Assembly: GCA_903954185.1 (NCBI GenBank) | Contig: CAJBMM010000005.1 | Coordinates: 1,768 to 65,767 of the forward strand | From: an uncultured Candidatus Berkelbacteria bacterium | GTDB lineage: Bacteria; Patescibacteriota; UBA1384; CAJBMM01 | Length of the DNA stretch: 64,000 nt | Reading direction: 5' to 3' | Part shown: piece after piece, positions 1 to 64,000 of the stretch | How positions within the stretch are numbered: the first letter of the stretch is position 1 | Layout of the letters: each line of letters starts with the position of its first letter | Translations under genes and position numbers: made by a program | The notes under the pieces: model-generated | Databases searched by the model: none | What the model was told of the DNA's origin: nothing | Seen by the model: only the letters and a program-made list of their open reading frames with translations

Positions 1-224
1 AGTAACCGTAATTGCCATATTTTCCCTCCTATTGGTTACTTATAGTATAACTGTTTCTGTGGCGATGTTACAACAGGATATTTGTAAGGAATACGTCGCC
101 TCATTACCACACTGTGGGCGGACGCATAGGTGCCGCCCCTACAATCGTTTATACTACACGGCTAACTTTTAGTCATTAGTCCTTAGACCTTAGTCATTCC
201 TATTCCTACAAGCTACTCAGTCTT

Positions 225-3218
225 CTAGACAGCTGTTTCCCTTAACACCTCGTCCACTGTGGTCATACCCTCTAGAGCCTTTAGCAAGCCGTCTTGCTTC
301 ATGGTTATCATACCCTCGATAATTGCTTGTTTCTGAATTTCGCTAGTTGCTGCCTTTTTAATTGCCAAATCTTCGATTGCATCACTCATTGACATAACCT
401 CATAAATTCCAATACGTCCTTTATACCCGTTTTGGCATCGCTCGCAACCCTTGCCATGATAAAACACCAACTCGGACTTTATTCTTGCTCTGTCTTTAGG
501 ATTATTTTCGGGAATTTTATTAAGTTCTTCTTGAATTTCGGCAATTACTGCCGGTGGAATTTGAGCAGGCTCTTTGCAACTTTGACAAACTCTACGCACC
601 AAACGTTGACCCATGATAGCATTTATCGATGAAGTGATAAGAAAAGGTTCTACTCCCATATTAATTAAGCGCGGCAACGCTCCGGGAGCATCATTTGTAT
701 GCAGGGTAGAAAGCACCAAATGTCCTGTTAAAGCAGCGTGTGTGGCCATATTAGCGGTTTCAGAATCGCGAATTTCTCCAACCATCACCACATTTGGATC
801 TTGCCGCAAAACAGAACGTAACCCCTCTGCAAAGGTAAAACCAATTTTTGGCTTAATTTGGGCCTGATTTACACCCGCTATCTCATACTCCACAGGATCT
901 TCTAGCGTAATAATATTAACAGTGGGTGTGCTTATACGATTTAAAATTGCATAAAGTGTTGTAGATTTTCCAGAACCAGTCGGTCCAGTAGAAAGTACAA
1001 TGCCATATGGACGTTTTATTCCCTCGATGATTATATCAAACGCGCGTCCAACTACGCCTAAATCTTCTAAAGACAAGATACCATGTGTTTTATCTAAAAT
1101 ACGAAGCACTATCTTTTCACCGTGAACCGTAGGCATAGAAGAAACACGTAAATCTACTGCCCTATCCTTAAACTTCACATCAAATCTGCCATCTTGAGGA
1201 ATGCGGGTTTCATCAATTTTTAATTTGGCTAATATTTTAATGCGGCTAACAATCGCGGCGTGCTGCTCTAATGGCATTCTTATAACATCTTGGAGCATTC
1301 CGTCTACTCTATATCGGATACGTACATCATTAAGCTCTGCCTCTATGTGCACATCAGATGCCCGCAATGTAATTGCGTAACTTACTATTGCGGCAACCAT
1401 CCGCGGAATAAAACCTTCAACGATAATTTTTTGAAGTTCTTCTACTGTTTGCACGTCTTTATTCAATAATGAACCGAGGTCGTCTTCTTCTACATTTGCC
1501 TGTGGAAGCGTTGGTGGAATAATTGGATTATTTTTATCTGATTGTATTGGAATATTGACTTTTGAGGCCTGTGCGATAGGCGCAGCATTAACGGGTGGAA
1601 TTGGCGTGGGCGGAATATTAACATTCTGAAAAACATTAAAGGTGCCCGAACCCAAACGCGCAGAAGCGGAATCGTCTTTCTCTATAGAATGTGGTGTTAC
1701 TGGCGCTGGCGCAGCAACTGGCGCTGGACTTTCAGATGCATACTGAGTTATTACAACATCATCTTCTTTTTTAACCTGGGCTTTAATTTCTGGTTCAATA
1801 TTCGCCTCGGAACGGTTTGCATGCGCAAGCCCAAGCGAAACCATCGCCTTATGAAAGCCAGACTCTGGTTTTATCGCCTTGGTCTTGATAGCTGATTCGT
1901 TTACAGAATCGGGTTTCTGAATAATCTGTTTGTTTTTTTCTGTTGGAGTTTTTACATTTTCATCATTAAATGGTATAGAGACTTTCTTTGGAACAATTTG
2001 AGGTGATGTAGGTACATTTTTTGGCGGAATCGGTAATGCAGAAACTGGCAATGAATTATGAACGCCTGCAGGAGCATGCACAACATTTGTTTCTGTTGGC
2101 TTGCCAGGTAAGTTATGTGGCATCGACATCGGCGCAGGCAATAGCCACTTTGCCACATTCGCATCTGGTAATTTTAACTTTTCTGTTTCTTCATCATATT
2201 TTGCGATCCACTTATCTAAAATGCCCGAATCGTGTTTTTCGATTATCAATAGGACATTATTATGTTCTTCAATAAAGTGCCAAATACGCTTATCTTCCTC
2301 GCGCTGGTCCCTATCGGTTGCAATGTAATATTTTGGCTTCTGGTTAGGCAATTTTTCTAACTTATATACAACAAATCGATATTTACTGGCAACAGCTTTA
2401 GGAATTTTTAGCATCGCGCTTCGATCTGGGTTTTCTGGCAAGTCCTGGATTCGCTTACCATCATATAGGCTTAGACCGTAATCTATATTGACACTGTCAA
2501 ATTTTTTAATTATAAACTTTATTTTATTATTATCACTAATAAATTTTATAGCTGATTTTACTTTTTCAGAATCAGGATCTTCCGCTGCTAACAAATAGCT
2601 TTCTCCAACCTGACCGTAAACTAACATACGATATTTTATAGCTATAGCGACAGGTATTTTTTGCAGTAACTTGGCATCAACAGTTAGCTTTTCACTCTCG
2701 TTTTTAACTTCTTTTGGCATTGCGGGCGATGAATATTCAGATTCGTTCGGATAAACACTAATCCAACGGTTAAATGAATCTGGCGAAGTAACTACAAGAG
2801 TAAATTGTAGTTTTTCTCTACCCTTAATTTCCGATAACACGCCACGCTTATTTTCTTTAATACGAGCAGGATTTGCCACCGCAACCGTAACTTTATTATT
2901 TTCTTTTTTACAAGCTATAATTTCGTACGAAACACATGCAGATTTAGGAATAATTGTCATTACCGCTAAATCTGGAGTAATTGATAGCTCGGTAAATGGT
3001 AAATTCAATACCTTAGCCATTGCAATATTTATAGCCAATCGATTTACTATATTATGAGACTCTAGATAAGTTGCTAAATCTTTAAGCTCTGGCCAATTGG
3101 TAATTTCATTCTTAATGCCCTGAAGCACTGTGTCATTAATAGAACCAGCCAAACGTAAAAAATCGAGCAAAGATGCTTTCTTTTCGGCTTCAGATTTAGT
3201 AAGCACAGATAAGGCCAT
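225..3218 (-). CDS. pilB: Type IV pilus / type II secretion assembly ATPase (GspE/PilB family), unusually long (997 aa), with repeated GspE-N-like N-terminal domains and a Pro-rich linker
   Basis: C-terminal half carries Walker A GPTGSGKSTT, the conserved Asp/His boxes and the CQSC...CERC tetracysteine motif typical of GspE/PilB. The N-terminal ~500 aa contains three segments resembling the GspE N-terminal domain. A Pro-rich stretch (PAPVAAPAPVTP...) links them to the ATPase. Confidence 0.85.
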   Translation of the reverse strand: MALSVLTKSEAEKKASLLDFLRLAGSINDTVLQGIKNEITNWPELKDLATYLESHNIVNRLAINIAMAKVLNLPFTELSITPDLAVMTIIPKSACVSYEIIACKKENNKVTVAVANPARIKENKRGVLSEIKGREKLQFTLVVTSPDSFNRWISVYPNESEYSSPAMPKEVKNESEKLTVDAKLLQKIPVAIAIKYRMLVYGQVGESYLLAAEDPDSEKVKSAIKFISDNNKIKFIIKKFDSVNIDYGLSLYDGKRIQDLPENPDRSAMLKIPKAVASKYRFVVYKLEKLPNQKPKYYIATDRDQREEDKRIWHFIEEHNNVLLIIEKHDSGILDKWIAKYDEETEKLKLPDANVAKWLLPAPMSMPHNLPGKPTETNVVHAPAGVHNSLPVSALPIPPKNVPTSPQIVPKKVSIPFNDENVKTPTEKNKQIIQKPDSVNESAIKTKAIKPESGFHKAMVSLGLAHANRSEANIEPEIKAQVKKEDDVVITQYASESPAPVAAPAPVTPHSIEKDDSASARLGSGTFNVFQNVNIPPTPIPPVNAAPIAQASKVNIPIQSDKNNPIIPPTLPQANVEEDDLGSLLNKDVQTVEELQKIIVEGFIPRMVAAIVSYAITLRASDVHIEAELNDVRIRYRVDGMLQDVIRMPLEQHAAIVSRIKILAKLKIDETRIPQDGRFDVKFKDRAVDLRVSSMPTVHGEKIVLRILDKTHGILSLEDLGVVGRAFDIIIEGIKRPYGIVLSTGPTGSGKSTTLYAILNRISTPTVNIITLEDPVEYEIAGVNQAQIKPKIGFTFAEGLRSVLRQDPNVVMVGEIRDSETANMATHAALTGHLVLSTLHTNDAPGALPRLINMGVEPFLITSSINAIMGQRLVRRVCQSCKEPAQIPPAVIAEIQEELNKIPENNPKDRARIKSELVFYHGKGCERCQNGYKGRIGIYEVMSMSDAIEDLAIKKAATSEIQKQAIIEGMITMKQDGLLKALEGMTTVDEVLRETAV

Positions 3219-3228
3219 ATTTTAGCCC

Positions 3229-3489
3229 CTATTCTGATGCGTTAAATAGTTGCGCTGGGTTTTTAGAGAGTGTGTCTGCATTAACAGGCACTTGACCAGT
3301 TTTCTTTAATTTGGCGACATAAAGCGCAGCCGTATCAGAAGCACCCTTTATTGCTGCAGGGTCTGCTGAAACAGTGCTGTTCATCGTCTCAATAACCTCA
3401 ATTTTATAAAGGTTTCGATGATAAATAAAACCACCAATTACTGCCCCAACTAAAGCTAATGCAGCTAATATTGGTCCTATTTGCCTCAT
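3229..3489 (-). CDS. small membrane-anchored protein in the pilus operon (function unknown)
   Basis: N-terminal hydrophobic helix ILAALALVGAVIGGFIY. It overlaps the upstream ORF by 4 nt and lies 10 nt from pilB, suggesting co-transcription. Confidence 0.4.
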   Translation of the reverse strand: MRQIGPILAALALVGAVIGGFIYHRNLYKIEVIETMNSTVSADPAAIKGASDTAALYVAKLKKTGQVPVNADTLSKNPAQLFNASE

Positions 3490-4088
3490 TTTACCACCTC
3501 CGGTGCCATACTACTATTAGTATTATTCTGATTTGTCACAACAACTTCAGAGCTTCCGCTTCCGTTAAAAGTCACCATAGATAATGCAATATTTACACTC
3601 GTAGAACCAGCGATGGGTGAAATTATTAGGTTTTTAACATACATTGGTCGAATACTCGATGCAAAAGCATCAAAAAGATTATTTAGCTTAGCAGGATCGC
3701 CCGATACCGAGAGTGTGAAATCATTTTGGTTAGATGCCACGCCACCCGCAATAGATTTAGTTAATGTTGGGCTAAAGCTTGTTACCGTAAAACCCTCAAC
3801 AGTTTTCATTAATGATTCAACCTGTTCAATAGTTTCGGGTAATGCATCGCCCTGTGGCAACCCTGCTAAATCTATTTGCGCCATAGCAGTTTCTAGCGTC
3901 GTCAAAGGTGAGATTATATTATTAATACTCTCTAGCCGAGATTTTTTTGTTTGATTATCCAGCTCTAAAGTTTTTTGAGCCGTCTTAGTATCTTGATATT
4001 TTTTACCGAATAAAAACTGCACGGATACAAAGCAAACCGCAATAATTATAACACATATCATGATAACATTTTTTTGTGCCCCGTTCAT
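3486..4088 (-). CDS. PilO-like pilus assembly protein (N-terminal TM helix, coiled coil, periplasmic domain)
   Basis: Topology (TM IMICVIIIAVCFVSVQFLF followed by coiled coil) and operon position only. The 4-nt overlaps with neighbours are typical of pilMNOP operons. Confidence 0.4.
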   Translation of the reverse strand: MNGAQKNVIMICVIIIAVCFVSVQFLFGKKYQDTKTAQKTLELDNQTKKSRLESINNIISPLTTLETAMAQIDLAGLPQGDALPETIEQVESLMKTVEGFTVTSFSPTLTKSIAGGVASNQNDFTLSVSGDPAKLNNLFDAFASSIRPMYVKNLIISPIAGSTSVNIALSMVTFNGSGSSEVVVTNQNNTNSSMAPEVVK

Positions 4089-4792
4089 TGCATTCCTTTA
4101 TCTGCCTGCACGGCTACAATAGTTGCTAATTTAAGTAAATCGGGGTTTAGTGAAAAACTAATAGAAAAATTGGCTAAATCGCCTCCTAATTCTGCCACTT
4201 TAGCGTTTTTACTAATAGAAGACAGCGAAACTGCAGAAAATACTTTTACCTTTGTGCCAGTTTTTGTTGTGTCGTCGTTTGGATAAATTGTTGTTTCAGC
4301 ATCACGATAAGATACTAACTGGCGAGCGGCCATACCGTAAGCAGAAATATCATCGGTCTCGTTTTTCACCGATGTTGCCTGACCATCTATCTTAACCGCC
4401 AGTTTTTCATCAATACTCATACCAGTAATCGAAACACCGCTTAAAGTATAGGAAGATATTGTAGGCACCACTTTTACCCACGCAGTTCTTCCATCAATTA
4501 ATTTTTTATATGTTTGATATTTAGAAAACAGTTCGACTGATCTAGATTCAACTGTGCCCGTACTCCATTTATTTACGGTTGCGATTTGAGAATCTAACGA
4601 GTCAGACTCAGTTTGCAGGCTTTTTACTCTAGCTGAAGCACGCGTTGAGCTAAAAATGTACCAACCAACCTCGCCAACTGCAACTGCAGCGCAAATAATA
4701 GCCACAATAACCACACTGCCCCATATTGACGCACCTTGATATGGCTCTGGCACCCTTGGTTTTGTAATAAAGTCATTATTCATTAAGCTCAT
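4085..4792 (-). CDS. PilN-like pilus assembly protein (N-terminal TM helix plus periplasmic domain)
   Basis: TM helix SVVIVAIICAAVAVGEVGWYIF and operon context. No PilM/PilC/PilT is present in this window. Confidence 0.4.
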   Translation of the reverse strand: MSLMNNDFITKPRVPEPYQGASIWGSVVIVAIICAAVAVGEVGWYIFSSTRASARVKSLQTESDSLDSQIATVNKWSTGTVESRSVELFSKYQTYKKLIDGRTAWVKVVPTISSYTLSGVSITGMSIDEKLAVKIDGQATSVKNETDDISAYGMAARQLVSYRDAETTIYPNDDTTKTGTKVKVFSAVSLSSISKNAKVAELGGDLANFSISFSLNPDLLKLATIVAVQADKGMQ

Positions 4793-4903
4793 GCCCCTTA
4801 AGCATTAATAATCAATCTATTATAAGTATAAATAAACGCTTACCACAAGTCAACGAACTTCGCGCATCGCACAACTTGTAACGCGTATCGGTATAAAGGA
4901 AAA

Positions 4904-5257
4904 TTATAGTTTAGATATAATGCCCCAAAGCATTGCTCCGATACGATTCGCAACCTGAGCATATTCATCAAAGCTCTTTTTAGGCAAATACCCCTCTTTT
5001 AAACTAAAATCTAATAGATATTCTGACTCTTTATGCGAACCACAAGAAATTTCTAAAAAATTCTTATTCACTTTAGTTTTTACTCGAGCAAGGCCTTAAG
5101 CATAATTCAACATCACCGAAAGCGCTGAACATCTCAATAGAGAAGTAACGCCATATATTTCCTCCTTGGGAAAACTTCTTGTTATGGCATAAATACCGTG
5201 GGCGTAACCACCGATTAATGATTTTAGCTCTTCATGAAATTTGGAAGTGCTATCCAT
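4904..5257 (-). pseudogene. four-helix-bundle protein (23S rRNA intervening-sequence protein / DGR Avd-like family) interrupted by an in-frame TAA at 5096..5098
   Basis: Minus-strand translation MDSTSKFHEELKSLIGGYAHGIYAITRSFPKEEIYGVTSLLRCSALSVMLNYA*GLARVKTKVNKNFLEISCGSHKESEYLLDFSLKEGYLPKKSFDEYAQVANRIGAMLWGIISKL shows the family hallmarks (G.YA.GIY.IT..FPKEE.YGLTSQLRR ... FL.IA.GS..E). Reading continues in frame through a single TAA. It is not in the ORF track because each half is short. Confidence 0.6.
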
Positions 5258-5309
5258 AATAAAATTCCTTTAAAACGATGTGCGATGCGTCTTACACGAT
5301 GCGCAACCC

Positions 5310-7076
5310 CTAGGGGTTATCTGAGACGCTAACCGTTGGAGAAAGCTTAGCCATCCCTGGAGGCGGATTTTGAGCTAGTGAAGAATCGTAGCTAACAGTT
5401 AAATTAACACTATCGGCCGAATCGGGCGTTGACACTCCAGAAAAATCGACATTTTGCCTTGCTACAATTGCCCCCAATAAACTTAAAGATTGACTGCCGC
5501 TAGATGTTAGCCCTATAAAATTATGATTGGCAAAGACAGCGACAGATTTTAAATTCGAATTACCAGATACGTTAGTTTGCCAAGCTACATCTTCGCTAGC
5601 AATTAAACCCAGAGCTGCACCAGAAGATTTTTCTATACTTATGTTTTTTATCGTTAATTTGCCGTTAACATAAATTGTTCCAAGCCCAACATTTGTGAGT
5701 GTTTTTATCGCCGAATCAGATTCGATAGCCAAATCCCCATCTATAAACCAAACGTAACCACCTTTTTTCGGGTTTTTAACAGATGCAGAGCTGTTTGTTA
5801 AATTTTGAGCTGATAAATCTAAAATACCAGACCCACTAGTTAATGGTTTTAGATGAAATACGGGGTCTGCATCACAGCTACCATCACAAGTTAAATCGAA
5901 AGCCTGATTTGCCCCAGAAATAATATTTTTAATACTATGAAAATTTGATTTACTTATTACGAAATCTGGATTTTTGCGAACAAGAGCCAAATTTACATCT
6001 AAATATACATTTCCAGACGCGCTAGAACTTAAATCGGTATTTAAACCGGTTACAGAACCATTATCAATTGAATAACTAACATTTTGATTTGCCGTAGATC
6101 CTTTAACTCCACTCGCAATGTGATCACCTGGTAAAAGCACGTTGGACACATTTGATTGATCTACAGTTATTCCCGAGCCAATTTTAATACTGCCTATTAC
6201 AGCGCTTGCAGGAACAGTCATTAATAATGCGCTTGCCGATGCAACCTGAGATCCGCCTACAGATACGGTAGCCTTTGTGTTATACAAGCACACGCCGCCA
6301 CGATTATTTGTATAATTACCATTACACGATAACGAATTATCATTCACAGGCGTACCCACCATAGATCTTAAACCAACCGTATCACCACTTGTAACAGTAG
6401 TATTGCCAACACTAACAGTTACTCCTGGAATCATAAACGCCATATCATATAAATCTGTGTCGCCAGTTTTCTTTACAAACGAACTGGCTACACTATTTTC
6501 TGTTGGAGTATCGATATTTGGTGTAAACATAATATAACCGATGTTAAAAATGTAGTTACTTTGACCGTTATAAACATCGGCCGATGTAACAGGAAATGCA
6601 ACTAAGCGTGATTTATTGCTTGGCATATTTTGAGCCCCAGTTACGGTATAACGCATTTCGGCTTGTTTACCCGCTTCAATTTGCGGTGAAACTCCGGTTG
6701 CCAAACCGTTCGCAAAAGTAACCGAGCCGCCCAAAGCCTCATTAGTTCCAACATTATACCAACCTCCAGCAGAAGGTGTAGTAAAACCATATGTATCTGA
6801 AAGATATGAATCTTTTAATGATATTGAGCCTGTAGACGCGCCAAAATTGGTTACTACGATAGATATTTTAACAACATCGGTTGGTCTAATTACAGTGGCG
6901 CCAATATTTGTCGATACTGCTTGCCCAGCGACAACTTTAGAAGTTGTGCTTTTAAAGGTTTTACTAGCAATAAATGCTGTGGAATTTGCAGCTTTTATGC
7001 GAAACGAACCAAGAACAACCATGGTAAATAACAATAACGCGCAAGTTAGAAAGTATGTTAAATTTTTTCGATTCAT
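5310..7076 (-). CDS. secreted Ser/Thr/Gly/Asn-rich protein (588 aa) with signal peptide; possible pilus-associated adhesin
   Basis: N-terminal signal peptide MNRKNLTYFLTCALLLFTMVVLGSFRIKAANS. Low-complexity beta-rich composition. No recognisable catalytic motif. Immediately downstream of the 953-aa surface protein on the same strand. Confidence 0.55.
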   Translation of the reverse strand: MNRKNLTYFLTCALLLFTMVVLGSFRIKAANSTAFIASKTFKSTTSKVVAGQAVSTNIGATVIRPTDVVKISIVVTNFGASTGSISLKDSYLSDTYGFTTPSAGGWYNVGTNEALGGSVTFANGLATGVSPQIEAGKQAEMRYTVTGAQNMPSNKSRLVAFPVTSADVYNGQSNYIFNIGYIMFTPNIDTPTENSVASSFVKKTGDTDLYDMAFMIPGVTVSVGNTTVTSGDTVGLRSMVGTPVNDNSLSCNGNYTNNRGGVCLYNTKATVSVGGSQVASASALLMTVPASAVIGSIKIGSGITVDQSNVSNVLLPGDHIASGVKGSTANQNVSYSIDNGSVTGLNTDLSSSASGNVYLDVNLALVRKNPDFVISKSNFHSIKNIISGANQAFDLTCDGSCDADPVFHLKPLTSGSGILDLSAQNLTNSSASVKNPKKGGYVWFIDGDLAIESDSAIKTLTNVGLGTIYVNGKLTIKNISIEKSSGAALGLIASEDVAWQTNVSGNSNLKSVAVFANHNFIGLTSSGSQSLSLLGAIVARQNVDFSGVSTPDSADSVNLTVSYDSSLAQNPPPGMAKLSPTVSVSDNP

Positions 7077-7092
7077 GCCATTCCTTTACTAC

Positions 7093-9954
7093 TTATTTAA
7101 CTTGGGTAGCATACTCAACCACAATAGTTCCGTTTGCAGGTACTGTTAGGGGTGATATTGAGATGGTACTAGTATTAACATCGTTTATTGCTAATTCAGT
7201 ATTGTTACCGCCGCTTACAACTACAATATTTTTGTCTCCATTATATTTAAACAATGTCATACCATCTATCGGCAAGGTATCAGTAACTGAAACACCTGTC
7301 ATTGCACTAGATGATAGATTAGTTACATATATTTTAACTCTAATATATTTACCAGTTGTAAGAGTCAGGCCGTTATACCAATTTCCGTCACTGGTAATTG
7401 AATCTCTATTTGATGGACTACCAGTATTATACTGTTGCACCTGCTTTGAAATCTGCAAATTTGATCCGCTAGATTCGCCACCGCTACAATATGTTGCCCC
7501 TAAATCGATAATTCCCGGTTCCCCACCGCTACCCCCAGCACTAATTTTTAGATTGTTAGAGGAGTTCATAAATCCACTAGGCTTACAAAAATCTACGCCT
7601 TTTGGCCAAGCGCTCGAGTCACCAACGTTAACTAGCGTAGAAGTATAACTAGAAGCCGAAACCCTAACTAACCCACCACCCCCATTACCAGGGACTGCAT
7701 AACAATCCAATGATGTGCTTGGACAATCTGTGCCGTCTGTCCATTTTTGACCAAAACTACTTCCGCCAACGGCGTATAGGTTTGAATTTGACGATAAGTC
7801 AAACACACCAGTCACTTTTACATTTATACTTCCGCCACCGCCCGCTCCTGCTCCAGATGAACCAGAGACACCCGATGCAGATATTGTAGAACTATTCATG
7901 GTTAAATTACCACCAACTGTTAATTTAACAGACCCCCCGCCTGATCCGCCAATTTCTATAGGGTAAGCTGAGCTAGTCGCACCGCCACCACCCATTGCCA
8001 TCGCAACTGCATCAAAAGCAGCTCCATTATACGCACCGCGATACGATGTGCCATTTAAAGTAGCAGTCTGATCCCCTGGACCCGCAATCCCAGGTGCATC
8101 CCCGCCGCTATCGATACCTCCACCATAGCCCAAATATCCTCCACCACCCAAACCGGGCCTACCCATGTTACCAACTGAGTTATTACCCACCCTCACGTCA
8201 GCAATAGATGCGGTATATGATCCGCCACCATAGCCTATCACTCCACCGCCACCACCACCAGAATGCTGAGGTGAAGCATGGCCACTATGTCCGCCGCCGC
8301 CACCATTTCCTTCTGCCCAGTTTGAACCAAATTCAGTCCAATCGTTATGCAATATTGGATAGTAACCAAATAAAGTATCTTTTGCTTTTCCACCAATACC
8401 CGGCACAGAAACTCCATTTAATAGGTAATTCACTCCGCCAGGTAAACCTTTTCCGCTAACATCAACTGAACCACCGCTTGCAATATTTACATTTCCCGAT
8501 GTTGCTAATCTTATACCGCTCTTTATGCCAGTACTGACTGCATCACTATGGTTTTGTAATTTATAGTTTTGCAAGTAGTGAGGTTGATACTCTACAGCGC
8601 CTTCTATAAATAACCCAAAGCTATACCCCGAGCCATCACCACGCACGGTATTAGAAAATGGATTTCCCGCAGTATCTAACGCACCCCCACCTGGCACTCC
8701 GTAATTGAATACAAATTTTTGGGTGGCTGCACCCCTAGCCTGCATAAAGCCACTAAATGTACCATTATCCATCAAATTTACACGTGAGAAAAAGTGATAA
8801 TCTGGAGGTTGAGCTAAACCATAACCACTACCATTCCAAAGATAAGTTTTATCCAAAGTATGGTTAATTACAGCTGCTCTTTGGCCAGTGGTCTCTTGAG
8901 CGTATTCAAATCTACTATATCCAGAGCCAGCAATATCTACTTTCCCGACATTTACTCCACTTTCTTGTGGTGCAAATAACCACGCTACGGGTAAATATCC
9001 ATCATAAATAATTTTAACAGTACCACCTGTTGCATTTTGATCAACCACTCTTATCCATAATGAAGCAATATGATCGGTATCTACGTCTGCCGCACTGATT
9101 CTTATTGGCATATACTGTGCATTACCGGCATAAGTAGTGCCAACATAAAGTGTCTTTTCACCACCATTTAATAATGTGCGATCTCCTCCGCAAGTATCCG
9201 TTGTTGTTCTAAATGAAGAGTGTAATTTTTCACAATTTCCGTTTGCTAAGCCGTTACCATAAACACTCTGTGACCAAGTAACAGCATCAATTGCAGGCCC
9301 ACTATCACTCGCTACGCTTCCAATATCAACGGCAGTAGCATCATTGTAACCGGATGCTCTCAGTAAAAATGCCCTCTTAGTAGCGCCAGCAGTTTGAACT
9401 TGCATGTCGAAGTATAAAAACCCAGTATATCTACTTACAAAGTAGTCACTACGTGAAGCGTATGGCACTGCATTACCACGAGAATCGGTAGGTGCAGAGG
9501 TAACCTTGGCATTATTTTGCACCAACATACTTTTCACAGAGACATCGCCAACTAAAGTTAGGGTAGCACTGTCGTTTACTGTAATTTCTAAATCGGTAGG
9601 AGTAGTTGTGCAAGCTTTGCCCCTATATGGCGAAACAACTGTATTATTAGCAAAAGTGTATTTAAAATTATCTGCAGACCAGCGGTTCATTGGCCACAAA
9701 CAGGTACCGTCTACTGTACCATTATTTATAAGCATGTAGCTAGCCTCGGACCCAACAATATTTATTGAGTTTCCGGCCCAACTTCCGTCTGCTGCAAAAA
9801 CTTGTTTTTGCACATTATTAAATGAGAAGAATGTCAAGCCCACAAGTACAGCAACGATGGTCGTTATTGAAATATAGCGCTGGGCATGTACATGACGTAC
9901 TTTCCACCACCAAAAGCGCAAATCTGCCTTAACCTGATTTATTCGATCGTTCAT
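7093..9954 (-). CDS. large membrane-anchored glycine-rich surface protein (953 aa) with C-terminal DUF11-like 'conserved repeat domain'
   Basis: Single N-terminal TM helix (ITTIVAVLVGLTFFSF). Extended Gly runs (GGGGGHSGHASPQHSGGGGGGVIGYGGGSY; GGGGYLGYGGGIDSGGDAPG). The C-terminal ~90 aa (IRVKIYVTNLSSSAMTGVSVTDTLP...) resemble the DUF11/CARDB-type repeat of cell-surface proteins. Confidence 0.55.
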   Translation of the reverse strand: MNDRINQVKADLRFWWWKVRHVHAQRYISITTIVAVLVGLTFFSFNNVQKQVFAADGSWAGNSINIVGSEASYMLINNGTVDGTCLWPMNRWSADNFKYTFANNTVVSPYRGKACTTTPTDLEITVNDSATLTLVGDVSVKSMLVQNNAKVTSAPTDSRGNAVPYASRSDYFVSRYTGFLYFDMQVQTAGATKRAFLLRASGYNDATAVDIGSVASDSGPAIDAVTWSQSVYGNGLANGNCEKLHSSFRTTTDTCGGDRTLLNGGEKTLYVGTTYAGNAQYMPIRISAADVDTDHIASLWIRVVDQNATGGTVKIIYDGYLPVAWLFAPQESGVNVGKVDIAGSGYSRFEYAQETTGQRAAVINHTLDKTYLWNGSGYGLAQPPDYHFFSRVNLMDNGTFSGFMQARGAATQKFVFNYGVPGGGALDTAGNPFSNTVRGDGSGYSFGLFIEGAVEYQPHYLQNYKLQNHSDAVSTGIKSGIRLATSGNVNIASGGSVDVSGKGLPGGVNYLLNGVSVPGIGGKAKDTLFGYYPILHNDWTEFGSNWAEGNGGGGGHSGHASPQHSGGGGGGVIGYGGGSYTASIADVRVGNNSVGNMGRPGLGGGGYLGYGGGIDSGGDAPGIAGPGDQTATLNGTSYRGAYNGAAFDAVAMAMGGGGATSSAYPIEIGGSGGGSVKLTVGGNLTMNSSTISASGVSGSSGAGAGGGGSINVKVTGVFDLSSNSNLYAVGGSSFGQKWTDGTDCPSTSLDCYAVPGNGGGGLVRVSASSYTSTLVNVGDSSAWPKGVDFCKPSGFMNSSNNLKISAGGSGGEPGIIDLGATYCSGGESSGSNLQISKQVQQYNTGSPSNRDSITSDGNWYNGLTLTTGKYIRVKIYVTNLSSSAMTGVSVTDTLPIDGMTLFKYNGDKNIVVVSGGNNTELAINDVNTSTISISPLTVPANGTIVVEYATQVK

Positions 9955-10159
9955 AACTTACCCTCCTAATATTTACTTACGTATGAGCAAGGTCATCTAT
10001 TGAAATCGACAGGATCTCTCGCCCCGCTAAGCGGGGCATACGAGACGCTTAGCGTTTCGTCGAACTCGAGATGACATTGAACGAGTATCTTACGATACGC
10101 GTTTCATGCTTCATGCTATACAAAATATGCCTTACATCTATTATATATTATCGATTAAG

Positions 10160-10370
10160 TAGTACAAGAGCTGGGGGCATAGAGCATGAAACATTGTGCT
10201 TGATTCCAGCCAGACTAAAGTCTGTGCTCCGAGTTAACCCCGAAGAACACACTTTAGTGTCGTTTGCCAAGCTCCCGTCCTTCACTAAAGTTACGGAGGG
10301 CAAGAAAGCTTGTACTCCGTCGCCGTTTGGAGAACATACTTTAGTGTGGCCACGTTAAAACGTGTTCTAC
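10160..10370. repeat. dispersed repeat family B copy (modules cagacTTTAGTCTGg, cccgtccttcactaaagttacggagggcaag, agcttgtact)
   Basis: Closely related copies at 23991..24100, 26386..26565 and 28600..28705. Confidence 0.7.
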
Positions 10371-10508
10371 AAGAAATTCTTCCACAATTCTCCATTCTGC
10401 ATTCTGCACCCGTGGTGAGCCTGTCGAACACATTCTTCATTTTCCATTCTCTCCCTACTTGATACTTGCTCTTTAAACGGCTTAAATTAATAGTAAGGAG
10501 ATAAATTT

Positions 10509-11891
10509 ATGACAGATAAAATACCTCGTTACAATACTGCTGAAAGAATTGTTGAATCACCAGCACGCGCGCTAGAAAAAACTGTTGATGCAATTGGTGT
10601 AGCCAATAGATACGTAACCTCTAATGGCCCAATAAAAAAAGCCAAAGAATACTGGCAAACTTTAGGGCCTGGGCTAACCACTGGTGCCGCAGACGATGAC
10701 CCGTCGGGAATTGCTACGTATTCACAAACTGGTGCAAAATATGGCTTTCAACTAATTTGGCTAGCAGGCTTTACATATCCTTTAATGGCAATTATTCAAG
10801 AAATGTGCGCTCGAATTGGCATTGTTACAGGGCGCGGTTTAGCATCTACAATTCGCCATCAATTCCCTAAACCCGTACTTTTACTTTGCGCCACTCTACT
10901 TTTTGCCGCTAACTCTTTTAATATTGGCGCCGATTTAGGCGCAATGGCTAAAGCTATTCAATTATTTAAACCAGAGCTTAGCTATAATTTGCTCATAGTA
11001 TTTTTTGCACTTATAAGTTTAAGTTTGCAAATTTTTATTCCTTATAAAATTTATTCAAAATATTTGAAATGGTTAGCACTGGTTTTATTTGCCTATGTAC
11101 TTTCTGCCTTATTAGTCGGCCTAGATTGGCATGCTGTACTTAAGGCTGCCGTAATTCCTTCTCTAAAAGCTGATAAAGATCAAATTATTTTGATTTGCGG
11201 TATTTTAGGCACCACAATATCGCCATATTTATTCTTTTGGCAAACTTCGCAAGAAGTTGAAGAAAAAATAATGGGCGGACAAACCTCTATCAAGCTTCGT
11301 AAAAGCGATGTTACCAACGAGGAAATCAAAAAAATGCGAATTGATATTTGGTCTGGAATGCTGCTATCTAACGCCGCCATGTTCTTTATTATTGCTGCGT
11401 GTGCCGCAACATTATTTAACTTTGGCAATACAAACATTGGCACAGCTGCCGATGCAGCCGAGGCATTAAGACCACTAGCTGGTGACGGAGCTTTCTTGTT
11501 GTTTGCTTTAGGCATTATTGGGGTGGGGCTTTTAGCCATACCCGTGCTGGCTGGCTCTGCTAGTTACGCAATTGCAGAAAGTTTTGGTTGGAAAGAAGGA
11601 TTATTTTACAAGCTTAATGAGGCATATGCATTTTACGGCGTCATTATCATCTCTATGCTATTTGGCCTTGGTATTAACTTTTTTGGACTAGATCCAATAA
11701 AAACGTTAATTTATTCTGCCGTCGCAAACGGTTTGGTTGCCCCAGTTATATTAGTTATAATTGTTTTGATAAGTAGCAATAAAAAAATCATGGGAAGCAG
11801 AGTTAATCACCCAGTTACCACAATAATTGGGTGGCTAATTACCGCTGGCATGATCATCGCAGGATTAGCCACAATATACTCATTCTTTTAA
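10509..11891 (+). CDS. NRAMP-family divalent metal cation transporter (MntH-like)
   Basis: N-terminal GPGLTTGAADDDPSGIATYSQTGAKYGFQLIW resembles the NRAMP signature (GPG...DPGN-IAT...GA.YG..LLW). About 11 predicted TM helices. RBS AAGGAG precedes the ATG. Confidence 0.6.
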   Translation: MTDKIPRYNTAERIVESPARALEKTVDAIGVANRYVTSNGPIKKAKEYWQTLGPGLTTGAADDDPSGIATYSQTGAKYGFQLIWLAGFTYPLMAIIQEMCARIGIVTGRGLASTIRHQFPKPVLLLCATLLFAANSFNIGADLGAMAKAIQLFKPELSYNLLIVFFALISLSLQIFIPYKIYSKYLKWLALVLFAYVLSALLVGLDWHAVLKAAVIPSLKADKDQIILICGILGTTISPYLFFWQTSQEVEEKIMGGQTSIKLRKSDVTNEEIKKMRIDIWSGMLLSNAAMFFIIAACAATLFNFGNTNIGTAADAAEALRPLAGDGAFLLFALGIIGVGLLAIPVLAGSASYAIAESFGWKEGLFYKLNEAYAFYGVIIISMLFGLGINFFGLDPIKTLIYSAVANGLVAPVILVIIVLISSNKKIMGSRVNHPVTTIIGWLITAGMIIAGLATIYSFF

Positions 11892-11899
11892 GGAGAAAA

Positions 11900-13867
11900 G
11901 TGAACACTTCTGAAACAGAAAGCGCAGCAAGATGGATGAGATATTGGATTTTAAAGATGACCACTCGGGCTGAATCTGGACATGTTACATCATCTTTATC
12001 TGCTGTTGATATTTTAGCCGCCATAATGGATAGCGGTTTTATTTACGATGTAGAAAACCCGCATAACCAAAATAATGACCGATTAATCTTTTCTAAAGGC
12101 CATGCAACCCCGTTATATTACTCTTTTTGGGCACTGACCAGTGGTATCGAACCCGAACAATTGCTTGAATATCGTCAGTTTGGCTCTATATTAGAAGGCC
12201 ATCCAACACCGCAATTCATCCATACTATTGCGGCAACTGGTTCTTTAGGAATGGGGCTTGGGATAGGCACAGGAGTAGCTTTAGGATTTAAAAAATTGAA
12301 ATCTACAGGAAAAGTTTGGGTGTTATTAGGTGATGGAGAGCTAGCAGAAGGTTCGGTGTGGGAAAGCGCAGCCTTCGCATCGCAAAACAATCTTAACAAT
12401 TTAATCGCTATTGTAGATATCAATCGGCTTGGCCAATCTGGCGAAACTGCATATGGATGGAACGATAGTGTGTATAAGCAACGTTTTGAGGCATGGGGCT
12501 GGAAAACCATAATTGTTGATGGTCACAATATCAAAGATATTAAGCGAGGCTTGCATGAAGCGTCTCAAATTAGCAATACGCCAATTGTAATTCTAGCGAA
12601 AACTATTAAAGGTAGGGGCGTGTCTTTTTTAGAGAATATCGAAGGGTGGCATGGTAAGGCGTTAAATGAGGAAGAATGCAAACGCGCTTTAGCCGAACTG
12701 GGTGATATAAAACATAATTTACAAATAAAGTTAACAGCACCAAAAACGACGATGCATATAAATCGGAAGGTGGCTCCCGAAATACTGTCATCCTCGACTA
12801 GCCTATTCGAGGATCCAAAAACTAATAATTATGTGGATTCCTGCTTTCGCAGGAATGACGGCCAAAAGAATGGCGATAATTCAAATATAAAAGAACATAT
12901 TCCAAATCCTCTACAACCTACAACCCACAACCCACAACCTGACATTTCGCCTCGTGAAGCAATAGGCCATCAACTTGCCATCGCTGCAGAAGATGATGAT
13001 CGGCTACTCATTATCGATGGTGATGTAAAAAATTCCACACATTCTGAAATTGTCAGCCAAAAAACTCCTGAGCAACTTATAGAATGCTATATCGCCGAGC
13101 AACAAATGGTCGAGCTAGCCATTGGACTAGATAAAATTGGTTTTGCGCCTGTAGTAGATACATTCGCAGCATTTTTAACCAGAGCTCATGACCAAATTCG
13201 CATGGCTGCAATCTCTAAATCGAATATAATATTTATTGGCACTCATGTTGGTATTTCCATTGGAAAGGATGGTCCAAGCCAAATGGGTTTGGAAGATATT
13301 GCTATGTTTCGCCCGTTAGTCGATTCCACCATCGTCTCCCCTGCCGATACTCATAGTGCAATCCAGCTAACTACTCAATTAATCGGTTGTCGCGGAATTA
13401 GATATATTAGAGCCTTACGTGAAGTAACGCCTTGCATATACAATCAAAAAGACCAAATTGAGGTTGGCAAATGGCATGTCTTAAAAAACACATCTAAATC
13501 GCAAGTTGCCATTCTTGCTACTGGCATATCTGTACACAGCGCGCTTAAAGCACATGATAAATTGCTAAGCGATAACATTCCCACTATGATTGTGGATTGC
13601 TATAGTATTAAACCGCTGGATAAAGATAAACTAATAGAAATTGCTACCAAATTTAGACATATAATCATTGTCGAAGATCATTATTATCAAGGCGGGCTAG
13701 GCGATTCAATACTAGAGGCATTAAGCGAATTAAACATCGTTATACCAAATGTTTACAAGATAGCCGTGCAAAATATACCCAGATCTGGCACACCAAAAGA
13801 TTTGATGCAAAACGAGGGTATTGACGAAAAAGGTATAATAAAAAAAGTAAAAATGATTGTAAAATAA
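11900..13867 (+). CDS. tkt: transketolase with N-terminal (TPP-binding) and C-terminal (pyrimidine-binding) halves fused through a ~55-aa linker encoded by a dispersed-repeat insertion
   Basis: N-terminal half: ESGHVTSSLSAVDILAAI, GHATPLYY, LGDGELAEGSVWE. C-terminal half: IAEQQMVELAIGL, GTHVGISIGKDGPSQMG, and C-terminal domain. Likely start is GTG 11900 preceded by AGGAG; the ORF track begins at 11831 and overlaps mntH. Linker 12780..12945 contains the intergenic repeat motif tatgtggattcctgctttcgcaggaatgac. Confidence 0.8.
   Translation: MNTSETESAARWMRYWILKMTTRAESGHVTSSLSAVDILAAIMDSGFIYDVENPHNQNNDRLIFSKGHATPLYYSFWALTSGIEPEQLLEYRQFGSILEGHPTPQFIHTIAATGSLGMGLGIGTGVALGFKKLKSTGKVWVLLGDGELAEGSVWESAAFASQNNLNNLIAIVDINRLGQSGETAYGWNDSVYKQRFEAWGWKTIIVDGHNIKDIKRGLHEASQISNTPIVILAKTIKGRGVSFLENIEGWHGKALNEEECKRALAELGDIKHNLQIKLTAPKTTMHINRKVAPEILSSSTSLFEDPKTNNYVDSCFRRNDGQKNGDNSNIKEHIPNPLQPTTHNPQPDISPREAIGHQLAIAAEDDDRLLIIDGDVKNSTHSEIVSQKTPEQLIECYIAEQQMVELAIGLDKIGFAPVVDTFAAFLTRAHDQIRMAAISKSNIIFIGTHVGISIGKDGPSQMGLEDIAMFRPLVDSTIVSPADTHSAIQLTTQLIGCRGIRYIRALREVTPCIYNQKDQIEVGKWHVLKNTSKSQVAILATGISVHSALKAHDKLLSDNIPTMIVDCYSIKPLDKDKLIEIATKFRHIIIVEDHYYQGGLGDSILEALSELNIVIPNVYKIAVQNIPRSGTPKDLMQNEGIDEKGIIKKVKMIVK
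12826..12859. repeat. dispersed palindromic repeat family A core (ttatgtRgattcctgc-ttcg-gcaggaatgac) located in frame inside tkt
   Basis: Near-identical to intergenic copies at 20607..20640, 24224..24256 and 24183..24207, and to reverse-orientation copies at 19249..19325, 29667..29745 and 59288..59435. Confidence 0.8.
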
Positions 13868-13878
13868 CGGAGGAACAA

Positions 13879-14289
13879 ATGCGCAAACTATACCGTAACC
13901 CAAAAAATGCCATTTTAGGAGGCGTTTGTACGGGGATTTCAGATTATATTAAAACAGATGTAACTATTATCCGAGTTTTATTTATCATATTCGCTGTTAT
14001 AGATGGGCTTGGAGTTCTTGTTTACCTTGTATTATGGATATTACTCCCTGTATTGCCTAATAACACAAAAAATACATCGGAAGAAGAGGTTGCTACTGAA
14101 ACTACAGTAGCCATCTCGCACAAAACTACCGAGTACAATTATCTCATTGGTATTGTTTTAGTCACAGCAGGAACATTACTTTTAATTGCCAACTTTATTC
14201 AACAATTTTTAATTATCGAAAAATTATGGCCACTAATATTTGTTGCTTTAGGCATTGGCATCTTATTAAATAATAAAAATAAGGAGTGA
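13879..14289 (+). CDS. PspC-domain membrane protein (phage-shock protein C family)
   Basis: N-terminus LYRNPKNAILGGVCTGISDYIKTDVTIIRVLFII is the PspC domain signature, followed by TM helices. RBS GGAGG. Confidence 0.7.
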   Translation: MRKLYRNPKNAILGGVCTGISDYIKTDVTIIRVLFIIFAVIDGLGVLVYLVLWILLPVLPNNTKNTSEEEVATETTVAISHKTTEYNYLIGIVLVTAGTLLLIANFIQQFLIIEKLWPLIFVALGIGILLNNKNKE

Positions 14290-14290
14290 T

Positions 14291-15187
14291 ATGAATGTTA
14301 GATTCTCGCTTGCAGGCTTAATACTTGTCGCGTTAGGAGTGTTATTACTCTTAGGCAACCTTAATTTATATCATTTTGATTGGAACTTTGTTTTAAGACT
14401 TTGGCCAATTTTGTTAATACTTTTTGGTCTTAAATATATTTTTGGCGAAAAAGGCGCTGGCTGGGCATCAATAATTGCCATAATTTTAATACTTGGTTTT
14501 CTATTTATCGTTGATGCATTTGGGCTGAACAGTGTTTCGTTAATTACCAAGCCAGAATTAAAATCGCAAACCATAACCGAGAATTATAGCGCTAGCTACG
14601 AAACAGCCAAATTATCACTTAATTTAGGCGCAGGCAATTTTAATATAGAGAATTCAACGAATAATCTAATAGATATTAATTCAGAAACTACGTTAGGCGA
14701 ATACAACCTAAATAAAAACACATCAGACAAGAATATTAATCTAAATTTAAGTTTAAATTCCAAACGTCATTTTTGGCTTAGCTCAATTAATAACGAAAAT
14801 AGCGCGATAATTAATTTAAATACCACACCAATTTGGACAATAGATAGTAAAATTGGTGCGTCAAATGTAAACTTCGATTTTTCTGAATATAAAATTTCCG
14901 CTTCATCATTCGAAATTGGCGCAGCCAATGCCTACATCAAATATGGTGATAAAACAAACGTTTCTTCTGCAACATTTGATACTGGAGCATCTAAAGTAAG
15001 TATAGATATCCCTAAAAGCTCGGGATGCGAAGCCAAATTTGATGTTGGCATTTCTGCAAAATATTTAACTGGTTTTGAGCAAAAAAGTGACAGCATTTAC
15101 CGCACGACTAATTTTGATTCCGCCACAAATAAAATATATCTAAATTTTAAAGCAGGTGTATCTAGTTTAAACATAGATCAGTACTAA
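14291..15187 (+). CDS. membrane protein, possibly LiaF/toastrack-like partner of PspC
   Basis: Three to four N-terminal TM helices, then a beta-rich Asn/Ser-rich C-terminal domain. Adjacent to and co-oriented with the PspC gene. Assignment is by context and composition only. Confidence 0.3.
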   Translation: MNVRFSLAGLILVALGVLLLLGNLNLYHFDWNFVLRLWPILLILFGLKYIFGEKGAGWASIIAIILILGFLFIVDAFGLNSVSLITKPELKSQTITENYSASYETAKLSLNLGAGNFNIENSTNNLIDINSETTLGEYNLNKNTSDKNINLNLSLNSKRHFWLSSINNENSAIINLNTTPIWTIDSKIGASNVNFDFSEYKISASSFEIGAANAYIKYGDKTNVSSATFDTGASKVSIDIPKSSGCEAKFDVGISAKYLTGFEQKSDSIYRTTNFDSATNKIYLNFKAGVSSLNIDQY

Positions 15188-15209
15188 ATTAGGTTTTAGG
15201 TTTTAGCTG

Positions 15210-15668
15210 TTAGCTTTTAAGATTATTTAAGAGATTCCTAGCTTTAATTATAAAGCTTAAATCGCGATTGTGAATAATTTTTTCAATATTGTCTTGTGGG
15301 TTTATGCGCTCAAAGGTGGTTATTGCCTCATCTACTGGCATCCAGATGACTTTAAAATTCCGCTCTATTTCACGCTTATCAAAGTTTGGCTCGCCTTTTT
15401 CTCCAACTAGCTTGCCAATAAAATATTTTGAGTGATAAGTGCGATCTTTTAGTGGGTGATAGAACGAAAAATCACCAATACATTCGCCCACGACTATCTT
15501 ACAACCCGCTTCTTCTAATACCTCACGATTAAGCGCTTGCATTTCGGTTTCACCTTCTTCAATGGTACCTCCCGGAATTTTATAGTACACCCCATTTTGC
15601 ACACTTAAAATGGGAGTATTCTTTTCATCGTCAAATATTATTGCCCTAACGGCAAATTTATCTTTCAT
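15210..15668 (-). CDS. NUDIX hydrolase
   Basis: Nudix box GGTIEEGETEMQALNREVLEEAGC (GX5EX7REUXEEXGU). Confidence 0.8.
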   Translation of the reverse strand: MKDKFAVRAIIFDDEKNTPILSVQNGVYYKIPGGTIEEGETEMQALNREVLEEAGCKIVVGECIGDFSFYHPLKDRTYHSKYFIGKLVGEKGEPNFDKREIERNFKVIWMPVDEAITTFERINPQDNIEKIIHNRDLSFIIKARNLLNNLKS

Positions 15669-15699
15669 AAAATCTCATTTGTTTGTAATAATCATATAA

Positions 15700-22959: not shown

Positions 22960-23889
22960 ATGTCTTTATCCACATCACAGCTGCAAGCCAAGCAAGCTAC
23001 ATTAATGCAACACATGCCTATGCCCAAAGAGGTGTTAAAGCATTTAAACGACTGGTATAAAATTGAGCTTTCATACACTTCTTGCGCTATAGAGGGCAGT
23101 GCCCTATCGCGCGCCGATTGTGCCCTGGCTATCGAAAAGCAACTAGCCTCTGGGGGTAAAAAAATATCCGATCATTTGCAAGTTATCGATAATGCCAAGG
23201 CTTGGGAGGTGGTACGCGATTTGGGCGCAAAAAAATCTGATCACGAAATTGACGCATCGGTAATCTCCACAGTTTATCGCCTACTTTCATCGCAGCCGTT
23301 AGATAAAGGTAAGCTCAACAATGTTTTAGCAAGCAAAACGAGTAACGATTTAGAGGCAATCATTAATTGTCATTTTCAATATCTATCACAAAAACCTTTT
23401 CCTGAGCAAAACGGACAAATGGCTCGCCTACTCTTGAACCTCTCTTTAATGCAGGCCGGTTTTACACCAGCAGTGATAGAGACTAGGGTTAAACCCCGCT
23501 ATATTAAGGCAATAGCAAACTATGCCGCAAGTCCAGCGCAGTTGCAGCAAATTATTTACTACGCTATTGCAAAATCTTTAGATATTTTTATTAAAACAGC
23601 TGAGAATGGCGTGAGTTCGCTTTCGCATACAAGTAAACAACCTGTTAAAATTGTGGCTAAGCAAGGTTTGTTAAAAATTGGTGAGTTGGCGGCCGTGGCT
23701 GGCGAAACGGTGCCAACAATTAGATTTTGGACCAAAGAGGGATTACTTGCTGTTCAAGAGCTTTCTCGTGGTGGATATCAACTTTACGATCATTTTCAAA
23801 TTGCCAAAGCGCAACAAATTAGGGCGTTGCAAAACGAACAAAAGTTAAGCATTAAAGAACTAAAAGCCAAGTTAGCTGGTAGCTTGTAG
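22960..23889 (+). CDS. Fic-family protein with degenerate active-site motif fused to a C-terminal MerR-type HTH
   Basis: Fic N-terminal motif SCAIEGSALS. Core motif reads KPFPEQNGQMARLL in place of the canonical HPFxDGNGRxxRLL (His to Lys, Gly to Gln, Arg to Gln). C-terminus LKIGELAAVAGETVPTIRFWTKEGLL is a MerR HTH. Confidence 0.7.
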   Translation: MSLSTSQLQAKQATLMQHMPMPKEVLKHLNDWYKIELSYTSCAIEGSALSRADCALAIEKQLASGGKKISDHLQVIDNAKAWEVVRDLGAKKSDHEIDASVISTVYRLLSSQPLDKGKLNNVLASKTSNDLEAIINCHFQYLSQKPFPEQNGQMARLLLNLSLMQAGFTPAVIETRVKPRYIKAIANYAASPAQLQQIIYYAIAKSLDIFIKTAENGVSSLSHTSKQPVKIVAKQGLLKIGELAAVAGETVPTIRFWTKEGLLAVQELSRGGYQLYDHFQIAKAQQIRALQNEQKLSIKELKAKLAGSL

Positions 23890-23990
23890 CGAGTGTGTCG
23901 TAGGGGCATAACCCACGTGTCCGCCCAATTCATCAGTAGGAGGTTGTGCGATGAAGTTGTAGAGGTAATTTTTTGAATATATTATTTTTG

Positions 23991-24100
23991 CCAAGCTAAA
24001 GCTTGTTCTACGATTATTTGTAAAACAGACTTTAGTCTGGAACAAACCAAGCTAAAGCTTGTGCTACAAGACACCTTTCGTAGAGCACACTTTAGTGTGG
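23991..24100. repeat. dispersed repeat family B copy (ccaagctaaagcttgtNctac ... acagactttagtctgg ... cacactttagtgtgg)
   Basis: Matches 28600..28705, 26386..26565 and 10160..10370. Confidence 0.7.
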
Positions 24101-24441
24101 CTATTAACAAACTACAACTTGGATCCAGTGAGGTATTTGAGCTTGTGTATTCCAAATTCCAGATCTGCAGAGTATTTATCGTGTCATTCCTGCGAAGGCA
24201 GGAATCCAGTCTATCATAAATTTATTATGTAGATTCCTGCCTTCGCAGGAATGACAATGTGCAAAAATATTTAATTAGCAGTTCTATATTTTGCCACTTC
24301 CGTTACTTCTGCTACTTATTCTCTTTAGTCATTAGTCATTCGGATTTTTTGATTTCTGCCGTGCCGTCCGCTGTGCCATCCGTAGCTTTAGCGTAGGATT
24401 GGTAGCCTTGCGCGAAGGATCGGTAACTTTATTTACTTCTG

Positions 24442-24753
24442 CTATTCTGTCGCTTCTTCTTTCGCAGCGGGTTGGCTTGTTATCATATTTTGTCGCTTTT
24501 GCTGATAACATTCATCACACAAAATATCATTTGGGTTATTTGGTTTAAAACCAACTGTATCTTTTTTGCCACAAGCTTTACAAATTATTTCGGTTTGTTG
24601 CTCAATTTTGCGCTGTTTAATAGCATTGCGACATTCTTTGCATTTAGTTGGATCGTTCGAAAATCCTTTAGAAGCAAAAAACTCTTGCTCACGAGCGGTA
24701 AAAGCAAACTCTTTACCACAATTTTTACAGATTAATGTTCTATCGATAGACAT
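24442..24753 (-). CDS. zinc-ribbon protein with two CxxC...CxxC units (zf-trcl-like)
   Basis: CKNCGKEFAFTAREQEFFASKGFSNDPTKCKECR repeated as CKACGKK...CDECY. Confidence 0.55.
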   Translation of the reverse strand: MSIDRTLICKNCGKEFAFTAREQEFFASKGFSNDPTKCKECRNAIKQRKIEQQTEIICKACGKKDTVGFKPNNPNDILCDECYQQKRQNMITSQPAAKEEATE

Positions 24754-24826
24754 ATGTTCTCCTTTGTTGTTAAAAAATTATGTAAGGATAATCCCCTGTT
24801 TTCGCTACTTCCGCCCTTTCCCCCAT

Positions 24827-25675
24827 CTATCTGGCTGTCCGTAACCTTCTTTCTCTATCTTTAGCATCGTCTAACATCTCTTTATACTCGTTATTTTGTG
24901 GCTCTAAAGACCATGCTTTAGAAAAATTGCGCACCGCTTTGCTATATTGTCTTAGCGATAGATAACACCTGCCAATATCAGCTTGCCATTCAGCATTCTT
25001 ATCATCAAAATTTGATGCATCTTCATAAAACTTTACGGCTTCGTTATAATTCTCGCGTAAGTAAGAGATGTGCCCTAAAGAATTTAAAATATATCCATTA
25101 CCTGGTAAATATTTTAGTGCTTGTAAAAAAGCTTCTTCAGAATCGTTTAGCGCCATATTAGGCTGCCCTGTAATTTGAGCAACTTCTTTATGCACGGGCG
25201 AAGTTGCGCGGCGTAAAAATATTTGACCCAGTTTATAATAGGCAACAGCGCATTTTGGCTCTTCTGCCGCAATTTGTAAATACAATTTTTCCGCAGTATC
25301 TAACTGGTGCATATCAAAATGCTTCCGCGCTTCTTCCAAAGGTTGTACAAGCTTCGGAAATTTAAAACCAATCTCCTCTAGATTATCTCCTGGTTCTGCA
25401 AATTCGTTTGGTCGCACTATCTTCGGAGGATCGTTAAAAGCAAAATCGTCATCTATTGTCTTCTGGGGCAATTTAATGCTTGCTATTTTAGGAATTGCAA
25501 ACTTAAATTTTGGAATTTTTAACCAATTTATCTTCATCTCATCTCCATTAGCTGTTTCTGGAAATCTTCTAATTATTATGATAAAAACAACCGCAGCTGC
25601 TACTAGTATGATAATTTCATATATTCCCATGATCCCTCTTTTTTGAAACAACATTATTTGGCAATTCAGCGCCAT
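24827..25675 (-). CDS. membrane-anchored TPR-repeat protein
   Basis: N-terminal TM IIILVAAAVVFIIII, then TPR-like helices (AVAYYKLGQIF, AEWQADIGRCYLSLRQYSKAV). Probable start is Met-16 at about 25630. Confidence 0.6.
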   Translation of the reverse strand: MALNCQIMLFQKRGIMGIYEIIILVAAAVVFIIIIRRFPETANGDEMKINWLKIPKFKFAIPKIASIKLPQKTIDDDFAFNDPPKIVRPNEFAEPGDNLEEIGFKFPKLVQPLEEARKHFDMHQLDTAEKLYLQIAAEEPKCAVAYYKLGQIFLRRATSPVHKEVAQITGQPNMALNDSEEAFLQALKYLPGNGYILNSLGHISYLRENYNEAVKFYEDASNFDDKNAEWQADIGRCYLSLRQYSKAVRNFSKAWSLEPQNNEYKEMLDDAKDRERRLRTAR

Positions 25676-26312
25676 CTATTAAGTGAAGATAAGTAACTTC
25701 TAGCATTGCCTGCGCATTAATAGCGGTTGAGCTTAACATATTTCTCGCATCAATAATCCATCGCACTGGTTGAATATTTTTTCTGTCTATCAACTCACGC
25801 GTCCACTGATCTAGTAAGATGCCAGACTGGTTGCTTTCAACTATTTTTCCAATCTTCAAGCTCACTGTAGCAAAATCCTGAGCCTTATCAAGTGGTAATA
25901 AAATTTCGATAATATCTGCAACTTTTCTATTGCTCCATTCGCTGCAGCGAGAGCGTATTGTTGGTAGTATTTGCTTGGTTTTTGCAAACAACAATAGCCG
26001 CGTGCATTTTGGCACCTCTTCTAGTATTTTTAGCATTGCATTAGCCGCTGAATCACTACTATTATCAATAAATTTTATCACCGAAAGCCTAACCTTACCT
26101 TGCGACGGAAGGTGACGCGATATTTCTTCTATTTGCCTCGATTCTTCTATACTCAAAACACTCTCCTGGCCGACTTCTGCATAATCAAATTTAGATACAG
26201 CAAATTCAGTTATAGCTTGATTAATAATTTCTTCCCATGTGTTTTCTGGAGCAATAATTAAAAACGATTGTCCGGTGTGCCAAAATGTGTTAGGTGGGGT
26301 GTTGGATTTCAT
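25617..26312 (-). CDS. holB: DNA polymerase III delta-prime-like clamp-loader subunit lacking a canonical P-loop
   Basis: SDSAANAMLKILEEVPKCTRLLLFAKTKQILPTIRSRC matches the delta-prime (HolB) sensor region ...NALLKTLEEPP...TI.SRCQ. No Walker A was seen, as is common in delta-prime. Confidence 0.5.
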   Translation of the reverse strand: MKSNTPPNTFWHTGQSFLIIAPENTWEEIINQAITEFAVSKFDYAEVGQESVLSIEESRQIEEISRHLPSQGKVRLSVIKFIDNSSDSAANAMLKILEEVPKCTRLLLFAKTKQILPTIRSRCSEWSNRKVADIIEILLPLDKAQDFATVSLKIGKIVESNQSGILLDQWTRELIDRKNIQPVRWIIDARNMLSSTAINAQAMLEVTYLHLIDGAELPNNVVSKKRDHGNI

Positions 26313-26385
26313 AATTACACCCTTATATTGCAGAATTTATCAGAACTATGCAAGGCTAACGTAAATGAATTATAACCTCGCATAC

Positions 26386-26565
26386 CAGGCTTTAGTGTGA
26401 TGACAGCCAAGCTCCCCGTCCTTCACTAAAGTTACAGAGGGCAAGAGAGCTTGTACTACGGCAGACCTATTGTAGAACAGACTTTAGTCTGGCTTTGGAC
26501 AAGATCCCGTCCTTCGCATCCACCAGTTGGCCGGAGTTCCCAAGGGCAAGAGAGCTTGTAATACA
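26386..26565. repeat. dispersed repeat family B copy
   Basis: Contains ctttagtgtga, cccgtccttcactaaagttacagagggcaagagagcttgtactac and acagactttagtctgg modules shared with the 10.2 kb, 24.0 kb and 28.6 kb copies. Confidence 0.7.
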
Positions 26566-26602
26566 TCTAGGTTTTTCAACTCAAGATACAATAAATTATT
26601 GA

Positions 26603-27271
26603 TTAAATAATAGTAGCACGCACAATAAAGTTAGCTATGGCAATTAGTGGATTCATAACCATGCTCAAAACATTAATTGAACCGCCTGTAAAATTGCTTG
26701 AGAAAACAAGTGCAATAAGTAGAAATGGCCCAATTCGTTCGAACGATTCTTTTGCATCGCTTGCCAAAAAATAATTGAGAACTTTAGACCCATCTAAAGG
26801 TGGAATAGGGATGATGTTGAATACAGCTAAAATAATATTTATAGAAACTAAGGCATCTAAAAATAAATATCCCAGCGAGTGCGTTACATCAATTCCAAGC
26901 ATTATCATGATTCTAGCAGGTAAAAACAAAATTAATGCAGTAACAATATTAGAAATTGGACCAGCTAAAGCAATTTTTATCTCATCTGTATCGTGTTTTA
27001 ACGCATGATCATTATAAGGAACTGGCTTGCCAAAGCCAAAACCAGCTATTAGAAATAAAAATATTCCTAAGGGGTCTATATGCGCAAAAGGATTTAAGGT
27101 TAGCCGACCCATTAATTTTGCCGTGTCATCACCTAGACGAGTTGCCATCCATGCATGAGAAAATTCATGAATACCAATCGCCATTAAAATACCAAAAATA
27201 ATTCCAAGTATAACCGCAATTGCCATTGTGGGCTGATTAGTATATTGCTGCCAAATTGAAATTAATAACAA
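26603..27271 (-). CDS. site-2 protease family (peptidase M50) integral-membrane zinc metalloprotease
   Basis: HEFSHAW HExxH motif in the first TM region. Multiple TM helices. LDGS motif near the C-terminus. Confidence 0.75.
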   Translation of the reverse strand: MLLISIWQQYTNQPTMAIAVILGIIFGILMAIGIHEFSHAWMATRLGDDTAKLMGRLTLNPFAHIDPLGIFLFLIAGFGFGKPVPYNDHALKHDTDEIKIALAGPISNIVTALILFLPARIMIMLGIDVTHSLGYLFLDALVSINIILAVFNIIPIPPLDGSKVLNYFLASDAKESFERIGPFLLIALVFSSNFTGGSINVLSMVMNPLIAIANFIVRATII

Positions 27272-27422
27272 CTCACAACTCCTTTTTGCTTACTACTCAC
27301 TTCCAGCTACCCAATAAACTCTGTACTCTTGAATAATTCTCTAAAATAGTATAAAATAAATAAAGAATTGTTTCGCATGCATTAATCTTAATGAAAATAT
27401 ACCAATAGGTAAAGGAAAAAGA

Positions 27423-27584
27423 ATGTCTGTTTGCAGCCTCTGCTTAAAAACTCCAGCCGTAGCTAATAATGTACCAAAATCCGTGCATAAAACCAAGAGA
27501 TCAACAAAGCCAAATTTACAAAAAATAAGTGGCATTTTGGTATGCACTCGTTGCTCTAGAACTATTAAAAAATATCAAAGCTAG
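27423..27584 (+). CDS. rpmB: 50S ribosomal protein L28
   Basis: 53-aa product MSVCSLCLKTPAVANNVPKSVHKTKRSTKPNLQKISGILVCTRCSRTIKKYQS with L28-type Cys pairs and PNLQ motif. RBS AAAGGAAAAAG. Below the ORF-track length cut-off. Confidence 0.8.
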   Translation: MSVCSLCLKTPAVANNVPKSVHKTKRSTKPNLQKISGILVCTRCSRTIKKYQS

Positions 27585-27872
27585 TCGAATAGTCTCACTT
27601 GGACAGCCGATCGCCAGATCGTATCTATATATGTAGAATATTTAGATTCCGGATCACCCGTCCGAAAATGACATTTTGTAGGAACAGATTGCCGCGCTTT
27701 AGAACATTGGGTGTTCTTTCAATCGCAATGACATATAAAAAGATATTCCACAACTTAGCACATCTAGTCAGCCTATCGAACCTATTTTGACTTTTGAATT
27801 ATCTTTATATATCTTGCCAATTTTAAAGATAAACGCTATTATCCTTATCATAACTAATTTATAAGGAACTGA

Positions 27873-28589
27873 ATGAATATTACAATCGAGAATATTAAAT
27901 CTGCAACAGCTAAACTGCCCGTGGCAGTTTTTTGTATGGATGGACGCATGCGTCCGAATAACTCTGAATTAAGACCATTTATTGGATTAGCTGGCAGTGG
28001 CGTTTTGTGGGACGATGAATATGTTGCTCTTTTTGTACAAAAACTAAAAGATGCCAAAATTGACACCAGCTTAATTACTGTAACTTGGCACGAATTCTGC
28101 GGTGCTTGCAATGTTTTTAAATCAAAAAACCCAAACGATAATCGATCTCAGAATGAAATTGCCCAGTGGGGCGCTGAAAGATTAGCAACTGCGCTAGGTT
28201 CTGTAAAACCGATACTAAAAGTTGGTTGGAGTGAAAATTGCGATATCGCAGCTATGGGTAACCCCGATCATCATAGTGAACCCGCAATTATAATTGACGG
28301 TACAGGTAAATTGGATACTGAAAAAATTGATTTAGATAATGCATTTTTGCTTTCACATGCGTATGCTCCAGATGGTGATTGGATGCAACAAGAGTGCGAT
28401 ATTGCCTTAAATATTGCCATGGGTGAGCACGGCCCCGGAAAAGAACATTTTACTCAAAATCCAATGCCCGTTTATATTATCGGTAACGACAAAGAACAAG
28501 CCGAGCACAATCACGAAATTTTATCTCATGTTTTCGAAAACCACAAGACACAAATTAATCCGATAAAACTTGCAATCTCCGCGAAGTAA
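27873..28589 (+). CDS. hypothetical protein with beta-carbonic-anhydrase-like CxDxR ... HxxCG motif pair
   Basis: VFCMDGRM at residue ~20 and WHEFCGAC about 52 residues later reproduce the spacing of the beta-CA zinc-ligand motifs (CxDxR ... HxxCG). The rest is not recognisable. Confidence 0.3.
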   Translation: MNITIENIKSATAKLPVAVFCMDGRMRPNNSELRPFIGLAGSGVLWDDEYVALFVQKLKDAKIDTSLITVTWHEFCGACNVFKSKNPNDNRSQNEIAQWGAERLATALGSVKPILKVGWSENCDIAAMGNPDHHSEPAIIIDGTGKLDTEKIDLDNAFLLSHAYAPDGDWMQQECDIALNIAMGEHGPGKEHFTQNPMPVYIIGNDKEQAEHNHEILSHVFENHKTQINPIKLAISAK

Positions 28590-28599
28590 AAACTTCATA

Positions 28600-28705
28600 G
28601 ACCAGAATTTAGCCTGATTATAACCAAGCTAAAGCTTGTACTACAGCAGACCCCGTAGAACAGACTTTAGTCTAGTAAGACCAAGCTAAAGCTTGTGCTA
28701 CAACG
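28600..28705. repeat. dispersed repeat family B copy (two ccaagctaaagcttgtRctaca units flanking acagactttagtcta)
   Basis: Direct comparison with 23991..24100. Confidence 0.7.
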
Positions 28706-28793
28706 AAATATTTTCACGCTCATTTGACCTAATTTGAAACATTGAGCAATATATATCTAAAATTATTCCGAAAAATTGTATCTTCGCACCTTA

Positions 28794-28958
28794 TTGACAT
28801 GAAACTACCATATATAGTATTATTATTAATGCCCTGTTAGTGAGGACATTCCTGTGCTCGTTAAATATAGGGGGCATAACAGGTCAATTCGCGTCTCCAC
28901 GTATAAGCAGACGCCATAGACGTTCACCTGAAATTGGGAGCTAGTTAGCTCCCTTTTT
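28794..28958 (+). ncRNA. candidate small RNA (~130 nt) with sigma70-like promoter and intrinsic terminator; family not recognised
   Basis: TTGACA at 28794..28799, 18-nt spacer, TATTAT at 28818..28823. Three predicted hairpins, including gcgtct...agacgc. Terminal GGGAGCT-agtt-AGCTCCC followed by TTTTT (28936..28958). No ORF. Confidence 0.3.
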
Positions 28959-29127
28959 CATTGCAAAAAATCAATCGCCTCACCCCCCTGAGGCGATAAA
29001 AATATTGTTGAATGCATAACCTTCACACGATTTAGTGAAAAGTTAAAAGTTAAAAAGTAATGGAATAAATTTATAATAATATTTCCAAAAACTATTCACT
29101 TTGCACTGCTCACTTTTCACTTATATT

Positions 29128-29652
29128 TTACTCACGGCAACAATCAATAGCATGTTTTACCATAGCACCCAGTTTGGCAAATACACCCGTTTTCTTAGTG
29201 TCTTTAACATCTAGCTGATCTTCTTGTACCGCCTCAACGCCACCCATATCTATAACATTTAAATTAAGCCCCCAAAATAATGAGTACAAATTATACGCCT
29301 TCTCAAACATATCGTGAGCTTCTTTTTTGCGCCCAAGCCCTTGCTGTTTTGTGCCAACTTCTATTAAGCGCATGCTGGCAGAAAGTAAATGCTTAGAAAT
29401 ACACCAAACTTCGCCTTCGTAATCTTTAACAATTTTTTTAAGCAGATCTTTGCGCATCTCACGAACTTCGCCTAACATATCAAAATACTTTGGTTTACCA
29501 GTTTTAGCCCCAGTAAAAAAGAAGTGCTCTTCGATACTGATTAAATTCATGATAGCTATCGATAAATCTTCGTCCGAAGATAAATCTAGCTCACCCTTTT
29601 TGCCTTTTGCTACTTTTTCCAACAATTCATTTACTTCTCTATCATCAGTCAT
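29128..29652 (-). CDS. hypothetical protein (174 aa, charged, C-terminal CC pair)
   Basis: ORF with reasonable codon usage. No recognisable motif. Confidence 0.4.
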   Translation of the reverse strand: MTDDREVNELLEKVAKGKKGELDLSSDEDLSIAIMNLISIEEHFFFTGAKTGKPKYFDMLGEVREMRKDLLKKIVKDYEGEVWCISKHLLSASMRLIEVGTKQQGLGRKKEAHDMFEKAYNLYSLFWGLNLNVIDMGGVEAVQEDQLDVKDTKKTGVFAKLGAMVKHAIDCCRE

Positions 29653-29880
29653 AGATTCTCCTTAATGTGTCATTCCTGCGTAGGTCGTTCGATTGCACTC
29701 AGACCCTGAGCCTGTCGAAAGGGCAGGAATCTATCTAATACGTTTTGATTATTATGCATCCATCTTCGCACACCTCCGATATGCTTACCCCGCTAAGCGG
29801 GGGTCTACATCGCAGGGGCGCTTCATTCATTTATAAAACAGATATTCCAAAACTTTTAACTTTGCACATTTCACTTTTAA

Positions 29881-30393
29881 CTATCTTGTTACAAAGTACA
29901 TTGCTGCACTGGCAATAATCAACGATGATAGTGGTATTACCACACGCTGAAAATCAAAATACGATTTACCGCCATGTCGTTTTTTTAGAAAATTATGTAA
30001 CAAAACGGCAAAAATAAATGTGGCTATACCTAAAAGTGATCCAAATAATAATTTATCAATTCCTACAATTTTATTTAATGGATGGCCAATTAAATCTTTC
30101 CAGTACATTGGACCGACAATAATTAAAAAATACAAAACTGTCATGATTAAATTAGACATTGGAAAAGTAATTTTCTTTTTTGCTAACCAATTTACCGTCC
30201 ACATAGCCGATGAAATAATTAACGCACCAATCCAAACACCAGCGACGGTATCATCTACCCCTAAATAGCGAGATAGTCCAACACCCGCAGCTACTGCCAC
30301 AGTACAAACTGGACACATGGCATATGCGTGAGCCGTACTAGTAAAAAAGCTAACGATAAGTATTGGTAGTCCGAATAATATTTTTTTCAACAT
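29881..30393 (-). CDS. hypothetical integral membrane protein with signal peptide and CPVC motif
   Basis: Signal peptide ending AHAYA. CPVC immediately after. Three further TM helices. Confidence 0.4.
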   Translation of the reverse strand: MLKKILFGLPILIVSFFTSTAHAYAMCPVCTVAVAAGVGLSRYLGVDDTVAGVWIGALIISSAMWTVNWLAKKKITFPMSNLIMTVLYFLIIVGPMYWKDLIGHPLNKIVGIDKLLFGSLLGIATFIFAVLLHNFLKKRHGGKSYFDFQRVVIPLSSLIIASAAMYFVTR

Positions 30394-30454
30394 TCCTCCT
30401 AAATTTATTGATAGCTCATTGTATCAGCAAAAGATACAATTTCAAAATATAATA

Positions 30455-30531
30455 TGGTCGGAGTGGTGGGGATTGAACCCACGACCCCTGGACCCCCAGC
30501 CCAGTGCGCTACCACTACGCTACACTCCGAC
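30455..30531 (-). tRNA. tRNA-Pro (anticodon GGG)
   Basis: GTCGGAGTGTAGCGTAGTGGTAGCGCACTGGGCTGGGGGTCCAGGGGTCGTGGGTTCAATCCCCACCACTCCGACCA. Anticodon loop CTGGGGG with G37. Confidence 0.8.
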
Positions 30532-30934
30532 TATCCTTTGCTCCTATCGGCTACAAACTGCAAGCTGCTAACTATCGTTTTTGTCTCCTTAAGCAGATCG
30601 GTCCATTAGGCTCCTAGTCACCCAAGTGGTGATCCGCACGCGCTAACCACGGTCAGCGCAAATATAGGAATACCTAATTAAAAGTAAGAAGCAATGAACA
30701 GATAAGTTAAGGAGACGATTTTAAATTATCACAGTTTGAGGCGAAATTCAAAAATGCAAATGTCAAATCATAAAAATCTTAAAATTCAGAAATCCCTACA
30801 TATATATGCTCGGGCAATCATAAAGCCAACCGACAAAAGGCTACTGCAAACTACTCACCGCAAACTACAAACCAGCGTATCCTTTGACTAAATTCTAATT
30901 CATTCGTAATATAAGAATAGGCTTCGAAATAATT

Positions 30935-33067
30935 ATGGAGAACGTTTTGTCGTATTCAATTGCTAAACTAACTTCTAACACAAATACAGAGCGATCACTC
31001 TATTCTGGAATTGTAGAGCACGATCTAGATCCAATGTATGGCCAAATTATCTATATAATAGATATTCCGCTCCCGCCGGTAATTTCTGAACCAATTGTCA
31101 ACGAGATAATAACTACAATTAACGAAGAGTATTTTGGAGTAGAACGTAAAACTGCCATCTATCAATTTGAAGACTGCATAAAACAAATAAACGCCGCCCT
31201 CTCTTTTATTGCAGAGCAAGGAAACAATGAATGGATTGGTCACATCCATGCACTTGTCGCACTTATCGTTGGCGATGAAATTTATATCTCTAATTCTGGT
31301 AGAGCAACAGCCGCCGTCATTCGCGGTTCGCTTTATACACCAATCATTAGTTCTGTCCAAAACCCAAATCAACGCGTTTTAGCTCATAAAACTTTTGCGA
31401 ATTTAGTAAGTGGCCAATTATCAGAAAACGATTTTTTAATTTTTGGAAATAGCGAAGTGAGTCGCCATTTTTCCCCACAATTCTTAAGCCAAGCAGCCAT
31501 AGAAAGCCCAATATCAACAATTCAATCTATGTACCAAGCCGGCCGAAGATTAAACTTACGAAACATTGCCGTAATAGTTGCAAAATTAGAACAAGAAGAT
31601 ATTGGAGTGCCAACAAGCCCTTACTCGATTACACTAGACCAACCACTCGAAGTAACCAATTCATCAATTATTCCCCAAATACCATCCACAAAAAAATATC
31701 GATCTATTGTGATTGGTCAGAGTCTAAAATTTATTACCAATTTTCTGTGGCGAGCAATTAAGACCGGGATTAGATTAATAAAATCTACATTCGAAAAGCC
31801 AAGCACTAACTTAGAATTTCAGAAAACTGAGGGCGAGATTGAAGTTAAATCTTACCATCACTCTAACCATACCTTATTAAAACGCACTCCTGGACAACGA
31901 TTGGTAAATAATTTTGAGCACTGGCATGGCGCTTCAAACAAATATATGCAAATATTACGTACTTTTATGAAGAATTTGTCGCCTCGATATTTAATTACCG
32001 TGGGTGTAATTATAATGGCTATTTTAACCTTAACCATAACTCAAAGAATTGTGAAACATGATTCTGGTAGCTTAACCGAAGCCGAATCTGCAGAGCAAAT
32101 AAACCAAATTACAGCTCTATTTACTGAAACTATTGCCGTAAAAACAAGCAACCCAGAAAAGGCCCGCGGTAATCTTTCGCAGATAAACACAATTTTAAGT
32201 AAACTTGCTAATAGCAATGATCTAAAAGTTAAAGACGCTCAAAATCAGTATTTTTCCCTTGTATCCGAGATTAACAATATAACAAACATTGACGATAAAA
32301 ATAAAATTTTAGTAGCTAAAGATACTAACAATATTCTTGCTATTGGCCAATATTTATTTACTACAAAGCAAAATAGTGGCGATATTTTTAGGTTAACCTT
32401 GGGTAAAGACGAACCAGCAGACAAAATATTTTCAACCCCAGATAACGCTGCTATCACATTTGTAAGCCTGAATGAACCAACCAGAATTCTTACCCTACTA
32501 ACCAAATCTAATCATCTTTATATTTACTCGCTAGATGATCAAACCACCAACTCCATCCTTACCCCACCCCAAGGTGAAAGTTGGCCAAACATAAAGTCAC
32601 TCACTTGGTATCAAAAAAATCTTTATATTTTAGAAAACAACACAGGGATAGTATACAAATATTCGTCTACAGATGGAATAAAATTTTCAGCCAAAAATCC
32701 GTATCTTGCAAGTGAATCTTTTAGTAGCCCAGATGCCCAAAGTATTTCTACCGACGGCTCGATTTACCTACTTTTTGGTTCTGGCGATGTTTCAAAAATT
32801 GTTAAAGGCAACAAACAAAGTTATGGCCCTTTAGAATTGCCTTTGCCAGACAATAAATGGGATAATCCCACGGCGCTATTTACCGGAACAACGACTGGGC
32901 ATCTTTATATTCAAGATAAATCGCGCATCACCGTAACCAACCAAGACGGTACATATCGATCTCAATACAAATTTATATACGGAAATATTGATAACTGCTA
33001 TATTTCATCTATCTCAAAAAGAGGTTGGATATTATCTGGCGAAGTTGTATATCAGTTTAGTCTTTAA
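30935..33067 (+). CDS. membrane protein with N-terminal PP2C-like (probably inactive) phosphatase-fold domain, one TM helix and a large C-terminal extracytoplasmic domain
   Basis: GHIHALVALIVGDEIYISNSGRATAAVIRG resembles the PP2C motif ACVALI.GD.LYVANVGDSRAVL with the GDSR aspartate replaced. TM helix YLITVGVIIMAILTLTI at residues ~355..375. Confidence 0.35.
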   Translation: MENVLSYSIAKLTSNTNTERSLYSGIVEHDLDPMYGQIIYIIDIPLPPVISEPIVNEIITTINEEYFGVERKTAIYQFEDCIKQINAALSFIAEQGNNEWIGHIHALVALIVGDEIYISNSGRATAAVIRGSLYTPIISSVQNPNQRVLAHKTFANLVSGQLSENDFLIFGNSEVSRHFSPQFLSQAAIESPISTIQSMYQAGRRLNLRNIAVIVAKLEQEDIGVPTSPYSITLDQPLEVTNSSIIPQIPSTKKYRSIVIGQSLKFITNFLWRAIKTGIRLIKSTFEKPSTNLEFQKTEGEIEVKSYHHSNHTLLKRTPGQRLVNNFEHWHGASNKYMQILRTFMKNLSPRYLITVGVIIMAILTLTITQRIVKHDSGSLTEAESAEQINQITALFTETIAVKTSNPEKARGNLSQINTILSKLANSNDLKVKDAQNQYFSLVSEINNITNIDDKNKILVAKDTNNILAIGQYLFTTKQNSGDIFRLTLGKDEPADKIFSTPDNAAITFVSLNEPTRILTLLTKSNHLYIYSLDDQTTNSILTPPQGESWPNIKSLTWYQKNLYILENNTGIVYKYSSTDGIKFSAKNPYLASESFSSPDAQSISTDGSIYLLFGSGDVSKIVKGNKQSYGPLELPLPDNKWDNPTALFTGTTTGHLYIQDKSRITVTNQDGTYRSQYKFIYGNIDNCYISSISKRGWILSGEVVYQFSL

Positions 33068-34761
33068 AGCTTTTCGGGTGGAATTATTCCCAAAACATCG
33101 AACATAATTTTAAGTTGTCCTTGAACTAATTTTACAATTTTTAATCTGCGTTCTTTTACGTGTGCATTAACTTTAATAATTTTATCCGAGTTATAGAATC
33201 TACTAAATGCGCTTGCTAATTCGTAACAGTGTTCTAACAAAAAGTGGGGATCGTAATTTGTTACGCATTTTTCAATAGCGTTATTCAGCTCTAATGAATG
33301 CAGCACAACCTTTCGCTCGTTTATTGTCCATGCTGTTGCATCGTCAGATTCATCACTTGTTTCAGCCGTCTTTGCAAGTAAGGAATTGCATCTAGCATTA
33401 GTATAAAACATATAAACTATCGAATTGCCGTCTAGCGCAAACATGCGCTCCCAATCAAATACAACATCGGTGTGCCTATCATGCACTAAGTCAGTATATT
33501 TAACCGCGGCTACGCCCATTTCCTCTGCCAAATTATCGATATTAGCTTGATTCAAATCTTTATTTTTTTCGTTTAGTAATTTTTTTGCGCTATTTACCGC
33601 CTGATCTAAGACATCATTTAACCGAATTAATTCGCCTTGCCTGGTACTCATCTTACCAGTGCTAAGTCTAAAAAAACCGTAAGAGACATGAGTAAGTTTT
33701 GGTAATTGAAAATCTTTACCGTAAACACCAGCTTTGGCTAATTTTTTCGCCGCTGCAAATGATTGTTGCATATGCAATGTTTGCTCATTGCCCACAACAC
33801 AAATAATTTCTTCAGGATAAAAATGACTAGTACGTTCTTCTACAGAAACCATTTCGGCTGTAGCGTATAATGTAGCACCATCAGATTTACGAATAAGATA
33901 TGGTGGCAAATTCTCATCATCTAGCGAAATAATGACCGCCCCATCGCTTAACTTTGCCGCTTCTTTTTCTAAAGCATCGTCTACTAGTTTTTGAAGTTTA
34001 TTGTTATATTCACTCTCGCCGCGCCAAATATCAAATTGTACTTTTAATCGCTTATAAGTTTCGTCAAATTCCTTTTGACTGTATACCGTAAATTCTTTCC
34101 ATAATTTAACCGCTTCTTTATCCCCATCTAACAGCGCTCGAAACATCGCTTTACCATCTTCATCAAGTTCAGGATTGTCTTTCGCCTCTGCATGGAATTT
34201 GACATAAACTCTCAGTAACTCATCGATAGGGTTTTTCTCTAAGGCGCTTTTATCTCCCCATTTCTGCCATCCCACAATTAACTTTCCAAATTGCACTCCC
34301 CAATCACCAGGGTGTGACCATGCACAAACATCTGCACCTAAGATACGATATAAATTGACTAAAGACTGGCCCAGAATTGTGGTGCGCAAATGACCAACGT
34401 GCATTGGTTTAGCAATGTTTGGGCTAGAATACTCGATAATGAATTTGTGATCAGTTAAAAATTTTTCAACTAAGCGAGGTATATGCAATTGATCATCTAG
34501 CCACTCGTCTGAAACCCTAATGTTAATAAAACCCGGCCCGGCAACCTCTGCTGTTGCAATCCCCTTTTTGGTTTTAAGACTATTAACAATTCTATCAGCA
34601 ATTTGGTGCGGACTCATTTCACAATCTTTAGCCAATTGCAGTGATACATTAGTTGAAAAATCTCCAAATTCTTCATTAGGCTGTGTAATAAGCAAATTAT
34701 TAACATTGCTAAAACCTGCCTCGTTAATAGATTCGGTTAATATTTTTTGAAGTGAATTCAT
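33064..34761 (-). CDS. argS: arginyl-tRNA synthetase
   Basis: Class I HIGH-type motif PMHVGHLRTTILGQSL, ArgS-specific N-terminal domain and C-terminal DALR anticodon-binding region. 565 aa. Confidence 0.9.
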   Translation of the reverse strand: MNSLQKILTESINEAGFSNVNNLLITQPNEEFGDFSTNVSLQLAKDCEMSPHQIADRIVNSLKTKKGIATAEVAGPGFINIRVSDEWLDDQLHIPRLVEKFLTDHKFIIEYSSPNIAKPMHVGHLRTTILGQSLVNLYRILGADVCAWSHPGDWGVQFGKLIVGWQKWGDKSALEKNPIDELLRVYVKFHAEAKDNPELDEDGKAMFRALLDGDKEAVKLWKEFTVYSQKEFDETYKRLKVQFDIWRGESEYNNKLQKLVDDALEKEAAKLSDGAVIISLDDENLPPYLIRKSDGATLYATAEMVSVEERTSHFYPEEIICVVGNEQTLHMQQSFAAAKKLAKAGVYGKDFQLPKLTHVSYGFFRLSTGKMSTRQGELIRLNDVLDQAVNSAKKLLNEKNKDLNQANIDNLAEEMGVAAVKYTDLVHDRHTDVVFDWERMFALDGNSIVYMFYTNARCNSLLAKTAETSDESDDATAWTINERKVVLHSLELNNAIEKCVTNYDPHFLLEHCYELASAFSRFYNSDKIIKVNAHVKERRLKIVKLVQGQLKIMFDVLGIIPPEKL

Positions 34762-35973
34762 TTACTTATCCTTATATTTAATGGTAGCAAGGCACTTTTT
34801 TCCAATGCGCACTTTTAGGCCGGCATTCTCGATGTTGTAGACTTTTAACATTCCCACAACTTCAACTAATTTTTCATCAACTTCTACAGCGCCCCCCTCT
34901 ACCAACCTACGGAGCTCACTATTCGAAAGTTTTATCACATTATTTAATATATGCACAATCTCTGGTAAAGTAATCGTTTGCTTATTGTGGTTCACAGTTA
35001 TAACCGAAGCACTGCCTTTAGAAAACGCATTTAGCCATCGCTCTTTTGATAATTCACCCATCTTTGCATAGTATCTCTCAACAACTCGTGATGCTAAATC
35101 TAATTTAATATTGCGAGGATTTTCATTCGATTTTAATCTTTTGGCTACGTTTAATAACTCTTTATCATCCATATCGGTACATAGCCTGGCGTATTCATAA
35201 ATTAATTCATCATCTATTGCCATTAATTTGCCAAACATATCGTCTGCACCCGAATTTAACGAAATGATGTTACCAGCAGATTTTGACATCTTAGAGCCAT
35301 CAGAACCTGTAAGTAAATCACAAACTAACACAACTTTCTTCTTATTTTTCACTTTTTCCATTAAAGTACGGCCCATCTTAATATTGAACAACTGATCGTT
35401 ACCCCCCACCTCTACATCAACGTTTAACTCAATACAATCGTATCCAACCAAGAGTGGATAAATGAATTCATGCAAACCAATTGGCTGGCCTGTTTTTATA
35501 CGCTCTTGAAACATATCTCGCTCAATCAACTGCTGAACTGTTAAATGTGATGCAAATTGAATCAAATCTTTAAGTGTTAACTTGTTTAACCAAGCGCTAT
35601 TAAACAACATTCGAGCAGGATTATTTCCGTCGAATTTTAGTATTTTTGCTGCTTGTTCTTTGTAGTTTCTTGCATTATCTAATACTACTTCGTGACTTAA
35701 AGGAACGCGCTCTTTGCTCTTGCCCGTCGGATCACCTATTTGTGCCGTAAAATCGCCTAGGAGCAATATGACTTCATGACCCAATTCTTGAAATTGTCGC
35801 AACTTCCATAAAACTACTGCATGTCCCAAATGAATATCTGCACCAGAAGGATCTACCCCCAGGTAAACTTTTAGTCTTTCGCCCAAATTAAGCTTTTTTT
35901 CAAGCTCCGACGCTACAATAATCTCTGAAACATTGCGATGAATTAAATTGTGAATTTGTTCTGTTTTACTCAT
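34762..35973 (-). CDS. tyrS: tyrosyl-tRNA synthetase
   Basis: GVDPSGADIHLGHAV (HIGH), KMSKSAGN (KMSKS), C-terminal S4-like domain. 403 aa. Confidence 0.85.
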   Translation of the reverse strand: MSKTEQIHNLIHRNVSEIIVASELEKKLNLGERLKVYLGVDPSGADIHLGHAVVLWKLRQFQELGHEVILLLGDFTAQIGDPTGKSKERVPLSHEVVLDNARNYKEQAAKILKFDGNNPARMLFNSAWLNKLTLKDLIQFASHLTVQQLIERDMFQERIKTGQPIGLHEFIYPLLVGYDCIELNVDVEVGGNDQLFNIKMGRTLMEKVKNKKKVVLVCDLLTGSDGSKMSKSAGNIISLNSGADDMFGKLMAIDDELIYEYARLCTDMDDKELLNVAKRLKSNENPRNIKLDLASRVVERYYAKMGELSKERWLNAFSKGSASVITVNHNKQTITLPEIVHILNNVIKLSNSELRRLVEGGAVEVDEKLVEVVGMLKVYNIENAGLKVRIGKKCLATIKYKDK

Positions 35974-36138
35974 TTCACCCTCTTAATAAATTATTCTTGA
36001 TTATCACATTGGCCTAGCTCAATTGCATCTTTAAGCTAAATAACTATAAAGTGAACTATTTTCCAAAATACTGCATTCAGCATTATCCAATAGTTTGGAC
36101 AACATTACAAAGTTAGAGTATCATAAAAACCAGATACT

Positions 36139-39003
36139 ATGAAGCAATCCAAATTTTTAAATCGCATTTTTAACCCACTGGGCATCAAATCCGGTGTAAA
36201 ATTCTTAACCCAAAAAACCAAAAATCCTTGGGTTAGAGTTTTTCGCATTTCCGGAGCAATATTAGCACTGATAATCACCATATTTATTACCCTGGTAGTT
36301 TACTACGCAATTTTCTTACCTAAACCAGGCGAACTGGCGCGCTTCAATTCTGTTGGATCGTCCAAGATATACGATCGCAACGGTATTTTATTAAAAGATA
36401 TTTATAACGAAGAAAAACGCACTGTTGTTGAAAGTCAAAACATCCCCCAGGCAGTTAAAGATGCCACAGTTGCTATAGAAGATAGGGGTTTTTATCAACA
36501 TCACGGCATCTATTTACGATCTATCGCCAGAGCAATTTTTGTGGATATTATACGCGGCAAAAGCTCTCAGGGAGGGTCCACAATTACTCAACAACTTGTT
36601 AGAAATGCGTTCGATGAAATAGGTACCAAAAAAACTATCGCCCGAAAAATTCGCGAGGTTGTAGTAGCCATGCAATTTGAACGCATCTATACAAAAGATC
36701 AAATTTTAACGTTCTATTTAAATGAGATTCCGTATAGTAATAATAATTATGGCATCCAATCTGCATCAAATAGCTACTATAATAAAAATATTTCTGACCT
36801 AGATCCATCAGCCACCGACGATCAAGCCGAAAAAGCCAAAAGGTTTGCTCAAATTGCCACATTAGTTTCTATCCCACAATCACCAACATATTATAACCCA
36901 TACGGAAACCATACTGATAAGCTAAAAATTCGCCGCGATACTGTTTTGCAAAAAATGGTTGAACAAAATTATATCACAAGTGATATGGCTGAAAGTGCAA
37001 AGGGTACTGAAATTGCAGAAGGTGTGTCTAGAACAAAAAGCTCTACTATTGCTCAACATTTTATATTCTACATTCGTGAACAAGTTGTAGAATTGCTAGG
37101 AGGCGGACAAGAGGGAGAGCGAAAACTTGAAAACGGCGGATATAAAATCACAACAACTCTAGACGTTGAAAAACAAAAAGAAGCTGAAAAAATTATTGCT
37201 GACAAAGCATCATCTATCTTTAAAAGCACAGGGGGGAGTAATATTGCCCTTGTATCCACTGATGCTAAAAATGGACAAATATTATCTATGATTGGTTCTG
37301 TAGATTATTTCGAAAAAAACTTTGGCACTGTAAATATTGCCACATCGTCGAGACAACCCGGATCTAGCTTTAAACCTATTGTCTACGCAAGTTTATTTAA
37401 AAAAGCCGGATGGGGCCCAGGAAGCACTTTATTCGATCTTGAAAGCACGTATGATCAATCTAGGCCTAACGACATTTGGCCACGCAACTATTCTGGGGGC
37501 GGCCGCGGACCGGTTACAGTAAGAAACGCACTTGCCCAATCGCTCAATATATCAGCAATTAAAGCTCAAGCAATTTCTGGCACTGATAATGCTGTATCAA
37601 CTGCCAGAGATTTAGGCATAAGCACGCTGCAAGACCCAGATAAATACGGACTTGCAATGGTGCTTGGCGCCGCTGAAGTTAAAATGGTAGATATGGTGGC
37701 AGCATACGGCGTTTTTGCCAACAATGGTACACTGCACCCAACTTCGAGTATTTTAACAATAGAAGACAAAGCTGGCCAGAAAATTTTTGAATGGAAAGAT
37801 GACCCTAAAAAGGTCATTGACCCAGCAATTGCCTACGAAATTACTTCAATTTTATCAGACAACGAAGCCAGAAGTGCCACTTTTGGCAGCCGTTCTGCAT
37901 TATATTTTAGCGATCGAAAAGTTGCTGTTAAAACAGGTACCACCTCTAGCTATCGCGACGCTTGGACCATTGGTTACTCCCCACAGATTGTAACCGCTGT
38001 ATGGGTTGGTAACAATGATAATAAAGAAATGACGCACTCTGGAGCAGGCGCTATGGCGGCAGCTCCCGTATGGCATGACTATATGGCAGAAGCCCATAAA
38101 TCTTTGCCTAAAGAAGATTTTTCCAGGCCAGACAATGTCAAAGACTGCTCAATAGCAAAATATTCAAATAAAAAACCGACCGATAAAACGTCTTCAGAAA
38201 ACATCGTAAGAGATCTTTGTGCCGATTTTCAACTGTCTGATCAAGCTGACGATACCAGCTTTGTCGTTAAATTATACAAACCAGATCAAACTAAACTAGC
38301 TACAGACTCTACTCCTTCGGGGCTAGTGTTTGAAAAAACCTTTTTCAAGATTCGTTCTGAAAGACCAAACGATCCCATTTGGGAAAACCCCGTTCAAAAA
38401 TGGGCGAGGGATAACGGAATTAACCAAGACCAAGTACCCACTGATAAATATGACGAAAACACCTCAAATGATAAGCTTGATATTTCCATCTTATCACCAC
38501 TAAGTGATGCGACGGTTTCTGGAACAATTGGCCTCCAAGCATTAACATCGTCACCTTTTGGTGTAGATTTAATGACCTTTTATCTAGACGATATTCAATT
38601 AGCTCAACCGGAAGCCCCTTGGATTTATAATATAAATACTCTTAATTTTACTAATGGAAAGCATACTTTTAAAGCAACGTCTCACGATGCACAAGGACAA
38701 GAGGCTTCGGCATCGGTTTCTTTCACTATTGCCAATACTACAGGATCGCTTTCTTTATCAAGTATTACAGCTCAGCGCTCTGGCACATCGGTTGTACTAA
38801 CTTGGACATCTAGCGATTTAGCAGATGGAACTGTGAAATATGGCTTAACTAATGCCTACGGAAGCATTCAAGCCGAAGGAAAAGGACAGCTAACGGCTCA
38901 CTCGGTCACCATTGCAGGATTGACAGCAGGCACCACCTATCACTATCAAATTGTCTCCACTAATTCAACTAGCTCAGCTCAATCTGCCGACCTCACGTTT
39001 TAG
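36139..39003 (+). CDS. mrcA: class A penicillin-binding protein (GT51 transglycosylase + transpeptidase) with C-terminal Fn3/Ig-like extension
   Basis: N-terminal TM helix. GT51 motifs EDRGFYQHHGI, GGSTITQQL. Transpeptidase SSFKP (SxxK), SLN, KTGTT. About 250 extra C-terminal residues with beta-sandwich-like repeats (GTTYHYQIVSTN). Confidence 0.9.
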   Translation: MKQSKFLNRIFNPLGIKSGVKFLTQKTKNPWVRVFRISGAILALIITIFITLVVYYAIFLPKPGELARFNSVGSSKIYDRNGILLKDIYNEEKRTVVESQNIPQAVKDATVAIEDRGFYQHHGIYLRSIARAIFVDIIRGKSSQGGSTITQQLVRNAFDEIGTKKTIARKIREVVVAMQFERIYTKDQILTFYLNEIPYSNNNYGIQSASNSYYNKNISDLDPSATDDQAEKAKRFAQIATLVSIPQSPTYYNPYGNHTDKLKIRRDTVLQKMVEQNYITSDMAESAKGTEIAEGVSRTKSSTIAQHFIFYIREQVVELLGGGQEGERKLENGGYKITTTLDVEKQKEAEKIIADKASSIFKSTGGSNIALVSTDAKNGQILSMIGSVDYFEKNFGTVNIATSSRQPGSSFKPIVYASLFKKAGWGPGSTLFDLESTYDQSRPNDIWPRNYSGGGRGPVTVRNALAQSLNISAIKAQAISGTDNAVSTARDLGISTLQDPDKYGLAMVLGAAEVKMVDMVAAYGVFANNGTLHPTSSILTIEDKAGQKIFEWKDDPKKVIDPAIAYEITSILSDNEARSATFGSRSALYFSDRKVAVKTGTTSSYRDAWTIGYSPQIVTAVWVGNNDNKEMTHSGAGAMAAAPVWHDYMAEAHKSLPKEDFSRPDNVKDCSIAKYSNKKPTDKTSSENIVRDLCADFQLSDQADDTSFVVKLYKPDQTKLATDSTPSGLVFEKTFFKIRSERPNDPIWENPVQKWARDNGINQDQVPTDKYDENTSNDKLDISILSPLSDATVSGTIGLQALTSSPFGVDLMTFYLDDIQLAQPEAPWIYNINTLNFTNGKHTFKATSHDAQGQEASASVSFTIANTTGSLSLSSITAQRSGTSVVLTWTSSDLADGTVKYGLTNAYGSIQAEGKGQLTAHSVTIAGLTAGTTYHYQIVSTNSTSSAQSADLTF

Positions 39004-39137
39004 TAAGTAGGGATATTGAGTATATAACACAGAACATAGAGCATAGAACTTATAAAGCAAAAGGCGACACATCACACGATGCATCGCCAATTGCGTTAAG
39101 CCAGAATGCCCAGAATGCTTTGGGCGCTAGCAGGGCA

Positions 39138-39656
39138 TTACAACGCCCCTACGTTCGTCCATGACTGACGTGCTCCTTCGAGGAAGCCGCACAGTCGTTT
39201 ATGCATCACGCCAAGCATCGCCCGATATGTTGCATCCCGAATCGTATACGCTGCAGTCACCGCTTCTATCATCGCGGTATAATGCAACATAAACACCAGG
39301 TTAGAGGATGCGACCTCATGCCCATCGAGCCCGACAAGACAGCACGCACGGCCTACGCACCAATTCGGGTGGAATTTCTGCCAGCCCTCCAAGTTAGCCG
39401 TTATCAGCTTTGCCTGGTCTGTTTGAATTCCCGTCCAAACTCTAGCAGGCTGCTGTCTAATCGAATCACGCAGCTCAGATGGGGCCCACTTGTAATGAAC
39501 ATCAACCATGGTGCCGGCGTGTATTGTGAAGGCATGTAACACCACACAATCACCAACTACAACTCCACGCACAACTACAGACACTCTCGCAAATTCAGCC
39601 AGCTTGTTAGCAATCCGATCAAGGTCTGCTTTTTCCATCGCGCTACATCCTTTCAT
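39138..39656 (-). CDS. hypothetical protein encoded in a GC-elevated island
   Basis: ORF fills the ~52% GC segment 39125..39665, flanked by imperfect inverted repeats (see findings). No family recognised. Confidence 0.3.
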   Translation of the reverse strand: MKGCSAMEKADLDRIANKLAEFARVSVVVRGVVVGDCVVLHAFTIHAGTMVDVHYKWAPSELRDSIRQQPARVWTGIQTDQAKLITANLEGWQKFHPNWCVGRACCLVGLDGHEVASSNLVFMLHYTAMIEAVTAAYTIRDATYRAMLGVMHKRLCGFLEGARQSWTNVGAL

Positions 39657-39823
39657 TGCCTATCGCTTTAGCGAATTGGCTAGAAGTAGAAGAGTTTTAT
39701 GTGAAATCCCTCAATCACCAATCGCATAAGCGAATCGGCTATGAGGAGATGTGAAAGAGCTACTCACGCTTAACGCGCCTAGGCTATATCACAATTTTGA
39801 GTACGTGTCGACAATAATTAATA

Positions 39824-40753
39824 CTAGCGTTCAAGCTCGACAAACAACATTCGCCCAGATGTAGTTTGAAACACGCGAGAAACTATACAATTTACAGTTT
39901 TGCCAACTTGTTTTCTGCCATTTTCCACCACCACCATAGTACCATCTGATAAGTACCCTATACCCTGCCCGTCACCTTTGCCAATTTGAACTACTTCAAT
40001 ATTCAACTTTTCCCCTGGATAAATAAGCGGCTTTAAGGCTATTGCTAACTCATTTATGTTTAAAGTTATCACGCCTTGGATGGTTGCGGAGCGATTAAGT
40101 GTATTATCAGTCGTTAAAACCCTGCCACCACGCTCTTTTGCCAACATAATAAGCTTATTATCCACATCAGTCTTATTTGAATAGTCTTTTTCGATAATTC
40201 GTAATATTATGCGTGGATTTTGCTTCATCGCCTCTAAAGTCTGCATGCCTAAAATTCCTTTTTGTTTTTTAATTGCATCTTTACTATCTGATAATTTATG
40301 CAATTCTTCGATTACAAAAGTTGGAACAGCTAGTGGCATTACAATAAAACCGCTTTTAACTATTTCTAATATGCGCCCATCGATTAACGACGAGGTATCG
40401 CATAATACGTCTGGTAGTAAATTCAGATCTACCGATGTAATATCGCCTCCGCCAAAAGCCCATTTTTGAAAAAAATTGGAAAATCTCTTAGCCTGGGCCA
40501 TAAATAAATCGAGTACTGCTACAACAGAAAATACATTTACAATAACCGGCAACCAACGCCCATATTGTCCAGGTAAGCCAGAGAAGGATTCGGCTAATAG
40601 TTGCCCAACAATTAATCCCAATATCAACCCAACAATGATAAAAAAAACATAAGGGAAAGAAGTTCGCATCAGCTTTCGCGTAACTATTAACGCACCCAAA
40701 GAAATACATAAAATTATTAAGAAAATTAAAGACTGCGTATTATCAAACACCAT
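39824..40753 (-). CDS. yacL: YacL-like membrane protein with PIN and C-terminal TRAM domains
   Basis: N-terminal TM helices, a PIN-like core and a C-terminal TRAM-like beta barrel (GKTVNCIVSRVFQTTSGRMLFVE). Sits immediately downstream of radA as in Bacillus (radA-disA-yacL). Confidence 0.65.
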   Translation of the reverse strand: MVFDNTQSLIFLIILCISLGALIVTRKLMRTSFPYVFFIIVGLILGLIVGQLLAESFSGLPGQYGRWLPVIVNVFSVVAVLDLFMAQAKRFSNFFQKWAFGGGDITSVDLNLLPDVLCDTSSLIDGRILEIVKSGFIVMPLAVPTFVIEELHKLSDSKDAIKKQKGILGMQTLEAMKQNPRIILRIIEKDYSNKTDVDNKLIMLAKERGGRVLTTDNTLNRSATIQGVITLNINELAIALKPLIYPGEKLNIEVVQIGKGDGQGIGYLSDGTMVVVENGRKQVGKTVNCIVSRVFQTTSGRMLFVELER

Positions 40754-42053
40754 TATTCTCCTTTGACGGTAAAACTCGGCTTATAGCTTCTCCGATCGAC
40801 TTTGCCAAAACTGCTTTTGTAAATCCTAATCTTTTAGCTTCTTTAAGTCTGTCTACTTGCTTTGTTACTGGGCGTATCTCTCCTAATAATCCGATTTCAC
40901 CTACTAAAATATATTCACGGTTAATGACACGATTGTAAAACGCCGATGTGATTGCTAAAGCCACAGCCAAATCAGCCCCCGGATCTTGAACTTTGATGCC
41001 ACCGACAACATTTATATATATGTCCGTACTTTCAATTTTTAACCCTACGCGGCGCTGCAGAACAGCAATAATAATATTTAAGCGATTTGGATCGTAACCA
41101 ACTGTGGTTCGCTTAGGATAGCCATACCCACTTGGCACGGTCAGGGCCTGAATTTCTACTAACAATGGCCTTCTACCCTCCATAATAGAGGTTACGGCAC
41201 AACCAGGGACTGCTACAGGATGTTCTGATAAAAATAAAGCCGATGGATTTTCAACGGTCTCTAATCCTTTTTCGGACATGTTAAAAATTGATACTTCATT
41301 AGTCGCGCCAAATCTATTCTTTACGCCGCGAAGTATTCGAGAGCTTTGGAATGCATCTCCCTCAAACGACAATACTACATCAACAATATGCTCCAATGTT
41401 CGCGGCCCTGCAATTGTGCCTTCTTTGGTCACATGTCCAACTAAAATAATTGCAATACCATTGTTTTTGGCTAGTGATTGAAATTTTTGCGCCGCGCCTC
41501 GAACCTGAACTATACTACCTGGGACGCCAGGTAAATCTGGGTCGATAGTTGTTTGGATCGAATCGATTATAACTAATTGGGGCTTGCGCTGCATAACAGT
41601 TGCAATAATCACGCCGAGATCAGTTTCTTGAAGAATGTCGATATTCGCACCGATTTTAAGACGATCGGCCCTGTGTGATATTTGTTCCAGAGACTCTTCA
41701 CCTGATATATATAAAGTGTCCGATACTTTTGCCGAAATTTGCAAGAGCAAGGTAGATTTTCCGATTCCCGGCTCTCCCCCCAATAATATAAGAGACCCAG
41801 GAACAATCCCACCACCAAGCACATTATCTACTTCCAAATGTCCAGTTATAATTCGCGTTAGTTTACTTCTAGAGATGTCTTTGAGCGATACGGGTGTAGC
41901 AGCTGCGCTGTTTACTATACGCTCAGATGATTTACCTCTCGCCACTTCTTCGACTAAAGAATTCCAAGCTCCGCAAGAGTCGCACTTACCCTGCCATTTA
42001 GACATGGTTTTACCGCATTGTTGACAAACATATATTAGTGTATTAGCCATCAA
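40743..42053 (-). CDS. radA: DNA repair protein RadA/Sms
   Basis: N-terminal zinc finger CQQCGKTMSKWQGKCDSCGAWNS, RecA-like Walker A GGEPGIGKSTLLLQ, KNRFG motif and Lon-protease-like C-terminal domain. Confidence 0.9.
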   Translation of the reverse strand: MMANTLIYVCQQCGKTMSKWQGKCDSCGAWNSLVEEVARGKSSERIVNSAAATPVSLKDISRSKLTRIITGHLEVDNVLGGGIVPGSLILLGGEPGIGKSTLLLQISAKVSDTLYISGEESLEQISHRADRLKIGANIDILQETDLGVIIATVMQRKPQLVIIDSIQTTIDPDLPGVPGSIVQVRGAAQKFQSLAKNNGIAIILVGHVTKEGTIAGPRTLEHIVDVVLSFEGDAFQSSRILRGVKNRFGATNEVSIFNMSEKGLETVENPSALFLSEHPVAVPGCAVTSIMEGRRPLLVEIQALTVPSGYGYPKRTTVGYDPNRLNIIIAVLQRRVGLKIESTDIYINVVGGIKVQDPGADLAVALAITSAFYNRVINREYILVGEIGLLGEIRPVTKQVDRLKEAKRLGFTKAVLAKSIGEAISRVLPSKENNGV

Positions 42054-43705
42054 TTCTCCAAGTATTCACGAACCTCTTTAATATCAAGCTGAATCTCATT
42101 TTTTCCCATCCAATTATTTTCGCGCACTGATGCAGCAACGTCTAATCGTGGCCAAGTTAATATATTTGGATGATTACCCAATTTGAAACCAACAAATGGT
42201 ATAACTGTGCCCTTTTGTTTTACCACACCTCGCAGATGTTTGCCACCACCCATTTTTTGCACCCTCTCTACCGTTACGTCGCTAATATAAAATAGTGGCT
42301 TGGCGTTTCCGTGGCCATACGGTTGCATCTTATTCAGTCTATGTACTAATTTTGCCTCAATTTCTGAAACTTCTAATTCAGAATCAAGTAATAATTGGCG
42401 ATTATTATCACCCGCAGATCGTAGTTTGGTAAATGCAATAATCTGTTGGCAAAATTTATCATAATTATCTACTTTAATAGTCAGTCCTGCAGCATAGTTA
42501 TGGCCGCCCCATTTATCCAACAGCAAAGTAAACTGACTCAAAATTTCTGGTAGTTCATATCCTGGTAAAGACCTAGCGCTACCCTTTAATAAATCACCAT
42601 CCTCGCAAAAGCAAATGACTGGCTTACAATATTTTTCCATCGCTCTTGCTGCTATTAATCCAACAATGCCAATACCCCATTCTTTGCTTTTAATAACAAT
42701 TATTGAGTTGTTGGTAAAATTTTCTGCTAAAATTTGCTCTTCTGATTGTTGAATAGCCTTCTCTAGTTCTTGTTGACGCAACAGATTTCGTTCATTTAAA
42801 TCATGAGCAATTTTGCTTGCTTGCTCTTTGCTTTCCGTAGTCAATAAGTGAAAAACATCTTCTGTATTTTTAGAAACCCTACCCGAAGCGTTTATTCTCG
42901 GACCAAGTATATATCCTACTTCATAGCTTGTAATTGTGCTCACATCAATACCGCTAACCTCTGCTAATGCACATAAACCAATATTTCGACTTTTGCACAA
43001 GACTTTCAATCCGTAATATGCTAATACCCTATTTTCATCAACCAATGGCACAATATCGCATATTGTCGCAAGCGCGACTAAATCTAATTGCCATAATAGC
43101 CATTGTTTTGATAACTGGGCCTGCTTTGTTGATAAGGATTCTAAAAACTTATAAACAATCGCAGTAGCGCATATTTCTGGAAATGGATATGTTGTACCCA
43201 CAAGTTTAGGATTGACGATAATCGCTTTCGGTAAATTTTCTTGCGGCTCGTGATGATCTAATATTATTACATCCATTTGTTTTGATCTGGCATAATCTAC
43301 TTCTTCAATTGCATTGGTTCCATTGTCAATTGTAATTAGCAATTTCACACCTAAATCGGCAAATTTATCAATTCCGTCTTTGCTCAAACCATAGCCAGAT
43401 TCACGACGTGGAATATGTACTTTTGCCTCAACCCCAATCTGTTTTAATCCAAGATATAATAACGCCGTCCCAGGTATACCATCTGCGTCATAATCACCAA
43501 ATAATCCAATTGTCCAATTATATTTAATTGCATCTAATACTTTATTTGTAGCTTCCTTTATGTTTGGTAACAGCTCAAATAAATGACGGTGTTTGTTAAA
43601 ATCTGGATCTAAAAATGCTTCATAGTCTTTTATGAATCTTTTAACCAATAGATCGCGAATTAAATCTTTATCTTTACGAGAAGCAATTATCCAATTTTTA
43701 TCCAT
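42050..43705 (-). CDS. recJ: single-stranded-DNA-specific exonuclease RecJ
   Basis: DHH family motifs GDYDADG, ILDHHE and the DHHA1 region. 551 aa. Confidence 0.9.
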   Translation of the reverse strand: MDKNWIIASRKDKDLIRDLLVKRFIKDYEAFLDPDFNKHRHLFELLPNIKEATNKVLDAIKYNWTIGLFGDYDADGIPGTALLYLGLKQIGVEAKVHIPRRESGYGLSKDGIDKFADLGVKLLITIDNGTNAIEEVDYARSKQMDVIILDHHEPQENLPKAIIVNPKLVGTTYPFPEICATAIVYKFLESLSTKQAQLSKQWLLWQLDLVALATICDIVPLVDENRVLAYYGLKVLCKSRNIGLCALAEVSGIDVSTITSYEVGYILGPRINASGRVSKNTEDVFHLLTTESKEQASKIAHDLNERNLLRQQELEKAIQQSEEQILAENFTNNSIIVIKSKEWGIGIVGLIAARAMEKYCKPVICFCEDGDLLKGSARSLPGYELPEILSQFTLLLDKWGGHNYAAGLTIKVDNYDKFCQQIIAFTKLRSAGDNNRQLLLDSELEVSEIEAKLVHRLNKMQPYGHGNAKPLFYISDVTVERVQKMGGGKHLRGVVKQKGTVIPFVGFKLGNHPNILTWPRLDVAASVRENNWMGKNEIQLDIKEVREYLEN

Positions 43706-43706
43706 T

Positions 43707-44564
43707 TTATTTTATGTATGCCTTACCCAAAACTCTTAAATCTATATATTCTTTAACTTTATCTGGATGTGATGTCAGTACAATTTTCGCTGCCTCTAAT
43801 TGAAGTTTACCGTCTCGCTGCGTGTTAATTAATAATTTAGGGCCAGTCTTACCAACTACCGAAACCTCAAAAGTGGTGACGCCCACTTCAAAATGATCAA
43901 TTGGTACGCCAATAATACTTTCGTATGCATTGGCAACTTCAACCACAATAGAAATAAAACTGGGACTGGCAACATTGTCACTCATTTTTACCGATATACC
44001 AGAAGTATCTATAATTAAAGGCACGGCATAGTCTTTATGGGGATTCATTATCGCATCGCCATCCCTGCCCACGATAAACTTTGTTTCACCACTTTGCCAA
44101 ATAACTGCAACATTTTTTTCGGCTAAATCAATTTTAATCGTATTTGGCACTCCACGATAAATTGCCACATCGGAAATTAGAGGCGATACTTCTTTTACTT
44201 TTCCTACTACTTTACCCGTAGGATATCGCCATAAGTTAAGATTAGTCGGCACAACTGCACTAATATTTTCTGAGCCAACATTTATGTTGCCAGTAATAAT
44301 AACTTCATTTACAGTAAAAATTGGGGAAAATAAAACCCAAGCAAACAAACCTATGCTTAATACAATAACTAAAACACGCATTATTGGACGCATAATAGAA
44401 GGCTTTTTCTCTACTACTTTCTCCGTTAGTCCGCTCATCTTAGCGTGCTTACGAATTGTGCCACGATTTATCGTTTTGTTTATTTTGGGAGTCGGTTGTG
44501 AAATTAATCGCATCAAAAATCCTAACTTATTTCGCCCAGATACCAAGATATTCAACTTTATCAA
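43707..44564 (-). CDS. ftsQ: cell division protein FtsQ/DivIB-like (TM + POTRA)
   Basis: Single TM helix VLVIVLSIGLFAWVLFSPIF, then a POTRA-like region. Position downstream of murB in the dcw cluster. Confidence 0.5.
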   Translation of the reverse strand: MIKLNILVSGRNKLGFLMRLISQPTPKINKTINRGTIRKHAKMSGLTEKVVEKKPSIMRPIMRVLVIVLSIGLFAWVLFSPIFTVNEVIITGNINVGSENISAVVPTNLNLWRYPTGKVVGKVKEVSPLISDVAIYRGVPNTIKIDLAEKNVAVIWQSGETKFIVGRDGDAIMNPHKDYAVPLIIDTSGISVKMSDNVASPSFISIVVEVANAYESIIGVPIDHFEVGVTTFEVSVVGKTGPKLLINTQRDGKLQLEAAKIVLTSHPDKVKEYIDLRVLGKAYIK

Positions 44565-45477
44565 CTATTTTAGCCCTGCCGCTATCTTTGATCGCTTTTG
44601 TAATTAATTCTTTCAATTGAAAAATTTCACTTGCTGATGCGTTTCCCAAGTTAACGATAAAATCTGGATGGTCTTTAGCAACAATCGCATCTCCAATATT
44701 CAATTTTTTATTAATTAGATCTTTCAGAAGATTGGCAATATTAACATCTTCTTCCGGCGCAATATGAAAGAAGCTACCGGCAGAGTGATGTATGTCAGTC
44801 AAATTATAGGGATAAAACTTTTTAGATGACTCTTGCATTCTCTCCATTATTTCATCGCGGCGCTGTTGACGCAACTGCAATAGCACCGTAAGTATTATAG
44901 GTTTTGGTTGCTGCCATTCTCGTAATTTTGAGGTATGTTCATGATAGTTCATCCAATCTACACTGACCTGTTTAAGCTGTGCAGGATGTTCATCATCGGG
45001 AGGTAAAATTAATGTAATGTTTTTCACAACTTCGTCAATATTGTGATTTGAGACAGATGAATTATTATACACCGCACCACCAATAGTGCCCGGAATTCCG
45101 TACCACCACTCCAGACCAGATAAACTACGCGAGGCAGATTCGGTGACAACCCTAGAAAAAGTACAACCACTATCAACCATAACTTGATTTTTCTCTGTTA
45201 AAAACGAGATTCTTGAAGTTATGTTATGAATGACCAATCCGGGAAACCCAGCGTCAGAAAAAACAATGCCGCTACCTCCCCCAATAACTAAATAAGGCAC
45301 CTTGTTTTTATGACAACAATCTATCGCAATAATTAATTTATCGATTTGATTCGTTTCATAAAAAAAATCTGCCACGCCACCCACTCTTAAAGTAGTGTAA
45401 TCCCGCATTGGTACACTTTGACGGACTTCTTCGCCAAGTGCATCCTCTAATTTTCGTTTAACCGCATCGTGATCCAT
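44527..45477 (-). CDS. murB: UDP-N-acetylenolpyruvoylglucosamine reductase
   Basis: FAD-binding TTLRVGGVADFF ... GGGSGIV and C-terminal MurB domain. dcw context. Confidence 0.85.
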   Translation of the reverse strand: MDHDAVKRKLEDALGEEVRQSVPMRDYTTLRVGGVADFFYETNQIDKLIIAIDCCHKNKVPYLVIGGGSGIVFSDAGFPGLVIHNITSRISFLTEKNQVMVDSGCTFSRVVTESASRSLSGLEWWYGIPGTIGGAVYNNSSVSNHNIDEVVKNITLILPPDDEHPAQLKQVSVDWMNYHEHTSKLREWQQPKPIILTVLLQLRQQRRDEIMERMQESSKKFYPYNLTDIHHSAGSFFHIAPEEDVNIANLLKDLINKKLNIGDAIVAKDHPDFIVNLGNASASEIFQLKELITKAIKDSGRAKIVDKVEYLGIWAK

Positions 45478-45582
45478 GCTGGCATTATAACATGATTATG
45501 CCCAATATGAGTACTACAAATATTGAAGGCGTAAAATTCAAATGCACAATTGACGAAGCCACGTTCAATGTGTAGTAATTAG

Positions 45583-46866
45583 TTACTTTAGTAATAATTG
45601 ACCGACTTTATAAACATCTGTGGCGCCCATGGTTAAAATTAATGTCCGGCTTTTAAGATAATTACGAACTTTATTAGCTGCTTCTTCGTTGCTCTGCGCC
45701 AATTCAACATCTTGCCCCAACTTAACCGCGCGATACATCAGTTCTTCACTTGTAGCTACCTCTACGTCTTCATCACTTTCTCTGCCAGGAACTTTATAAA
45801 CAGGCAATAATATAACTTTATCAGCAATATCTAGGGCGCTAACCGTTTCATCCATTTGATGCCTAAGCCGCCCCGCTTGATGAGGCTGGTAAATAAGTAT
45901 TAATTTCATATCAGGAAAAGTCTCTTTTGTTGCTTCTAACGTAGCCCTCAACTCACTTGCGTGATGCCCATAATCATCGTATATCTTTGTCTCCCCAACG
46001 CTACCTATATATTCGAATCGTCTTTCAATCCCAGGAAATGACTTTAGCGCGTCAATAATAATTGCATGAGGCACTCCTAATATACTTGCCATTTCATAAA
46101 CCGCAGTTGCATTTAACAAATTATGTTTTCCGGGCATATGTAAAGTTATACCTGCTAGTGGTTCGGTGTATTTTATTAGGGTACCATCAAAACCCTTGAT
46201 GATATTATGCGACATTGGATACTGGTAATTAATCACTAAAGCGTGCGTGGTTAGATTTACCAACTTTTTAAAAGCATTCTCATATTCTAATGCTGTTGGA
46301 TAAGTATCAAAGTGATCTTGTTCAACTGATGTAATAATTGCATGAGTAGGGTTATATTCCAAAAAACGACGCGCATATTCATCTGCTTCTATAACAAAAA
46401 TACTCTCATCACCCAACCTCGAATTTCCACCCCATTCCCCCAGTTTTGCGCCCAATGCCACGGTTGGATTAAGCCCTGCTTTCTCTAATACCCAACCCAT
46501 CATGGCTGTAGTAGTAGATTTACCATGCGTACCAGCAACAGCAATGCGAATGTTAGCGCGATTAAAAAAACGTGCCGCCACTTGTGCAAAGGATAAACAT
46601 GGAACATCAAATCTCTTAGCTGCTTCTATTTCAATATAACCACTCGAACTGTTAGTAATCGCTGCGCTATACCAAATTTCATTTATATCTTTAGAAACGT
46701 TTTCCGCACGATGCGAATTAAAAATTCGAATACCCATATTCTCCAATTTATGAAAATCATTTGTGCTGGAACTATCCGATCCGGTGACAACATAGCCATT
46801 ATTAATCGCAATATCTACTAGATACGCTGCGGCCGTACCACCGATTCCGATTATATGTACTTTCAT
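45583..46866 (-). CDS. murC: UDP-N-acetylmuramate--L-alanine ligase
   Basis: N-terminal HIIGIGGTAAAYLVDIAINNGYVVTGSD and P-loop GTHGKSTTTAM (Mur ligase). Confidence 0.9.
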   Translation of the reverse strand: MKVHIIGIGGTAAAYLVDIAINNGYVVTGSDSSSTNDFHKLENMGIRIFNSHRAENVSKDINEIWYSAAITNSSSGYIEIEAAKRFDVPCLSFAQVAARFFNRANIRIAVAGTHGKSTTTAMMGWVLEKAGLNPTVALGAKLGEWGGNSRLGDESIFVIEADEYARRFLEYNPTHAIITSVEQDHFDTYPTALEYENAFKKLVNLTTHALVINYQYPMSHNIIKGFDGTLIKYTEPLAGITLHMPGKHNLLNATAVYEMASILGVPHAIIIDALKSFPGIERRFEYIGSVGETKIYDDYGHHASELRATLEATKETFPDMKLILIYQPHQAGRLRHQMDETVSALDIADKVILLPVYKVPGRESDEDVEVATSEELMYRAVKLGQDVELAQSNEEAANKVRNYLKSRTLILTMGATDVYKVGQLLLK

Positions 46867-47984
46867 ATCTTTACCTCATTTAAAATAATTTCGGCCACGC
46901 TTTCCGCTGCTTTGATAGGATTCACAGTAGCAATATCAATCGACATTTTATGTAATTTATTTTTGTCTTCTGCAATATTTTTTACAGTATTAAATAGTTT
47001 TACGCCCGTAAGATCTGATTGTTCATAATATTGTGCGCCACCACACTTTTCTACATACCTCGCATTCGCCCTTGCATGATCGTTGGCACTAGTTGGAAGA
47101 GGTATAAGGATCGCAGGTAGCTTAAAAAAAGATAAATCAGTAATTGTGCCTGCGCCTGTACGCGATACGGCTAATTTACTTTTACCCATAATAACGGCTA
47201 ATTCTGTTTGGGATAAATATGCCACAGGATGATAAAGCAATCTTTCCCCCAAATTAAGTTTATTTTTCTCTCTTATTGCTTGATCAATATTATTTGCGCC
47301 CACTTGATGAACCACGTTGAAAAAATTTACATATCCGTTAAGTTCATCCCAAATCAATTGATTGATAGCTGCCGACCCCTGGCTTCCCCCTAAAATGAGT
47401 AAAGTATTTTCTTTAAGATTATACTTTTGAAATATTTTTGCTGATACTTCGCTTGAAACATTATGACGCTGAATTGGATTTCCTGTATAGATAGCGATTT
47501 TCCTAACCCAGCTAGGATAATATCTAACTGGAAAACCACAGCATAGTTTTTTAGCCATTCGCAGCAGCAGCCGATTAGTCAACCCTAAAACAATATCAGA
47601 TTCGTGAATTACTACCGGTATTCCCAATAATTTCGCTGAAAAAACTACGGGTGCAGAAACAAAACCAGATTTAGAAAAGACAACATCTGGCTTTATTCGT
47701 TTTAAAATTCGCAGAGATTGTAATACGCCCCCGATGGTTTTTAATATATCGCTAATATTGTCAACTGAAACGTAACGACGGATTTTTCCAGTATCAATTG
47801 GATAAAAATCTATATTGTTATCTCGAGCGACTATGTTCGCATAACCATCTATCATTCCAATCCAAGACAAATTAACATCGGGATGGTTTTGCAACACTTT
47901 CGCCACAGCTAGCGCTGGCTCTACATGCCCACCAGATCCACCACCTGTTATAACAATTTTGATTTTATTGTGATTTTGTTTCAT
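46863..47984 (-). CDS. murG: UDP-N-acetylglucosamine--N-acetylmuramyl-(pentapeptide) pyrophosphoryl-undecaprenol GlcNAc transferase
   Basis: GT28 N-terminal ITGGGSGGHVEPALA motif. 4-nt overlap with murC. Confidence 0.9.
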   Translation of the reverse strand: MKQNHNKIKIVITGGGSGGHVEPALAVAKVLQNHPDVNLSWIGMIDGYANIVARDNNIDFYPIDTGKIRRYVSVDNISDILKTIGGVLQSLRILKRIKPDVVFSKSGFVSAPVVFSAKLLGIPVVIHESDIVLGLTNRLLLRMAKKLCCGFPVRYYPSWVRKIAIYTGNPIQRHNVSSEVSAKIFQKYNLKENTLLILGGSQGSAAINQLIWDELNGYVNFFNVVHQVGANNIDQAIREKNKLNLGERLLYHPVAYLSQTELAVIMGKSKLAVSRTGAGTITDLSFFKLPAILIPLPTSANDHARANARYVEKCGGAQYYEQSDLTGVKLFNTVKNIAEDKNKLHKMSIDIATVNPIKAAESVAEIILNEVKI

Positions 47985-48038
47985 TTCACCTTTGAAAAAT
48001 ATTCTTTCAATAATTCATCATTATTAATTTTAAATTCA

Positions 48039-49148
48039 TCATTCTTTTTCTATATACCTTGATATATTCAATATTACTCCTGTTGCCATAAATAGTGCCA
48101 CCATTGCCGATCGGCCATAACTTACAAACGGAAGTGGCACACCCGTCATTGGAATCAATGAAGTCATGGAGCCAATATTAATTAATGCCTGGCCAACAAA
48201 CCATACAGTTATGCCAATTGCCAAAAGGGATCCAAACATATCTGGCGCAAATTTAGCAATTCTTATGCCTCTTACTCCAATAAATCCATAGACCAATATC
48301 AAAGCCGAAGTTCTGAAAAATCCCAGTTCTTCAACAATAATCGCAAATATTGAATCTGTATGCCCTTCTGGCAAAAAACCCCTCTTTTGTACACCTTTAA
48401 GGAAACCCTTTCCCCACAAACCACCTAAGCCAATAGCAATCTTTGCCTGTACTGCATGGTATCCTGCCCCTGTTGGTGAATTTTCGGCATTAATAAATGT
48501 TGTTAATCGTTGCAAACGATAAGGTGCAATTTTTATTGCCAAAACGACCATTCCAATTAAACTACCAATTACCGCCGATATTTGTGTTAGTTTTGCACCT
48601 CCGCATATGTACATTGCTAATGCGACAATCATCATCACCCCGAGTGAACCTAAATCTTTTTGGGCAAGCATTAAAGCACCAATTGCCGAAATAATTATTA
48701 CAAACCAACTAAATCCTTTCCAGGAATGCATCTCTTCACGTTTTTGGCTAAACCAGCTGGCAAGAAAGAGAATGAATGACAATTTTGCAAATTCAGATGG
48801 CTGAAAAGTTTGCCCTGCAATGCTTACCCACCGATGCGCGCCCTTTGTTTCACCCTTAGATAGCAAAAATACCGAAACTAATAATATTACAGTTATTAGC
48901 ATCCATGCAACTCCGTATTTTTGATATCGCCGATAATCAATTTGCTGAATGATTATCCAAGCAATAATACCAATAACGTACGAAATTAATTGTAGAAATA
49001 AATAATAAGTAGAATTCTCTGGATTATTTGTAGCAACGCGAGAAAGTTCTGCAGAAGCCGAGTACAACATTAATAAACCAAAAACCGACAACCCAAATAT
49101 GGCTATCGCTAATTGCATATCAATTTTACCTTTGTCCCGAAATCTCAC
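48039..49148 (-). CDS. ftsW: SEDS-family peptidoglycan glycosyltransferase FtsW
   Basis: About 10 TM helices, SEDS conserved motifs and dcw position between murD and murG. Confidence 0.85.
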   Translation of the reverse strand: MRFRDKGKIDMQLAIAIFGLSVFGLLMLYSASAELSRVATNNPENSTYYLFLQLISYVIGIIAWIIIQQIDYRRYQKYGVAWMLITVILLVSVFLLSKGETKGAHRWVSIAGQTFQPSEFAKLSFILFLASWFSQKREEMHSWKGFSWFVIIISAIGALMLAQKDLGSLGVMMIVALAMYICGGAKLTQISAVIGSLIGMVVLAIKIAPYRLQRLTTFINAENSPTGAGYHAVQAKIAIGLGGLWGKGFLKGVQKRGFLPEGHTDSIFAIIVEELGFFRTSALILVYGFIGVRGIRIAKFAPDMFGSLLAIGITVWFVGQALINIGSMTSLIPMTGVPLPFVSYGRSAMVALFMATGVILNISRYIEKE

Positions 49149-49164
49149 CTAAATCTCCAGTTTT

Positions 49165-49236
49165 TAGTCATTAGTCATTAGTCATTAGTCATTAGTCATT
49201 AGTCATTAGTCATTAGTCATTAGTCATTAGTCATTA
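49165..49236. repeat. (TAGTCAT)n heptanucleotide microsatellite, ~10 tandem copies, in the ftsW-murD intergenic space
   Basis: Direct reading: ttagtcattagtcattagtcattagtcattagtcattagtcattagtcattagtcattagtcatta. Shorter tracts of the same unit at 171..200 and 24305..24325. Related heptamer tracts at 57351..57412 and 58381..58410. Confidence 0.9.
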
Positions 49237-49310
49237 TAATGAATTATTCCATAATTCTGCACCTGTAGTGAGCTTGTCGAAACTATTCTGCATTCTGCAA
49301 TCTCCATTTT

Positions 49311-50750
49311 TCACCCATGAAGAGAATGCACCGATTTTTCAAACTGCCCTGCTCTATCATAAACATTTTTAAACATCCCAAAACTGGCACAACCGGGTGA
49401 AAATAGTACATAATCACCTTCGCTCGTTGATTTTTCCGCTAAACGAACTATTTCGTTCATACTATTGGTATTTTCTAAAATTATTTCAGGGGTAGTTGCT
49501 TTTTCTTTAGCAGACACATCTTCAATACATTGTTTGATTTCTTTTGCAGTATCACCCACTAACAAAACTTTAGATATTCCACATCTAATCAACTGTAACG
49601 CCAAATTTTCAAAGCCATATCCTTTAGAGCTACCCCCAATTATTACTAGCGGATTATTAACAGCATAAGCCTGAATAGCCGCTTCGGTGGAATCTGGGGC
49701 AGTAGAGAATGCATCATCTATCCAAATCCTTCCAGAGAACTTTCCAATTTCAACCAATCTGTGGGGTAAACCAGAAAAACCACCCAGTGTTTGCCTAATC
49801 GATTTATAAGACACCCCATAAGAAAGCGCTACCGCTATCGCTGCACAAATATTGGATAAGTTATGCTCACCCCGTAGCTTAATACTTCTGCTATTAATGA
49901 TTTTTTTATTGATTAACATCCCACTCTCAACTATCCATACGTTACCATTATATTTTTTTACAAAGACCCCAGGATCGACATATTTTCTAGTCGAAAACCA
50001 TGTAGTGCAAGCTTGGGTTAACATTGCAAAATTAACCGAGGTTAATGAATCGGCATTTAAAATTGCCAAATCTTTTTTATATTGGTGTTGCACGATATTA
50101 GATTTTGCCTCCACATATTCGTCTAATGTTTTATGATGATTAAGATGCTCGACTGTTATATCTTGTACTACAGCGACGTGTGGGCTTATTGACAAGCCTT
50201 GCAACTGAAAACTAGATAACTCCAGTACTGCTAACTCATTCTTATCAATATCTACCAACCAATCGATAAAAGACTCACCGATATTGCCTCCATATCGAAC
50301 TTTTTTGCCACCGTCTAACAACAATTTGTAAATGAGAGCTGTTGTAGTACTTTTACCTTTAGTGCCCGTAACAGCGACGGTATGATGCGCGTAATATTGT
50401 AAAAAAATCTCAGTTTGACTAGTCACCTCTACGCCATTTTTTTTAGCCTCTTGTATTTCTGCAGTTAGATACGGAATTCCAGGACTGCGCACAATAACAT
50501 CAACCTCACCCAATCCACTCAAATAATCAACACCGCCAATAATAGATGTTTCCTCTAATTTAGAAATTAGGAATTCGTCATTAGAAATTGCGGACTTTAT
50601 CTCACTCGCACTCTTTTTATCTCTAAGATCGATCAGCGCACCGTATTTCACCAAAAACCCGGCTACCGCTACCCCTTCTTTTCCGCATCCCAAAATTGCT
50701 ACGGTTTTACCCGAGAATCTTTTTTTCAGTTCATTATTAATATTCATCAC
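49311..50750 (-). CDS. murD: UDP-N-acetylmuramoylalanine--D-glutamate ligase
   Basis: N-terminal KTVAILGCGKEGVAVAGFL Rossmann region, Mur ligase P-loop GTKGKSTTT. Positional assignment between mraY and ftsW. Confidence 0.85.
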   Translation of the reverse strand: MMNINNELKKRFSGKTVAILGCGKEGVAVAGFLVKYGALIDLRDKKSASEIKSAISNDEFLISKLEETSIIGGVDYLSGLGEVDVIVRSPGIPYLTAEIQEAKKNGVEVTSQTEIFLQYYAHHTVAVTGTKGKSTTTALIYKLLLDGGKKVRYGGNIGESFIDWLVDIDKNELAVLELSSFQLQGLSISPHVAVVQDITVEHLNHHKTLDEYVEAKSNIVQHQYKKDLAILNADSLTSVNFAMLTQACTTWFSTRKYVDPGVFVKKYNGNVWIVESGMLINKKIINSRSIKLRGEHNLSNICAAIAVALSYGVSYKSIRQTLGGFSGLPHRLVEIGKFSGRIWIDDAFSTAPDSTEAAIQAYAVNNPLVIIGGSSKGYGFENLALQLIRCGISKVLLVGDTAKEIKQCIEDVSAKEKATTPEIILENTNSMNEIVRLAEKSTSEGDYVLFSPGCASFGMFKNVYDRAGQFEKSVHSLHG

Positions 50751-50804
50751 ATCTTAATGATACAGAAAAACCGGAACTAAATCGAGGCTCTGGCAAGTAC
50801 ATGC

Positions 50805-51191
50805 CTAAGGGTTTTCTAGCGTTACATCATGCGATAAAAAAGTCCCATTTAAAAATACTTCAGCATCATTTTGATTAACAAACCTTAAGATTGCATCATT
50901 ATTATTATAGAACTCGATATAATGATTGCCTGCACCATAACCAGTTATCTGGTAAGAACCGCCACCATCAGTCGTAGCAATATAGCCATCTAAAACCACC
51001 GTCAACCCAGATGCTGAAGCACCATTCTTATATTTTGCTTTTCCAGCGATGATAGTCGCGTCAATTGCAGAGGTAAGTTTGTCTGTAGTATCAGCAGACC
51101 CGTGCCTATTAGAGGTAATGAAATATATGCCAAATCCTAATAACAATACTACTAGAACGGCGATAATAGAAATATTTAGTTTATTCATCAA
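50805..51191 (-). CDS. small secreted/anchored protein with carboxypeptidase-regulatory-like beta-sandwich domain
   Basis: N-terminal hydrophobic segment IIAVLVVLLLGFGIYFI. GLTVVLDGYIATTDGGGSYQITGYGAGNHYIEF resembles the CarboxypepD_reg fold signature. 4-nt overlap with the upstream metalloprotease gene. Confidence 0.4.
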   Translation of the reverse strand: MMNKLNISIIAVLVVLLLGFGIYFITSNRHGSADTTDKLTSAIDATIIAGKAKYKNGASASGLTVVLDGYIATTDGGGSYQITGYGAGNHYIEFYNNNDAILRFVNQNDAEVFLNGTFLSHDVTLENP

Positions 51192-54142
51192 AGCACTTTC
51201 TTGCCAATAGTTGTTAACATTTTTTTCAAGAAAGGATCGGTCGTATTATTTACCCTTCTTTTATATTCATCTGGATACATATTAACCGCATGAAATACCG
51301 AAGCGAATAATTCATCATAGTTATCACGTGGGTGACCGCCAGATGCGTCTGGATCACGCATGAAACTGCTGTCTTTAAGTTTCCCAAAACAATCCTTGTT
51401 ATCATACTTTCCACACAAACTCCAAGCATTCTTCCAATATTGTGTAATTTTATTTGGTTGCAGGTTAACAGTGCAATATTTATTCTGGCCCTTATTCTTC
51501 ATCAAAACCGTATGCCCAAATTCATGAGTAAATACATCCTTAATCTCGAGAAGAGCGTTCCGATATACCAGATAATCGATAAATGAGCTCTCAGCAACAA
51601 TTTCATATTGCTTCACCTGGGGGTCAATTTGAATCACTGGCTCAATACATGACACGGCGTGTGCATTGCTTGTATAACTTTGCAGAATTTTCACCTGCGA
51701 AGGTAATTCCGGATAACGCTTTTGGTACGTTTTTGTCAACAGAGCATATTGTTCCTCAATAAGATTGGATACGTTTTCTAACAACACCTGATTGTCATTT
51801 AAATACTCATTTCTTCCAATCCAAAATAGATTTGCCAATAAACCCTGAGGCTTATGTTGTGATTCGAGTGATTCCCGGTAAATTCTTCCTATCTTTATAT
51901 CGTTTTCACCCCTCCAATTAGATTTTGTGTACAAATAAAGTGGTTCAACCTTCATTTTTTCTGGATAATAATTGTTTCCCCCAGCATATACAACAAAATA
52001 AAAACTACCAGCAGGGAGTTCAACTAATTTATCTAGTATAATGTGACCTTTATCGTCTGAGATATAATCCCTTATCTTCGTAATTTGATCAGTACCAGAA
52101 AGGTTCTCGACTACACGGTATAGAGTAAACGTGTCATTCTTGATCGGTATAACAATTCCTTCCGCATCTTTCACTGTTTGTAAAAGCACTATTAGATCGA
52201 CATTATATTTTTGGATAGGTGTATCTTCAACAGTTAAGGGGAGGGTGATCTCTTTTGTTTGATCATAGTTGTCAGAGAAACTAAATTCATCTGAAAAATC
52301 AGAAACGTATCCTGAATCGTCATCGTGATAAGTCGCATACACATGATAGAAGTACCCTGGGACTAGTTTTGTTTTATCATCACGATATTCATTACTAATC
52401 TCAAAATTACCATCAATATTATTAATTAATTCAATTATTCTGGTTTCCGCTTCCCACTCAGAGTTGCCAAATTTACGACGGTAAACTCTTACGTCGTAGC
52501 CGATCAAATCATTCTGATTTGTTTGAGGATCGATATATAATTTACCAGTAATTTTGTTAGGCTCTTTTTGCTCTGCTTTAATATCATTTTTTCCTAAATT
52601 CGTTGTATTCAAAACAGTAGTACCCCCAGATAACGAGTAATTAATTCGCCCAGAATCTGCACGAACTAAATCGTAAGCAGGGCTCACATTTTTGTCTGGG
52701 TTTAATTTGTAATTAACCTGGGTTGGTTGCAACAATTTTTTTGATACATCATACGAAGTGTTAAAACGGCAAGTTGAATTCGGGTCACGTTGGTCTGGCT
52801 GATAATTGCAGATTTGTATATTTTTACGTAAATCAACAGAATAATACGAATAATTTGTGTTAGCGGGCATGTAACCTGGATATTGCCATTGAAATCCAAA
52901 GTTTGAGCTTATCCACTGATAATTTAGATGATAAACTCCATCTGCTCCCGTTTTAACATTTTCATCGAAAATAGTTTTAGTTGCCGAACCTTGTGTAAAA
53001 TTAATATCAATACCAGGTAATGGCAGATCTGTACTAGTTAAATTCACATGCCCGCATATTAAGGGTGCCTGCAAGTAGACATCGAACAGGTTGCGACCTG
53101 CAACAATTGTAATTTCTTTCGTATATTTATAGTTATTATAATACTTAACAGTTAGCGTTGCTTTCCCAGTATGAATTGTAGAATTATTGTTAGTACCCGA
53201 AAAAGAATAGTTCCCCGCAAAGTCGGCAAGTCCATTTCCAACATAAGTATTGTCTGATTTATGTATTTTTCCGTCTTGAGTAAGTGTTACTTCTGCGCCA
53301 GGTAACCGATAATTCGTGCCTTTAACCGTTACCGTACCCATTACTACAAAGTTTGGTCCGATATCAAAGTTAGCATTTAATAAATCTTGATTTTCTCCAT
53401 TAGAATAGCCCGCATTACCTCTAAAACTTTGACTTACGTATTTCTCTTTACCATCTGGACTGGTGTATTCAACTAAGAATCGGTGCCCAGTAATATAATC
53501 AACCGTTGTCATAACAGCCTCATTAGACCATCCAAATGAGAGTGATTTCTTTGTAATTTTCCCCGTACGTAGCACGGTATTAGTATCAATATCAATGAGC
53601 TGGGTAGTAAAGCCTATGTATTGTCTTAAATCAGCATTCAGACAGCTAGAGGAAGAACACCTACCAGCATAAGCAGTAATTGCCTTGGGTGATGAATCCA
53701 TCATTATTGAGGCACGAATTCCTGTTGGGCCGTGTACTTGGTTTTCTCCATCACTAACTAAAACCGTCTCTTCATAGCGCGACATGCCTTGCCTGGTTAT
53801 TACTAATTTTGCAATGGCTTTTTTTGTATCAAATGTTAGGTGCGGAAAAGTAAACTTACCATCCGCGTCAGAAACAGCATTAAATTTGTTTCCGTTGCTA
53901 AAATCTAAACTCAATTGCGCTTTTACAACTGATTTATTGCTATTGCTAGTAGCGTCAAAATATTGCACTAAACCTGAATAGTCGGCCCCAAATTCTCCCT
54001 TTTCCCACAAAGGACATGTGACCAAAGCATCAGCGGCATGAACATTGCGCTGACTATAAATATGCTGAACCGTAAATATGGAAATAGATATTAAAACTAT
54101 CGAAAGTAGCACGTATTTAGTTGATATTCGATAACTGGTCAT
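51188..54142 (-). CDS. large secreted multi-domain protein (984 aa) with C-terminal HExxH zinc-metalloprotease motif
   Basis: Signal/anchor VLLSIVLISISIFTV. Several CarboxypepD_reg-like segments (GTVTVKGTNYRLPGAEVTL...). HEFGHTV near the C-terminus. Inserted between mraY and murD. Confidence 0.55.
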   Translation of the reverse strand: MTSYRISTKYVLLSIVLISISIFTVQHIYSQRNVHAADALVTCPLWEKGEFGADYSGLVQYFDATSNSNKSVVKAQLSLDFSNGNKFNAVSDADGKFTFPHLTFDTKKAIAKLVITRQGMSRYEETVLVSDGENQVHGPTGIRASIMMDSSPKAITAYAGRCSSSSCLNADLRQYIGFTTQLIDIDTNTVLRTGKITKKSLSFGWSNEAVMTTVDYITGHRFLVEYTSPDGKEKYVSQSFRGNAGYSNGENQDLLNANFDIGPNFVVMGTVTVKGTNYRLPGAEVTLTQDGKIHKSDNTYVGNGLADFAGNYSFSGTNNNSTIHTGKATLTVKYYNNYKYTKEITIVAGRNLFDVYLQAPLICGHVNLTSTDLPLPGIDINFTQGSATKTIFDENVKTGADGVYHLNYQWISSNFGFQWQYPGYMPANTNYSYYSVDLRKNIQICNYQPDQRDPNSTCRFNTSYDVSKKLLQPTQVNYKLNPDKNVSPAYDLVRADSGRINYSLSGGTTVLNTTNLGKNDIKAEQKEPNKITGKLYIDPQTNQNDLIGYDVRVYRRKFGNSEWEAETRIIELINNIDGNFEISNEYRDDKTKLVPGYFYHVYATYHDDDSGYVSDFSDEFSFSDNYDQTKEITLPLTVEDTPIQKYNVDLIVLLQTVKDAEGIVIPIKNDTFTLYRVVENLSGTDQITKIRDYISDDKGHIILDKLVELPAGSFYFVVYAGGNNYYPEKMKVEPLYLYTKSNWRGENDIKIGRIYRESLESQHKPQGLLANLFWIGRNEYLNDNQVLLENVSNLIEEQYALLTKTYQKRYPELPSQVKILQSYTSNAHAVSCIEPVIQIDPQVKQYEIVAESSFIDYLVYRNALLEIKDVFTHEFGHTVLMKNKGQNKYCTVNLQPNKITQYWKNAWSLCGKYDNKDCFGKLKDSSFMRDPDASGGHPRDNYDELFASVFHAVNMYPDEYKRRVNNTTDPFLKKMLTTIGKKVL

Positions 54143-55162
54143 TCAACCTCGGCCAAGTAATGCAACTACAATTCCAACCAATGCACAAACGCCACCGATA
54201 ACCCAAAAACGCATTGTAACCTTTGCTTCTGGCCAACCGATAGCCTCTAAGTGATGATGAAGGGGAGCGGAGAGAAATAATTTTTTTCCGCCATGTGTCT
54301 TCCTATATAAAATCTGGACTATTACCGATAAGGTTTCTGCAATAAACACCGCGCTAATGATTATCAATACAATAAAAGTGTTGGTAAGCATTGCAATAAC
54401 CCCCAATGTAGCCCCCAGTGCCAATGCGCCCGTGTCTCCCATAATAAATCTTGCAGGATAAATGTTAAACCACAAAAATGCCAAGAGTGCACCGACAACT
54501 GTTGCACAAAAACCTGCTATACCAAAACTGCCATTAACAAAAGCAATAATACCATAAGCCGAATATGCCAACGCCAATAACCCACCAGCCAACCCATCTA
54601 AGCCATCGGTAATATTCACAGCATTTGACATTCCTACTATTGCCAACACAAACAAAGGAATATACCAAACACCAATAGTAAAATCTCCTACGGCAGGAAT
54701 GTGAATACCATATTTCGTTCCCCATTCTAGTTTGCAATAAAACCAAAGCGCTCCAATAATAGCAATAATTAATTGCCAAATGAGCTTATGCCTTCCACGT
54801 ATCCCCCCACCATTTGGCCCAATACGAAAAATATTATAAAGATCGTCTGCCAAACCTAAAATAGCAGTAGTGAGCAATGTAAACATCAAAAGCCAGGTTT
54901 GGTTTCTAGTACTATTAAAAAGTAGGGACAAAATTAACACCGGAACCCACACTAAAATTCCCCCCATAGTCGGTACATTCTCTTTTCCTTTATGCAACTG
55001 ACTAAATACTGGGGTAGAACCTTGTCTAATTTTTTTACCAAGCTTATAACGATATAAAATATCGGTTAAAATAGGAGTGAACAACATTGCAAGCGAGAAA
55101 GAGGCAATTGTAAGCCAAAATAATTTTTGTAATGCTCTAAAATCAATGGCGATGGTTTCCAA
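54143..55162 (-). CDS. mraY: phospho-N-acetylmuramoyl-pentapeptide transferase
   Basis: Ten TM helices. Conserved NAVNITDGLDGLA and the DD/HHH catalytic motifs. Confidence 0.9.
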   Translation of the reverse strand: METIAIDFRALQKLFWLTIASFSLAMLFTPILTDILYRYKLGKKIRQGSTPVFSQLHKGKENVPTMGGILVWVPVLILSLLFNSTRNQTWLLMFTLLTTAILGLADDLYNIFRIGPNGGGIRGRHKLIWQLIIAIIGALWFYCKLEWGTKYGIHIPAVGDFTIGVWYIPLFVLAIVGMSNAVNITDGLDGLAGGLLALAYSAYGIIAFVNGSFGIAGFCATVVGALLAFLWFNIYPARFIMGDTGALALGATLGVIAMLTNTFIVLIIISAVFIAETLSVIVQILYRKTHGGKKLFLSAPLHHHLEAIGWPEAKVTMRFWVIGGVCALVGIVVALLGRG

Positions 55163-55222
55163 TAAATCTCCTTATTCTCTAACTATACTTTTATCTAAGT
55201 TATTGAGCAATAATTGAATGCA

Positions 55223-56962
55223 TTATTTATTAGGTGCTATATGAAAATAATTCTTTAATAAATAACTTGCAATTTGACCCCATAATGGAGCTGCCGAGCT
55301 TTCAGCGAATTCAACACCCTGCGGCTCTTCTAACGTAACAAACATGGCAAATTTTGGATCTTCTGCGGGAGCATAACCGGCAAATGACCCATTATTCTTA
55401 TTCTCAAGATATCCTTTACCTTCAGGATCTGCAATTTGTGCTGTTCCCGTTTTCCCTGCGATATTATATCCTGCTACGCCAGCCTTTTTTCCATGTCCTC
55501 GAACAACTACTTGCACCAACATTTCAGTTACTTCTTTTGCCACTTTTTCGCTAATAACATTACGAACTTGTACAGGTTGAAATTCCTCTATCTGCCCATT
55601 TGGCAATTCAATATTTGCAACGGAATACGGTTGCATGTAGCTGCCATTATTTGCAATTGCTGCATATGCCATTACCATTTGCAAAGGAGTAACCGTAACA
55701 CCTTGCCCAAAAGCAATAGTTGCAGTATTAACAGCTCTCCAATTCTGGATAGACGGAAGCTGGCCAGTACTTTCACCTTCTAAATCTATACCTGTTTTAT
55801 CACTAAAACCAAACCTAGAAAGATAGTCGTTGAATAACTCTCGACCAAGTTTATTACCTATATCAACCATACCAACGTTATCAGAATTTACCAACACGTC
55901 GGTCACAGATTCGCGCCCAAACGCTTTATCCTCTGCTGTATGAATATCATAACCATCAACATTAACCGATGCAGCATAAGTATTTTCATAATCTGCAGCC
56001 ATCTTTCCCGAATCTATAGCAGATGCAATAGTAATTGTCTTCATAACACTTCCGGGCTCGAAAGACCTAGATATGCACGGATTCTGAAATATGTTTTGTT
56101 CCCCAGATTTAACTTCGTTATATTTATTTGGATCAAATGTTGGCGCGTTTGCCATTGCTATTATCGCGCCGGTTTTAGGATTTACAATTATTACCGAAGC
56201 ACTTTTTGCAGTGAATTTGTTCATTGATTCAGCCAACATTTGCTCTACCGTTGCTTGAACATCTCTGTCGATTGTTAAAACAATATTAGCGCCTTTATTT
56301 TGCCCCCCTGAAGAATCGTTTAGATATACATTTCCAAATCCATCCCTAGTCGCTTTTTGGTCAGAGGCAAAACCTTGCAACTGATTATTATAATATCCTT
56401 CCACTCCGTATTGACCATTACCCTCTGCATTAACGAATCCTAATAGCGAAGCAGCTAGCGATCCCTCTGGATAACTACGAATATATTCGTTGCTCACACT
56501 TACTCCAGAAAAATTAAGGGATTTAATTTTCTCGCCCACTTCGATAGATAATTTTCTTGCCACAGGCGGTATATAAGCTTTATCATTATTTATTTTGTTA
56601 AATAATTCTTCTTTTTCAACACCAATTAAAGGGCTTAAACTATCTGCAACTTTTCTTACATCTAATATGTTACGTGGAATTACCTCTACCATCACTTTGG
56701 GTTCATTCAAAGCAATTTCAACATCGTCTTCGCCAGGCTGGCCATTAACCAAAATTTCGCCCCTATCTGGGTTAACCGTAATCGATACAGCTTGTTGCGC
56801 CCTAGATCTTGCTTCGGCTAAGCCATTACGAAGAACTGATTTTGTAAATAATTGTATTATAAGCCCAAATATAAAAACCAAAATCACTATCAAAATAACA
56901 CTGGCACGCTTAGACGTCCGGTATGTGCTATCAATCGCGCCAGTTAATCTATTTGGTTTCAT
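55223..56962 (-). CDS. ftsI: class B penicillin-binding protein / peptidoglycan D,D-transpeptidase FtsI
   Basis: N-terminal TM, dimerisation domain, transpeptidase motifs SVMKT (SxxK), SDN, KTGTAQ. Confidence 0.85.
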   Translation of the reverse strand: MKPNRLTGAIDSTYRTSKRASVILIVILVFIFGLIIQLFTKSVLRNGLAEARSRAQQAVSITVNPDRGEILVNGQPGEDDVEIALNEPKVMVEVIPRNILDVRKVADSLSPLIGVEKEELFNKINNDKAYIPPVARKLSIEVGEKIKSLNFSGVSVSNEYIRSYPEGSLAASLLGFVNAEGNGQYGVEGYYNNQLQGFASDQKATRDGFGNVYLNDSSGGQNKGANIVLTIDRDVQATVEQMLAESMNKFTAKSASVIIVNPKTGAIIAMANAPTFDPNKYNEVKSGEQNIFQNPCISRSFEPGSVMKTITIASAIDSGKMAADYENTYAASVNVDGYDIHTAEDKAFGRESVTDVLVNSDNVGMVDIGNKLGRELFNDYLSRFGFSDKTGIDLEGESTGQLPSIQNWRAVNTATIAFGQGVTVTPLQMVMAYAAIANNGSYMQPYSVANIELPNGQIEEFQPVQVRNVISEKVAKEVTEMLVQVVVRGHGKKAGVAGYNIAGKTGTAQIADPEGKGYLENKNNGSFAGYAPAEDPKFAMFVTLEEPQGVEFAESSAAPLWGQIASYLLKNYFHIAPNK

Positions 56963-56982
56963 ATTAAGTTATTATATGTGCT

Positions 56983-57321
56983 TTATTGGTTCACGCCAAG
57001 CTCGGTGGCACCCTGAGTCAAACCTAATCCTTCAGCTTTCTTTTTAGTCTCATTCGCAGTTCTATTCCTAGCTTCTTCTGCTTTTAAAACATCAAGTTGG
57101 TTTACAAGTTGCTCCTTTTTGTCGCTTATCCCACGAATTACTGCTTCACTTTGATTGGTTTTAGAAACATTCAAAATATACAAAGATAACAGCACCCCAA
57201 TAGCTAAGATAGATATCATTTTAAACGCATTTGGTCCGATATATGCCTGCGCACTAGAACTTCGTCTTTTCGTTCCGTGACGATAATATCGCGTACCAGA
57301 ATAAATAACTCGACGCCCCAT
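56983..57321 (-). CDS. ftsL: cell division protein FtsL-like (TM + coiled coil)
   Basis: Topology and position between rsmH and ftsI. Confidence 0.45.
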   Translation of the reverse strand: MGRRVIYSGTRYYRHGTKRRSSSAQAYIGPNAFKMISILAIGVLLSLYILNVSKTNQSEAVIRGISDKKEQLVNQLDVLKAEEARNRTANETKKKAEGLGLTQGATELGVNQ

Positions 57322-57411
57322 TTAACTCCCTCCTTGACTTTGTTGCTCGGTGATTAGGTGATTAGGTGATTAGGATTAATTCCTAGTCAACTAATGACTA
57401 ACGACTAACAA

Positions 57412-58332
57412 CTATATCTTTTCTGCCACTCGCATTTTGGCACTACGGCTACGTGGATTTCCTTTAATTTCTTTTTCGCCTGCAATGATTGGTGATTTAG
57501 TGATAATTTGTAAGGATGCCTTATGATTGCATTGGCACACTGGCATATTTGACGGACAAATACAGTCCAATGCCTCATTTCTAAAAAAGTTTTTAACAAT
57601 TTTGTCTTCGCCAGAATGAAAGCTAATAACTACAATTCTTCCGCCCTTAGCCAATAAATCTGTCGACTTTGCTAATCCAGCCATTAGTTGGCCAAACTCG
57701 TCATTTGCTTCAATTCGTAAAGCTTGAAAAACTTTGGTTGATGGGTTAATACCATGCTTATACGGAACCACCGATTCTATCAAAGTTCTTAATTGCTCCA
57801 CGGTTTTAATGCGATTTTTTTGTCTTTCGCTAATTATTTTATCTACTAAACGGTTTGTGCCCTCTTGACCATTCTCGGTAAATAATTGTTTTAGCTCTTT
57901 TGCCGTCCAATTATTGATAATATCTGCCGCACTCTTTCCGTTTACCCCAATTCGCATATCAAGTGCTCCGGTGCTTAAAAAACTTAAACCGTAGCTTGCG
58001 TCATCTAGTTGCACAGAGGAAACACCTAAATCCAATAGAATAAAATTAACAGATGAAAAATTGTTTTCGGCAGCTATTTGATCAATTTCGCCAAACATCC
58101 CTTTGGCCAATATAAGACTTGGATTGCAAATATGGTTTTTGCAATAATCTAAAGCTTTTTCATCTTTATCAATACCAAGATATTTCCCTGAATTTCCGAT
58201 GATATTTAACAGTGCCAAAGCATGACCACCAAAGCCAATTGTTCCGTCGATAACGCTATCGCCTTCTCGTAAATTACTTTGTTCTATAACGTGTTGTAAA
58301 AGTACTGGAATATGTGGGGAGTTATCTTGCAT
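57412..58332 (-). CDS. rsmH: 16S rRNA (cytosine1402-N4)-methyltransferase
   Basis: HIPVLLQHVIE...DGTIGFGGHA SAM-binding motifs of RsmH/MraW. Confidence 0.9.
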   Translation of the reverse strand: MQDNSPHIPVLLQHVIEQSNLREGDSVIDGTIGFGGHALALLNIIGNSGKYLGIDKDEKALDYCKNHICNPSLILAKGMFGEIDQIAAENNFSSVNFILLDLGVSSVQLDDASYGLSFLSTGALDMRIGVNGKSAADIINNWTAKELKQLFTENGQEGTNRLVDKIISERQKNRIKTVEQLRTLIESVVPYKHGINPSTKVFQALRIEANDEFGQLMAGLAKSTDLLAKGGRIVVISFHSGEDKIVKNFFRNEALDCICPSNMPVCQCNHKASLQIITKSPIIAGEKEIKGNPRSRSAKMRVAEKI

Positions 58333-58415
58333 TGCAGACCTTTGCGATTATTATTTTGCCCCCAGTTTTCAATTTTTAATTTCTAGCGACTAGAAACTAA
58401 AAACTAACAACTCTA

Positions 58416-58847
58416 CTAAACTCCAAAATCAATTAACTTTTCGGCGATTTCATCACTGTGTGATTCTACATCGGCCTGTTGTTCTGCCCAAACTTTGTTA
58501 TCCCAAACTTCAATGCGATTAAATAACCCTGCAACGACCACGTTGGTTTTTAGTTTGGCAAAATCACGTAAATAGGCCGGCAATACTACCCGCCCTTGTT
58601 TGTCTAATTCTATTTCCATTGCTCCTGCCAACATTAATCTCGAAAACTGTCTGGCATCTTTTTGGCTTAATGGTAAATCGGAAAGTCTTTCAATTAAAGA
58701 TTGCCATTGGGACTTAGTATAAATAAACAAACAACCATCTAAACCACGCGTAACTATTGCACCTTCGGTTAAAACACTGCGAAATTTAGCAGGAATTTGT
58801 AATCTGCCTTTTTCGTCTATGTTGTGATTATATTGTCCAATAAACAT
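58416..58847 (-). CDS. mraZ: transcriptional regulator MraZ
   Basis: Duplicated MraZ domain with DEKGRLQIPAKFR and DKQGRVVLPAYLR motifs. First gene of the dcw cluster. Confidence 0.9.
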   Translation of the reverse strand: MFIGQYNHNIDEKGRLQIPAKFRSVLTEGAIVTRGLDGCLFIYTKSQWQSLIERLSDLPLSQKDARQFSRLMLAGAMEIELDKQGRVVLPAYLRDFAKLKTNVVVAGLFNRIEVWDNKVWAEQQADVESHSDEIAEKLIDFGV

Positions 58848-59287
58848 CTATCGCACCTTCGGCTTGAGTGCAAAATGCAAAGTGCAAAATGCATAATTAT
58901 GGAATTTTTTGAAAATTGAAAATTGAAAATTGAAAATTCTGTTATATATGGCCTCTCCAACGGCCAACTGGAATCTTTATACAAGAAACCAAGCTGACCG
59001 TTGGATCTAAATTTCGGCCTTTTGCCCCTCCTTAAAGCCCCATAACAAGCGAGACGCTCGTAAATAGGGTGGCTTACAAAGTGTCTGCGGCTAATAAAAG
59101 TTATCCACAGGGTTATCCACTTTTCCCCACTTTGCCCCACTTTTAAGGATCTAGATTGATATTAGCCCCACATCTACCCACTGTCAATACAAACAAAACC
59201 CGAAAGTTTGCATAAGGATGTGCGAAAAGCACCCAATAAATTGAGCACTTCGCCTTTATAATGAGCATTTCAACTCACATACATAGT

Positions 59288-59435
59288 TGTTATTCCTGCG
59301 CATGCAGGAATCTACATAATAAATCGGATAACTGGATTTCTGCCCATTCGACAAGCTCAGGGTCTCTAGTGCAATCGATTGACCTTCGCCCGTCTCGTTC
59401 GAGGCGAACAGCCGAGGTGGACAGGAATGACAGTG
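59288..59435. repeat. dispersed palindromic repeat family A, long composite copy
   Basis: attcctgcgcatgcaggaatctacataataaat ... cattcgacaagctcagggtct ... gacaggaatgaca. Same modules as 19249..19325 and 29667..29745. Confidence 0.75.
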
Positions 59436-59453
59436 AGTAAGTTTAAAAAATAT

Positions 59454-60806
59454 TTATATTTGATCGGCTATTTTATCTATTTTGATGCGGGATTGTTCCA
59501 TTGTATCTCTGTCTCGCAGAGTAACCGTTTTATCTTCTAAAGTTTGAAAATCGATAGTTACGCAAGCGGGAGTGCCAATTTCATCTTGACGGCGGTAGCG
59601 TTTGCCAATAGAACCACTTTCATCATATTCCGTCATAAGACCAGTAGTCTTAAGATCGTGGAAAATGCCTTTGGCAACATCAACTAGTTCCGGTTTGTTT
59701 TTTAAAAGTGGCATAACTGCTACTTTTATTGGTGCAATACTTTTATTAAACCGCAACACAGTTCTGCTTCCACCCTCATCGGATTTTTCGCCATCCTGCT
59801 CCCTGCTCCCTGCTTCCTGTTCCCTAATTTCCTCTTCATCATAAGCATCAAAAAGTGCCATCAAAGTAGCTCTATCTGCGCCAACAGACGTTTCTATTAT
59901 ATATGGAGTGAATTTTTCACCCGTAGATTCATCAAAATAACTCAAATCTTTACCAGAAAACTGAGAGTGACGCGAAAGGTCCCAATCGCCACGATTGTGA
60001 ATACCCTCAAATTCGTCCCAACCCCATGGTGTTTTATATTCAATATCTTCAGCTGCTTTGGCATAATGTGCCAACTTATCATGTGGTAAGAAATGTATGT
60101 TTTGCAAATTAATGCCAATAGCCTTATACCAATTCAAGCGCGTCTCTTTCCATTCGGCAAACAATTTGTCAGCTGACTTTGGATTGCAAAAATATTGCAT
60201 TTCCATTTGCTCAAACTCACGCGTTCGAAAAATAAAATTTCCAGGTGTAATTTCATTCCTAAATGCTTTACCAATTTGCGCAATACCGAAAGGAATTTTC
60301 TGCCTGCTGGTATTTAAAACATTCTTAAAATTAACATAAATTCCCTGGCATGTTTCACCGCGAAGATAGATTTCAGATTTTTCACCCTCAATAGTACCCA
60401 AATAAGTTTTCATTAAAATGTTAAAATTTTTCGGATCGGTAAAGTTGTCTTTTGTTCCGCAATTTGGACAAACTAGTTTACCATCTTTCGCCTTTGCCAA
60501 TTTATCTTCTCTAAATCTGTTATGACACTGCTTACACTCCACCAAAGGGTCAGTAAAGCTATCCACATGCCCACTGGCTTCCCAAGTGCGTGGATGCATT
60601 AAAATGGCAGCATCTAAGCCTACAACGTCATCACGCTCTTGCACCATTGCCTTCCACCAAGCTGCTTTAATGTTATTTTTAAGCAATACACCATACGGAC
60701 CATAATCCCAAGTACTAGCTAGCCCACCATAAATCTCGGACGATGGAAAAACAAAACCACGCCGTTTGGCTAAATTAACAATTTGATCTAGGCTTTTTGC
60801 ACTCAT
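59454..60806 (-). CDS. glyQS: glycyl-tRNA synthetase (alpha2 GlyQS type)
   Basis: Class II motifs (FRNEITPGNFIFRTREFEQMEMQYF, motif 3 GADRATLMAL) and C-terminal anticodon-binding domain. Contains a low-complexity acidic insertion (EEEIREQEAGSREQDGEKSDEGGS). Confidence 0.9.
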   Translation of the reverse strand: MSAKSLDQIVNLAKRRGFVFPSSEIYGGLASTWDYGPYGVLLKNNIKAAWWKAMVQERDDVVGLDAAILMHPRTWEASGHVDSFTDPLVECKQCHNRFREDKLAKAKDGKLVCPNCGTKDNFTDPKNFNILMKTYLGTIEGEKSEIYLRGETCQGIYVNFKNVLNTSRQKIPFGIAQIGKAFRNEITPGNFIFRTREFEQMEMQYFCNPKSADKLFAEWKETRLNWYKAIGINLQNIHFLPHDKLAHYAKAAEDIEYKTPWGWDEFEGIHNRGDWDLSRHSQFSGKDLSYFDESTGEKFTPYIIETSVGADRATLMALFDAYDEEEIREQEAGSREQDGEKSDEGGSRTVLRFNKSIAPIKVAVMPLLKNKPELVDVAKGIFHDLKTTGLMTEYDESGSIGKRYRRQDEIGTPACVTIDFQTLEDKTVTLRDRDTMEQSRIKIDKIADQI

Positions 60807-60989
60807 AAAATATTTAAATAATCATTTAATCGACTTATTAAGATTGAGTATACCACAATTAGGATTCTTGCACTAATAGCTAATGTGCCCACACGCATAG
60901 TTTTTGATCTTAATTATCAGCCGAAACGGCGCGCCCATCACCTGGGTGCGCCGTTTCACTTCACATTGAAAATATATTGATTCTAATTC

Positions 60990-61436
60990 CTAAACAATAT
61001 CATCTACAATACACTTTTGAACCACCCAATCTGCCCATTGACTGAATTGTTGCAACACTTCTAAATTACCCGCTTGCGCCTGCAGCGCGTATGTATCGTA
61101 TTTATTATTTATCGCCATTTCTAGATTTGCAACTTGAGTTAAATCTACACGGTTTTGCCTCATTTGCGCCAATTCTTGACTACGCGTTAATCCAATCAGT
61201 TCAATAGTTGCTTTCTGAAGTCGCGAAGTATCCCCCGCCGCAACTTCGGCCACCAACCTATCTAAAGCATTATGTTGTTCATTTCGCCTTTGAGCGTACA
61301 TTAAATTCTGTGCGTGCCCTTGTTCTGTTGCAGCATGTGATAGTCTTAAATTTACGCCATATTTGTTAATTGCTAGCTTTACGTTAGCAAGTGGGTCTCC
61401 GCCCATCGCTTCTGGACGTGATAATCTTTCACCCAT
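60990..61436 (-). CDS. hypothetical protein (148 aa, Ala/Gln-rich helical)
   Basis: ORF with slightly elevated GC. No motif recognised. Confidence 0.35.
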   Translation of the reverse strand: MGERLSRPEAMGGDPLANVKLAINKYGVNLRLSHAATEQGHAQNLMYAQRRNEQHNALDRLVAEVAAGDTSRLQKATIELIGLTRSQELAQMRQNRVDLTQVANLEMAINNKYDTYALQAQAGNLEVLQQFSQWADWVVQKCIVDDIV

Positions 61437-61491
61437 ATTCCCATCCTATCCAAAATTATAATATTCTAATAACACATTAAGTATAAAACAA

Positions 61492-62598
61492 TTAGCTGGA
61501 TAAATAAATTCTTTTTACAGATTCTGGAATGCGCGTTACCACTTCGTAAGTATTTGTATCTAAAATTTTTGCAACCTCATCAACCGTAATTTCCTGCCTA
61601 CCCTGTTTACCAATTACCACCACTTCTTTGCCTATGTGCAATTTAGAACTTATACGAACTGAGGATAAATCTACGATAGTTTGCCCCATGCATATTCTAC
61701 CAATGACAGGACATTTCCACTCATCGATTAGAACATAACCCTTGTTAGAAAGGCCCCTGTCGTAACCATGAGCGTAACCTATTGGCAAAATACCGATATT
61801 CATATCGGCAGCTGCGGTAAAGGTTTGCATATACCCCACCTTGGCACCTTTTTTAATACGCTTAATTTGTGCAAGCTTTGTTTTTAATGATAACGCAGGC
61901 TCTAACCCTTCGCCATTTGGCTTATAGCCGTAAAGGGCAATTCCAGGACGCACGGCGTCAAAATGATACTCATTTGATTTAAATAGAATACCAGATTTGG
62001 CCATATGGACAGCAGGCACTAAAAACCCATTCCTTTGCAAATCAAACAAACACTTTTGCATAGAGCTAAATTGCTCTGCGACAAAACTCTCATCGTCTTC
62101 ATCGGCAAAGTGAGAATAAATACCATCTACTCGTAAATATGGCAATCGCATAATTTGCGGCACAACTTTATCTACATCTTCGGCTGCAATACCAAGCCTA
62201 CTCATTCCTGTATCAATTTTTATGTGAACCCGAAGTGGTTTCTTTATTTTAGATGCGGCGCTGTTCAGTGCCTCTGCTTGCATTAAATCGTATACCGTGA
62301 TTGTGACTTTTTTATCAATACATATTTCAACGTTCTCAATGTCGGTATAACTTAAATTAAGGATGGATTTTGAAATTCCATTATTACGAAGATCTAACGC
62401 CTCAGCGATGCTAGTCACCGCAAACATATCTATTCCAGATTTTTCTAGTACTTTCGATACTTCGATCAAACCATGTCCATAAGCATTAGATTTAACCACA
62501 CCAATAACCCCAGTGCCTGATAATAATGATTTATTAATAACACCAAGGTTATTTTGTATTGCTAATAAATTAATCTCTGCCCATACGTCACTATTCAT
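61492..62598 (-). CDS. alr: alanine racemase
   Basis: PLP-lysine motif VVKSNAYGHG. TIM-barrel plus C-terminal beta domain. 368 aa. Confidence 0.85.
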   Translation of the reverse strand: MNSDVWAEINLLAIQNNLGVINKSLLSGTGVIGVVKSNAYGHGLIEVSKVLEKSGIDMFAVTSIAEALDLRNNGISKSILNLSYTDIENVEICIDKKVTITVYDLMQAEALNSAASKIKKPLRVHIKIDTGMSRLGIAAEDVDKVVPQIMRLPYLRVDGIYSHFADEDDESFVAEQFSSMQKCLFDLQRNGFLVPAVHMAKSGILFKSNEYHFDAVRPGIALYGYKPNGEGLEPALSLKTKLAQIKRIKKGAKVGYMQTFTAAADMNIGILPIGYAHGYDRGLSNKGYVLIDEWKCPVIGRICMGQTIVDLSSVRISSKLHIGKEVVVIGKQGRQEITVDEVAKILDTNTYEVVTRIPESVKRIYLSS

Positions 62599-63329
62599 AA
62601 TTCTACCTTCATTTTATTTCCTATTATTTCATATCTTTGTAATTTTGCGACTTTATCTAACTCTATAACTAGATTATCATCTAATTTAATTCGCTCAAGC
62701 ATATTAATATCACATTCTTGAATTAAACGTAGTAATTTTATTCCGCTAGCACTAATATTAATGCATATTTCACCCCTATTATGATTTTTGCAGACAATCC
62801 CGCCTAGTCTAATATCAATAAAATTATTAGTTTCCACCAGTTCTTCTCTACCAACTACGCATTTTTGCACTTCTAGTTGATAGCCGCTAGTACTATATAG
62901 TTCTAACTCATATATTGCTAATCGACTATAAGTACCTTGCGCGTTAATTGAGCTCAAACCCTTTATAATCACCTCGTAAATGTTAAGGTTACGCTCTGAA
63001 TCGTGAATAATTTTATCAATAATCTCTAACCATAGAAAAAGTTTTCGCATAACAATTAGGTCTTTGTAGTCATAGTAAGTTTCTGTTTTCGCAACTGTCA
63101 TAATATACAAATCTTTACCTGTTACAAATTCAAAGTTAATAATATTGCCAACTTCTAAATGACCAGATTTACGGCTGGTTGATTTTCTTGAACCTTTTGC
63201 TATAGCAGAAATCTTACCCAATTCACGAGTATAAATGGTCAAAATTCTATCCGCCTCACCATATTCTGTGCGTTTTAAAATTATTCCAGGAGTTGCGATG
63301 TTTTGCATAGCCATAACATACCAAACCAA
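62595..63329 (-). CDS. recO: DNA repair protein RecO
   Basis: N-terminal OB fold GIILKRTEYGEADRILTIYTRELGKISAIAKGSRKS and C-terminal Cys/His-containing domain. 4-nt overlap with alr. Confidence 0.8.
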   Translation of the reverse strand: MVWYVMAMQNIATPGIILKRTEYGEADRILTIYTRELGKISAIAKGSRKSTSRKSGHLEVGNIINFEFVTGKDLYIMTVAKTETYYDYKDLIVMRKLFLWLEIIDKIIHDSERNLNIYEVIIKGLSSINAQGTYSRLAIYELELYSTSGYQLEVQKCVVGREELVETNNFIDIRLGGIVCKNHNRGEICINISASGIKLLRLIQECDINMLERIKLDDNLVIELDKVAKLQRYEIIGNKMKVEL

Positions 63330-63520
63330 TCAGCTATTTAACACCCCTCGGATGTTTGTTTTGTACACCTTAAAGGCGGGTTCTACCTGACACCTTTAAG
63401 GTGTAGAAATTTAAGGCAAAAGAATAGGCCGGCTCCGAGTGGAGCCGACCGTTGGTCAGGCCATGGCAGTATCACTGCCCCAGACTGCGCTTAAGCTCGG
63501 GCTTAAGAATATAGAAGGGG

Positions 63521-63931
63521 CTATGAAACCGCCAATACTGGCTTGCTGCCTATCGCTTTTTCAACGTTGGCAATCTCAGCAAGCACTGCCCGGGCTATTG
63601 TAACCAAGGCATCATCTCGATAATCCGCAAGCAGCCTGATTGCATCAACCGCCTGCGTATACACTTCGGCGTCATCAATCGGTCGCTGCTTGTTGAACCG
63701 ATCGAAATAATGCAACCGGCGCGCCAATGCCCGCAAGACGTATTGCGCCTTTATATAGTCCGAGCTACACCCAAATTTCGTCGGTAGGTTGTTGACAGAA
63801 TCAATCAATCCCGCCGTCCCCATTCGGTTAACCTCACATGCATGAGGTATCGTCGCTACTTCGCAAATTGTCAACGCATCTCCCCTTCCATGTTTTTTCA
63901 GGTACTTAGGGTAGTGGGCCCTAAAAAACAA
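63521..63931 (-). CDS. hypothetical protein in a third GC-elevated island
   Basis: ORF sits in the ~50% GC segment from ~63385 to the window end. Left flank carries the gcgcttaagc motif shared with the other GC-rich islands. Confidence 0.3.
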   Translation of the reverse strand: MFFRAHYPKYLKKHGRGDALTICEVATIPHACEVNRMGTAGLIDSVNNLPTKFGCSSDYIKAQYVLRALARRLHYFDRFNKQRPIDDAEVYTQAVDAIRLLADYRDDALVTIARAVLAEIANVEKAIGSKPVLAVS

Positions 63932-64000
63932 AAATCCTCGAATCTTTTCGAGGAGTCATGCTTTTTTATTTCCCACCTAAATCTTCTTAAAGCAAAACTC

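Follow-up and report, generated by a model that had tools for sequence, protein, structure and literature searches.

A type IV pilus gene cluster with a linked pair of large exported proteins in a Candidatus Berkelbacteria bacterium

Described systems and layout of the locus

Among the organelles by which Saccharibacteria and other CPR episymbionts attach to hosts and move, type IV pili are the best documented, and to our knowledge the molecules with which these episymbionts recognise their hosts are largely unknown. Pili of TM7x (Nanosynbacter lyticus, Saccharibacteria), a member of the same phylum-level group as the bacterium studied here, drive twitching and host binding (PMC11623550). The window analysed in this study, 64,000 nucleotides of an uncultured Candidatus Berkelbacteria genome, lies on a contig whose ENA record (L001) reaches past the window edge. 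Its pilus cluster and type IV pilus locus one of TM7x have in common a core set of PilB, PilT, PilC, PilN, PilO, PilD, several pilins and large accessory "PilX" proteins without PilD signals (PMC11623550). However, TM7x loci encode PilM, whereas no pilM was found in the window cluster, in which two unrelated large Sec-exported proteins precede pilN. The pilus system is of a known kind, in a variant specific to this clade.

Individual components have counterparts further afield. Thermus thermophilus PilF matches the PilB of the window in being a long ATPase of the PilB type, with three GSPII/MshEN-type domains in a row at the N-terminus and a conserved ATPase core behind them (PMC11731258; PDB 6f8l). 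For the two large exported proteins, of 953 and 588 aa, the closest analogues are the tapirins and PilY1, which are non-pilin adhesins encoded beside pilus loci, and ComZ of T. thermophilus, a competence-associated beta-solenoid pilin associated with the pilus tip (PMC6561018; PDB 6qvi). The tapirins of Caldicellulosiruptor (bioRxiv 10.1101/359786; PDB 4wa0, 6n2b) resemble the 588-aa protein as secreted beta-helix proteins encoded beside a type IV pilus locus, a resemblance in kind and not of membership.

Open reading frame calls on the window recovered every gene of the original prediction on the minus strand where it had been placed, and in exactly the order proposed: 953-aa protein, 588-aa protein, four-helix-bundle pseudogene, PilN-like protein, PilO-like protein, small membrane protein and PilB. 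The 4-nt overlaps or short gaps said to run throughout are confined to two blocks. One consists of the genes for the 953-aa (7093-9954) and 588-aa (5310-7076) proteins, 16 nt apart. The other begins with the PilN-like gene (4085-4792), which overlaps pilO (3486-4088) by 4 nt; pilO overlaps the gene of an 86-aa protein (3229-3489), again by 4 nt, and after 10 nt pilB follows (225-3218). The distance from the 588-aa gene to the PilN-like gene is 517 nt, and 207 nt separate pilB from pilT, whose first six codons occupy positions 1-17 (minus strand).

The original prediction also noted that pilC, pilT and pilin genes were missing, which is literally true of the window but an artefact of its edge. 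On the source contig pilB is followed directly by pilT (355 aa; L001 13201-14268, PF00437), pilC, two pilin genes, pilD and three more pilin/PilX-like genes, with Pfam matches to PF00437, PF00482, PF07963 (twice) and PF01478 between L001 13201 and 18155. Two of the pilins carry the N_methyl domain and are major-pilin candidates, two others are weaker prepilin-like proteins and one is a PilX_N protein. The notion of a cluster devoid of pilT, pilC and pilins was rejected on finding these genes directly beyond the edge. PilT, PilC, a prepilin peptidase and pilins with N-methylation motifs, by which type IVa systems are recognised, are all encoded in this one cluster on L001. Positions 1-9954 form the upstream portion of a pilus cluster that is complete, type IVa-like and of monoderm style, lacking a secretin, in a CPR bacterium. 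Rfam searches returned tRNAs only.

PilN, PilO and the extended PilB

The 235-aa product of the first gene of the pil block is a bitopic membrane protein with no direct Pfam match. When its family profile was compared with the PDB, the sole match at E <= 10 was Myxococcus PilN (3jc8_Na, E = 0.0015), and hhalign gave a probability of 68 against the Pfam-PilN-positive positional orthologue of L013, a remote related locus. The protein is therefore termed PilN-like, an identification weaker than that of its neighbour. The 200-aa protein aligned with a 193-aa protein of the related locus L011 (hhalign probability 99.9, E = 2.8e-37), which itself matches PF04350 PilO (41.9 bits, GA 22), as well as with PilO of L013 (probability 95.6, E = 8.7e-19); by transitive homology to these Pfam-positive orthologues it is assigned as PilO. 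Profile-profile comparison of PilN with PilO was uninformative (probability 12). The 86-aa protein has a single transmembrane (TM) segment and positional orthologues of 86-98 aa in L003, L004, L005, L008, L011, L013 and L014; it is kept in all related clusters and stands in the place of PilP by position alone.

PilB was readily placed among the extension ATPases (Pfam T2SSE, 6.7e-127; NCBIfam TIGR02538, 7.7e-157), although the TIGR02538 score lies under the equivalog cut-off because of the divergent N-terminus. PilB, GspE and PilF structures in the PDB match aa 575-995 at about 1e-108 to 1e-117 (1.5e-108 for T. thermophilus PilF, PDB 6f8l), and the Walker A motif, Asp box, His box and two CxxC pairs of the tetracysteine motif are found at aa 745, 773, 838, 878 and 925. 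The N2 domain and ATPase core are encoded by nt 225-1418.

Ahead of this normal core, as had been recognised from the sequence, the unusually long protein of 997 aa carries three N-terminal modules and a linker. Segment 1 (aa 1-165; nt 2724-3218) and segment 2 (aa 166-265; nt 2424-2723) match Pfam MshEN (PF05157) at 1.6e-6 with 28.5 bits and at 7.4e-5 with 23.1 bits (GA 23.1), respectively. Segment 3 (aa 266-370; nt 2109-2423) gave no direct match to MshEN in Pfam and is tied to the others by BLASTP (E = 4e-11 to segment 2, 5e-5 to segment 1), which bears out the proposed triplication. The linker, first put at about 150 residues, in fact spans about 230 (aa 371-600; nt 1419-2108), with the expected richness in Pro (13%), Val (10%) and Ala (10%). 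Identity to relatives is 72-92% in the core versus 20-36% in the linker.

PilB is a normal extension ATPase whose N-terminus has grown to three GSPII/MshEN-type modules and a disordered Pro-rich tether. It differs from T. thermophilus PilF in that modules 2 and 3, at about 100 aa each, fall short of the full domain length that the first module has, and in its inserted Pro/Val/Ala-rich linker. It also lacks the c-di-GMP motif RLGxx(L/V/I)(L/V/I)xxG(L/V/I)(L/V/I)xxxxLxxxLxxQ, for which the best 24-mer agrees at 5 of the 11 specified positions; PilB as a c-di-GMP sensor by way of the classic motif was consequently rejected.

The gene for PilM would be expected beside pilN and pilO, and the original prediction of its absence has held. 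No PilM was found in the cluster or in related clusters, nor by Pfam in any of 45 proteins (36 window open reading frames and nine downstream genes of L001) covering about 74 kb of genome. Normally pilM lies directly before pilN; in this cluster the 953-aa/588-aa pair occupies that position.

Export signals and predicted folds of the pair

At the N-terminus of the 953-aa protein a basic, Trp-rich tail of 26 aa, predicted to be cytoplasmic, leads into a TM segment (aa 27-46). Beta-rich domains follow, then a Gly-rich stretch (aa 540-830, 20-38% Gly) and, at the C-terminus, a DUF11/Ig-like module. The description of the protein as TM-anchored is plausible, but an AXA-type signal-peptidase site after the hydrophobic segment makes cleavage possible. 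The DUF11-like C-terminus proposed earlier corresponds to sub-threshold matches only (PF01345, 0.0097, 16.7 versus 24.6 bits; TIGR01451, 0.0027, 17.7 versus 24 bits; best family member 0.00095), and since these lie below the curated cut-offs "Ig/DUF11-like" is used as a description only. Apart from DUF11, searches of this family against Pfam, NCBIfam and, by profile, the PDB returned one LamG insertion, the orthologue P0005 having gained this lectin-type domain. The 588-aa protein starts with a cleavable signal peptide and an N-terminal module resembling DUF11; its middle region has two invariant Cys residues and is followed towards the C-terminus by a predicted beta-solenoid and a conserved NPPPG tail. 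Pfam and NCBIfam searches with all members of its family and a profile search of PDB sequences assigned it to no family. DUF7305 (PF23981) was seen in the remote member P0019 only (16.8 bits, threshold 27), and none of the 12 full-length family members matches it at E <= 0.1. Gly, Ala, Ser and Thr (GAST) make up 40-42% of the two large proteins versus 24% of PilB.

All N-termini in both families are of the Sec type with AXA sites. Neither family contains a prepilin motif (G/FTLIE-like, class III signal) or an N_methyl match, and the 588-aa protein was rejected as a pilin for want of the class III signal. ComZ, in contrast, has a prepilin signal and a pilin fold, whereas the 588-aa family has Sec signal peptides and lacks a long alpha-1 helix. 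The suggestion that the pair is secreted or positioned by the pilus system found no support in these ordinary Sec-type N-termini. Export of both would instead run through Sec and bypass the pilus machine; the 953-aa protein would probably be held by its N-terminal TM helix with the conserved tail left in the cytoplasm, and the 588-aa protein would be freed after cleavage of its signal peptide.

All orthologues of the 953-aa protein share the conserved tail (KADLRFWWWKVR...RY), whereas the extracellular middle is variable and gap-rich. This pattern, the location of the pair in the usual place of pilM in a cluster that lacks it, where TM7x loci encode PilM (PMC11623550), and an expanded PilB N-terminus that accompanies the pair at all loci would suit a structural part of the pilus machine. 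In such a role the pair might serve as an envelope-spanning substitute for PilM or for a secretin/PilP-like collar, with the tail docked on PilN or on the expanded N-terminus of PilB. This is considered quite unlikely. The absence of PilM applies to about 74 kb of genome and the gene may be elsewhere, the conserved n-region could be that of an extended signal peptide in view of the AXA site, and L013 encodes the pair together with a shorter PilB of 760 aa (934-998 aa in the other relatives). A more specific version, of much the same low likelihood, is that PilM was dropped from pilMNO and a two-protein envelope-spanning accessory is used instead, whose Trp/Arg-rich tail would couple to PilN or to the PilB N-terminus, while the Gly-rich/Ig part and the 588-aa solenoid would form an exit collar or a host-binding tip complex. 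If true, it would constitute a new architecture by which an ultra-small, wall-bounded cell connects the motor of a type IV pilus to its surface.

Structure models of the pair are of low confidence (pLDDT 37.5 for the 588-aa and 48 for the 953-aa protein) because only two and five sequences, respectively, were supplied, and Foldseek searches of the PDB with both models gave nothing at E <= 0.001. Among the non-significant matches, the best for the C-terminal beta-solenoid in the low-confidence 588-aa model were ice-binding proteins, ComZ and tapirins, over a short solenoid of about 130-170 aligned residues. The 953-aa model matched only Ig-like pilin or adhesin domains, and weakly. The match between ComZ and the 588-aa solenoid is likewise not significant. 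The likeness to tapirins rests on the same low-confidence model; the 588-aa protein and the tapirins differ in domain layout, host organism and probable ligand, and the 588-aa family profile finds no tapirin chain in the PDB at E <= 10. Low in confidence as they are, the models lean weakly towards surface or adhesin-type proteins of beta-solenoid and Ig-like build, with no recognisable enzyme family. One or both proteins acting as a secreted beta-helix carbohydrate-active lyase or hydrolase on a host wall or capsule is very improbable: sequence searches of Pfam, NCBIfam and the PDB matched neither protein to an enzyme family, even with family profiles, the top fold matches are to non-enzymatic solenoids, and the solenoid is short.

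Gene order, transcription and the role of the pair

Both proteins belong to very narrow families; among 1.84 billion proteins the 588-aa family has 13 cluster representatives. In an exhaustive search for this family all full-length matches were 568-617 aa long and none formed part of another kind of protein. Word-index homologue searches found almost nothing, even with a four-sequence profile, and only five homologues of the 953-aa protein. A scan of GTDB representative genomes gave two loci and a metagenome scan one.

Each gene of the 588-aa family has a homologue of the 953-aa protein (BLASTP E 1e-6 to 1e-153) encoded upstream of it. In all 11 lineages recovered (the window, L003, L004, L005, L007, L008, L009, L010, L011, L012 and L014) the pair is directly upstream of pilN, pilO, the small gene and pilB, the encoded proteins being one large protein and others of about 590, 235, 200 and 90 aa before PilB. 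The linkage holds down to about 29% identity, and in one remote homologue besides: L013 encodes, in order, proteins of 763 and 364 aa (the latter P0019), PilN, PilO, a 98-aa protein, PilB, PilT, PilC, pilins and PilD. The pair was found in no other context in 12 loci. This constant company suggests, but does not prove, a functional link between the pair and the pilus genes.

The two blocks are separated by the pseudogene (4904-5257, minus strand) of a four-helix-bundle protein of the 23S rRNA IVS type, correctly called as such: its frame is split by one in-frame TAA, and only when this is replaced, being read as Glu, does it match TIGR02436 (1.7e-21; 76.5 bits, cut-off 24). All copies sampled have a broken frame, the cassette is bracketed by an 11-nt perfect inverted repeat (4863-4873 and 5279-5289), and the gene is absent at the equivalent site in L003, L004, L005, L008 and L014; it is an insertion specific to the lineage of the window. 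A second, intact four-helix-bundle cassette with 37-nt inverted repeats is present on the same contig (L001 21278-21720), and L008 has a remnant consisting of the inverted repeat only at the equivalent intergenic site.

A sigma-70-like promoter (TTGACT-17-TATACT; 4825-4853, minus strand) is situated 33 nt before the start codon of the PilN-like gene. Its hexamers are conserved in L003, where the spacer has diverged, and comparable sites occur 14-39 nt before pilN in L005, L008, L009, L011 and L013; a similar site recurs there in seven of the 11 lineages. The proposed co-transcription of the pair with the pil genes is not borne out, as 517 nt, a decayed cassette and this promoter-like site lie between them. 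The site and the tolerated insertion indicate that tight transcriptional coupling of the pair and pilN is not required. A scan for intrinsic terminators in the window, L003, L005 and L008 found none from the 588-aa gene to pilN, so read-through is possible. An upstream promoter of its own probably drives the pair, and an internal promoter each would serve pilN-pilO-86-pilB and pilT, possibly with read-through. For pilT the candidate is a promoter-like site (TTGTAA-18-TATACT; 44-73, minus strand) in the pilB-pilT spacer.

Part of the conserved order represents general collinearity, since synteny in the closer relatives L003, L005 and L008 extends to neighbouring housekeeping genes (Nramp, transketolase, PspC, dCMP deaminase and L33). 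The pair might accordingly be general envelope or S-layer-type proteins without a tie to the pilus, their position an order inherited in a small and slowly rearranging clade. Such an origin would fit a pilN with its own promoter-like site and the tolerated cassette, and the high GAST content, Ig-like modules and Gly-rich beta regions suit any surface protein. It is nonetheless judged rather unlikely. The adjacency of pair and pilN is kept where the upstream flank differs (a methyltransferase or CHAP gene in L004 and L010, unrelated genes in L013), it extends to a remote homologue shrunk to 364 aa, and no member has another context in the 12 loci.

On balance the somewhat favoured explanation is a pilus cluster with a clade-specific, Sec-exported accessory pair that works with the pilus. 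Built of Ig/DUF11-like modules, a Gly-rich beta region and a beta-solenoid, the pair may represent a surface accessory with which the bacterium attaches to a host cell or to that cell's surface. Of the roles put forward in the original prediction, pilus-associated adhesins or a surface sheath, that of adhesins is consistent with the stable linkage, the export signals and the weak fold matches to surface-type proteins. An adhesin or pilus-accessory function is plausible, although no sequence family ties the proteins to pili.

The clade thus offers two surface proteins strictly linked to pilus genes as candidate host-binding or pilus-accessory factors, together with a pilM-less cluster that has an expanded PilB N-terminus. 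If the link is not functional, the locus would stand as a well-described lineage variant of a known one; if it is, the pair would provide concrete targets for the study of epibiont attachment.

Layout and transcription of the pilus cluster

A six-frame ORF list bore out the predicted series of minus-strand genes: a 953-aa ORF (7093-9954), a 588-aa ORF (5310-7076), a four-helix-bundle gene split into two short ORFs (4904-5257), a 235-aa PilN-like ORF (4085-4792), a 200-aa PilO ORF (3486-4088), an 86-aa ORF (3229-3489) and PilB (997 aa, 225-3218). The tight junctions described in the original prediction hold inside two blocks, with 16 nt between the 953-aa and 588-aa genes, 4-nt overlaps at pilN/pilO and at pilO/86-aa gene, and 10 nt between the 86-aa gene and pilB, but not between the blocks, which lie 517 nt apart, nor downstream of pilB, where a 207-nt spacer precedes pilT.

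An exact-sequence look-up of PilB in public assemblies (14 contigs in all) recovered the same contig (L001; ENA ERZ18659389 scaffold_391), which reaches past the window edge. Directly downstream of pilB it encodes PilT (355 aa), whose first six codons occupy window positions 17-1. There follow PilC (399 aa), a pair of pilins bearing N-methylation motifs, PilD (the prepilin peptidase), two more prepilin-like proteins, a second and intact four-helix-bundle gene and a PilX_N-type protein. These genes make the type IVa-like pilus cluster complete; the absence of pilT, pilC and pilin genes is true of the window but is an artefact of where it starts. No secretin is present in the cluster, as one would expect where there is no outer membrane. 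PilM, originally noted as missing from the window, was found neither in this cluster nor in the equivalent clusters of relatives, and was absent from all 45 proteins scanned with Pfam (36 window ORFs and nine genes that follow pilB on L001).

Ahead of the pilN-like gene, 33 nt from its start codon, is a sigma-70-like site, TTGACT-17-TATACT. Among the loci of relatives, L003 conserves both hexamers and the ribosome-binding region with a diverged spacer, comparable sites occur 14-39 nt upstream of pilN in L005, L008, L009, L011 and L013, and in L007 nothing better than a 10/12 site is present, about 78 nt upstream of the start. There is no comparable pre-pilN site in L004 or L014, and the L010 and L012 sequences stop short of the 588/pilN junction. 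Promoter-like sites are no more numerous than expected from shuffled sequence, so it is their placement that carries the argument. A scan for intrinsic terminators downstream of the 588-aa gene found none, either in the window or in the three relatives examined. The simplest reading of the sequence is that pilN-pilO-86-pilB would have its own promoter; read-through from the two large genes, originally predicted to be co-transcribed with pilB, would be possible and not required. The pilB-pilT spacer carries a GC-rich hairpin (GGGGCGGCACCTATGCGTCCGCCC) without a T-run (116-139, minus strand), followed by a promoter-like TTGTAA-18-TATACT (44-73, minus strand), and matches no Rfam family.

The 588/pilN spacer in the window holds a decayed four-helix-bundle (23S rRNA IVS-type) cassette (4863-5289), flanked by an 11-nt perfect inverted repeat. 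Its gene is the pseudogene that had been proposed: a single in-frame TAA, when read as Glu, yields a TIGR02436 match at 1.7e-21, and the frame is broken in every public copy of the contig. An intact cassette with a 37-nt inverted repeat (84%) lies between minor-pilin genes on L001 (21278-21720), and a repeat-only remnant occupies the equivalent 588/pilN site in L008 (11801-12007). These cassettes suggest a small mobile or recombining element targeting intergenic spacers of the pilus cluster.

PilB and its neighbours

The C-terminal 400 residues of PilB form a standard PilB/GspE ATPase (T2SSE 6.7e-127; 1e-108 to 1e-117 against PilB, GspE and Thermus PilF in the PDB) that keeps the Walker A motif, Asp box, His box and two CxxC pairs. 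The predicted triplication of the N-terminus was upheld: modules 1 (aa 1-165) and 2 (aa 166-265) match Pfam MshEN at 1.6e-6 and 7.4e-5, and module 3 (aa 266-370) is related by BLASTP to module 2 (4e-11) and to module 1 (5e-5). The linker between modules and ATPase is Pro/Val/Ala-rich as described, but spans about 230 residues, not about 150, and has no family match. PilB of relatives measures 934-998 aa (760 aa in the distant L013), with identities of 72-92% in the ATPase core, 22-64% in the modules and 20-36% in the linker. In L007, from one GTDB Saccharibacteria MAG, the long pilB appears as two overlapping ORFs (456 + 540 aa; 4202-7082), the result of a frameshift or of faulty assembly.

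A threefold GSPII N-terminus has a precedent in Thermus thermophilus PilF, where c-di-GMP is bound by two of the three domains (PMC11731258). The window PilB likewise has three modules but lacks the 24-residue c-di-GMP motif, of whose 11 specified positions no more than 5 are matched. Its modules would more likely serve protein-protein contacts.

The 235-aa, 200-aa and 86-aa proteins have no direct Pfam match. A four-sequence profile of the 235-aa family matched Myxococcus PilN (3jc8; E = 0.0015) as its sole PDB match, and the 200-aa family aligned by hhalign to a positional orthologue scoring 41.9 bits on Pfam PilO (probability 99.9, E = 2.8e-37) and to a second orthologue (95.6, 8.7e-19). 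The 86-aa single-TM protein belongs to no recognisable family and keeps its position in all related clusters.

The two large exported proteins

Both large-protein families are very narrow. By word-index search the 953-aa protein has five relatives and the 588-aa protein two. When the 588-aa profile was run exhaustively with HMMER, it found 13 proteins among 1.84 billion cluster representatives, 11 of them at E <= 1e-30 (ten full-length, 568-617 aa, and the N-terminally truncated P0016, 460 aa). One scan each of GTDB species representatives and JGI metagenomes gave two loci, both labelled uncultured Candidatus Saccharibacteria, and one locus, respectively. Neither the 588-aa protein nor any of its 12 relatives falls within a Pfam or NCBIfam family; the C-terminus of the 953-aa protein, originally called DUF11-like, gives only sub-threshold DUF11/TIGR01451 matches.

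Members of the 588-aa family have ordinary Sec signal peptides with AXA sites, in line with the original description of the 588-aa protein as secreted, and no prepilin motif at their N-termini. The 953-aa family begins with a 26-residue basic, Trp-rich cytoplasmic tail (KADLRFWWWKVR...RY), followed by a TM segment and an AXA-like site. This tail (aa 1-26; window 9877-9954; MNDRINQVKADLRFWWWKVRHVHAQRY) is conserved in every orthologue, while the extracellular middle region is variable and gap-rich; such conservation is unusual for a mere signal-peptide n-region. Gly, Ala, Ser and Thr make up 40-42% of both large proteins against 24% of PilB. A weak resemblance (hhalign E = 9e-4, probability 23) connects the Ig-like module at the C-terminus of the 953-aa protein with the N-terminal module of its 588-aa partner. 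In P0005, a 953-aa orthologue on a 516-kb Patescibacteria contig (L005 10001-13741), an added LamG/concanavalin-like domain of about 250 aa precedes the conserved C-terminal strands; adhesins show modular variation of this sort.

AlphaFold models, built on shallow alignments, were poor (pLDDT 37.5 for the 588-aa and 48 for the 953-aa protein), and Foldseek found nothing in the PDB at E <= 0.001 for either. The top matches of these low-confidence models were Ig-like pilin or adhesin domains for the 953-aa protein and Thermus ComZ (E = 0.032), a beta-solenoid pilin associated with the pilus tip (PMC6561018), for the 588-aa protein. In fold comparison the 588-aa model scored 9.3-9.4 with ice-binding proteins, 9.0 with ComZ (171 aligned residues, the longest) and 8.7 and 8.1 with Caldicellulosiruptor "possible adhesin"/tapirin structures; generic beta-helix enzymes and tailspikes scored 6.5-8.2. 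What such matches characterise is the class of fold, not the function.

Several other window genes were recorded. A 984-aa ORF with only weak CarboxypepD_reg-like matches (51188-54142, minus strand) lies between mraY (54143-55162) and murD (49311-50750), within the dcw (cell-wall/division) cluster, and nothing in Pfam matches a 710-aa ORF (30935-33067, plus strand) at E <= 0.001. In a class A penicillin-binding protein (36139-39003, plus strand) the transglycosylase and transpeptidase domains are supplemented by a C-terminal Big_7 Ig domain and an fn3/purple-acid-phosphatase-N-like domain. An aminoglycoside 2''-adenylyltransferase match (PF10706, 8.4e-29; 15700-16260, minus strand) adjoins a NUDIX gene and tRNA-Trp in this reduced CPR genome.

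Linkage of the pair to the pilus

The comparative search originally proposed found the same order in every lineage recovered by context look-ups (L003, L004, L005/L006, L007, L008, L009, L010, L011, L012 and L014): a large protein (940-1246 aa), then proteins of about 570-620, 235, 200 and 90 aa, PilB, PilT and PilC. The upstream large proteins are all BLASTP homologues of the 953-aa protein, and identities to the window fall from 60% to about 30%. Part of this order could be plain collinearity, because closer relatives are also syntenic for Nramp, transketolase, PspC, dCMP deaminase and L33; that the pair are envelope proteins unrelated to the pilus is nevertheless considered unlikely. The pair adjoins pilN also in L004 and L010, whose upstream genes differ. 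In L013, a distant locus with unrelated genes upstream, a 763-aa protein of the same layout and P0019 are followed by PilN and PilO (both Pfam-positive), a 98-aa protein, the 760-aa PilB, PilT, PilC, two pilins and PilD. P0019, of 364 aa, shows homology to the family's C-terminal half (the 588-aa family; hhalign probability 98.9), with sub-threshold matches to DUF7305 and to bactofilin-type solenoids. This adjacency despite differing neighbours is the main, circumstantial, evidence for a functional tie.

On the best-supported reading the locus is a Saccharibacteria type IV pilus cluster in a clade-specific version, with an expanded, tethered PilB N-terminus, pilM not in the cluster and two Sec-exported surface proteins permanently associated. 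For the pair, a pilus-accessory or adhesin role is, on balance, favoured; that they belong to the machine itself as structural parts, in PilM's place or as a collar, is improbable, and that they are secreted beta-helix enzymes is very improbable. Studied TM7x loci encode PilM, and their large PilX proteins are candidate tip adhesins (PMC11623550); the window cluster differs from them in composition, not in kind. The locus is of value chiefly for the pair, two specific proteins that are candidates for recognising the host in a lineage that is uncultured.

Follow-up and report, generated by a model that had tools for sequence, protein, structure and literature searches.

[quoted passage not shown] The cut removes the Shine-Dalgarno region, and the ORF has been described as "undergoing reductive evolution" (PMC4990558). 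The protein family has remained an orphan for 30 years, its members being taken, according to where their genes lie, for a ribosomal protein, for Avd or for a Cas-associated factor. Indeed, PF05635 genes inside cas operons were read as functionally associated with CRISPR-Cas in a study that also noted the RxxxSxxxNxxE motif of the family (PMC3936711), and a 2024 survey of rRNA insertions in CPR bacteria still calls the family functionally uncharacterised (PMC11270868). Tandem heptamers are also described as TAACTGA repeats, which occur in Beggiatoaceae, cyanobacteria and Bacteroidetes (PMC4679880). Our literature search, which left many subscription journals outside its reach so that an earlier description is possible, returned no account of heptamer-bracketed PF05635 cassettes outside rRNA; within the same scope, no report linked PF05635 genes or inverted pairing to the TAACTGA repeats or to the cyanobacterial STRR repeats, and the Coxiella IVS paper was the only one to join heptamers and PF05635.

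Here we describe a locus in a 64,000-nucleotide stretch of DNA from an uncultured Candidatus Berkelbacteria bacterium (CAJBMM010000005.1:1768-65767), hereafter called the window, where a four-helix-bundle ORF with an in-frame TAA lies on the minus strand at positions 4904-5257. The locus is very probably a decaying copy of an IVS-type cassette of about 443 bp, in which the PF05635 ORF stands between inverted heptamer arrays.

The four-helix-bundle gene and its slot in the pilus operon

With the stop codon masked as X, the product scores 72.1 bits against PF05635 (23S rRNA intervening-sequence protein; E 5e-20, cutoff 33.8) and 71.5 bits against TIGR02436 (four helix bundle protein; cutoff 24), in agreement with the family membership that the original prediction had proposed. 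Its 307 database relatives are at most 66% identical, and the named ones belong to Patescibacteria/CPR. A PDB search with the family profile returned XCC0516 of Xanthomonas campestris, a homopentameric "S23p" protein (2gsc), as the best solved relative (E 7.5e-16); XCC0516 has the RxxxSxxxNxxE motif, two residues of which are lost in the window copy (R43C and E54*). By tblastn, the gene itself is the only match in the window, which thus holds no further copy.

All on the minus strand, the broken gene lies downstream of a 953-aa and a 588-aa gene and upstream of a trio of 235-, 200- and 86-aa genes followed by PilB. This is the location first given for it, and PilB is indeed a PF00437 match, but the other names proposed at the time, pilN/pilO for the trio and surface proteins for the two large genes, find no support in Pfam or NCBIfam, N-terminal hydrophobic segments being the sole feature seen in these neighbours. 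No family of Pfam or NCBIfam is matched by the 588-aa protein, which also lacks a lectin-type C-terminus, and the 953-aa protein shows only a sub-threshold match to DUF11.

The gene order Nramp/953/588/235/200/86/PilB is kept in the nearest relatives found, and the spacing between the 588- and 235-aa genes differs among them. This gap measures 517 nt in the window, 217 nt in the P0122 contig (PilB 85% identical), 159 nt in locus L007 (PilB 66% identical) and about 200-285 nt in the more distant loci L008 and L009. A four-helix-bundle gene is absent from the slot in all four relatives and from all fetched flanks. Four syntenic relatives without the gene in the slot point to a lineage-specific insertion, and the comparison of sequences indicates that the window block was inserted in this lineage only, loss from all four relatives being formally possible. 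The original prediction had overlooked this feature of the block as a whole, together with the inverted heptamer arrays around the ORF.

Downstream, the window and L007 are again homologous from CGAA(G/A)TTCGTTGACTTGT onward; this sequence adjoins the 3' array and forms the -35 region of a promoter-like site for the 235-aa and pilus genes (TTGACT-17-TATACT, 4825-4853, minus strand; 10/12 match). The site is found at the same place in L007 (8368-8396) and is host sequence that abuts the cassette from outside. The MAFFT alignment of the window with L007 is informative on this promoter side only, L007 being too diverged to give the exact cassette ends. No promoter- or terminator-like site was found between the 588-aa gene and the ORF, and neither a transposase nor a clear target duplication accompanies the cassette. 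No relatives were found on viral contigs, so that nothing points to a phage as vector, and a metagenome scan with the 235-aa neighbour returned nothing.

Cassette anatomy and comparison with rRNA intervening sequences

The inserted cassette, as delimited by synteny and by the minimum free energy (MFE) fold, spans 443 bp (4862-5304, minus strand) and comprises, in order, a 5' heptamer array, an RBS, the ORF and a 3' inverted array. The upstream array (5277-5304, minus strand) begins 5 nt past the TAG stop of the 588-aa gene and consists of the four heptamers GCGCATC, GTGTAAG, ACGCATC and GCACATC. It is followed by the RBS AAGGA of the ORF (5266-5270, minus strand), identified from the sequence and present in the fold and duplex structures. 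The downstream inverted array (4862-4889, minus strand), which starts 14 bases past the ORF stop, also has four heptamers, reading GCGCATC, GCACAAC, TTGTAAC and GCGTATC on the plus strand. The two arms share an 11-nt perfect inverted repeat (arm at 5279-5289), the longest flanking one among 45 window genes. The GC content of the cassette is 37%, compared with 38.9% for the window, a difference too small to be informative.

The duplex of the two 60-nt flanks has a predicted energy of -36.7 kcal/mol (z -3.7), a value matched by only 1 of 500 dinucleotide shuffles. In the MFE fold of 4850-5315, a terminal stem encloses the whole ORF, with 15 bp, a 7x7 internal loop and then 3+4+8+4 bp, so that the arms form an interrupted stem of about 34 bp in which the RBS is paired with UUCCUU right after the ORF stop codon. 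The ORF is bracketed by inverted heptamer arrays, and the strong pairing predicted for them also covers the RBS.

The likeness to the 23S rRNA IVS of Coxiella and Leptospira extends to several features. The protein family is the same, and the size of 443 bp compares with 428-444 nt in Coxiella. A stem of terminal inverted repeats, here a predicted one, carries the ORF in its loop, with the RBS in or next to the stem, and the ORF is preceded by tandem heptamers whose copy number varies among close relatives. Furthermore, the ORF is sense to the host transcript and decaying, and the distribution is sporadic, as expected of horizontal acquisition. The window cassette differs in being located between two protein-coding genes of a pilus operon, no rRNA being present in the window or, by Rfam, in 19 homologous loci, and in having an interrupted stem, both sides of which are built of heptamer arrays; excision by RNase III is suggested here by analogy.

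The cassette was inserted in sense orientation, after the stop codon of the 588-aa gene and ahead of the promoter that serves the pilus genes. Based on what is described for the 23S rRNA IVS of Coxiella, Leptospira and Salmonella, we propose that the cassette, which has no promoter or terminator of its own, would be transcribed by read-through from the 953/588 genes. In the read-through transcript, the arms would form a double-stranded RNA stem, and RNase III may then cut this stem, thereby removing the cassette RNA and setting the 3' end of the 953/588 mRNA. Since a conserved promoter remains available to the pilus genes, the insertion was probably near-neutral. Several observations weigh against an IVS-type cassette. 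The window heptamers are degenerate, being of the GCGCATC type, unlike the common RCNTRNA, with about four units per side, and the stem is broken by the 7x7 internal loop. In addition, the z-score of the whole-element fold is only -2.2, the exact insertion ends are blurred by the divergence of L007, arrays of period 7 are common elsewhere in the genome, and the 64-kb window holds no RNase III gene.

An alternative is that the heptamer stem, as RNA or DNA, is the part that the host keeps and the ORF is expendable, the stem serving as a processing or stability element of the 953/588 3' end or as an insulator of the pilus promoter. Consistent with this, the pairing of -36.7 kcal/mol is stronger than the family median of -28.2 kcal/mol even though the ORF is dead, and inverted heptamer pairs without an ORF occur in the same slot of L009 and elsewhere in the window (10103-10190). 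The authors of the Coxiella IVS study reached a like conclusion for their element (PMC4990558). However, the window ORF has one stop and no frameshift, and the pseudogene may thus be too young for its stem to have decayed, and L007 and L008 manage without any such inverted heptamer structure in the slot. We regard retention of the stem by the host as possible but rather unlikely, and favor the reading of the locus as a decaying IVS-type cassette.

Heptamer arms in homologous loci and on cyanobacterial plasmids

The same architecture recurs in homologous loci, in which flank pairing was compared with shuffles and with the other genes of the same loci; pairing of flanks across loci was unfit as a control because different loci share heptamer units. 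The mean flank-flank duplex energy is -28.1 kcal/mol for 76 loci, compared with -15.6 kcal/mol for 232 other ORFs of these loci, and the mean duplex z is -3.7 (74% below -2), against -0.4 for the other ORFs (12% below -2). Likewise, the longest exact inverted repeat within 60-nt flanks averages 10.4 nt around the family genes and 6.5 nt around the other ORFs (Mann-Whitney p 1e-18). The arms are tandem heptamers with a consensus of approximately RCNTRNA (for example ACGTGAA, ACTTGAA, ACATGTA and GCACATA), and at least two units are present on both sides in 65 of 74 CPR loci, the median being four units per side. At the variable third position of the unit, the two arms have the same base in 69% of the loci, as opposed to 32% after permutation (none of 1,000 permutations reached the observed value), and the sixth base is alike in 77% compared with 50%. 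Such agreement between arms would be expected if pairing were under selection or if one arm had been copied from the other. The number of units differs by one or two among L096, L098 and L099, whose ORFs are 98-99% identical. Finally, the genes are mostly co-oriented with their neighbours, upstream in 38 of 43 loci and downstream in 44 of 49, with median gaps of 42 and 33 nt, respectively.

A tblastn search of PLSDB placed the family on 22 plasmids, nearly all of them cyanobacterial. At 15 annotated plasmid loci, nearly all the genes lie in sense orientation between co-oriented genes, in slots as diverse as cas6|cas4, cmr2|cmr3, parA-like|parB, integrase|hypothetical and TraM-domain gene|hypothetical. 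Arrays of GGGAAAA, GGGAACA or GGGTGTA, inverted on the two sides, are found in L174, L176, L177, L178, L181 and L182, and upstream arrays of the GTCAGGA type in L173, L179, L180 and L183. The identity at a lag of 7 nt is 0.51 in the flanks of the plasmid cassettes and 0.33 in the flanks of other genes (p 4.5e-5).

Two of these plasmid loci, L173 and L181, are operons in synteny with each other (86-93% identity), and different cassettes occupy adjacent slots in the two, each locus being the exact empty site for the other. Where the cassette is absent, the stop codon and the following ATG are only 3 nt apart; where it is present, a block of five heptamers, the ORF and inverted heptamers takes the place of this spacer. 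These exact empty sites imply that the arrays are part of the inserted unit and that the insertions were independent and precisely intergenic. We also considered that the cyanobacterial cassettes had landed in pre-existing host hairpins and rejected it, the spacer of the empty site being only 3 nt long.

Heptamer arrays are not confined to these genes. The window genome contains about 30 arrays of period 7, its intergenic identity is 0.31 at lag 7 compared with about 0.27 at other lags, and the window has six RCNTRNA-type arrays of at least three units where 0.1 are expected. Since period-7 arrays are also frequent in other intergenic regions of the genome, arrays alone are not specific to the cassette. 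These counts, together with the way in which the arrays hug the ORF in both CPR bacteria and cyanobacteria, could also suit another explanation, namely that the arrays are putative binding sites of the four-helix-bundle protein, which would act as an autoregulated nucleic-acid-binding factor targeting intergenic heptamer arrays. We consider this improbable, given that a conserved protein occurs with units whose sequence varies by locus, which speaks against recognition of a specific sequence, and that the match between the two arms is a sign of pairing rather than of a shared protein site.

These data suggest that the varied placements of the family have a common cause, namely the insertion, into any operon, of a discrete cassette whose arms are heptamer arrays. 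Concerning the cas operons, the genes have the same sense orientation between linked genes (cas6|cas4 and cmr2|cmr3, and also on plasmids L171, L172 and L175), and the flanking arrays and empty sites suggest that these genes may have been inserted passively as cassettes, instead of being functionally associated with CRISPR-Cas. The TAACTGA and STRR repeats likewise resemble the arms in having 7-nt units in 2-10 copies, a mostly intergenic location near start codons and a patchy phylogeny; they differ in having been reported as direct repeats that precede genes of many kinds.

We therefore put forward, tentatively and with somewhat less than even confidence, a broader proposal: that PF05635 genes in general are the cargo of widespread small mobile cassettes, of the form heptamer array, ORF and inverted array, that insert precisely and in sense orientation between the stop codon of one operon gene and the start of its neighbour across phyla (CPR bacteria and cyanobacteria; pilus, cas, par and conjugation operons). 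The 23S rRNA IVS would then be the rRNA special case, and the STRR repeats, the TAACTGA-like repeats and the about 30 arrays of the window genome would be ORF-less derivatives, footprints or targets of such cassettes. This class of cassettes appears to be under-described, and the present locus represents an IVS-type element outside rRNA. If general, the proposal accounts for misleading "guilt-by-association" annotations in cas, DGR and pilus loci, opens the questions of IVS mobility, of RNase III processing and of what the protein does to tests in many settings outside rRNA where clean empty sites exist, and offers a lead on the origin of the tandem heptamer repeats of cyanobacteria and CPR bacteria.

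The diversity-generating retroelement hypothesis and the stop codon

The gene had originally been framed as an accessory variability determinant (Avd), and as at most a decayed remnant of a diversity-generating retroelement (DGR) or a stand-alone IVS-type gene. According to the first of these readings, the gene is the former Avd of a DGR that diversified the 588- and 953-aa proteins and has since lost its reverse transcriptase (RT) and template repeat (TR). The window gene does resemble Avd as a gene for a small, basic four-helix-bundle protein of about 115 aa that is common in CPR genomes, PF05635 and bAvd (PF22296) are related families that are both listed in the precomputed Pfam annotation of the homologues, and the neighbouring genes are large, with N-terminal hydrophobic segments. 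However, the window protein scores only 16.1 bits against bAvd (cutoff 40), compared with its 72.1 bits against PF05635, and no bAvd entry of the PDB was matched with the family profile. We thus rejected its identification as an Avd.

The absence of an RT and of a TR/VR pair from the window, already noted in the original prediction, was borne out by every search made. No DGR RT motif ([ILV]GxxxSQ...YxDD) occurs in the six frames of the 64-kb window, the DGR RT of L142 used as a tblastn probe gave a best E of 0.74, and Pfam scans detected no RVT_1 in the window ORFs of at least 213 aa, which are ordinary chromosomal genes (PilB, Nramp, transketolase, the dcw cluster, aminoacyl-tRNA synthetases, RadA, RecJ and RecO). 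A VR at the 3' end of the 588-aa gene likewise found no support in the self-comparison of the window (blastn, word 9, +1/-1), in which no imperfect repeat touches 5310-9954, the interval of the 588- and 953-aa genes, and mismatches specific to adenine do not mark any of the repeats detected; a lectin-type target is also lacking from the window. Furthermore, the relatives that have the same 953/588 genes have no four-helix-bundle gene.

Among 80 homologous metagenome loci, 54 of which extend 1.5 kb or more beyond the gene on one side, an RT was found in L142 alone. This locus, the one that lies inside a DGR, is a complete DGR with a target ending in Lcl_C (61.8 bits), an RT (RVT_1, 73.8 bits) and its own Avd, which scores 79.7 bits against bAvd and 25.2 bits against PF05635. 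Wedged between the target and avd is an extra PF05635 gene with heptamer flanks, scoring 84.9 bits against PF05635 and 34.7 bits against bAvd. By its scores, the window gene has the profile of this cassette gene and not that of the L142 Avd. On the evidence of the window and of the homologous loci, a DGR remnant is very improbable and the idea can be dropped, and the other half of the initial proposal, an IVS-type gene, was correct but understated. Taken alone, the locus is an ordinary one, a dead copy of a selfish or neutral cassette.

That the copy is dead follows from its coding sequence. The minus strand of 4904-5257 translates into 117 codons, of which codon 54, a TAA at 5096-5098 (plus-strand positions), is the only internal stop, and the frame is open on both sides of it, as originally reported. 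Alignment with 20 homologues places this stop at the near-invariant Glu of LNYxEG, which is also the final residue of the RxxxSxxxNxxE motif, and the change from GAA to TAA requires one base. Of the two causes first proposed for this stop, a pseudogene or a sequencing error, the former is upheld. A sequencing or assembly error in a gene that is intact in the organism might be suspected, since the TAA is one base away from a sense codon, in a frame that has no other interruption. However, the 551-nt stretch around the gene is 100% identical in the ENA assembly ERZ18659389 and in the Logan assembly ERR4221774, and at least 18 contigs (28 index blocks), drawn from six assemblies or more, show the gene called as split 53-aa and 55-aa products, the 55-aa C-terminal fragment being called as a gene of its own and, where a second call is listed, preceded by the 53-aa fragment at equal spacing. 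No intact near-identical protein exists in a collection of 5.8 billion proteins, in which the best match is 66% identical, and four more substitutions affect near-invariant residues of the same copy. An error is thus extremely improbable. The split gene across assemblies and the absence of an intact version indicate that the nonsense mutation is real and fixed, and the sequences identify the gene as a pseudogene whose disabling mutation, at a conserved position, is fixed in every sampled population.

Programmed readthrough of the stop codon or recoding of TAA, which would leave the gene functional and could be imagined from a frame that continues past a stop located exactly at the would-be Glu codon, is just as implausible, as TAA genuinely terminates 22 of 46 long ORFs of the window, more than any other stop codon, and code 11 therefore holds, as the five tRNAs that are the only Rfam hits in the window include no suppressor, as a stop does not replace Glu54 in any of the 20 aligned homologues, and as further residues in or near the motif are lost (R43C and Q40L). 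Decay is also apparent in the conserved columns of this alignment, defined as those at least 90% conserved: 5 of 51 are changed in the window copy (D16G, Q40L, R43C, E54* and L75H), compared with zero to four, and mostly zero or one, in each of the 20 homologues.

Insertion and possible exchange of heptamer-bracketed cassettes

Two syntenic operons on Nostoc plasmids (L173 and L181) carry unrelated cassettes, each a PF05635 four-helix-bundle (4HB) ORF bracketed by heptamer arrays, in neighboring intergenic slots (L173 1406-1817; L181 1408-1901), so that each operon provides the exact empty site of the other, in which only 3 nt separate the stop codon from the next ATG. The inserted unit is therefore the arrays together with the ORF. 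Among the homologous metagenome loci, the cassette ORF of L136 (733-1047) is identical at 315 of 315 positions to that of L141 (4322-4636) and to that of L143, whereas the adjoining homologous flanks are only ~86% identical and the downstream array differs as well. This combination points to diverged strains having recently exchanged the cassette or undergone gene conversion, the alternative being an assembly chimera.

A further homologous locus, L142, holds a complete CPR diversity-generating retroelement (DGR) (694-4519), composed of an Lcl_C-type target gene, a bAvd and a reverse transcriptase gene on the opposite strand. Its target gene and avd are separated by an inserted PF05635 cassette with heptamer arrays on both sides. 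A locus of this kind would mislead annotation into reporting "two Avds." On three cyanobacterial plasmids (L171, L172, and L175), PF05635 genes separate cas6 from cas4 (type I-D) and cmr2 from cmr3 (type III-B), a placement already noted (PMC3936711). The gene of L172 is preceded by 13 units of AAAAGCT and followed by 9 units of AAAAGCC, the two arrays being in direct rather than inverted orientation.

Heptamer arrays without an ORF

Arrays of at least three units that match RCNTRNA, the approximate consensus of the arms that bracket 4HB genes at other loci, also occur in the absence of a 4HB gene, with 6 in the window versus 0.1 expected. An inverted pair without an ORF, 10103-10116 (-) and 10177-10190 (+) (TTCATGCTTCATGC ... 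GCATAGAGCATGAA), is situated in the leader region that separates the 953-aa gene from the Nramp gene, and other arrays of the RCNTRNA type are located at 16762-16782, 19492-19512, 20538-20565, 22522-22542, and 39034-39054. In L009, a syntenic locus from a distant relative, the slot corresponding to the cassette site of the window, with the 588-like gene on one side and the 235-like gene on the other, contains an inverted heptamer pair without an ORF (L009 8100-8305; GAAATGGATAATGCAGAATGCATAATGGATAATGG ... GTATGCATTATCCATTTC) with a loop of ~150 nt that is devoid of 4HB coding signal; this pair may represent a cassette after loss of its ORF or a recurrent target.

Short tandem arrays of period 7 number ~30 in the window, are nearly all intergenic, and differ from one another in unit sequence. 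The largest, TTAGTCA repeated 10.4 times with 100% matches (49164-49236), sits within the dcw cluster, in the gap that separates ftsW from murD; others are found at 169-198, 24325-24340, 58909-58938, 12911-12940, 16356-16386, 22478-22497, 22685-22708, and 22867-22896, and about 20 more exist. Identity at lag 7 reaches 0.31 in the intergenic DNA of the window, compared with ~0.27 at other lags, and no lag-7 peak is seen in its coding DNA.

Repeat-rich spacers and other genes of the window

Between 16000 and 31000, the intergenic spacers are unusually long (about 500-600 nt) and are packed with heptamer arrays, nested GC-rich palindromes (22542-22634 and 24182-24256), and dispersed repeats of 50-120 nt that are 73-87% identical (for example, 26373-26493 with 10235-10350, 29664-29740 with 19245-19322, 27723-27798 with 22803-22879, and 28617-28703 with 23984-24069). 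The flanking genes are short and mostly without a Pfam family. The repeat-filled spacers could represent either small elements that are non-autonomous or structured leaders.

A 351-aa ORF at 21312-22367 (+) has an N-terminal HTH_38 as its sole domain, a Pfam scan having detected no catalytic domain; HTH_38 is a DNA-binding domain typical of IS30-type transposases.

PilB (225-3218, -) is 997 aa long, with an N-terminal extension of ~570 aa ahead of the T2SSE ATPase domain. Only three database proteins (100%, 85%, and 66% identical) cover its full length, and all other relatives measure about 570-600 aa.

Follow-up and report, generated by a model that had tools for sequence, protein, structure and literature searches.

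Within the 64,000-nt stretch of DNA analyzed here (hereafter, the window), the linker of a transketolase contains a pair of inverted hairpins that is absent from the orthologous genes; and the explanation that we consider quite probable is that a non-autonomous hairpin pair, similar to the NTS and SRM repeats, inserted into the DNA encoding the flexible linker of an ordinary single-chain enzyme of a candidate-phyla-radiation (CPR) bacterium, where it has been tolerated. The original prediction had described a dispersed palindromic repeat lying in frame in that linker, which description was upheld, and the repeat is absent from the orthologues; the further claim, that a split enzyme had become fused through the repeat, was contradicted by the family, structural, and homologue data presented below.

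The transketolase gene occupies positions 11900..13867 of the + strand. The reading frame is open from 11831 to 13867, and the GTG at 11900, which follows an AGGAG, is the likely start and gives a protein of 655 aa. Both the continuity of the frame across the insertion and the translation of the linker, which reads ...YVDSCFRRNDGQ...PLQPTTHNPQPD, had been correctly anticipated, as had a single product, though with a length of 656 aa. The domains follow one another as N (TPP; residues 10-268), Pyr (350-504), and C (525-646), with the TPP-binding half (...ELG) and the pyrimidine-binding half (AIGH...) some 85 codons apart, so that the linker placed between the two halves is real but longer than the roughly 55 codons first assigned to it. 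The protein scored 730.6 bits with the equivalog-level NCBIfam model NF004559, whose cut-off is 488; the match covered positions 15-624 of the 627 in the profile, and all the columns that are invariant among 13 homologues were retained. The best solved structure was the human TKT, whose alignment extended from end to end on both sides of the linker (Foldseek, E = 4e-57; TM 0.86/0.91). Relative to the human-type single-chain transketolases (NF004559; PDB 3MOS and 4KXU), the domain order and the fold are the same, at 38% identity, and the linker is located at the same place, being, however, about 42 residues longer than that of the human enzyme (query 281-345 versus human 289-311). From the 8000 homologues found at E <= 1e-50 the architecture was read for the 120 listed, all of which are single chains with N, Pyr, and C domains, mostly of about 610 aa. 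The gene of the window is an ordinary single-chain "human-type" transketolase.

These data bear on the notion that a palindromic element bridged two ORFs and thus fused a formerly split transketolase. Split transketolases do exist—PDB 6yak and 6yaj were among the structure matches of the window protein—and the repeat lies exactly between the two halves; but the membership in a single-chain family, the alignment of the human TKT on both sides of the linker, and the single-chain architecture of all 120 listed homologues, repeat-free orthologues included, argue against such an origin, which the single-chain orthologues L001 and L004 refute and to which we assign a negligible probability. Nor was a hidden two-gene arrangement supported, because neither strand of the linker region showed a promoter-like site, nor did its + strand show a terminator-like one. 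The only Rfam families in the window were tRNAs.

The syntenic loci L001 and L004 (Nramp-tkt-PspC-LiaF) contain single transketolase genes without the repeat; and an alignment with these orthologues, which check on the absence of the linker the original prediction had suggested, revealed that they lack 105 nt (35 codons) of the window sequence. The corresponding extra stretch spans 12786..12893 on the + strand, with borders that are approximate because of the diverged flanks, and amounts to that net 105 nt; it encodes roughly APEILS...LFEDPKTNNYVDSCFRRNDGQKNGDNSNI. P0002, which is the closest relative and shows 82% identity in the alignment, is without 26 of the 35 inserted codons and has other extras nearby, while the more distant homologues are also without the insert in the protein alignment. 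The gaps were placed from one DNA alignment, the BLAST blocks, and the protein alignment, MAFFT having misplaced them in two DNA alignments; and a scan for close transketolase relatives with unspecific peptide patterns returned only the unrelated L003, at 27% identity. Because L001 and L004 are devoid of the 105 nt and the nearest relative is devoid of most of them, the segment is, on the strength of these alignments, a lineage-specific in-frame insertion. A possible AAATAC/AAATAT duplication at the borders, noticed by eye, was too weak to be claimed.

The insert is composed of two hairpins, a spacer, and a tail. The left hairpin (12787..12816, +, NTS-type orientation) begins with GTCAT, continues with CCTCGA and TCGAGG separated by ctagcctat, and ends in ATCCA; its 8-bp stem is formed by the arms atcctcga (12790-12797) and tcgaggat (12807-12814), exactly the palindrome predicted at 12790..12814, and the hairpin aligns with GTCATTCCTGCGAAGGCAGGAATCCAG of an intergenic pair at 24183. 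The spacer (12817..12833, +; aaaactaataattatg) is similar to that of the intergenic pairs (…aaatttattatg). The right hairpin (12834..12859; GTCATTCCTGCGAAAGCAGGAATCCA), whose NTS-type orientation is on the - strand, has an 8-bp stem and a 4-nt loop and, when read on the + strand, encodes DSCFRRND. The resulting layout—GTCAT-stem-ATCCA, spacer, TGGAT-stem-ATGAC—constitutes two inverted hairpins in 73 nt (12787-12859), whose DNA folds at -18.2 kcal/mol, with a z of -4.5 (about -4) relative to shuffles. An extra 34 nt (12860..12893, +) follow, for which the remainder of the window gave no significant match; this tail and the left hairpin, both without copies in the window, were assigned by shape. 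The frame passes through both hairpins without a stop, five of the six hairpin frames being open. In the AlphaFold model the domains are confident (pTM 0.85), and residues 290-345 have a pLDDT < 50 and no secondary structure.

Downstream of the insert, a CTACAAC heptamer array of 4.3 copies with a period of 7 (12911..12940, +) encodes PLQPTTHNPQ and includes ctacaacctacaacccacaacc at 12911-12932. That sequence had been regarded as a module of the linker repeat; the module is indeed there, but it does not belong to the recent insert, since CCACAACCCACAACCCACAA is found at the corresponding position in both orthologues, L001 and L004 (in L001, CCACAAC x2.9 at 10914-10933). By this comparison the heptamer run is older linker material common to the orthologues. 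Relatives of the array occur in the window at 16764 and, on the - strand, at 22688 (expected number, 0).

Of the 166-nt segment originally flagged, only 32 nt match other places in the window. That repeat (12828-12859) recurs with 90-96% identity at four intergenic places and more weakly at three others (16711, 20886, and 22723); a copy of a repeat family ("family A") otherwise located between genes was therefore rightly recognized at 12826..12859, except that ttatgtggattcctgctttcgcaggaatgac starts at 12829 and extends to 12859. When the segment was compared by BLAST with the remaining window sequence (E = 4e-8), the identities were 30/32 at 20608 and 24224, 25/26 at 24183(-), and 26/29 at 59292(-). 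The intergenic copies at 24183..24255 constitute a perfect inverted hairpin pair with a 21-nt spacer, and the pair as a whole folds into a single long hairpin (-32.8 kcal/mol, z = -11.7). The copy at 20608..20639 (+, 30/32 identical) is followed by further hairpin modules, and that at 59292..59320 (-, 26/29 identical) is adjoined by a compound hairpin; the inverted-pair architecture is common to 12787-12859, 24183-24255, and 59292-59360. A diverged intergenic copy, GATTCTTGTCTTCGCCAGAATGAC, followed by CTACAAC x3.6, is present at 16716..16787 (+), inside some 116 nt that are not present in L001 or L004. The intergenic copy at 20896..20923 (-), TGTCATTCCCGTGAAAACGGGAATCCAT, has a stem that is richer in G+C. 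Altogether, 8 of the 10 hairpins of the window are situated in the approximately 16% that is non-coding.

Repeats can mislead assemblers, and we accordingly weighed an assembly chimera through the repeat, along with a merely coincidental similarity to the intergenic copies. The gene is, however, identical in independent JGI and ENA assemblies—base for base, with 0 mismatches, in the contigs L002 and L005 of two other samples—and 5 + 13 = 18 contigs are recorded as encoding the exact protein; moreover, the 26-mer of ttatgtggattcctgctttcgcaggaatgac had 4 matches with <=3 mismatches versus 0.00 expected, in addition to the E value cited above. We consequently rejected both the artefact and the chance similarity, whose probability is vanishingly small.

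The segment might alternatively be ancestral to the clade and have been lost in two separate deletions, one in P0002 and the other in the lineage of L001 and L004. Hairpin pairs are prone to deletion, and the linker spot is variable in length, with 4, 12, and 41 residues at the insert site in three lineages. Yet that history would need two losses instead of one gain, the segment is missing in the more distant homologues, and the right hairpin, with its perfect 8-bp stem, is 94-96% identical to the intergenic copies, which identity suggests a recent origin; an ancestral segment thus appears improbable to us.

With respect to the nature of the hairpins, NTS (or dRS3) and Ssn-related motifs (SRM) are hairpin repeats that, in single-stranded form, GIY-YIG nucleases of the Ssn type bind and cleave (Nat Commun 2025, PMC11893778); and the hairpins of the insert resemble, in their sequence and shape, that already described class. 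The reverse complement of the right hairpin (CGTCATTCCTGCGAAAGCAGGAATCCAC) matches the NTS consensus (CGTCATTCCCGCGMAVGCGGGAATCYRG) at 25 of 28 positions, and of the three mismatches of the transketolase copy two, C>T and G>A, compensate each other in the stem. Both hairpins, with their 8-bp stems and GTCAT...ATCCA ends, have the SRM shape of a 20-50 nt hairpin with oriented non-palindromic flanks, GTC preceding the palindrome and C following it. The published patterns were searched as CGTCATTCCCGCGMAVGCGGGAATCYRG with one mismatch allowed for the NTS and as HGTCWYN(0-2)YYVSBRHN(0-5)WNVSBRGN(0-2)RNCYNB for the SRM: the transketolase copies fit neither, their A+T-richer stems placing them outside the strict SRM pattern, and within the window only the copy at 20896-20923 fits the latter (1 match versus 0.16 in shuffles). 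In other genomes, an exact 24-nt core is present in at least 120 stretches across many phyla, and the exact 24-nt variant adjoins single-domain GIY-YIG ORFs in L056, L063 (on both sides), L103, L034, L098, and L094, two of which ORFs were confirmed by Pfam PF01541. The same hairpin also occurs in the Rickettsia genomes L039, L044, L051, and L098. Only 1 of 134 exact copies elsewhere was clearly internal to a domain-bearing gene, namely the DNA methylase of L018, where the hairpin is in the same DSCFRRND frame as in the transketolase.

According to the explanation that we favor, the hairpin pair would have inserted, in the lineage of the window, into the DNA between the TPP-binding and the pyrimidine-binding domains. 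Because 105 is divisible by three and no stop interrupts the reading frame, the outcome would be a full-length enzyme with some 35 extra disordered linker residues, which enzyme, as we infer from the sequence, should be made and active. The hairpins may have spread via single-stranded DNA intermediates, aided by a putative Ssn-type nuclease of the GIY-YIG family whose gene would lie in another part of the genome; in the 64-kb window itself a motif scan, a Pfam search of the small ORFs, and tblastn found no GIY-YIG (Ssn) gene.

The insert might have acquired a use, for example as a nuclease or recombination site or an mRNA structure in an essential gene, or as a functional linker peptide, but we think such a use rather improbable. 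In its favor could be cited the sequence identity across several samples, the modulation by Neisseria NTS repeats of the integration of transforming DNA, the folding of the segment much better than shuffles, and the existence, in the L018 methylase, of a second protein with the hairpin in the same frame. Nevertheless, a single strain is present in the samples (99.96-99.98% identity), so that the sameness of the sequence shows no selection; the relatives lack the insert; the peptide is predicted to be disordered; and the frame shared by the two proteins is weak evidence because five of the six hairpin frames are open. The insert is, in the light of the predicted structure, the retained invariant columns, and the lack of promoter-like and + strand terminator-like sites, most likely tolerated rather than useful. 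A broader reading would make the NTS/SRM-class hairpin pairs mobile units like the REPINs, colonizing coding sequences in frame in the reduced genomes of CPR bacteria and DPANN-type archaea; with the transketolase and the L018 methylase as the two cases behind it, we hold that reading to be unlikely. Were it true, such pairs would give rise to new peptides in linkers or loops and would place ssDNA-nuclease targets inside essential genes, which targets could bias recombination or transformation there.

These results remove an attractive but mistaken idea, the repeat not having built a fused enzyme. The family A repeat of the window becomes tied to a hairpin class whose connection with a nuclease family is recent knowledge, and the range of that class now includes the Patescibacteria and, possibly, an archaeal bin of DPANN type. 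The transketolase and the L018 methylase furnish two clean examples of how in-frame hairpins in disordered segments can survive inside genes, the former being also a small case study of linker growth; and for annotation purposes, odd peptides such as DSCFRRND, WIPAFAGMT, and VIPAQAGIQ in proteins flag repeats of this sort. Views on how transketolase or such repeats work remain unchanged.

When compared with known systems, the repeats of the window share with the NTS/SRM repeats the oriented GTCAT...ATCC flanks, the capacity to form hairpins, the multiple copies, and the clustering between genes; they differ in that the host is of a Patescibacteria lineage and not a proteobacterium, in that no ssn gene is present within the window, and in that one copy lies inside a coding sequence, genic copies being unmentioned in the main text of PMC11893778. 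The intragenic ERIC, BOX, and QMITE1-type MITEs are likewise small and non-autonomous, with occasional in-frame fusions with host ORFs (PMC10969869), and in such an in-frame location the insert is like them; but the sequence families and sizes differ, and the insert has no definable terminal inverted repeats or target-site duplication. The Rickettsia palindromic elements (RPEs; Ogata et al. 2000, as summarized in PMC10969869) are of some 150 bp, encode a conserved peptide, and have nearly half of their copies in ORFs. The likeness to them, which the original prediction had emphasized, covers only the outcome, a small palindromic repeat in frame at a fold-compatible place of a housekeeping enzyme gene, and not the habit: the pair measures 73 nt, of which only 32 nt recur in the window, as opposed to about 100-150 bp, and genic copies are the rare exception here (8 of 10 hairpins non-coding in the window; 1 of 134 copies genic elsewhere). 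Alike in architecture are the REP/REPIN elements with RAYT transposases, the BIME, and the Neisseria intergenic mosaic elements, with their GTAG or GTGG before short hairpins and their frequent inverted pairs: the window has tGTAGATTCC and tGTGGATTCC, the inverted pairs at 12787-12859, 24183-24255, and 59292-59360, and mosaic intergenic arrays of several hairpin types and short tandem repeats. Among the subset of ORFs scanned, no RAYT (Y1 transposase) gene was noticed; what sets the window repeats apart from the REPs and REPINs is that their sequence class is linked to GIY-YIG nucleases instead of Y1 transposases.

No stop codon interrupts the transketolase ORF at 11831-13867 (+ strand), whose likely start, as read from the sequence, is the GTG at 11900, 8 bases downstream of an AGGAG, which start gives 655 aa; a single ORF had been predicted correctly, but with a product of 656 aa. 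The linker reads ...NNYVDSCFRRNDGQ...PLQPTTHNPQPD. In two same-strain contigs from other samples (L002, JGI; L005, ENA), which are overall 99.96-99.98% identical to the window, the gene has 0 mismatches in 1968 nt, and the exact protein is recorded on 5 + 13 contigs. The frame is thus open through the insertion, as the original prediction held, the ORF being uninterrupted and the same DNA being present in both samples. An assembly artefact is ruled out by that identical gene and by those records of the exact protein.

Two origins had been proposed for the repeat in this linker: that it had created the fusion of a split transketolase, or that it simply rides there. The protein carries Transketolase_N (residues 10-268), Transket_pyr (350-504) and Transketolase_C (525-646) according to Pfam, and matches NF004559—the NCBIfam equivalog of the single-chain transketolase—from end to end (730.6 bits against a cut-off of 488). 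Human transketolase, the best solved relative, aligns in two blocks (query 9-281 with human 18-289, and query 345-653 with human 311-619), from which match the window's linker is about 42 residues longer than the human one; and the AlphaFold model (pTM 0.85) superposes on the human enzyme with TM scores of 0.86/0.91. A homologue search returned 8000 proteins at E <= 1e-50, of which all 120 listed are single-chain with N, Pyr and C domains, mostly of 606-640 aa. Since the family model, the human match, the superposition and the listed homologues are all single-chain, these comparisons indicate that the single-chain form is the ancestral one, and the creation of a fusion by the repeat is refuted. 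For the transketolase and the arginyl-tRNA synthetase alike, the best named relatives are proteins of a "Patescibacteria group bacterium" (49 and 57% identity, respectively).

That the repeat rides in the linker was, for its part, borne out by the hairpin copies in the window and by the absence of the segment from orthologues. Two syntenic loci, L001 and L004, share the window's gene order (Nramp, transketolase, PspC, LiaF-like), and their transketolases, both single genes, have 618 and 620 aa. Alignment to these orthologues, the check proposed with the original prediction, left 105 nt, roughly 12786-12893, in the window only, and the protein alignment gave the same extra 35 codons. The closest relative protein, P0002, has 640 aa and aligns at 82% identity; 26 of the 35 codons are missing from it, those of the hairpin peptide among them. 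It has 12 unrelated residues at the insertion site and carries an 11-residue insert of its own, LLRTRLRKGTA, between PLQPT and TYNLQ of the heptamer-coded stretch. Insertions may have landed in this linker repeatedly within the clade. One gain in the window's lineage is more parsimonious than two losses, and the right hairpin, being nearly identical to the intergenic copies, also speaks for a recent event. The CTACAAC run, which had been taken for a part of the inserted repeat, is indeed present (12911-12940, + strand); because CCACAACCCACAACCCACAA stands at that spot in both L001 and L004, however, the run is older and lies outside this insert. It is missing from more distant homologues.

Within the insert, the left hairpin (GTCAT-CCTCGA-loop-TCGAGG-ATCCA, 12787-12816, + strand) is followed by a 17-nt spacer (12817-12833), by the right hairpin in the opposite orientation (TGGAT-TCCTGC-tttc-GCAGGA-ATGAC, 12834-12859) and by a further 34 nt (12860-12893). 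The palindrome that had been noticed at 12790 as a separate element, with 8-bp arms at 12790-12797 and 12807-12814 (+ strand), exists, but alignment of the copies with their flanks makes it the same type of hairpin inverted. The intergenic pairs at 24183-24255 and 59292-59360 have the same build as the transketolase pair: a hairpin, an A+T-rich spacer ending in ttattatg, and an inverted hairpin. As single-stranded DNA, the transketolase segment folds into two separate 8-bp hairpins (-18.2 kcal/mol, z = -4.5), and the pair at 24183 into one long hairpin (z = -11.7).

When we compared 12760-12960 with the rest of the window by BLAST, copies were found at 20608 and 24224 (30/32 identities each) and, on the other strand, at 24183 (25/26) and 59292 (26/29), with weaker ones at 16711, 20886 and 22723; the heptamer run matched 16764 and 22688. 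Beyond the hairpin and that run, nothing in the query had a significant match in the window. The linker had been described as a copy of the dispersed intergenic repeat called family A, which description stands for 32 nt and fails for the remainder; the strings that had been named are present at slightly different positions, the hairpin string at 12829-12859 rather than from 12826. In the window, the 26-mer of the hairpin is matched four times with <=3 mismatches, versus no match in 100 shuffles. Searching the window (G+C 38.9%) for the structure GTCA[TC]-stem-[AG]TC gave 10 hairpins, eight of them in its approximately 16% non-coding share and the other two being the transketolase pair.

The window holds several hairpin types with common ends, and its syntenic relatives have far less hairpin and tandem-array material. 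Compound hairpins (19245-19322, 29664-29740 and 59330-59432; two copies 90% identical), in which a GTCATTCCTGC...GCAGGAATC stem surrounds a conserved 45-nt insert, look like one element nested within the loop of a second. About three dozen period-7 arrays with many different units, nearly all intergenic (e.g., 49164-49236, 169-198, 15189-15219, 22867-22896 and 58909-58938; the longest, TTAGTCA x10.4), resemble the short tandem heptamer repeats of heterocyst-forming cyanobacteria; L001 has one such array only, inside its transketolase gene. Between rpmG and a cytidine-deaminase gene, which abut or overlap in L001 and L004, lie about 116 nt (16672-16787) with a hairpin and CTACAAC x3.6; the deaminase ends in ...DLSGK-stop versus ...DLSGNGKDK-stop, and GGAG precedes the rpmG start, so that this insert appears to supply both the stop codon and the GGAG. 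Hairpins can thus be acquired along with heptamers, even though in the transketolase the heptamer run came first.

Among other features, a G+C-rich island between repeat clusters (19700-20550; 60-66% G+C in a 39% genome) has long overlapping ORFs on both strands, a 213-aa one without a Pfam match, and at E <= 0.1 nothing in Rfam matches it. Each of its strands has a better fold than shuffled sequence (z = -4.9 and -5.2), and the island could represent foreign DNA or a large structured RNA. At 4904-5260 (- strand), the gene for a four-helix-bundle '23S rRNA intervening sequence protein' is, as read from the sequence, apparently frameshifted; for the same DNA in L005, a 55-aa fragment is recorded with a weak PF05635 match. 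A 351-aa ORF (21312-22367), bordered by the densest repeat clusters (20600-20925 and 22680-22950), has the N-terminal HTH_38 domain of IS30-type transposases and no catalytic-domain match.

In the AlphaFold model the three domains are confident, and residues 290-345, spanning the insert (approximately 296-331) and the heptamer-coded part (338-347), have pLDDT < 50 and no secondary structure. All the columns invariant among 13 homologues are retained, and within the linker region neither strand shows a promoter-like site, nor the + strand a terminator-like one. Given this predicted disorder, the retained columns and the lack of such internal sites, the insert would be tolerated by the predicted enzyme.

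As to the class of the repeat, the Neisseria repeat NTS, CGTCATTCCCGCGMAVGCGGGAATCYRG, which includes the older dRS3, belongs with the wider Ssn-related motifs that flank small single-domain GIY-YIG nuclease genes in many phyla; the meningococcal Ssn, of a nuclease group described in 2025, binds and cuts its repeat as single-stranded DNA only and lowers the integration of repeat-carrying transforming DNA (PMC11893778). In reverse complement, the transketolase copy reads CGTCATTCCTGCGAAAGCAGGAATCCAC, which matches NTS except for a compensating stem pair and the last base; owing to its A+T-richer stem it fails the strict patterns of PMC11893778, whose degenerate pattern only the copy at 20896-20923 passes. 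With each species represented by one genome, a scan for the exact core GATTCCTGNNTTCGCAGGAATGAC gave at least 134 copies in at least 120 stretches, among the listed matches in Flavobacteriia, Nitrospirota, Ignavibacteria, Rickettsia and relatives, Dehalococcoidia, Planctomycetes, Peribacteria, Paceibacteria, Peregrinibacteria and a Nanoarchaeota-labelled bin. Their flanks are unrelated except for a TG or TA before the core, and same-type hairpins are often close by. A GIY-YIG ORF adjoins the hairpin in six loci among those stretches, two of them Pfam-confirmed; the 64-kb window has no GIY-YIG gene. From its sequence and shape, its oriented flanks and the genes that accompany the hairpin in other genomes, we conclude that the transketolase insert is an in-frame genic instance of a known repeat class, which class had not been described before in this lineage. 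In an Ignavibacteria stretch (L063, 175-614) the exact hairpin stands on both sides of a GIY-YIG gene, like a tiny insertion sequence, and in two Flavobacteriaceae (L034, 7202-7827; L111, 245-640) its copies have conserved flanks and follow one another at regular intervals of approximately 301 and 186 nt.

Of the 134 exact copies listed from other genomes, those in long ORFs are mostly at the extreme ends of these ORFs, and one is clearly gene-internal, in a DNA methylase (Pfam N6_N4_Mtase) on L018, a contig of only 3.8 kb, and hence of uncertain binning, from a MAG labelled Nanoarchaeota. There an in-frame inverted pair of NTS-type hairpins (1497-1583, - strand) just before the FxGSGTT motif encodes MDSCFRRNDAIQDANNSVIPAQAGIQ, the protein reading ...ESTSNG-MDSCFRRNDAIQDANNSVIPAQAGIQ-KNNKRDIILDFFLGSGTT..., with the first hairpin in the reading frame of the transketolase's. 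The right hairpin, as read from its sequence, is open in five of six frames; nothing more is then required for survival than a length divisible by three and a site that tolerates the insert. Nearly half of the Rickettsia palindromic elements (RPEs) are in ORFs, and ERIC, BOX and QMITE1 likewise have known in-frame copies within genes (PMC10969869). The proposed likeness to RPEs accordingly holds for the outcome, a repeat carried in frame, but not for the habit: with eight of ten window hairpins non-coding and one of the 134 listed copies elsewhere clearly gene-internal, these hairpins are intergenic elements whose in-frame survivors are rare.

Follow-up and report, generated by a model that had tools for sequence, protein, structure and literature searches.

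In this DNA of an uncultured Patescibacteria bacterium, the forward-strand gene at 22960..23889 probably encodes a noncatalytic Fic scaffold that carries a MerR-type DNA-binding domain (DBD) and acts as a transcription regulator, a reading to which we assign a probability of roughly two in three. It is carried by the identities of the two domains, the loss of the catalytic features of the first, purifying selection on the gene, and an operator found across the wider family. An earlier sequence-only reading had proposed a pseudoenzyme repurposed for regulation, and this proposal is now backed by motif and family alignments, a fold search, a selection analysis, and the family palindrome, all of them computational. 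In what follows, "the query" is this gene or its protein and "the window" is the whole 64-kb stretch of DNA that was analyzed. Given that the identical query protein was found on 13 contigs from several samples, the gene is no assembly artifact.

Domain architecture and catalytic features

The gene and the elements of its product are as follows.

22960..23889, + strand: pseudo-Fic/MerR-DBD fusion gene, 309 amino acids plus stop codon (from the list of open reading frames)
22950..22955, + strand: Shine-Dalgarno sequence AAGGAG, 4 nt 5' of the ATG (read from the sequence)
22960..23607, + strand: class II Fic-fold domain, amino acids 1 to 216, all-helical and catalytically degenerate (phmmer, AlphaFold, and Foldseek)
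23080..23097, + strand: inhibitory-helix motif S41-C-A-I-E45-G46, which fits the class II pattern (S/T)xxxE(G/N) and aligns with TVAIEG of FIC-1
23311..23316, + strand: deletion junction K118/L119, with ∼26 residues gone at the site of the flap beta-hairpin (family alignment)
23392..23427, + strand: degenerate Fic signature K145-PFPEQNGQMA-R156, standing where HPFxDGNGRxxR is expected
23608..23670, + strand: linker, amino acids 217 to 237, partly disordered (pLDDT of <50 for residues 225 to 233) and with the highest dN of all segments
23671..23886, + strand: MerR-type winged helix-turn-helix (HTH) DBD, amino acids 238 to 309, helices α1 to α4 only

When searched against the PDB with phmmer, the Fic part of the query matches FICD/FIC-1 (E = 2e-10), with KPFPEQNGQMARLLLNL of the query lining up with HPFTDGNGRTARLLLNL. 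In the same alignment SCAIEGSALS, which had been named as the N-terminal Fic motif, falls on the inhibitory helix TVAIEGNTLS, and KPFPEQNGQMAR falls on the catalytic motif HPFxDGNGRxxR. The H-to-K degeneration noted earlier is therefore real but incomplete as a description, since the first Gly and the first Arg of the motif have both been replaced by Gln as well; the Pro, Phe, Glu, Asn, second Gly, and last Arg are kept. The signature HxFx(D/E)GN(G/K)RxxR with its catalytic His (Fic/DOC, PF02661) is absent from the query, and a second HxFx[DE]GN-like site, which could have been the true motif with an intact His, occurs nowhere else in the protein. The replacement motif KPFxxQNGQMAR is itself conserved in clade members at 62 to 91% identity, so that K145, Q150, and Q153 are not drifting. 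The assignment to class II was made by sequence, from S41-CAI-E45-G46 and its partner R156 as aligned with FIC-1/FICD, the salt bridge between them being putative.

Conservation of the replacement motif would also fit an altered enzyme, in which Lys145 or another residue has taken over the chemistry, as in noncanonical Fic/Doc proteins. AnkX, one such protein, still relies on the motif His for its alternative activity. Noncanonical Fic motifs do support phosphorylation by Doc and phosphocholination by AnkX (PMC8401265, PMC4454073), but the alternative activity of Doc likewise needs the motif His (PMC4454073), and the query combines the lack of this His with that of the anion-hole Gly, the first Arg, and the complete flap; its Pfam Fic (PF02661) score of 16.5 bits lies below the gathering cutoff of 24. 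We regard such an enzyme as very improbable.

The fold had been described as intact, which holds for the class II helical core but not for the flap. The AlphaFold model of the query (pLDDT of 91.8) has 3cuc (BT_2513), FICD, and CdFic as its top Foldseek matches (probability of 1.00, target-normalized TM-score up to 0.71 to 0.74), and the helical core of the Fic fold is retained. At the K118/L119 junction, however, the flap with the consensus RxVxVRIAGSxxxxPNPxKVPxLM has been lost: the flap insert is 0 residues long in the query clade versus 26 in 59 of the 67 fused sequences with a canonical motif, and the model contains no strand in the flap region before the motif.

The C-terminal ∼70 residues are a MerR-type HTH, as had been suspected. 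MerR_1 (PF13411) matches amino acids 239 to 306 with 52.7 bits (E = 4.6e-14, cutoff of 21.6), PF00376 scores 28.7 bits (cutoff of 28.2), and a profile built from the C-terminal regions of the family matches residues 1 to 67 of CadR/MerR/ZntR-type structures (E = 3e-14). The query scores far under the cutoffs of the NCBIfam equivalogs for ZntR, CadR, MerR, and CueR. Its protein stops after α4, without the α5 coiled-coil dimerization helix, and the usual MerR layout of N-terminal DBD, α5 coiled coil, and C-terminal effector region was not found in it. MerR-type DBDs without a coiled coil are also present in CarH/CarA and BldC, where oligomerization is achieved by a B12-binding domain (CarH) or by cooperative head-to-tail binding (BldC); the partner domains of these proteins are unrelated to Fic, and the CarH DBD is N terminal.

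Since the MerR module of the query lacks its coiled-coil helix, the dead Fic domain has most likely been retained as a dimerization scaffold. The ancestor would have belonged to the class II Fic AMP-transferase family, carried a C-terminal MerR-type DBD, and bound a palindrome across its own promoter. In the query lineage, the catalytic His is gone from the Fic domain, together with two residues for nucleotide binding and the complete flap that docks the target, whereas the residues that hold the fold have stayed: Pro-Phe and Asn, the Glu of the inhibitory helix, and the final Arg of the motif. What is left would most likely act as a dimerization and positioning scaffold that lets two DBDs recognize a dyad, and it may offer an interaction surface too. 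For this particular protein, we infer its DNA binding, its Fic-mediated dimerization, its action by repression, and its targets. The conserved KPFxxQNGQ could instead point to a new ligand or activity rather than to a purely structural role.

Selection and evolution of the Fic-MerR family

Compared with its 91%-identical homolog P0001, the query has a dN/dS of 0.047 over the whole gene, with 0.026 in the Fic core and 0.046 in the MerR part; a second pair, P0002 versus P0003, gave 0.066. Purifying selection on the dead Fic domain is strong, with a dN/dS of about 0.03 to 0.07. This selection, together with the synteny seen in a 64%-identical relative (described below), shows that the query gene is neither a relic nor accessory cargo. 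A decaying relic, i.e., a one-time enzyme gene that is degenerating into a pseudogene and lies stranded among IS and repeat insertions, might have been suspected from the missing catalytic motif and flap, from the IS30 element and dense repeats upstream, and from a start codon without the family operator. The selection analysis effectively refutes it (dN/dS of ∼0.05 with synonymous sites near saturation), and the open frame, preserved without interruption in four lineages whose identity falls as low as 62%, the confident structural model, the syntenic position, and the strong Shine-Dalgarno sequence all speak against it as well.

The Fic-MerR fusion family is sizeable; its members are mostly labeled Patescibacteria, and about two-thirds of those collected have a canonical motif. 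Fused sequences in which both motifs could be aligned comprised 58 canonical and 33 degenerate ones. The degenerate fusions (n = 33) often keep the P (85%), F (94%), N (79%), A (85%), and last R (73%) of the motif but rarely the H (12%), the first G (15%), or the first R (30%), and the inhibitory Glu is kept by 79% of them versus 100% of the intact fusions. Judging from these alignments, the pattern of kept and lost residues is the one expected of a structural scaffold. Among the best 150 representatives at 50% identity, a noncanonical motif was found in 26 of 42 MerR-fused sequences versus 5 of 105 Fic-only ones (Fisher P = 2.7e-13). The family alignment shows the canonical motif to be the ancestral state.

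In a neighbor-joining tree computed without the motif columns, the degenerate fusions form a single clade (two changes according to Fitch parsimony, one of them a trivial HPY variant), although long-branch attraction could have exaggerated this result. Within the clade, erosion has gone furthest on the query branch. Many independent losses of the His, with K, Q, S, R, Y, N, M, C, and E as substitutes, are disfavored by the one-clade tree, and the favored explanation for the varied degenerate motifs would be one old relaxation followed by drift, subject to the same caveat on long branches. A motif scan of genome contigs recovered at least three to four full-length Fic-MerR loci, whose MAG labels are inconsistent (Acidobacteriota, Gammaproteobacteria, and "Rickettsia typhi").

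Conservation of this kind would also suit a one-component sensor, a sensor domain having been the alternative named in the earlier reading. Here a small molecule, a nucleotide, or some modified protein would occupy the remodeled Fic pocket and thereby control, through allostery, whether the MerR domain binds DNA, by analogy with the effector domains of MerR or CarH-type regulators. K145, Q150, and Q153 are shared by the 62- to 91%-identical homologs, selection on the Fic core is very strong (0.026), and the protein consists of a DBD and a single globular domain on a flexible linker. On the other hand, the Gln in the anion hole and the missing first Arg disfavor triphosphate binding (compare the argument made for Bep8 in PMC8401265), the pocket is opened by the loss of the flap, and no ligand-related neighbor genes are conserved across the neighborhoods examined. 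Given that the rest of the degenerate clade has quite different residues at the pocket positions, no common ligand site is evident across it, and we consider a sensor rather unlikely. A broader conjecture, to which we likewise attach little weight, is that the degenerate Fic-MerR clade represents an unrecognized class of one-component transcription factors in Patescibacteria, with the Fic fold turned into an effector or oligomerization module. The query pocket would then switch DNA binding by taking up a new ligand or a partner protein, which might be an AMPylated protein or the former target of AMPylation. If true, this would be the first Fic-derived "reader" or sensor domain in transcription control.

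Promoter palindromes and gene neighborhood

The preferred reading, a noncatalytic scaffold for a DNA-binding regulator, draws further on the promoters of the family. We found the dyad AAGTATAA-N9-TTATACTT, with 0 to 4 mismatches, at 9 independent family loci other than the query, both intact and degenerate; the operator was first spotted by eye and then confirmed with mismatch and position weight matrix (PWM) scans. At these loci the dyad ends 5 to 30 nt 5' of the ATG and covers the −35/−10 interval, and the background amounts to only 2 further matches at ≤3 mismatches in ∼190 kb. The family operators, with the 25-bp consensus AAGTATAAAGTA-N-TACTTTATACTT, sit in the spacer and over the −10 box, and the spacers are 17 to 18 nt long in 6 of the 9 loci. 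By analogy with CccR, this promoter palindrome indicates that the family is probably autoregulated. Its conservation across the wider family, in a position that overlaps the promoter, indicates that the MerR domain works as a DNA-binding module, for which the operator is a concrete candidate binding site in the family as a whole.

The family operator is absent from the start codon in the query clade, where only a weak and statistically unsupported vestige was seen 111 to 291 nt upstream. The following elements precede the query gene.

22542..22637, + strand: inverted repeat (35 nt) containing a hairpin and T-run that resemble a terminator, just 5' of the candidate promoter; the terminator-like site is at 22621-22637
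22644..22672, + strand: weak candidate distal promoter TTGCAC-17 nt-TAGTAT, ∼290 nt 5' of the ATG, with the putative operator vestige at 22644-22668
22864..22875, + strand: TACTTAGTACTT, a putative half-site similar to the right half (TACTT-TA-TACTT) of the family operator, read by eye

The vestige AAGTATCACGT is identical to the left half and center of the P0053 operator. If the distal promoter is used, transcription would be predicted to begin near 22679. In the PWM scan the 22644 site is the joint-top match in the window, but its score of 4.6 does not rise above shuffled sequences (mean of the shuffle maxima, 9.1). The homologous site L005:185 scores 10.5, exceeding all 100 shuffles, and L004:1131 scores 14.4 (shuffle maximum, 15.1). 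A 20-mer footprint shared by the upstream regions of the query and P0002 was not significant, 16/20 blocks being reached in ∼25% of shuffles, and the half-site at 22864..22875 has no corresponding left half. A search for targets in the 64-kb window gave a single dyad match with 2 mismatches (47402), which is at chance level. We rejected AGATTGCTTCG-N5-CTCGCAATGAC (22786-22821, with a possible TTGCTT/TATAAT promoter) as an operator, since it is a dispersed repeat that only the closest strain shares.

The Shine-Dalgarno AAGGAG is invariant across the query, P0001, and P0002 loci in the upstream alignment and is a feature of the query clade; at other family loci, the −10 box lies 5 to 12 nt from the ATG and most look leaderless. 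The inverted repeat at 22542..22637 is common to the P0001 locus, and its hairpin may insulate the query gene from IS30 read-through.

The gene had been placed in a repeat-dense accessory stretch between an IS30 element and a zinc-ribbon gene. The setting is correct: the transposase gene upstream is of the IS30 family (NF033563, 211 bits), the downstream gene encodes a treble-clef zinc finger, and repeats flank both sides. But the gene itself is not accessory: its 64%-identical homolog at the P0002 locus adjoins the same holB/TPR/zinc-finger/M50 block, and a near-identical strain has no IS30 upstream of it. The surroundings are of a housekeeping kind (holB, M50 protease, and tRNAs). An Rfam scan of the stretch from 18 to 25 kb returned tRNAs only. 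No partner gene conserved across the whole family was found. Adjacency to TPR-protein and clamp-loader genes is recurrent in the family, though not universal.

The neighborhood also bears on the idea that the dead Fic protein is a regulatory partner or decoy of the antitoxin/immunity type, which would heterodimerize with an active class II Fic toxin or defense protein encoded elsewhere in the genome, or compete for its target or operator. Its Fic part is homologous to PDC-S04, a candidate phage-defense system (E = 6e-18 with the PADLOC models), and weakly to the SoFic model (E = 0.008); the same phylum is rich in active relatives, both Fic-MerR and Fic-only, and class II Fic proteins dimerize and have their activity under dimerization control (PMC10628234). 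However, hmmsearch of all open reading frames in the window found no second Fic or MerR gene, no Fic partner was present in any degenerate-clade neighborhood examined, and the synteny is with housekeeping genes rather than with a defense island. We judge a partner or decoy to be improbable.

Comparison with known Fic and MerR proteins

Class II, whose roles are almost entirely obscure, comprises ∼80% of all Fic proteins (PMC9755527), and studies of CccR and CbFic2 suggest that HTH-bearing Fic proteins couple DNA binding to enzyme control (PMC9755527, PMC10628234). The Fic-MerR family amounts to a natural separation-of-function experiment: a large clade has dropped catalysis, and its Fic fold and DBD are still strongly selected, which argues that the DNA-binding or regulatory role of Fic-HTH proteins is valuable in itself.

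A close parallel in design is CccR (YPK_0951) of Yersinia pseudotuberculosis, which represses its own gene by binding a promoter palindrome as a dimer and which AMPylates FtsZ (PMC9755527). In both proteins the N-terminal part is a class II Fic domain whose inhibitory helix (SxxxEG) is intramolecular, and the C-terminal part is a DNA-binding HTH domain; the CccR palindrome overlaps its own −35/−10 region, to which the promoter palindrome of the Fic-MerR family is equivalent. They differ in that CccR has a canonical motif, whose His192 is needed for toxicity, an HTH domain of another type (∼100 amino acids), and an operator with 10-bp arms 26 bp apart, whereas the query has a MerR-type DBD, lacks both the catalytic His and the flap, and shows no clear operator in its own promoter. 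In sequence the two are related only through the general Fic fold. The order of Fic and then HTH is also shared by CbFic2 of Coxiella burnetii, in which DNA binding is coupled to dimerization (PMC10628234), and by SoFic of Shewanella oneidensis (PDB 3eqx), but both of these are enzymatically active as (de)AMPylases, have the canonical motif, and carry a winged HTH that is DeoR-like instead of MerR-type. SoFic structures were recovered by the fold search with a poor full-length superposition (root mean square deviation of 11 to 12 Å), because the C-terminal domains differ. The best structure and sequence matches to amino acids 1 to 216, BT_2513 (PDB 3cuc), FICD/HYPE, and CdFic, have the same inhibitory helix and helix topology but are stand-alone proteins with a canonical HPFxDGNGR, a flap, and no MerR domain.

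The α1 to α4 DBD of the metal-sensing regulators CadR, ZntR, MerR, and CueR aligns with the C-terminal 70 amino acids of the query (E = 3e-14), and MerR operators lie between −35 and −10, as do those of the Fic-MerR family. Unlike in these regulators, the DBD of the query is C terminal rather than N terminal, and there is neither an α5 coiled coil nor a metal-binding loop. MerR-type activation by DNA distortion depends on spacers of 19 to 20 nt; the promoter spacers of the Fic-MerR family, mostly at 17 to 18 nt, are not overlong as at MerR promoters, and the weakly supported candidate promoter of the query has 17 nt.

The genomes of Patescibacteria are small and presumably encode few regulators, so that a conserved regulator with a predictable operator helps to understand their gene control. 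No publication describing a Fic-MerR fusion turned up in literature searches; the flap deletion, the reduction of the MerR part to its DBD, the fusion family, its single degenerate clade, the selection on it, and the family operator are new here. The query protein is named "Fic family protein" by NCBI/JGI, a label that misleads for such fusions because it implies enzymatic activity. The Bartonella FIC domains of the BepC/Bep8 type (PMC8401265) likewise keep the fold with a noncanonical signature, show no detectable enzyme activity, and serve as binding scaffolds, although they are class I (FicTA-derived), secreted, host-targeting, and BID-fused, do not bind DNA, and retain the flap.

Domain architecture of the query protein

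The open reading frame at 22960-23889 (+) encodes a protein of 309 amino acids (here, the query), which is named "Fic family protein" by both NCBI and JGI and occurs in identical form on 13 contigs from several metagenomes; AAGGAG lies 4 bases 5' of its ATG. A Pfam search yielded MerR_1 at residues 239-306 (E=4.6e-14, over threshold) and a subthreshold Fic match (16.5 bits versus 24). Using phmmer against PDB sequences, we aligned residues 29-120 with the N-terminal part of FIC-1/FICD, SCAIEG falling on the inhibitory helix TVAIEG, and residues 126-202 with FIC-1/FICD, KPFPEQNGQMARLLLNL falling on HPFTDGNGRTARLLLNL. The AlphaFold model, built from a family alignment of 60 sequences (pLDDT 91.8), is all-helical up to residue 221; residues 225-233 form a disordered linker to a winged HTH. 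Foldseek matched this model in the PDB to the class II Fic proteins BT_2513/3cuc, FICD, and CdFic, each with probability 1.00. Together, these analyses bear out the Fic fold with a C-terminal MerR HTH proposed in the sequence-only reading.

Compared with the canonical motif HPFxDGNGRxxR, the query has Lys for His, Gln for the anion hole's first Gly, and Gln for the first Arg; it retains the inhibitory Ser/Glu pair (S41, E45) and R156, the final Arg of the motif. The alignment on FIC-1/FICD and the absence of any His-containing alternative Fic motif from the query protein confirm the suspected H-to-K degeneration. KPFxxQNGQMAR is identical at the substituted positions across all four lineages of the query clade, i.e., the query and its homologues P0001, P0002, and P0003 (91%, 64%, and 62% identity to the query, respectively). 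Moreover, the family alignment shows that this clade lacks the flap hairpin (consensus RxVxVRIAGSxxxxPNPxKVPxLM) by which Fic enzymes dock their target segment, owing to a deletion of ~26 residues between K118 and L119. Inhibitory motif and fold had both been taken to be intact; this holds for the motif (S41/E45) but not entirely for the fold. By its sequence features, the query does not classify as an active Fic enzyme, and altered chemistry in a still-enzymatic Fic domain appears highly improbable.

Nor is it a canonical MerR regulator. A profile built from the C-terminal regions of the family aligns with residues 1-67 of CadR/MerR/ZntR-type structures (E=3e-14), and the query stops before the a5 coiled coil that dimerizes canonical MerR proteins.

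Both domains are under purifying selection. By the Nei-Gojobori method, dN/dS for the query against P0001 is 0.047 over the whole gene (N-terminal part, 0.067; Fic core, 0.026; MerR domain, 0.046), synonymous sites being close to saturation, and that for P0002 against P0003 is 0.066. These overall ratios effectively rule out a relic, and we assign a decaying gene a negligible probability.

Loss of catalytic residues in the Fic-MerR family

A word-indexed search retrieved 65 homologues, nearly all of them Fic-MerR fusions of ~327 amino acids, most with perfect HPFxDGNGRxxR and TSNAIEGN motifs. Searching 1.84 billion representatives exhaustively with a profile yielded 42,771 Fic-like proteins, the best 150 of which include 42 MerR fusions and 105 close Fic-only relatives. 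Within this set, a noncanonical motif occurs in 26 of the 42 fusions and in 5 of the 105 Fic-only relatives (Fisher p=2.7e-13), counts in which clustering of the representatives at 50% identity over-represents fast-evolving lineages. In a neighbor-joining tree with the motif columns left out, every degenerate fusion falls into one clade. The simplest history would be a single ancient relaxation of constraint on catalysis, after which the sequences eroded divergently, although long-branch attraction could exaggerate the single clade.

The set of fusions in which both motifs could be aligned comprises 58 canonical and 33 degenerate sequences. The latter retain P (85%), F (94%), N (79%), A (85%), the last R (73%), and the inhibitory Glu (79%), but only rarely H (12%), the first G (15%), and the first R (30%). 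The retained positions are those that anchor the fold, and the lost ones are the catalytic and nucleotide-binding ones. Loss of the entire flap was found only in the query branch.

Loci L013 and L014, in MAGs labeled Acidobacteriota (GC 0.51) and Gammaproteobacteria (GC 0.47), likewise hold intact full-length Fic-MerR genes together with the operator described below; these contigs are mis-binned, or else the family reaches past Patescibacteria. At L015:3001-4013, in a MAG implausibly labeled "Rickettsia typhi" (GC 0.37), the Fic-MerR frame ends after 220 amino acids and tblastn matches reach residue 305, which reflects a frameshift, a pseudogene, or an assembly error.

A promoter dyad and the proposed regulator

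The 25-bp dyad AAGTATAA-N9-TTATACTT, in fuller form AAGTA-TA-AAGTA-N-TACTT-TA-TACTT, is present at nine independent Fic-MerR loci with 0 to 4 mismatches, ending 5 to 30 nt 5' of the ATG; only two further matches with at most 3 mismatches occur in the ~190 kb of sequence scanned.

Dyad positions at Fic-MerR loci
L007:5968-5992, intact protein
L008:5952-5976, intact protein
L010:4754-4778, intact protein
L013:632-656, intact protein
L014:436-460, intact protein
L015:2946-2970, intact protein
L012:5970-5994, degenerate protein
L090:2499-2523, degenerate protein
L091:4971-4995, degenerate protein

The -35 box (TTGACA or TTGCAA) lies directly beside the left arm, and the -10 box (TATACT) within the right arm. 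In most of these loci the -10 box lies 5 to 12 nt from the ATG, so that the mRNAs are apparently leaderless. Such a dyad points to autoregulation through the DNA-binding domain of the fusion. Since the spacer, counted by hand, is 17 to 18 nt in six of the nine loci, and hence optimal rather than overlong, repression by occlusion seems likelier than activation through MerR-style distortion of the DNA. The palindrome looks usable as a regulon motif for Patescibacteria.

In the query clade, a Shine-Dalgarno sequence replaces the leaderless promoter and the dyad is absent near the ATG. The best matches to a weight matrix of the operator fall 5' of the gene in all three query-clade loci (window 22644-22668, L005:185, and L004:1131) and have GCA(C/T)AAAGTAT(C/T)ACGT(A/T)A in common. 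These matches are statistically weak: the window site scores under the shuffle maxima, the L004 site lies in the extreme tail, and a direct footprint test was not significant. The window site overlaps a possible promoter, TTGCAC-17-TAGTAT, just 3' of a terminator-like hairpin.

Inverted repeat between IS30 and the candidate promoter
22542-22637, 35-nt inverted repeat, 89% complementary, with nested hairpins, a terminator-like stem, and a T-run

This repeat is conserved in the P0001 locus. The only other dyad-like match in the window, at 47402, is at chance level. Because the recognition-helix region GETVPTIRFWTKEGLL of the query is the same as the family consensus, its DNA specificity is probably conserved. 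Its real targets may lie beyond the 64-kb window.

We propose that the query is a DNA-binding regulator without AMP-transferase activity. Given a MerR module without its dimerization helix and a dyad operator, the dead Fic-fold domain would most plausibly be kept as a dimerization and positioning scaffold, and perhaps also as a protein-interaction or ligand surface. Bartonella Beps provide a precedent for noncatalytic Fic scaffolds (PMC8401265). The loss of catalytic residues and flap, the purifying selection on both domains, and the dyad across the family agree with the earlier suggestion of a pseudo-enzyme repurposed as a transcription regulator. That the protein is instead a ligand or partner sensor we consider unlikely. 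Less likely still is that it regulates an active Fic or defense system or serves as a decoy for one: the query is homologous to PADLOC PDC-S04 (E=6e-18), but a second Fic gene is absent from the window.

The architecture class, a class II Fic domain with a C-terminal HTH acting as autorepressor (CccR, CbFic2, SoFic), is already known, as are Fic pseudo-enzymes. The CccR dimer represses its own promoter through a palindrome near -35/-10 (PMC9755527); the family dyad parallels this autoregulation as well as CbFic2 (PMC10628234), and the query resembles CccR in its logic. We found no description of a Fic-MerR fusion in the literature. New are the MerR-type DNA-binding domain, which comes in reversed order and lacks the coiled coil, an entire clade that has given up catalysis with both domains still under purifying selection (the query branch also lacking the flap), and a defined family operator.

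Inheritance and genomic neighborhood

The P0002 locus shares the query's neighbors (holB/delta', a TPR protein, a treble-clef zinc-finger protein, and an M50 protease) in an inverted block, and a near-identical strain has no IS30 element 5' of the Fic-MerR gene.

IS30 element in the window
21277-22367, IS30-family transposase gene (NF033563, 211 bits)
21277-21294 and 22342-22359, 18-nt inverted repeats of the element

Both observations rule out accessory cargo, contrary to the earlier placement of the gene in an accessory stretch. Together with the low dN/dS, they indicate that the gene is vertically inherited and constrained, IS30 and small hairpin repeats having inserted into its upstream region. 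In the IS30-free strain, a divergent TrmB-like gene lies 268 nt 5' of the Fic-MerR gene. The nearest named relatives of the window's transketolase, a housekeeping gene, are Patescibacteria (Microgenomates, Levybacteria, Curtissbacteria, Roizmanbacteria) at no more than 49% identity, which therefore points to a deep-branching host within the candidate phyla radiation.

Clamp-loader genes adjoin Fic-MerR genes in two distant lineages. At the query and P0002 loci the neighbor is holB (delta'), and the gene for the homologue P0014 is overlapped at its 3' end by holA (delta); the association may be coincidental or may reflect a regulatory link.

Clamp-loader genes adjacent to Fic-MerR genes
window 25617-26312
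L004:2355-3050
L008:6962-8035

A TPR-repeat protein gene divergently adjoins the degenerate Fic-MerR genes P0060 and P0062 (L012:3797-5893 and L091:2805-4895), and a smaller TPR protein is encoded two genes off in the query and P0002 loci (window 24827-25675). In eukaryotic FICD, TPR motifs are fused to the Fic domain.

Small hairpin repeats are dense at 19200-24300 (e.g., 20603-20641, 22719-22735, and 24182-24257) and also occur at 59308-59320. The 13-mer ATTATGTAGATTC has six copies in the window versus 0.14 expected, with a GC-rich hairpin following the copies inspected (24182-24256 has perfect 25-nt arms), and AGATTGCTTCG-N5-CTCGCAATGAC has three versus 0 expected. These repeats look REP/MITE-like, and the hairpin cassette varies between strains (window versus L005). 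The segment 19757-20519 (GC ~0.45 versus 0.38) carries long overlapping open reading frames on both strands and had no Pfam or Rfam match. At 225-3218 (-), a PilB/GspE-type ATPase of 997 amino acids has a long uncharacterized N-terminal extension, its ATPase region starting only at about residue 575.

Follow-up and report, generated by a model that had tools for sequence, protein, structure and literature searches.

Probable GTAG-tagged REP arrays of inverted doublets in a Patescibacteria (CPR) genome

We analyzed a 64-kb stretch of DNA, hereafter the window, from an uncultured Candidatus Berkelbacteria bacterium, in which a family of short dispersed repeats (family B) forms four intergenic clusters. 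We consider it likely that these clusters are arrays of GTAG-tagged REP elements, organized as REPIN-like or BIME-like inverted doublets in a Patescibacteria (CPR) genome, and we infer that the corresponding single-copy RAYT is encoded elsewhere in that genome. The first-pass annotation of the window had described four copies of a repeat assembled from three short hairpin modules, had placed all of them between genes, and had suggested that it was either REP-like or a set of cis-regulatory RNAs. We find the repeat at each of the four sites, and a repeat search recovers the shared modules (families D4-D7 and D12). The intergenic setting was confirmed for every cluster, one of which lies between divergent genes, one between genes of the same direction and two between convergent genes.

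Comparison of both strands of the window reduces family B to one 21-nt unit, GTAGNNCANNCTTTAGNNTGG, of the form GTAG-NN-CANNC-TTTA-GNNTG-G. The unit consists of a GTAG head, two free bases, a 5-bp stem and a TT(T/C)A loop. The outer C:G and A:T pairs of the stem and its closing C:G pair are fixed and the two middle pairs covary freely, with GAC/GTC, CAC/GTG, AGC/GCT and CGT/ACG among the stems seen in the window. The stem is not GC-rich and has 5 bp, or 6 bp when the outer loop bases T and A are taken to pair. The hairpins and the repetition of the earlier description stand, but in place of its three-part anatomy there is a single unit, present in both orientations, and an insert in the loop. 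The supposed second module (CCAAGCTAAAGCTTGTNCTAC) is the reverse complement of the unit in the first, with another stem; when GTAGAACAGACTTTAGTCTGG on one strand is set against GTAG(N)ACAAGCTTTAGCTTGG read off the other, only the stem differs. The third module is not free-standing. It is an insert of 31-32 nt in the loop of a (-) unit, which the doublet alignment resolves as a clean indel that, on the strand of the unit itself, falls between TTT and A. The hairpin drawn for it earlier is not its best pairing, the consensus structure being of the CCCGTCC/GGAGGG type.

With up to two mismatches allowed, the unit pattern is matched 12 times in the window, where 100 dinucleotide shuffles lead one to expect 0.10. 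A scan made without this pattern, for perfect C-TTYA-G hairpins whose stem has at least 5 bp, gave 8, and mononucleotide shuffles gave 0.39. All 8 lie within the four clusters, and each time a GTAG-like head stands 2 nt from the stem (GTAG in seven, a GTAA or GGAG-type head in one). With degenerate and long-loop copies included, the window holds 17 units in the four clusters, and the rest of the 64 kb contains none. The head is exactly GTAG in 9 of the 17, and the others read GGAG, GAAG or GTAA or are eroded, GGAG and GAAG both being found in cluster 1. The clusters and their units are as follows.

10159..10370: cluster 1, five units, between a divergent 953-aa gene (-) and an NRAMP gene (+)
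10159-10168: possible truncated head of 10 nt in cluster 1, GTAGTACAAG
10210..10230 (-): unit GGAGCACAGACTTTAGTCTGG, head GGAG
10242..10262 (+): unit GAAGAACACACTTTAGTGTCG, head eroded, one stem mismatch
10267..10318 (-): long-loop unit, GGAGTACAAGC-TTT-(31-nt insert CTTGCCCTCCGTAACTTTAGTGAAGGACGGG)-A-GCTTGG, the "module 3" of the first-pass annotation
10329..10349 (+): unit GGAGAACATACTTTAGTGTGG, stem with one G-T pair
10350..10370 (-): unit GTAGAACACGTTTTAACGTGG, loop-closing C:G replaced by T:A, a compensatory change
23991..24100: cluster 2, the site originally flagged, two head-to-head doublets, between a convergent 309-aa MerR/"Fic" gene (+) and a zf_Tbcl gene (-)
23991..24011 (-): unit GTAGAACAAGCTTTAGCTTGG, CAAGC type
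24020..24040 (+): unit GTAAAACAGACTTTAGTCTGG
24047..24067 (-): unit GTAGCACAAGCTTTAGCTTGG, CAAGC type
24080..24100 (+): unit GTAGAGCACACTTTAGTGTGG
26380..26564: cluster 3, four units of which two are long-loop, between the stop of an M50 peptidase gene (-) and the start of a holB-like gene (-)
26380..26400 (+): degenerate unit GCATACCAGGCTTTAGTGTGA
26407..26459 (-): long-loop unit, GTAGTACAAGC-TCT-(32-nt insert)-A-GCTTGG
26472..26492 (+): unit GTAGAACAGACTTTAGTCTGG
26498..26564 (-): degenerate long-loop unit, GTATTACAAGCTCT-(longer insert with shared CTTGCCC...GGACGGG ends)-ATCTTGTC, repeat family D6
28597..28701: cluster 4, four units, between convergent 238-aa (+) and 174-aa (-) genes
28597..28617 (+): degenerate unit ATAGACCAGAATTTAGCCTGA
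28624..28644 (-): unit GTAGTACAAGCTTTAGCTTGG, CAAGC type
28655..28675 (+): unit GTAGAACAGACTTTAGTCTAG
28681..28701 (-): unit GTAGCACAAGCTTTAGCTTGG, CAAGC type

Two gene labels next to the clusters were revised. The 309-aa gene carries the JGI name Fic family protein, but Pfam recognizes only a C-terminal MerR helix-turn-helix domain. The label "beta-CA-like" for the 238-aa gene is unsupported, as Pfam gives no hit. A 565-aa neighboring gene encodes an arginyl-tRNA synthetase by its Pfam domains.

The hairpin is maintained by compensatory change. In 122 distinct units from many genomes, 96.4% of stem cells are paired, compared with 78.0 +/- 0.9 in shuffles, and 118 stem cells carry double changes, compared with 40.7 +/- 6.2; the observed values were reached in 0 of 500 shuffles. 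The covariation check proposed in the first-pass annotation came out in favor of retained base pairing. Pair 9:18 alone occurs as CG in 43, AU in 39 and GC in 36 units, and sliding the 3' partners by 1-3 columns lowers pairing to 17-49%. Little variation is seen in the head, the loop and the outer and closing pairs, but these positions were set by the search pattern. Among 142 distinct units the four head positions read G in 138, T in 125, A in 132 and G in 132, always 2 nt from the stem, counts that are partly imposed because GTAG was part of the pattern (up to two mismatches); the 2-nt offset found in the pattern-free scan is not imposed. Across phyla, 15 of the 21 unit positions are conserved.

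A loose scan of GTDB genomes with a pattern of 15 fixed bases gave at least 120 exact matches; of the 120 listed, 44 had both free stem positions complementary where 7.5 were expected, and about 60% of the matches listed are chance matches. The matches listed include Saccharibacteria, Berkelbacteria, other Patescibacteria, Sumerlaeota, Verrucomicrobiota, Victivallales, Acidobacteriota, Bacteroidota and others, and in the loci drawn from them the units form alternating arrays as in the window. A 20-base pattern retrieved 15 loci from metagenome contigs, none of them from the organism of the window. A blastn search of PLSDB plasmids with cluster 2 gave no match.

Within the arrays the orientation of units alternates strictly, giving head-to-head doublets of ~50-60 nt. 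In the window the CTAC...GTAG heads face each other across 8-12 nt and the hairpin ends across 0-6 nt, with a period of ~57 nt. Arrays flanking RAYT genes in other genomes have the same architecture: there the heads are 8-11 nt apart (median 9) and the hairpin ends 2-6 nt apart (median 5). Five head-to-head doublets of the window align end to end with the spacer included, and thus we take the doublet of ~50-60 nt, not the single hairpin, to be the copied entity. Stem subtypes are also distributed by strand: in 18 of 21 loci, CAAGC/CAAAC-type stems tend to lie on one strand and all other stems on the opposite one. We considered a replication-strand bias, as the four clusters share one polarity and the GC skew of the window is uniformly negative, and rejected it, since across loci the CAAGC-type units divide 12 to 9 with respect to skew and are inconsistent.

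Single hairpins are weak, doublets reach z scores of about -0.8 to -2.3, and a whole cluster reaches -3.4 to -3.6 on either strand. The minimum-free-energy folds of doublets alternate between two small hairpins and one imperfect long hairpin (z -0.8 to -2.3). The classical long REPIN hairpin is not clearly favored over two small ones, because the two arms of a doublet belong to different subtypes and pair imperfectly. The loop insert marks a "long" form of the REP. Five other genomes (L060, L124, L134, L136 and L139) carry loop inserts whose position and orientation agree with those in the window, which makes at least six genomes in all; in the other genomes the insert starts with CTTG (or CGTG/TCTG) and has a covarying 6-bp stem of its own. 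Its overall length is ~30-50 nt. By-eye inspection of the sequences at the cluster edges revealed no common termini or duplications, and a MITE (70-300 bp, with terminal inverted repeats of 15-30 bp and target-site duplications) was rejected for arrays made of 21-nt units with spacers of 0-12 nt.

Outside the window, the unit is associated with genes for RAYTs, the REP-associated tyrosine transposases, which are HUH and Y enzymes related to IS200/IS605. Of nine independent RAYT loci, all from other genomes, eight are bracketed on both sides by the unit. Seven of them (L017, L129, L144, L145, L147, L150 and L155) encode CPR-type RAYTs that are 62-100% identical to the protein P0001, and the eighth, L100, is a Verrucomicrobia MAG whose RAYT is only 27% identical. 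In L017, from Saccharibacteria, the Y1/HUH gene lies exactly between two arrays, and the same holds for L100; both genes were found by tblastn with the RAYT sequences of the supplement to Di Nocera et al. 2013. A distance of 11-23 nt separates the end of a (+) unit from the RAYT start codon downstream, and a (-) unit often follows 1-6 nt past the stop. The identity of the proteins is supported by the NCBIfam model NF047646 "REP-associated tyrosine transposase" (cut-off 80), against which P0001 scores 99.8, P0039 92.7 and P0012 96 bits. Their sole PDB match is TnpA(REP), 4ER8 (E = 8e-10), with the HUH and Y motifs aligned. The motifs of the RAYTs themselves read NHYH ... YIHHNP and, by resemblance, would place the proteins close to subclass 2.8 of Quentin et al. 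2018. The family comprises 477 representatives at E up to 1e-10. Other genes enclosed by arrays elsewhere are a PIN-like toxin pair, a cupredoxin-like protein and a secreted protein (labels read from ORF translations), and among the array-enclosed genes of other genomes no family besides RAYT is recurrent. RAYTs of cyanobacterial plasmids (Nostoc flagelliforme, Gloeocapsa, Kovacikia) were set aside as irrelevant to family B, being flanked by nothing or by another REP (GTAGGATGCGTTA...).

GTAG-tagged REPs are well established, also outside Proteobacteria, as are the inverted dimers and clusters that they form and their connection with RAYTs (PMC3733652, PMC6006769). Family B shares with the GTAG REP/REPtron (Nunvar 2010; PMC3733652; E. 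coli TnpA(REP)/RayT, 4ER8) a 5' GTAG head 0-2 nt from a short stem-loop, minimal loops of the TY type, sub-families defined by complementary stem changes, intergenic inverted dimers and clusters, and a RAYT gene flanked by the same repeat. Short-loop and long or complex-loop variants side by side are likewise common to both (PMC3733652, PMC6006769). It differs in its AT-rich stem of only 5-6 bp, which is below the 6-13 bp of catalogued GTAG families (PMC3733652) and below the 7-20 nt that a REP search rule demands of a fully paired, GC-rich basal stem (PMC6006769). However, the Thauera GTAG-1 family is listed with 5-bp stems (PMC3733652), and thus a 5-bp stem places family B at the edge of the GTAG family without disqualifying it. 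Two further differences are the conservation of the unit across phyla although the RAYTs share only ~27% identity, and the host group, Patescibacteria being missing from the 2013 survey of 8 phyla (PMC3733652). Our search of the RAYT/REPIN literature found no report linking RAYT or REPIN with Patescibacteria.

The REPIN of Pseudomonas fluorescens (Bertels & Rainey 2011, PMC3116915) resembles the family B doublet in that two inverted REPs with a short spacer are the replicated entity and the presumed partner is a single-copy RAYT. In contrast to the REPIN, family B has arms of different stem subtypes and therefore no clean long hairpin, and its doublets are packed head to tail into arrays with a period of ~57 nt. 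The E. coli BIME offers a parallel for the subtypes: it is built of two kinds of REP that take turns in opposite orientation, separated by linkers of characteristic length, and the strand preference of the family B subtypes is like that of its Y and Z REPs. Family B departs from BIMEs in sequence, has units that are much shorter, and lacks named linker motifs. The SDR1-8 repeats of Nostoc punctiforme are reported to be hairpin repeats of 21-27 nt with nested insertions and compensatory mutations (Elhai et al. 2008, Genome Res 18:1484), and family B likewise consists of very small hairpins with a nested insertion and compensatory changes. SDRs are reported from Nostocaceae only, with SDR5 inserted in HIP1 (Elhai et al. 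2008, Genome Res 18:1484). We rejected membership of family B among them, as the 64 kb contain no HIP1 site and RadA is closest to Patescibacteria.

A cyanobacterial host was rejected on similar grounds, namely the absence of the HIP1 octamer from the 64 kb, the affinity of RadA, and a gene content that fits CPR. The closest named relatives of RadA are "Patescibacteria group bacterium" (67%) and Berkelbacteria (~52%), and relatives are carried on contigs of 0.5-1.0 Mb. Exact and near relatives of the window were found only in lake and aquifer metagenomes. We regard a CPR/Patescibacteria host as very likely. Genes of the window include PilB, PBP1A, PBP2, RecJ, RadA, TyrRS and transketolase, and its GC content is 38.9%. 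The window also carries heptamer tandem repeats, and several hairpin-repeat families fill its long intergenic regions.

Arrays turn over between relatives. The relative L128 (57% protein identity in the holB-like protein, ~66-85% DNA identity over aligned segments) has the same genes as the window; its intergenic regions are short, and all four clusters are missing. Compared with L128 and L124, two neighboring segments of the window, holB-TPR-zf and L28-M50, are each inverted in place. The first of the three junctions coincides with cluster 2, the middle one, which both inversions share, with cluster 3, and the third with another repeat family. The site of cluster 4 is occupied in L128 and in a 90%-identical relative by a ~1-kb HD-domain gene, and in the latter only 17 nt separate a 235-aa gene from the HD gene. 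This suggests that the interval of cluster 4 has changed recently. Since arrays are found at two inversion junctions and at a site of gene loss, they may drive genome rearrangement in symbionts. Many contigs with the 309-aa gene stop ~100-170 nt past cluster 2, at or just past a neighboring family-A-like doublet. Family B repeats may contribute to breaks in metagenome assemblies.

The reading as REP arrays has to be weighed against three others. It is unlikely, though it is the strongest of these, that the units are fossil REPs whose ancestral RAYT was lost and whose copies persist passively or as substrates of homologous recombination. A tblastn search of the 64-kb window detected no RAYT, and the organism's own RAYT was not found by a homologue search from P0001, which reached only close CPR relatives; thus the window copies could be relics. 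The eroded heads in cluster 1, the degenerate units at 26380, 26498 and 28597, and the position of clusters at rearrangement junctions point the same way. However, clusters 2 and 4 contain near-perfect units with intact GTAG heads, the HD-domain gene in the cluster 4 interval of the 90%-identical relative suggests recent change, and 64 kb of a ~1-Mb genome is too small a sample for calling a RAYT absent.

The first-pass suggestion of RNA, in which the hairpins would be structured cis-regulatory RNAs or small RNAs (attenuators, mRNA stabilizers or protein-binding motifs) repeated because they share a regulator, is very unlikely in our view, although the hairpins covary, the clusters are intergenic with three of four downstream of at least one gene, and E. 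coli REPs are able to stabilize upstream mRNA (PMC3733652). Rfam assigns only tRNAs in the window and nothing in 15 array-bearing loci, and permissive thresholds (E up to 10) add matches at chance level only. The units occupy both strands in strict alternation, so that no single transcript orientation is kept; their position relative to genes varies among divergent, same-direction and convergent settings, and the genes on either side have unrelated functions. The hairpins are not followed by T-tracts. A terminator function was also rejected: a single unit qualifies as a weak terminator-like site, there are no T-runs after the clusters, and the real terminator-like sites near cluster 4 fall outside it. 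The bracketing of transposase genes by the unit in 8 genomes is a further argument against RNA. The same association makes it most improbable that the units are sites for a host DNA-binding protein (for nucleoid organization, of a gyrase-like or IHF-like kind, or for a recombinase) conserved for host function, as no gene other than RAYT is found repeatedly and directly next to the unit. The 15 of 21 positions conserved across phyla and the fixed spacings within arrays would suit such sites, and E. coli BIMEs are reported to bind gyrase, IHF and Pol I, which lends this explanation some support. Against it, the distribution is patchy between relatives, L128 having none, and host binding would in any case be compatible with a RAYT origin and not exclusive of it. 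The REP-like alternative of the first-pass annotation is the one that the GTAG head, the compensatory hairpin, the inverted doublets, the intergenic clusters and the flanking of RAYT genes elsewhere all favor.

If family B consists of REP arrays, the agent that spread it was most likely a RAYT working on single-stranded DNA. By homology with E. coli TnpA(REP) and the Pseudomonas REPINs, from which both the action on the window copies and the reaction chemistry are drawn, a single-copy HUH/Y1 RAYT encoded elsewhere in the genome would bind the hairpin in single-stranded DNA, read the GTAG head, and then cleave and rejoin. Doublets would in this way be excised, copied and reinserted in intergenic DNA, and the arrays would grow.

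A wider proposal is more tentative, and we think it more doubtful than probable. One REP type, GTAG-NN-CA-NN-C-TTYA-G-NN-TG, together with the array geometry, may be common to RAYT systems from Patescibacteria to Verrucomicrobia and mark an ancient or horizontally spreading RAYT lineage, with the single-stranded TTT^A loop serving as a specific site of integration for a second structured element, the "module 3" insert. Such a shared type would probably reach Victivallales, Sumerlaeota, Acidobacteriota and Bacteroidota, and its RAYT lineage would possibly lie near subclass 2.8 of Quentin 2018. If this is true, the lineage has a fixed recognition code with two free base pairs, and it persists even in streamlined CPR genomes of ~1 Mb. 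As the unit is near-invariant while the RAYTs diverge, and exactly two pairs are free, it is a convenient natural data set on how RAYTs read DNA.

CPR/Patescibacteria have small, streamlined genomes that are commonly described as repeat-poor. Family B would tie a family of hairpin repeats to a domesticated-looking transposase family, RAYT, in one such genome, and would place a known kind of selfish DNA, the REP, in a host group for which the literature that we searched does not describe it. The most interesting residue of the analysis is the conservation of the unit across phyla alongside divergent RAYTs, together with the nested insert that is specific to its loop.

We compared the gene order of window positions 23890-27912 with that of two related genomes (loci L128, 2213-5467, and L124, 3344-6343). 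This revealed two in-place inversions relative to both relatives, one of the holB-TPR-zf block and one of the L28-M50 block. Clusters 2 and 3 of the family B arrays are among the dispersed repeats found at the inversion junctions, and the third junction bears a copy of a third dispersed family (D3/D9). A comparison of window positions 28590-28791 with L128 (6153-7151) and the contig encoding protein P0094 showed that both relatives have a gene for an HD-domain protein of about 330 aa, flanked by the 235-aa and 174-aa genes. This gene is absent from the matching interval of the window, which is the site of cluster 4.

A repeat search of the window returned two further dispersed families and a tandem heptamer. 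One family is a hairpin doublet with arms GTCATTCCTGCGAAGGCAGGAATC and GATTCCTGCCTTCGCAGGAATGAC, each arm forming its own hairpin (CCTGC-GAAG-GCAGG), and is probably the "family A" of the first-pass annotation. Cluster 2 is followed, 80 nt downstream, by one copy of this doublet. Among metagenome contigs that include the 309-aa gene beside the cluster, several short ones end about 100-170 nt past the cluster, at or just beyond the doublet. The D3/D9 family has the core CCTGTAGTGAGCCTGTCGAAC, in which GTAG is also present, and has one copy 35 nt downstream of cluster 1. The heptamers resemble cyanobacterial STRR repeats, a likeness that is misleading as to the host.

Other repeats in the window.
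24183-24255: hairpin doublet
about 12823-12861, 16711-16756, 19243-19326, 20603-20641, 20886-20924: hairpin doublet, further copies
about 29662-29744, 57602-57629, 59304-59325: hairpin doublet, further copies
10405-10429, 22819-22879, 27738-27798, 49239-49299: D3/D9 family
49159-49236, also 164-199 and 24320-24341: tandem heptamers (AGTCATT)n

An open reading frame of 95 aa (window 10071-10358, + strand) crosses cluster 1. This frame, which could be wrongly annotated as a gene, is almost certainly spurious, a product of the repeats.

Many homologs of the REP-associated tyrosine transposase (RAYT) exceed the 181-aa query by 40-160 aa, with the query match split into two or three stretches (P0223, P0228, P0230, P0234, P0238, P0246, P0253, P0259 and P0261). 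The extra length and split matches may reflect insertions within RAYT genes; REP insertions in tnpA(REP) have been described (Quentin et al. 2018, PMC6006769). On plasmids of Gloeocapsa PCC 7428 and Kovacikia, RAYT genes have a different GTAG REP, GTAGGATGCGTTA...TAACGCATCC, at their flanks. The Gloeocapsa PCC 7428 RAYT match has no annotated feature beneath it in the gene table of the plasmid collection, which is itself incomplete.

RAYT-flanking GTAG REP on plasmids.
L122, about 1845-1900 and 2550-2590
L123, about 1920-1950 and 2560-2600

The 21-nt family B unit is also found in other genomes. In some, it forms direct tandem arrays with a 26-nt or 41-nt period, rather than alternating ones. 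Among the matches listed in the genome scan, perfectly paired copies occur in cultivated Bacteroidota and several other phyla.

The 21-nt unit in other genomes.
L045, 6531-6603, and L090, 2039-2111 (Sumerlaeota MAG): direct tandem arrays
L132, 1527-1629: direct tandem array
L013 (Flavobacterium micromati DSM 17659): perfectly paired
L012/L046 (Flavipsychrobacter stenotrophus): perfectly paired
L008 (Victivallales): perfectly paired
L117 (Kiritimatiellia): perfectly paired
L053 (Ignavibacteriales): perfectly paired

Thus, from its copies in Bacteroidota and other phyla, this type of unit reaches well outside the CPR.
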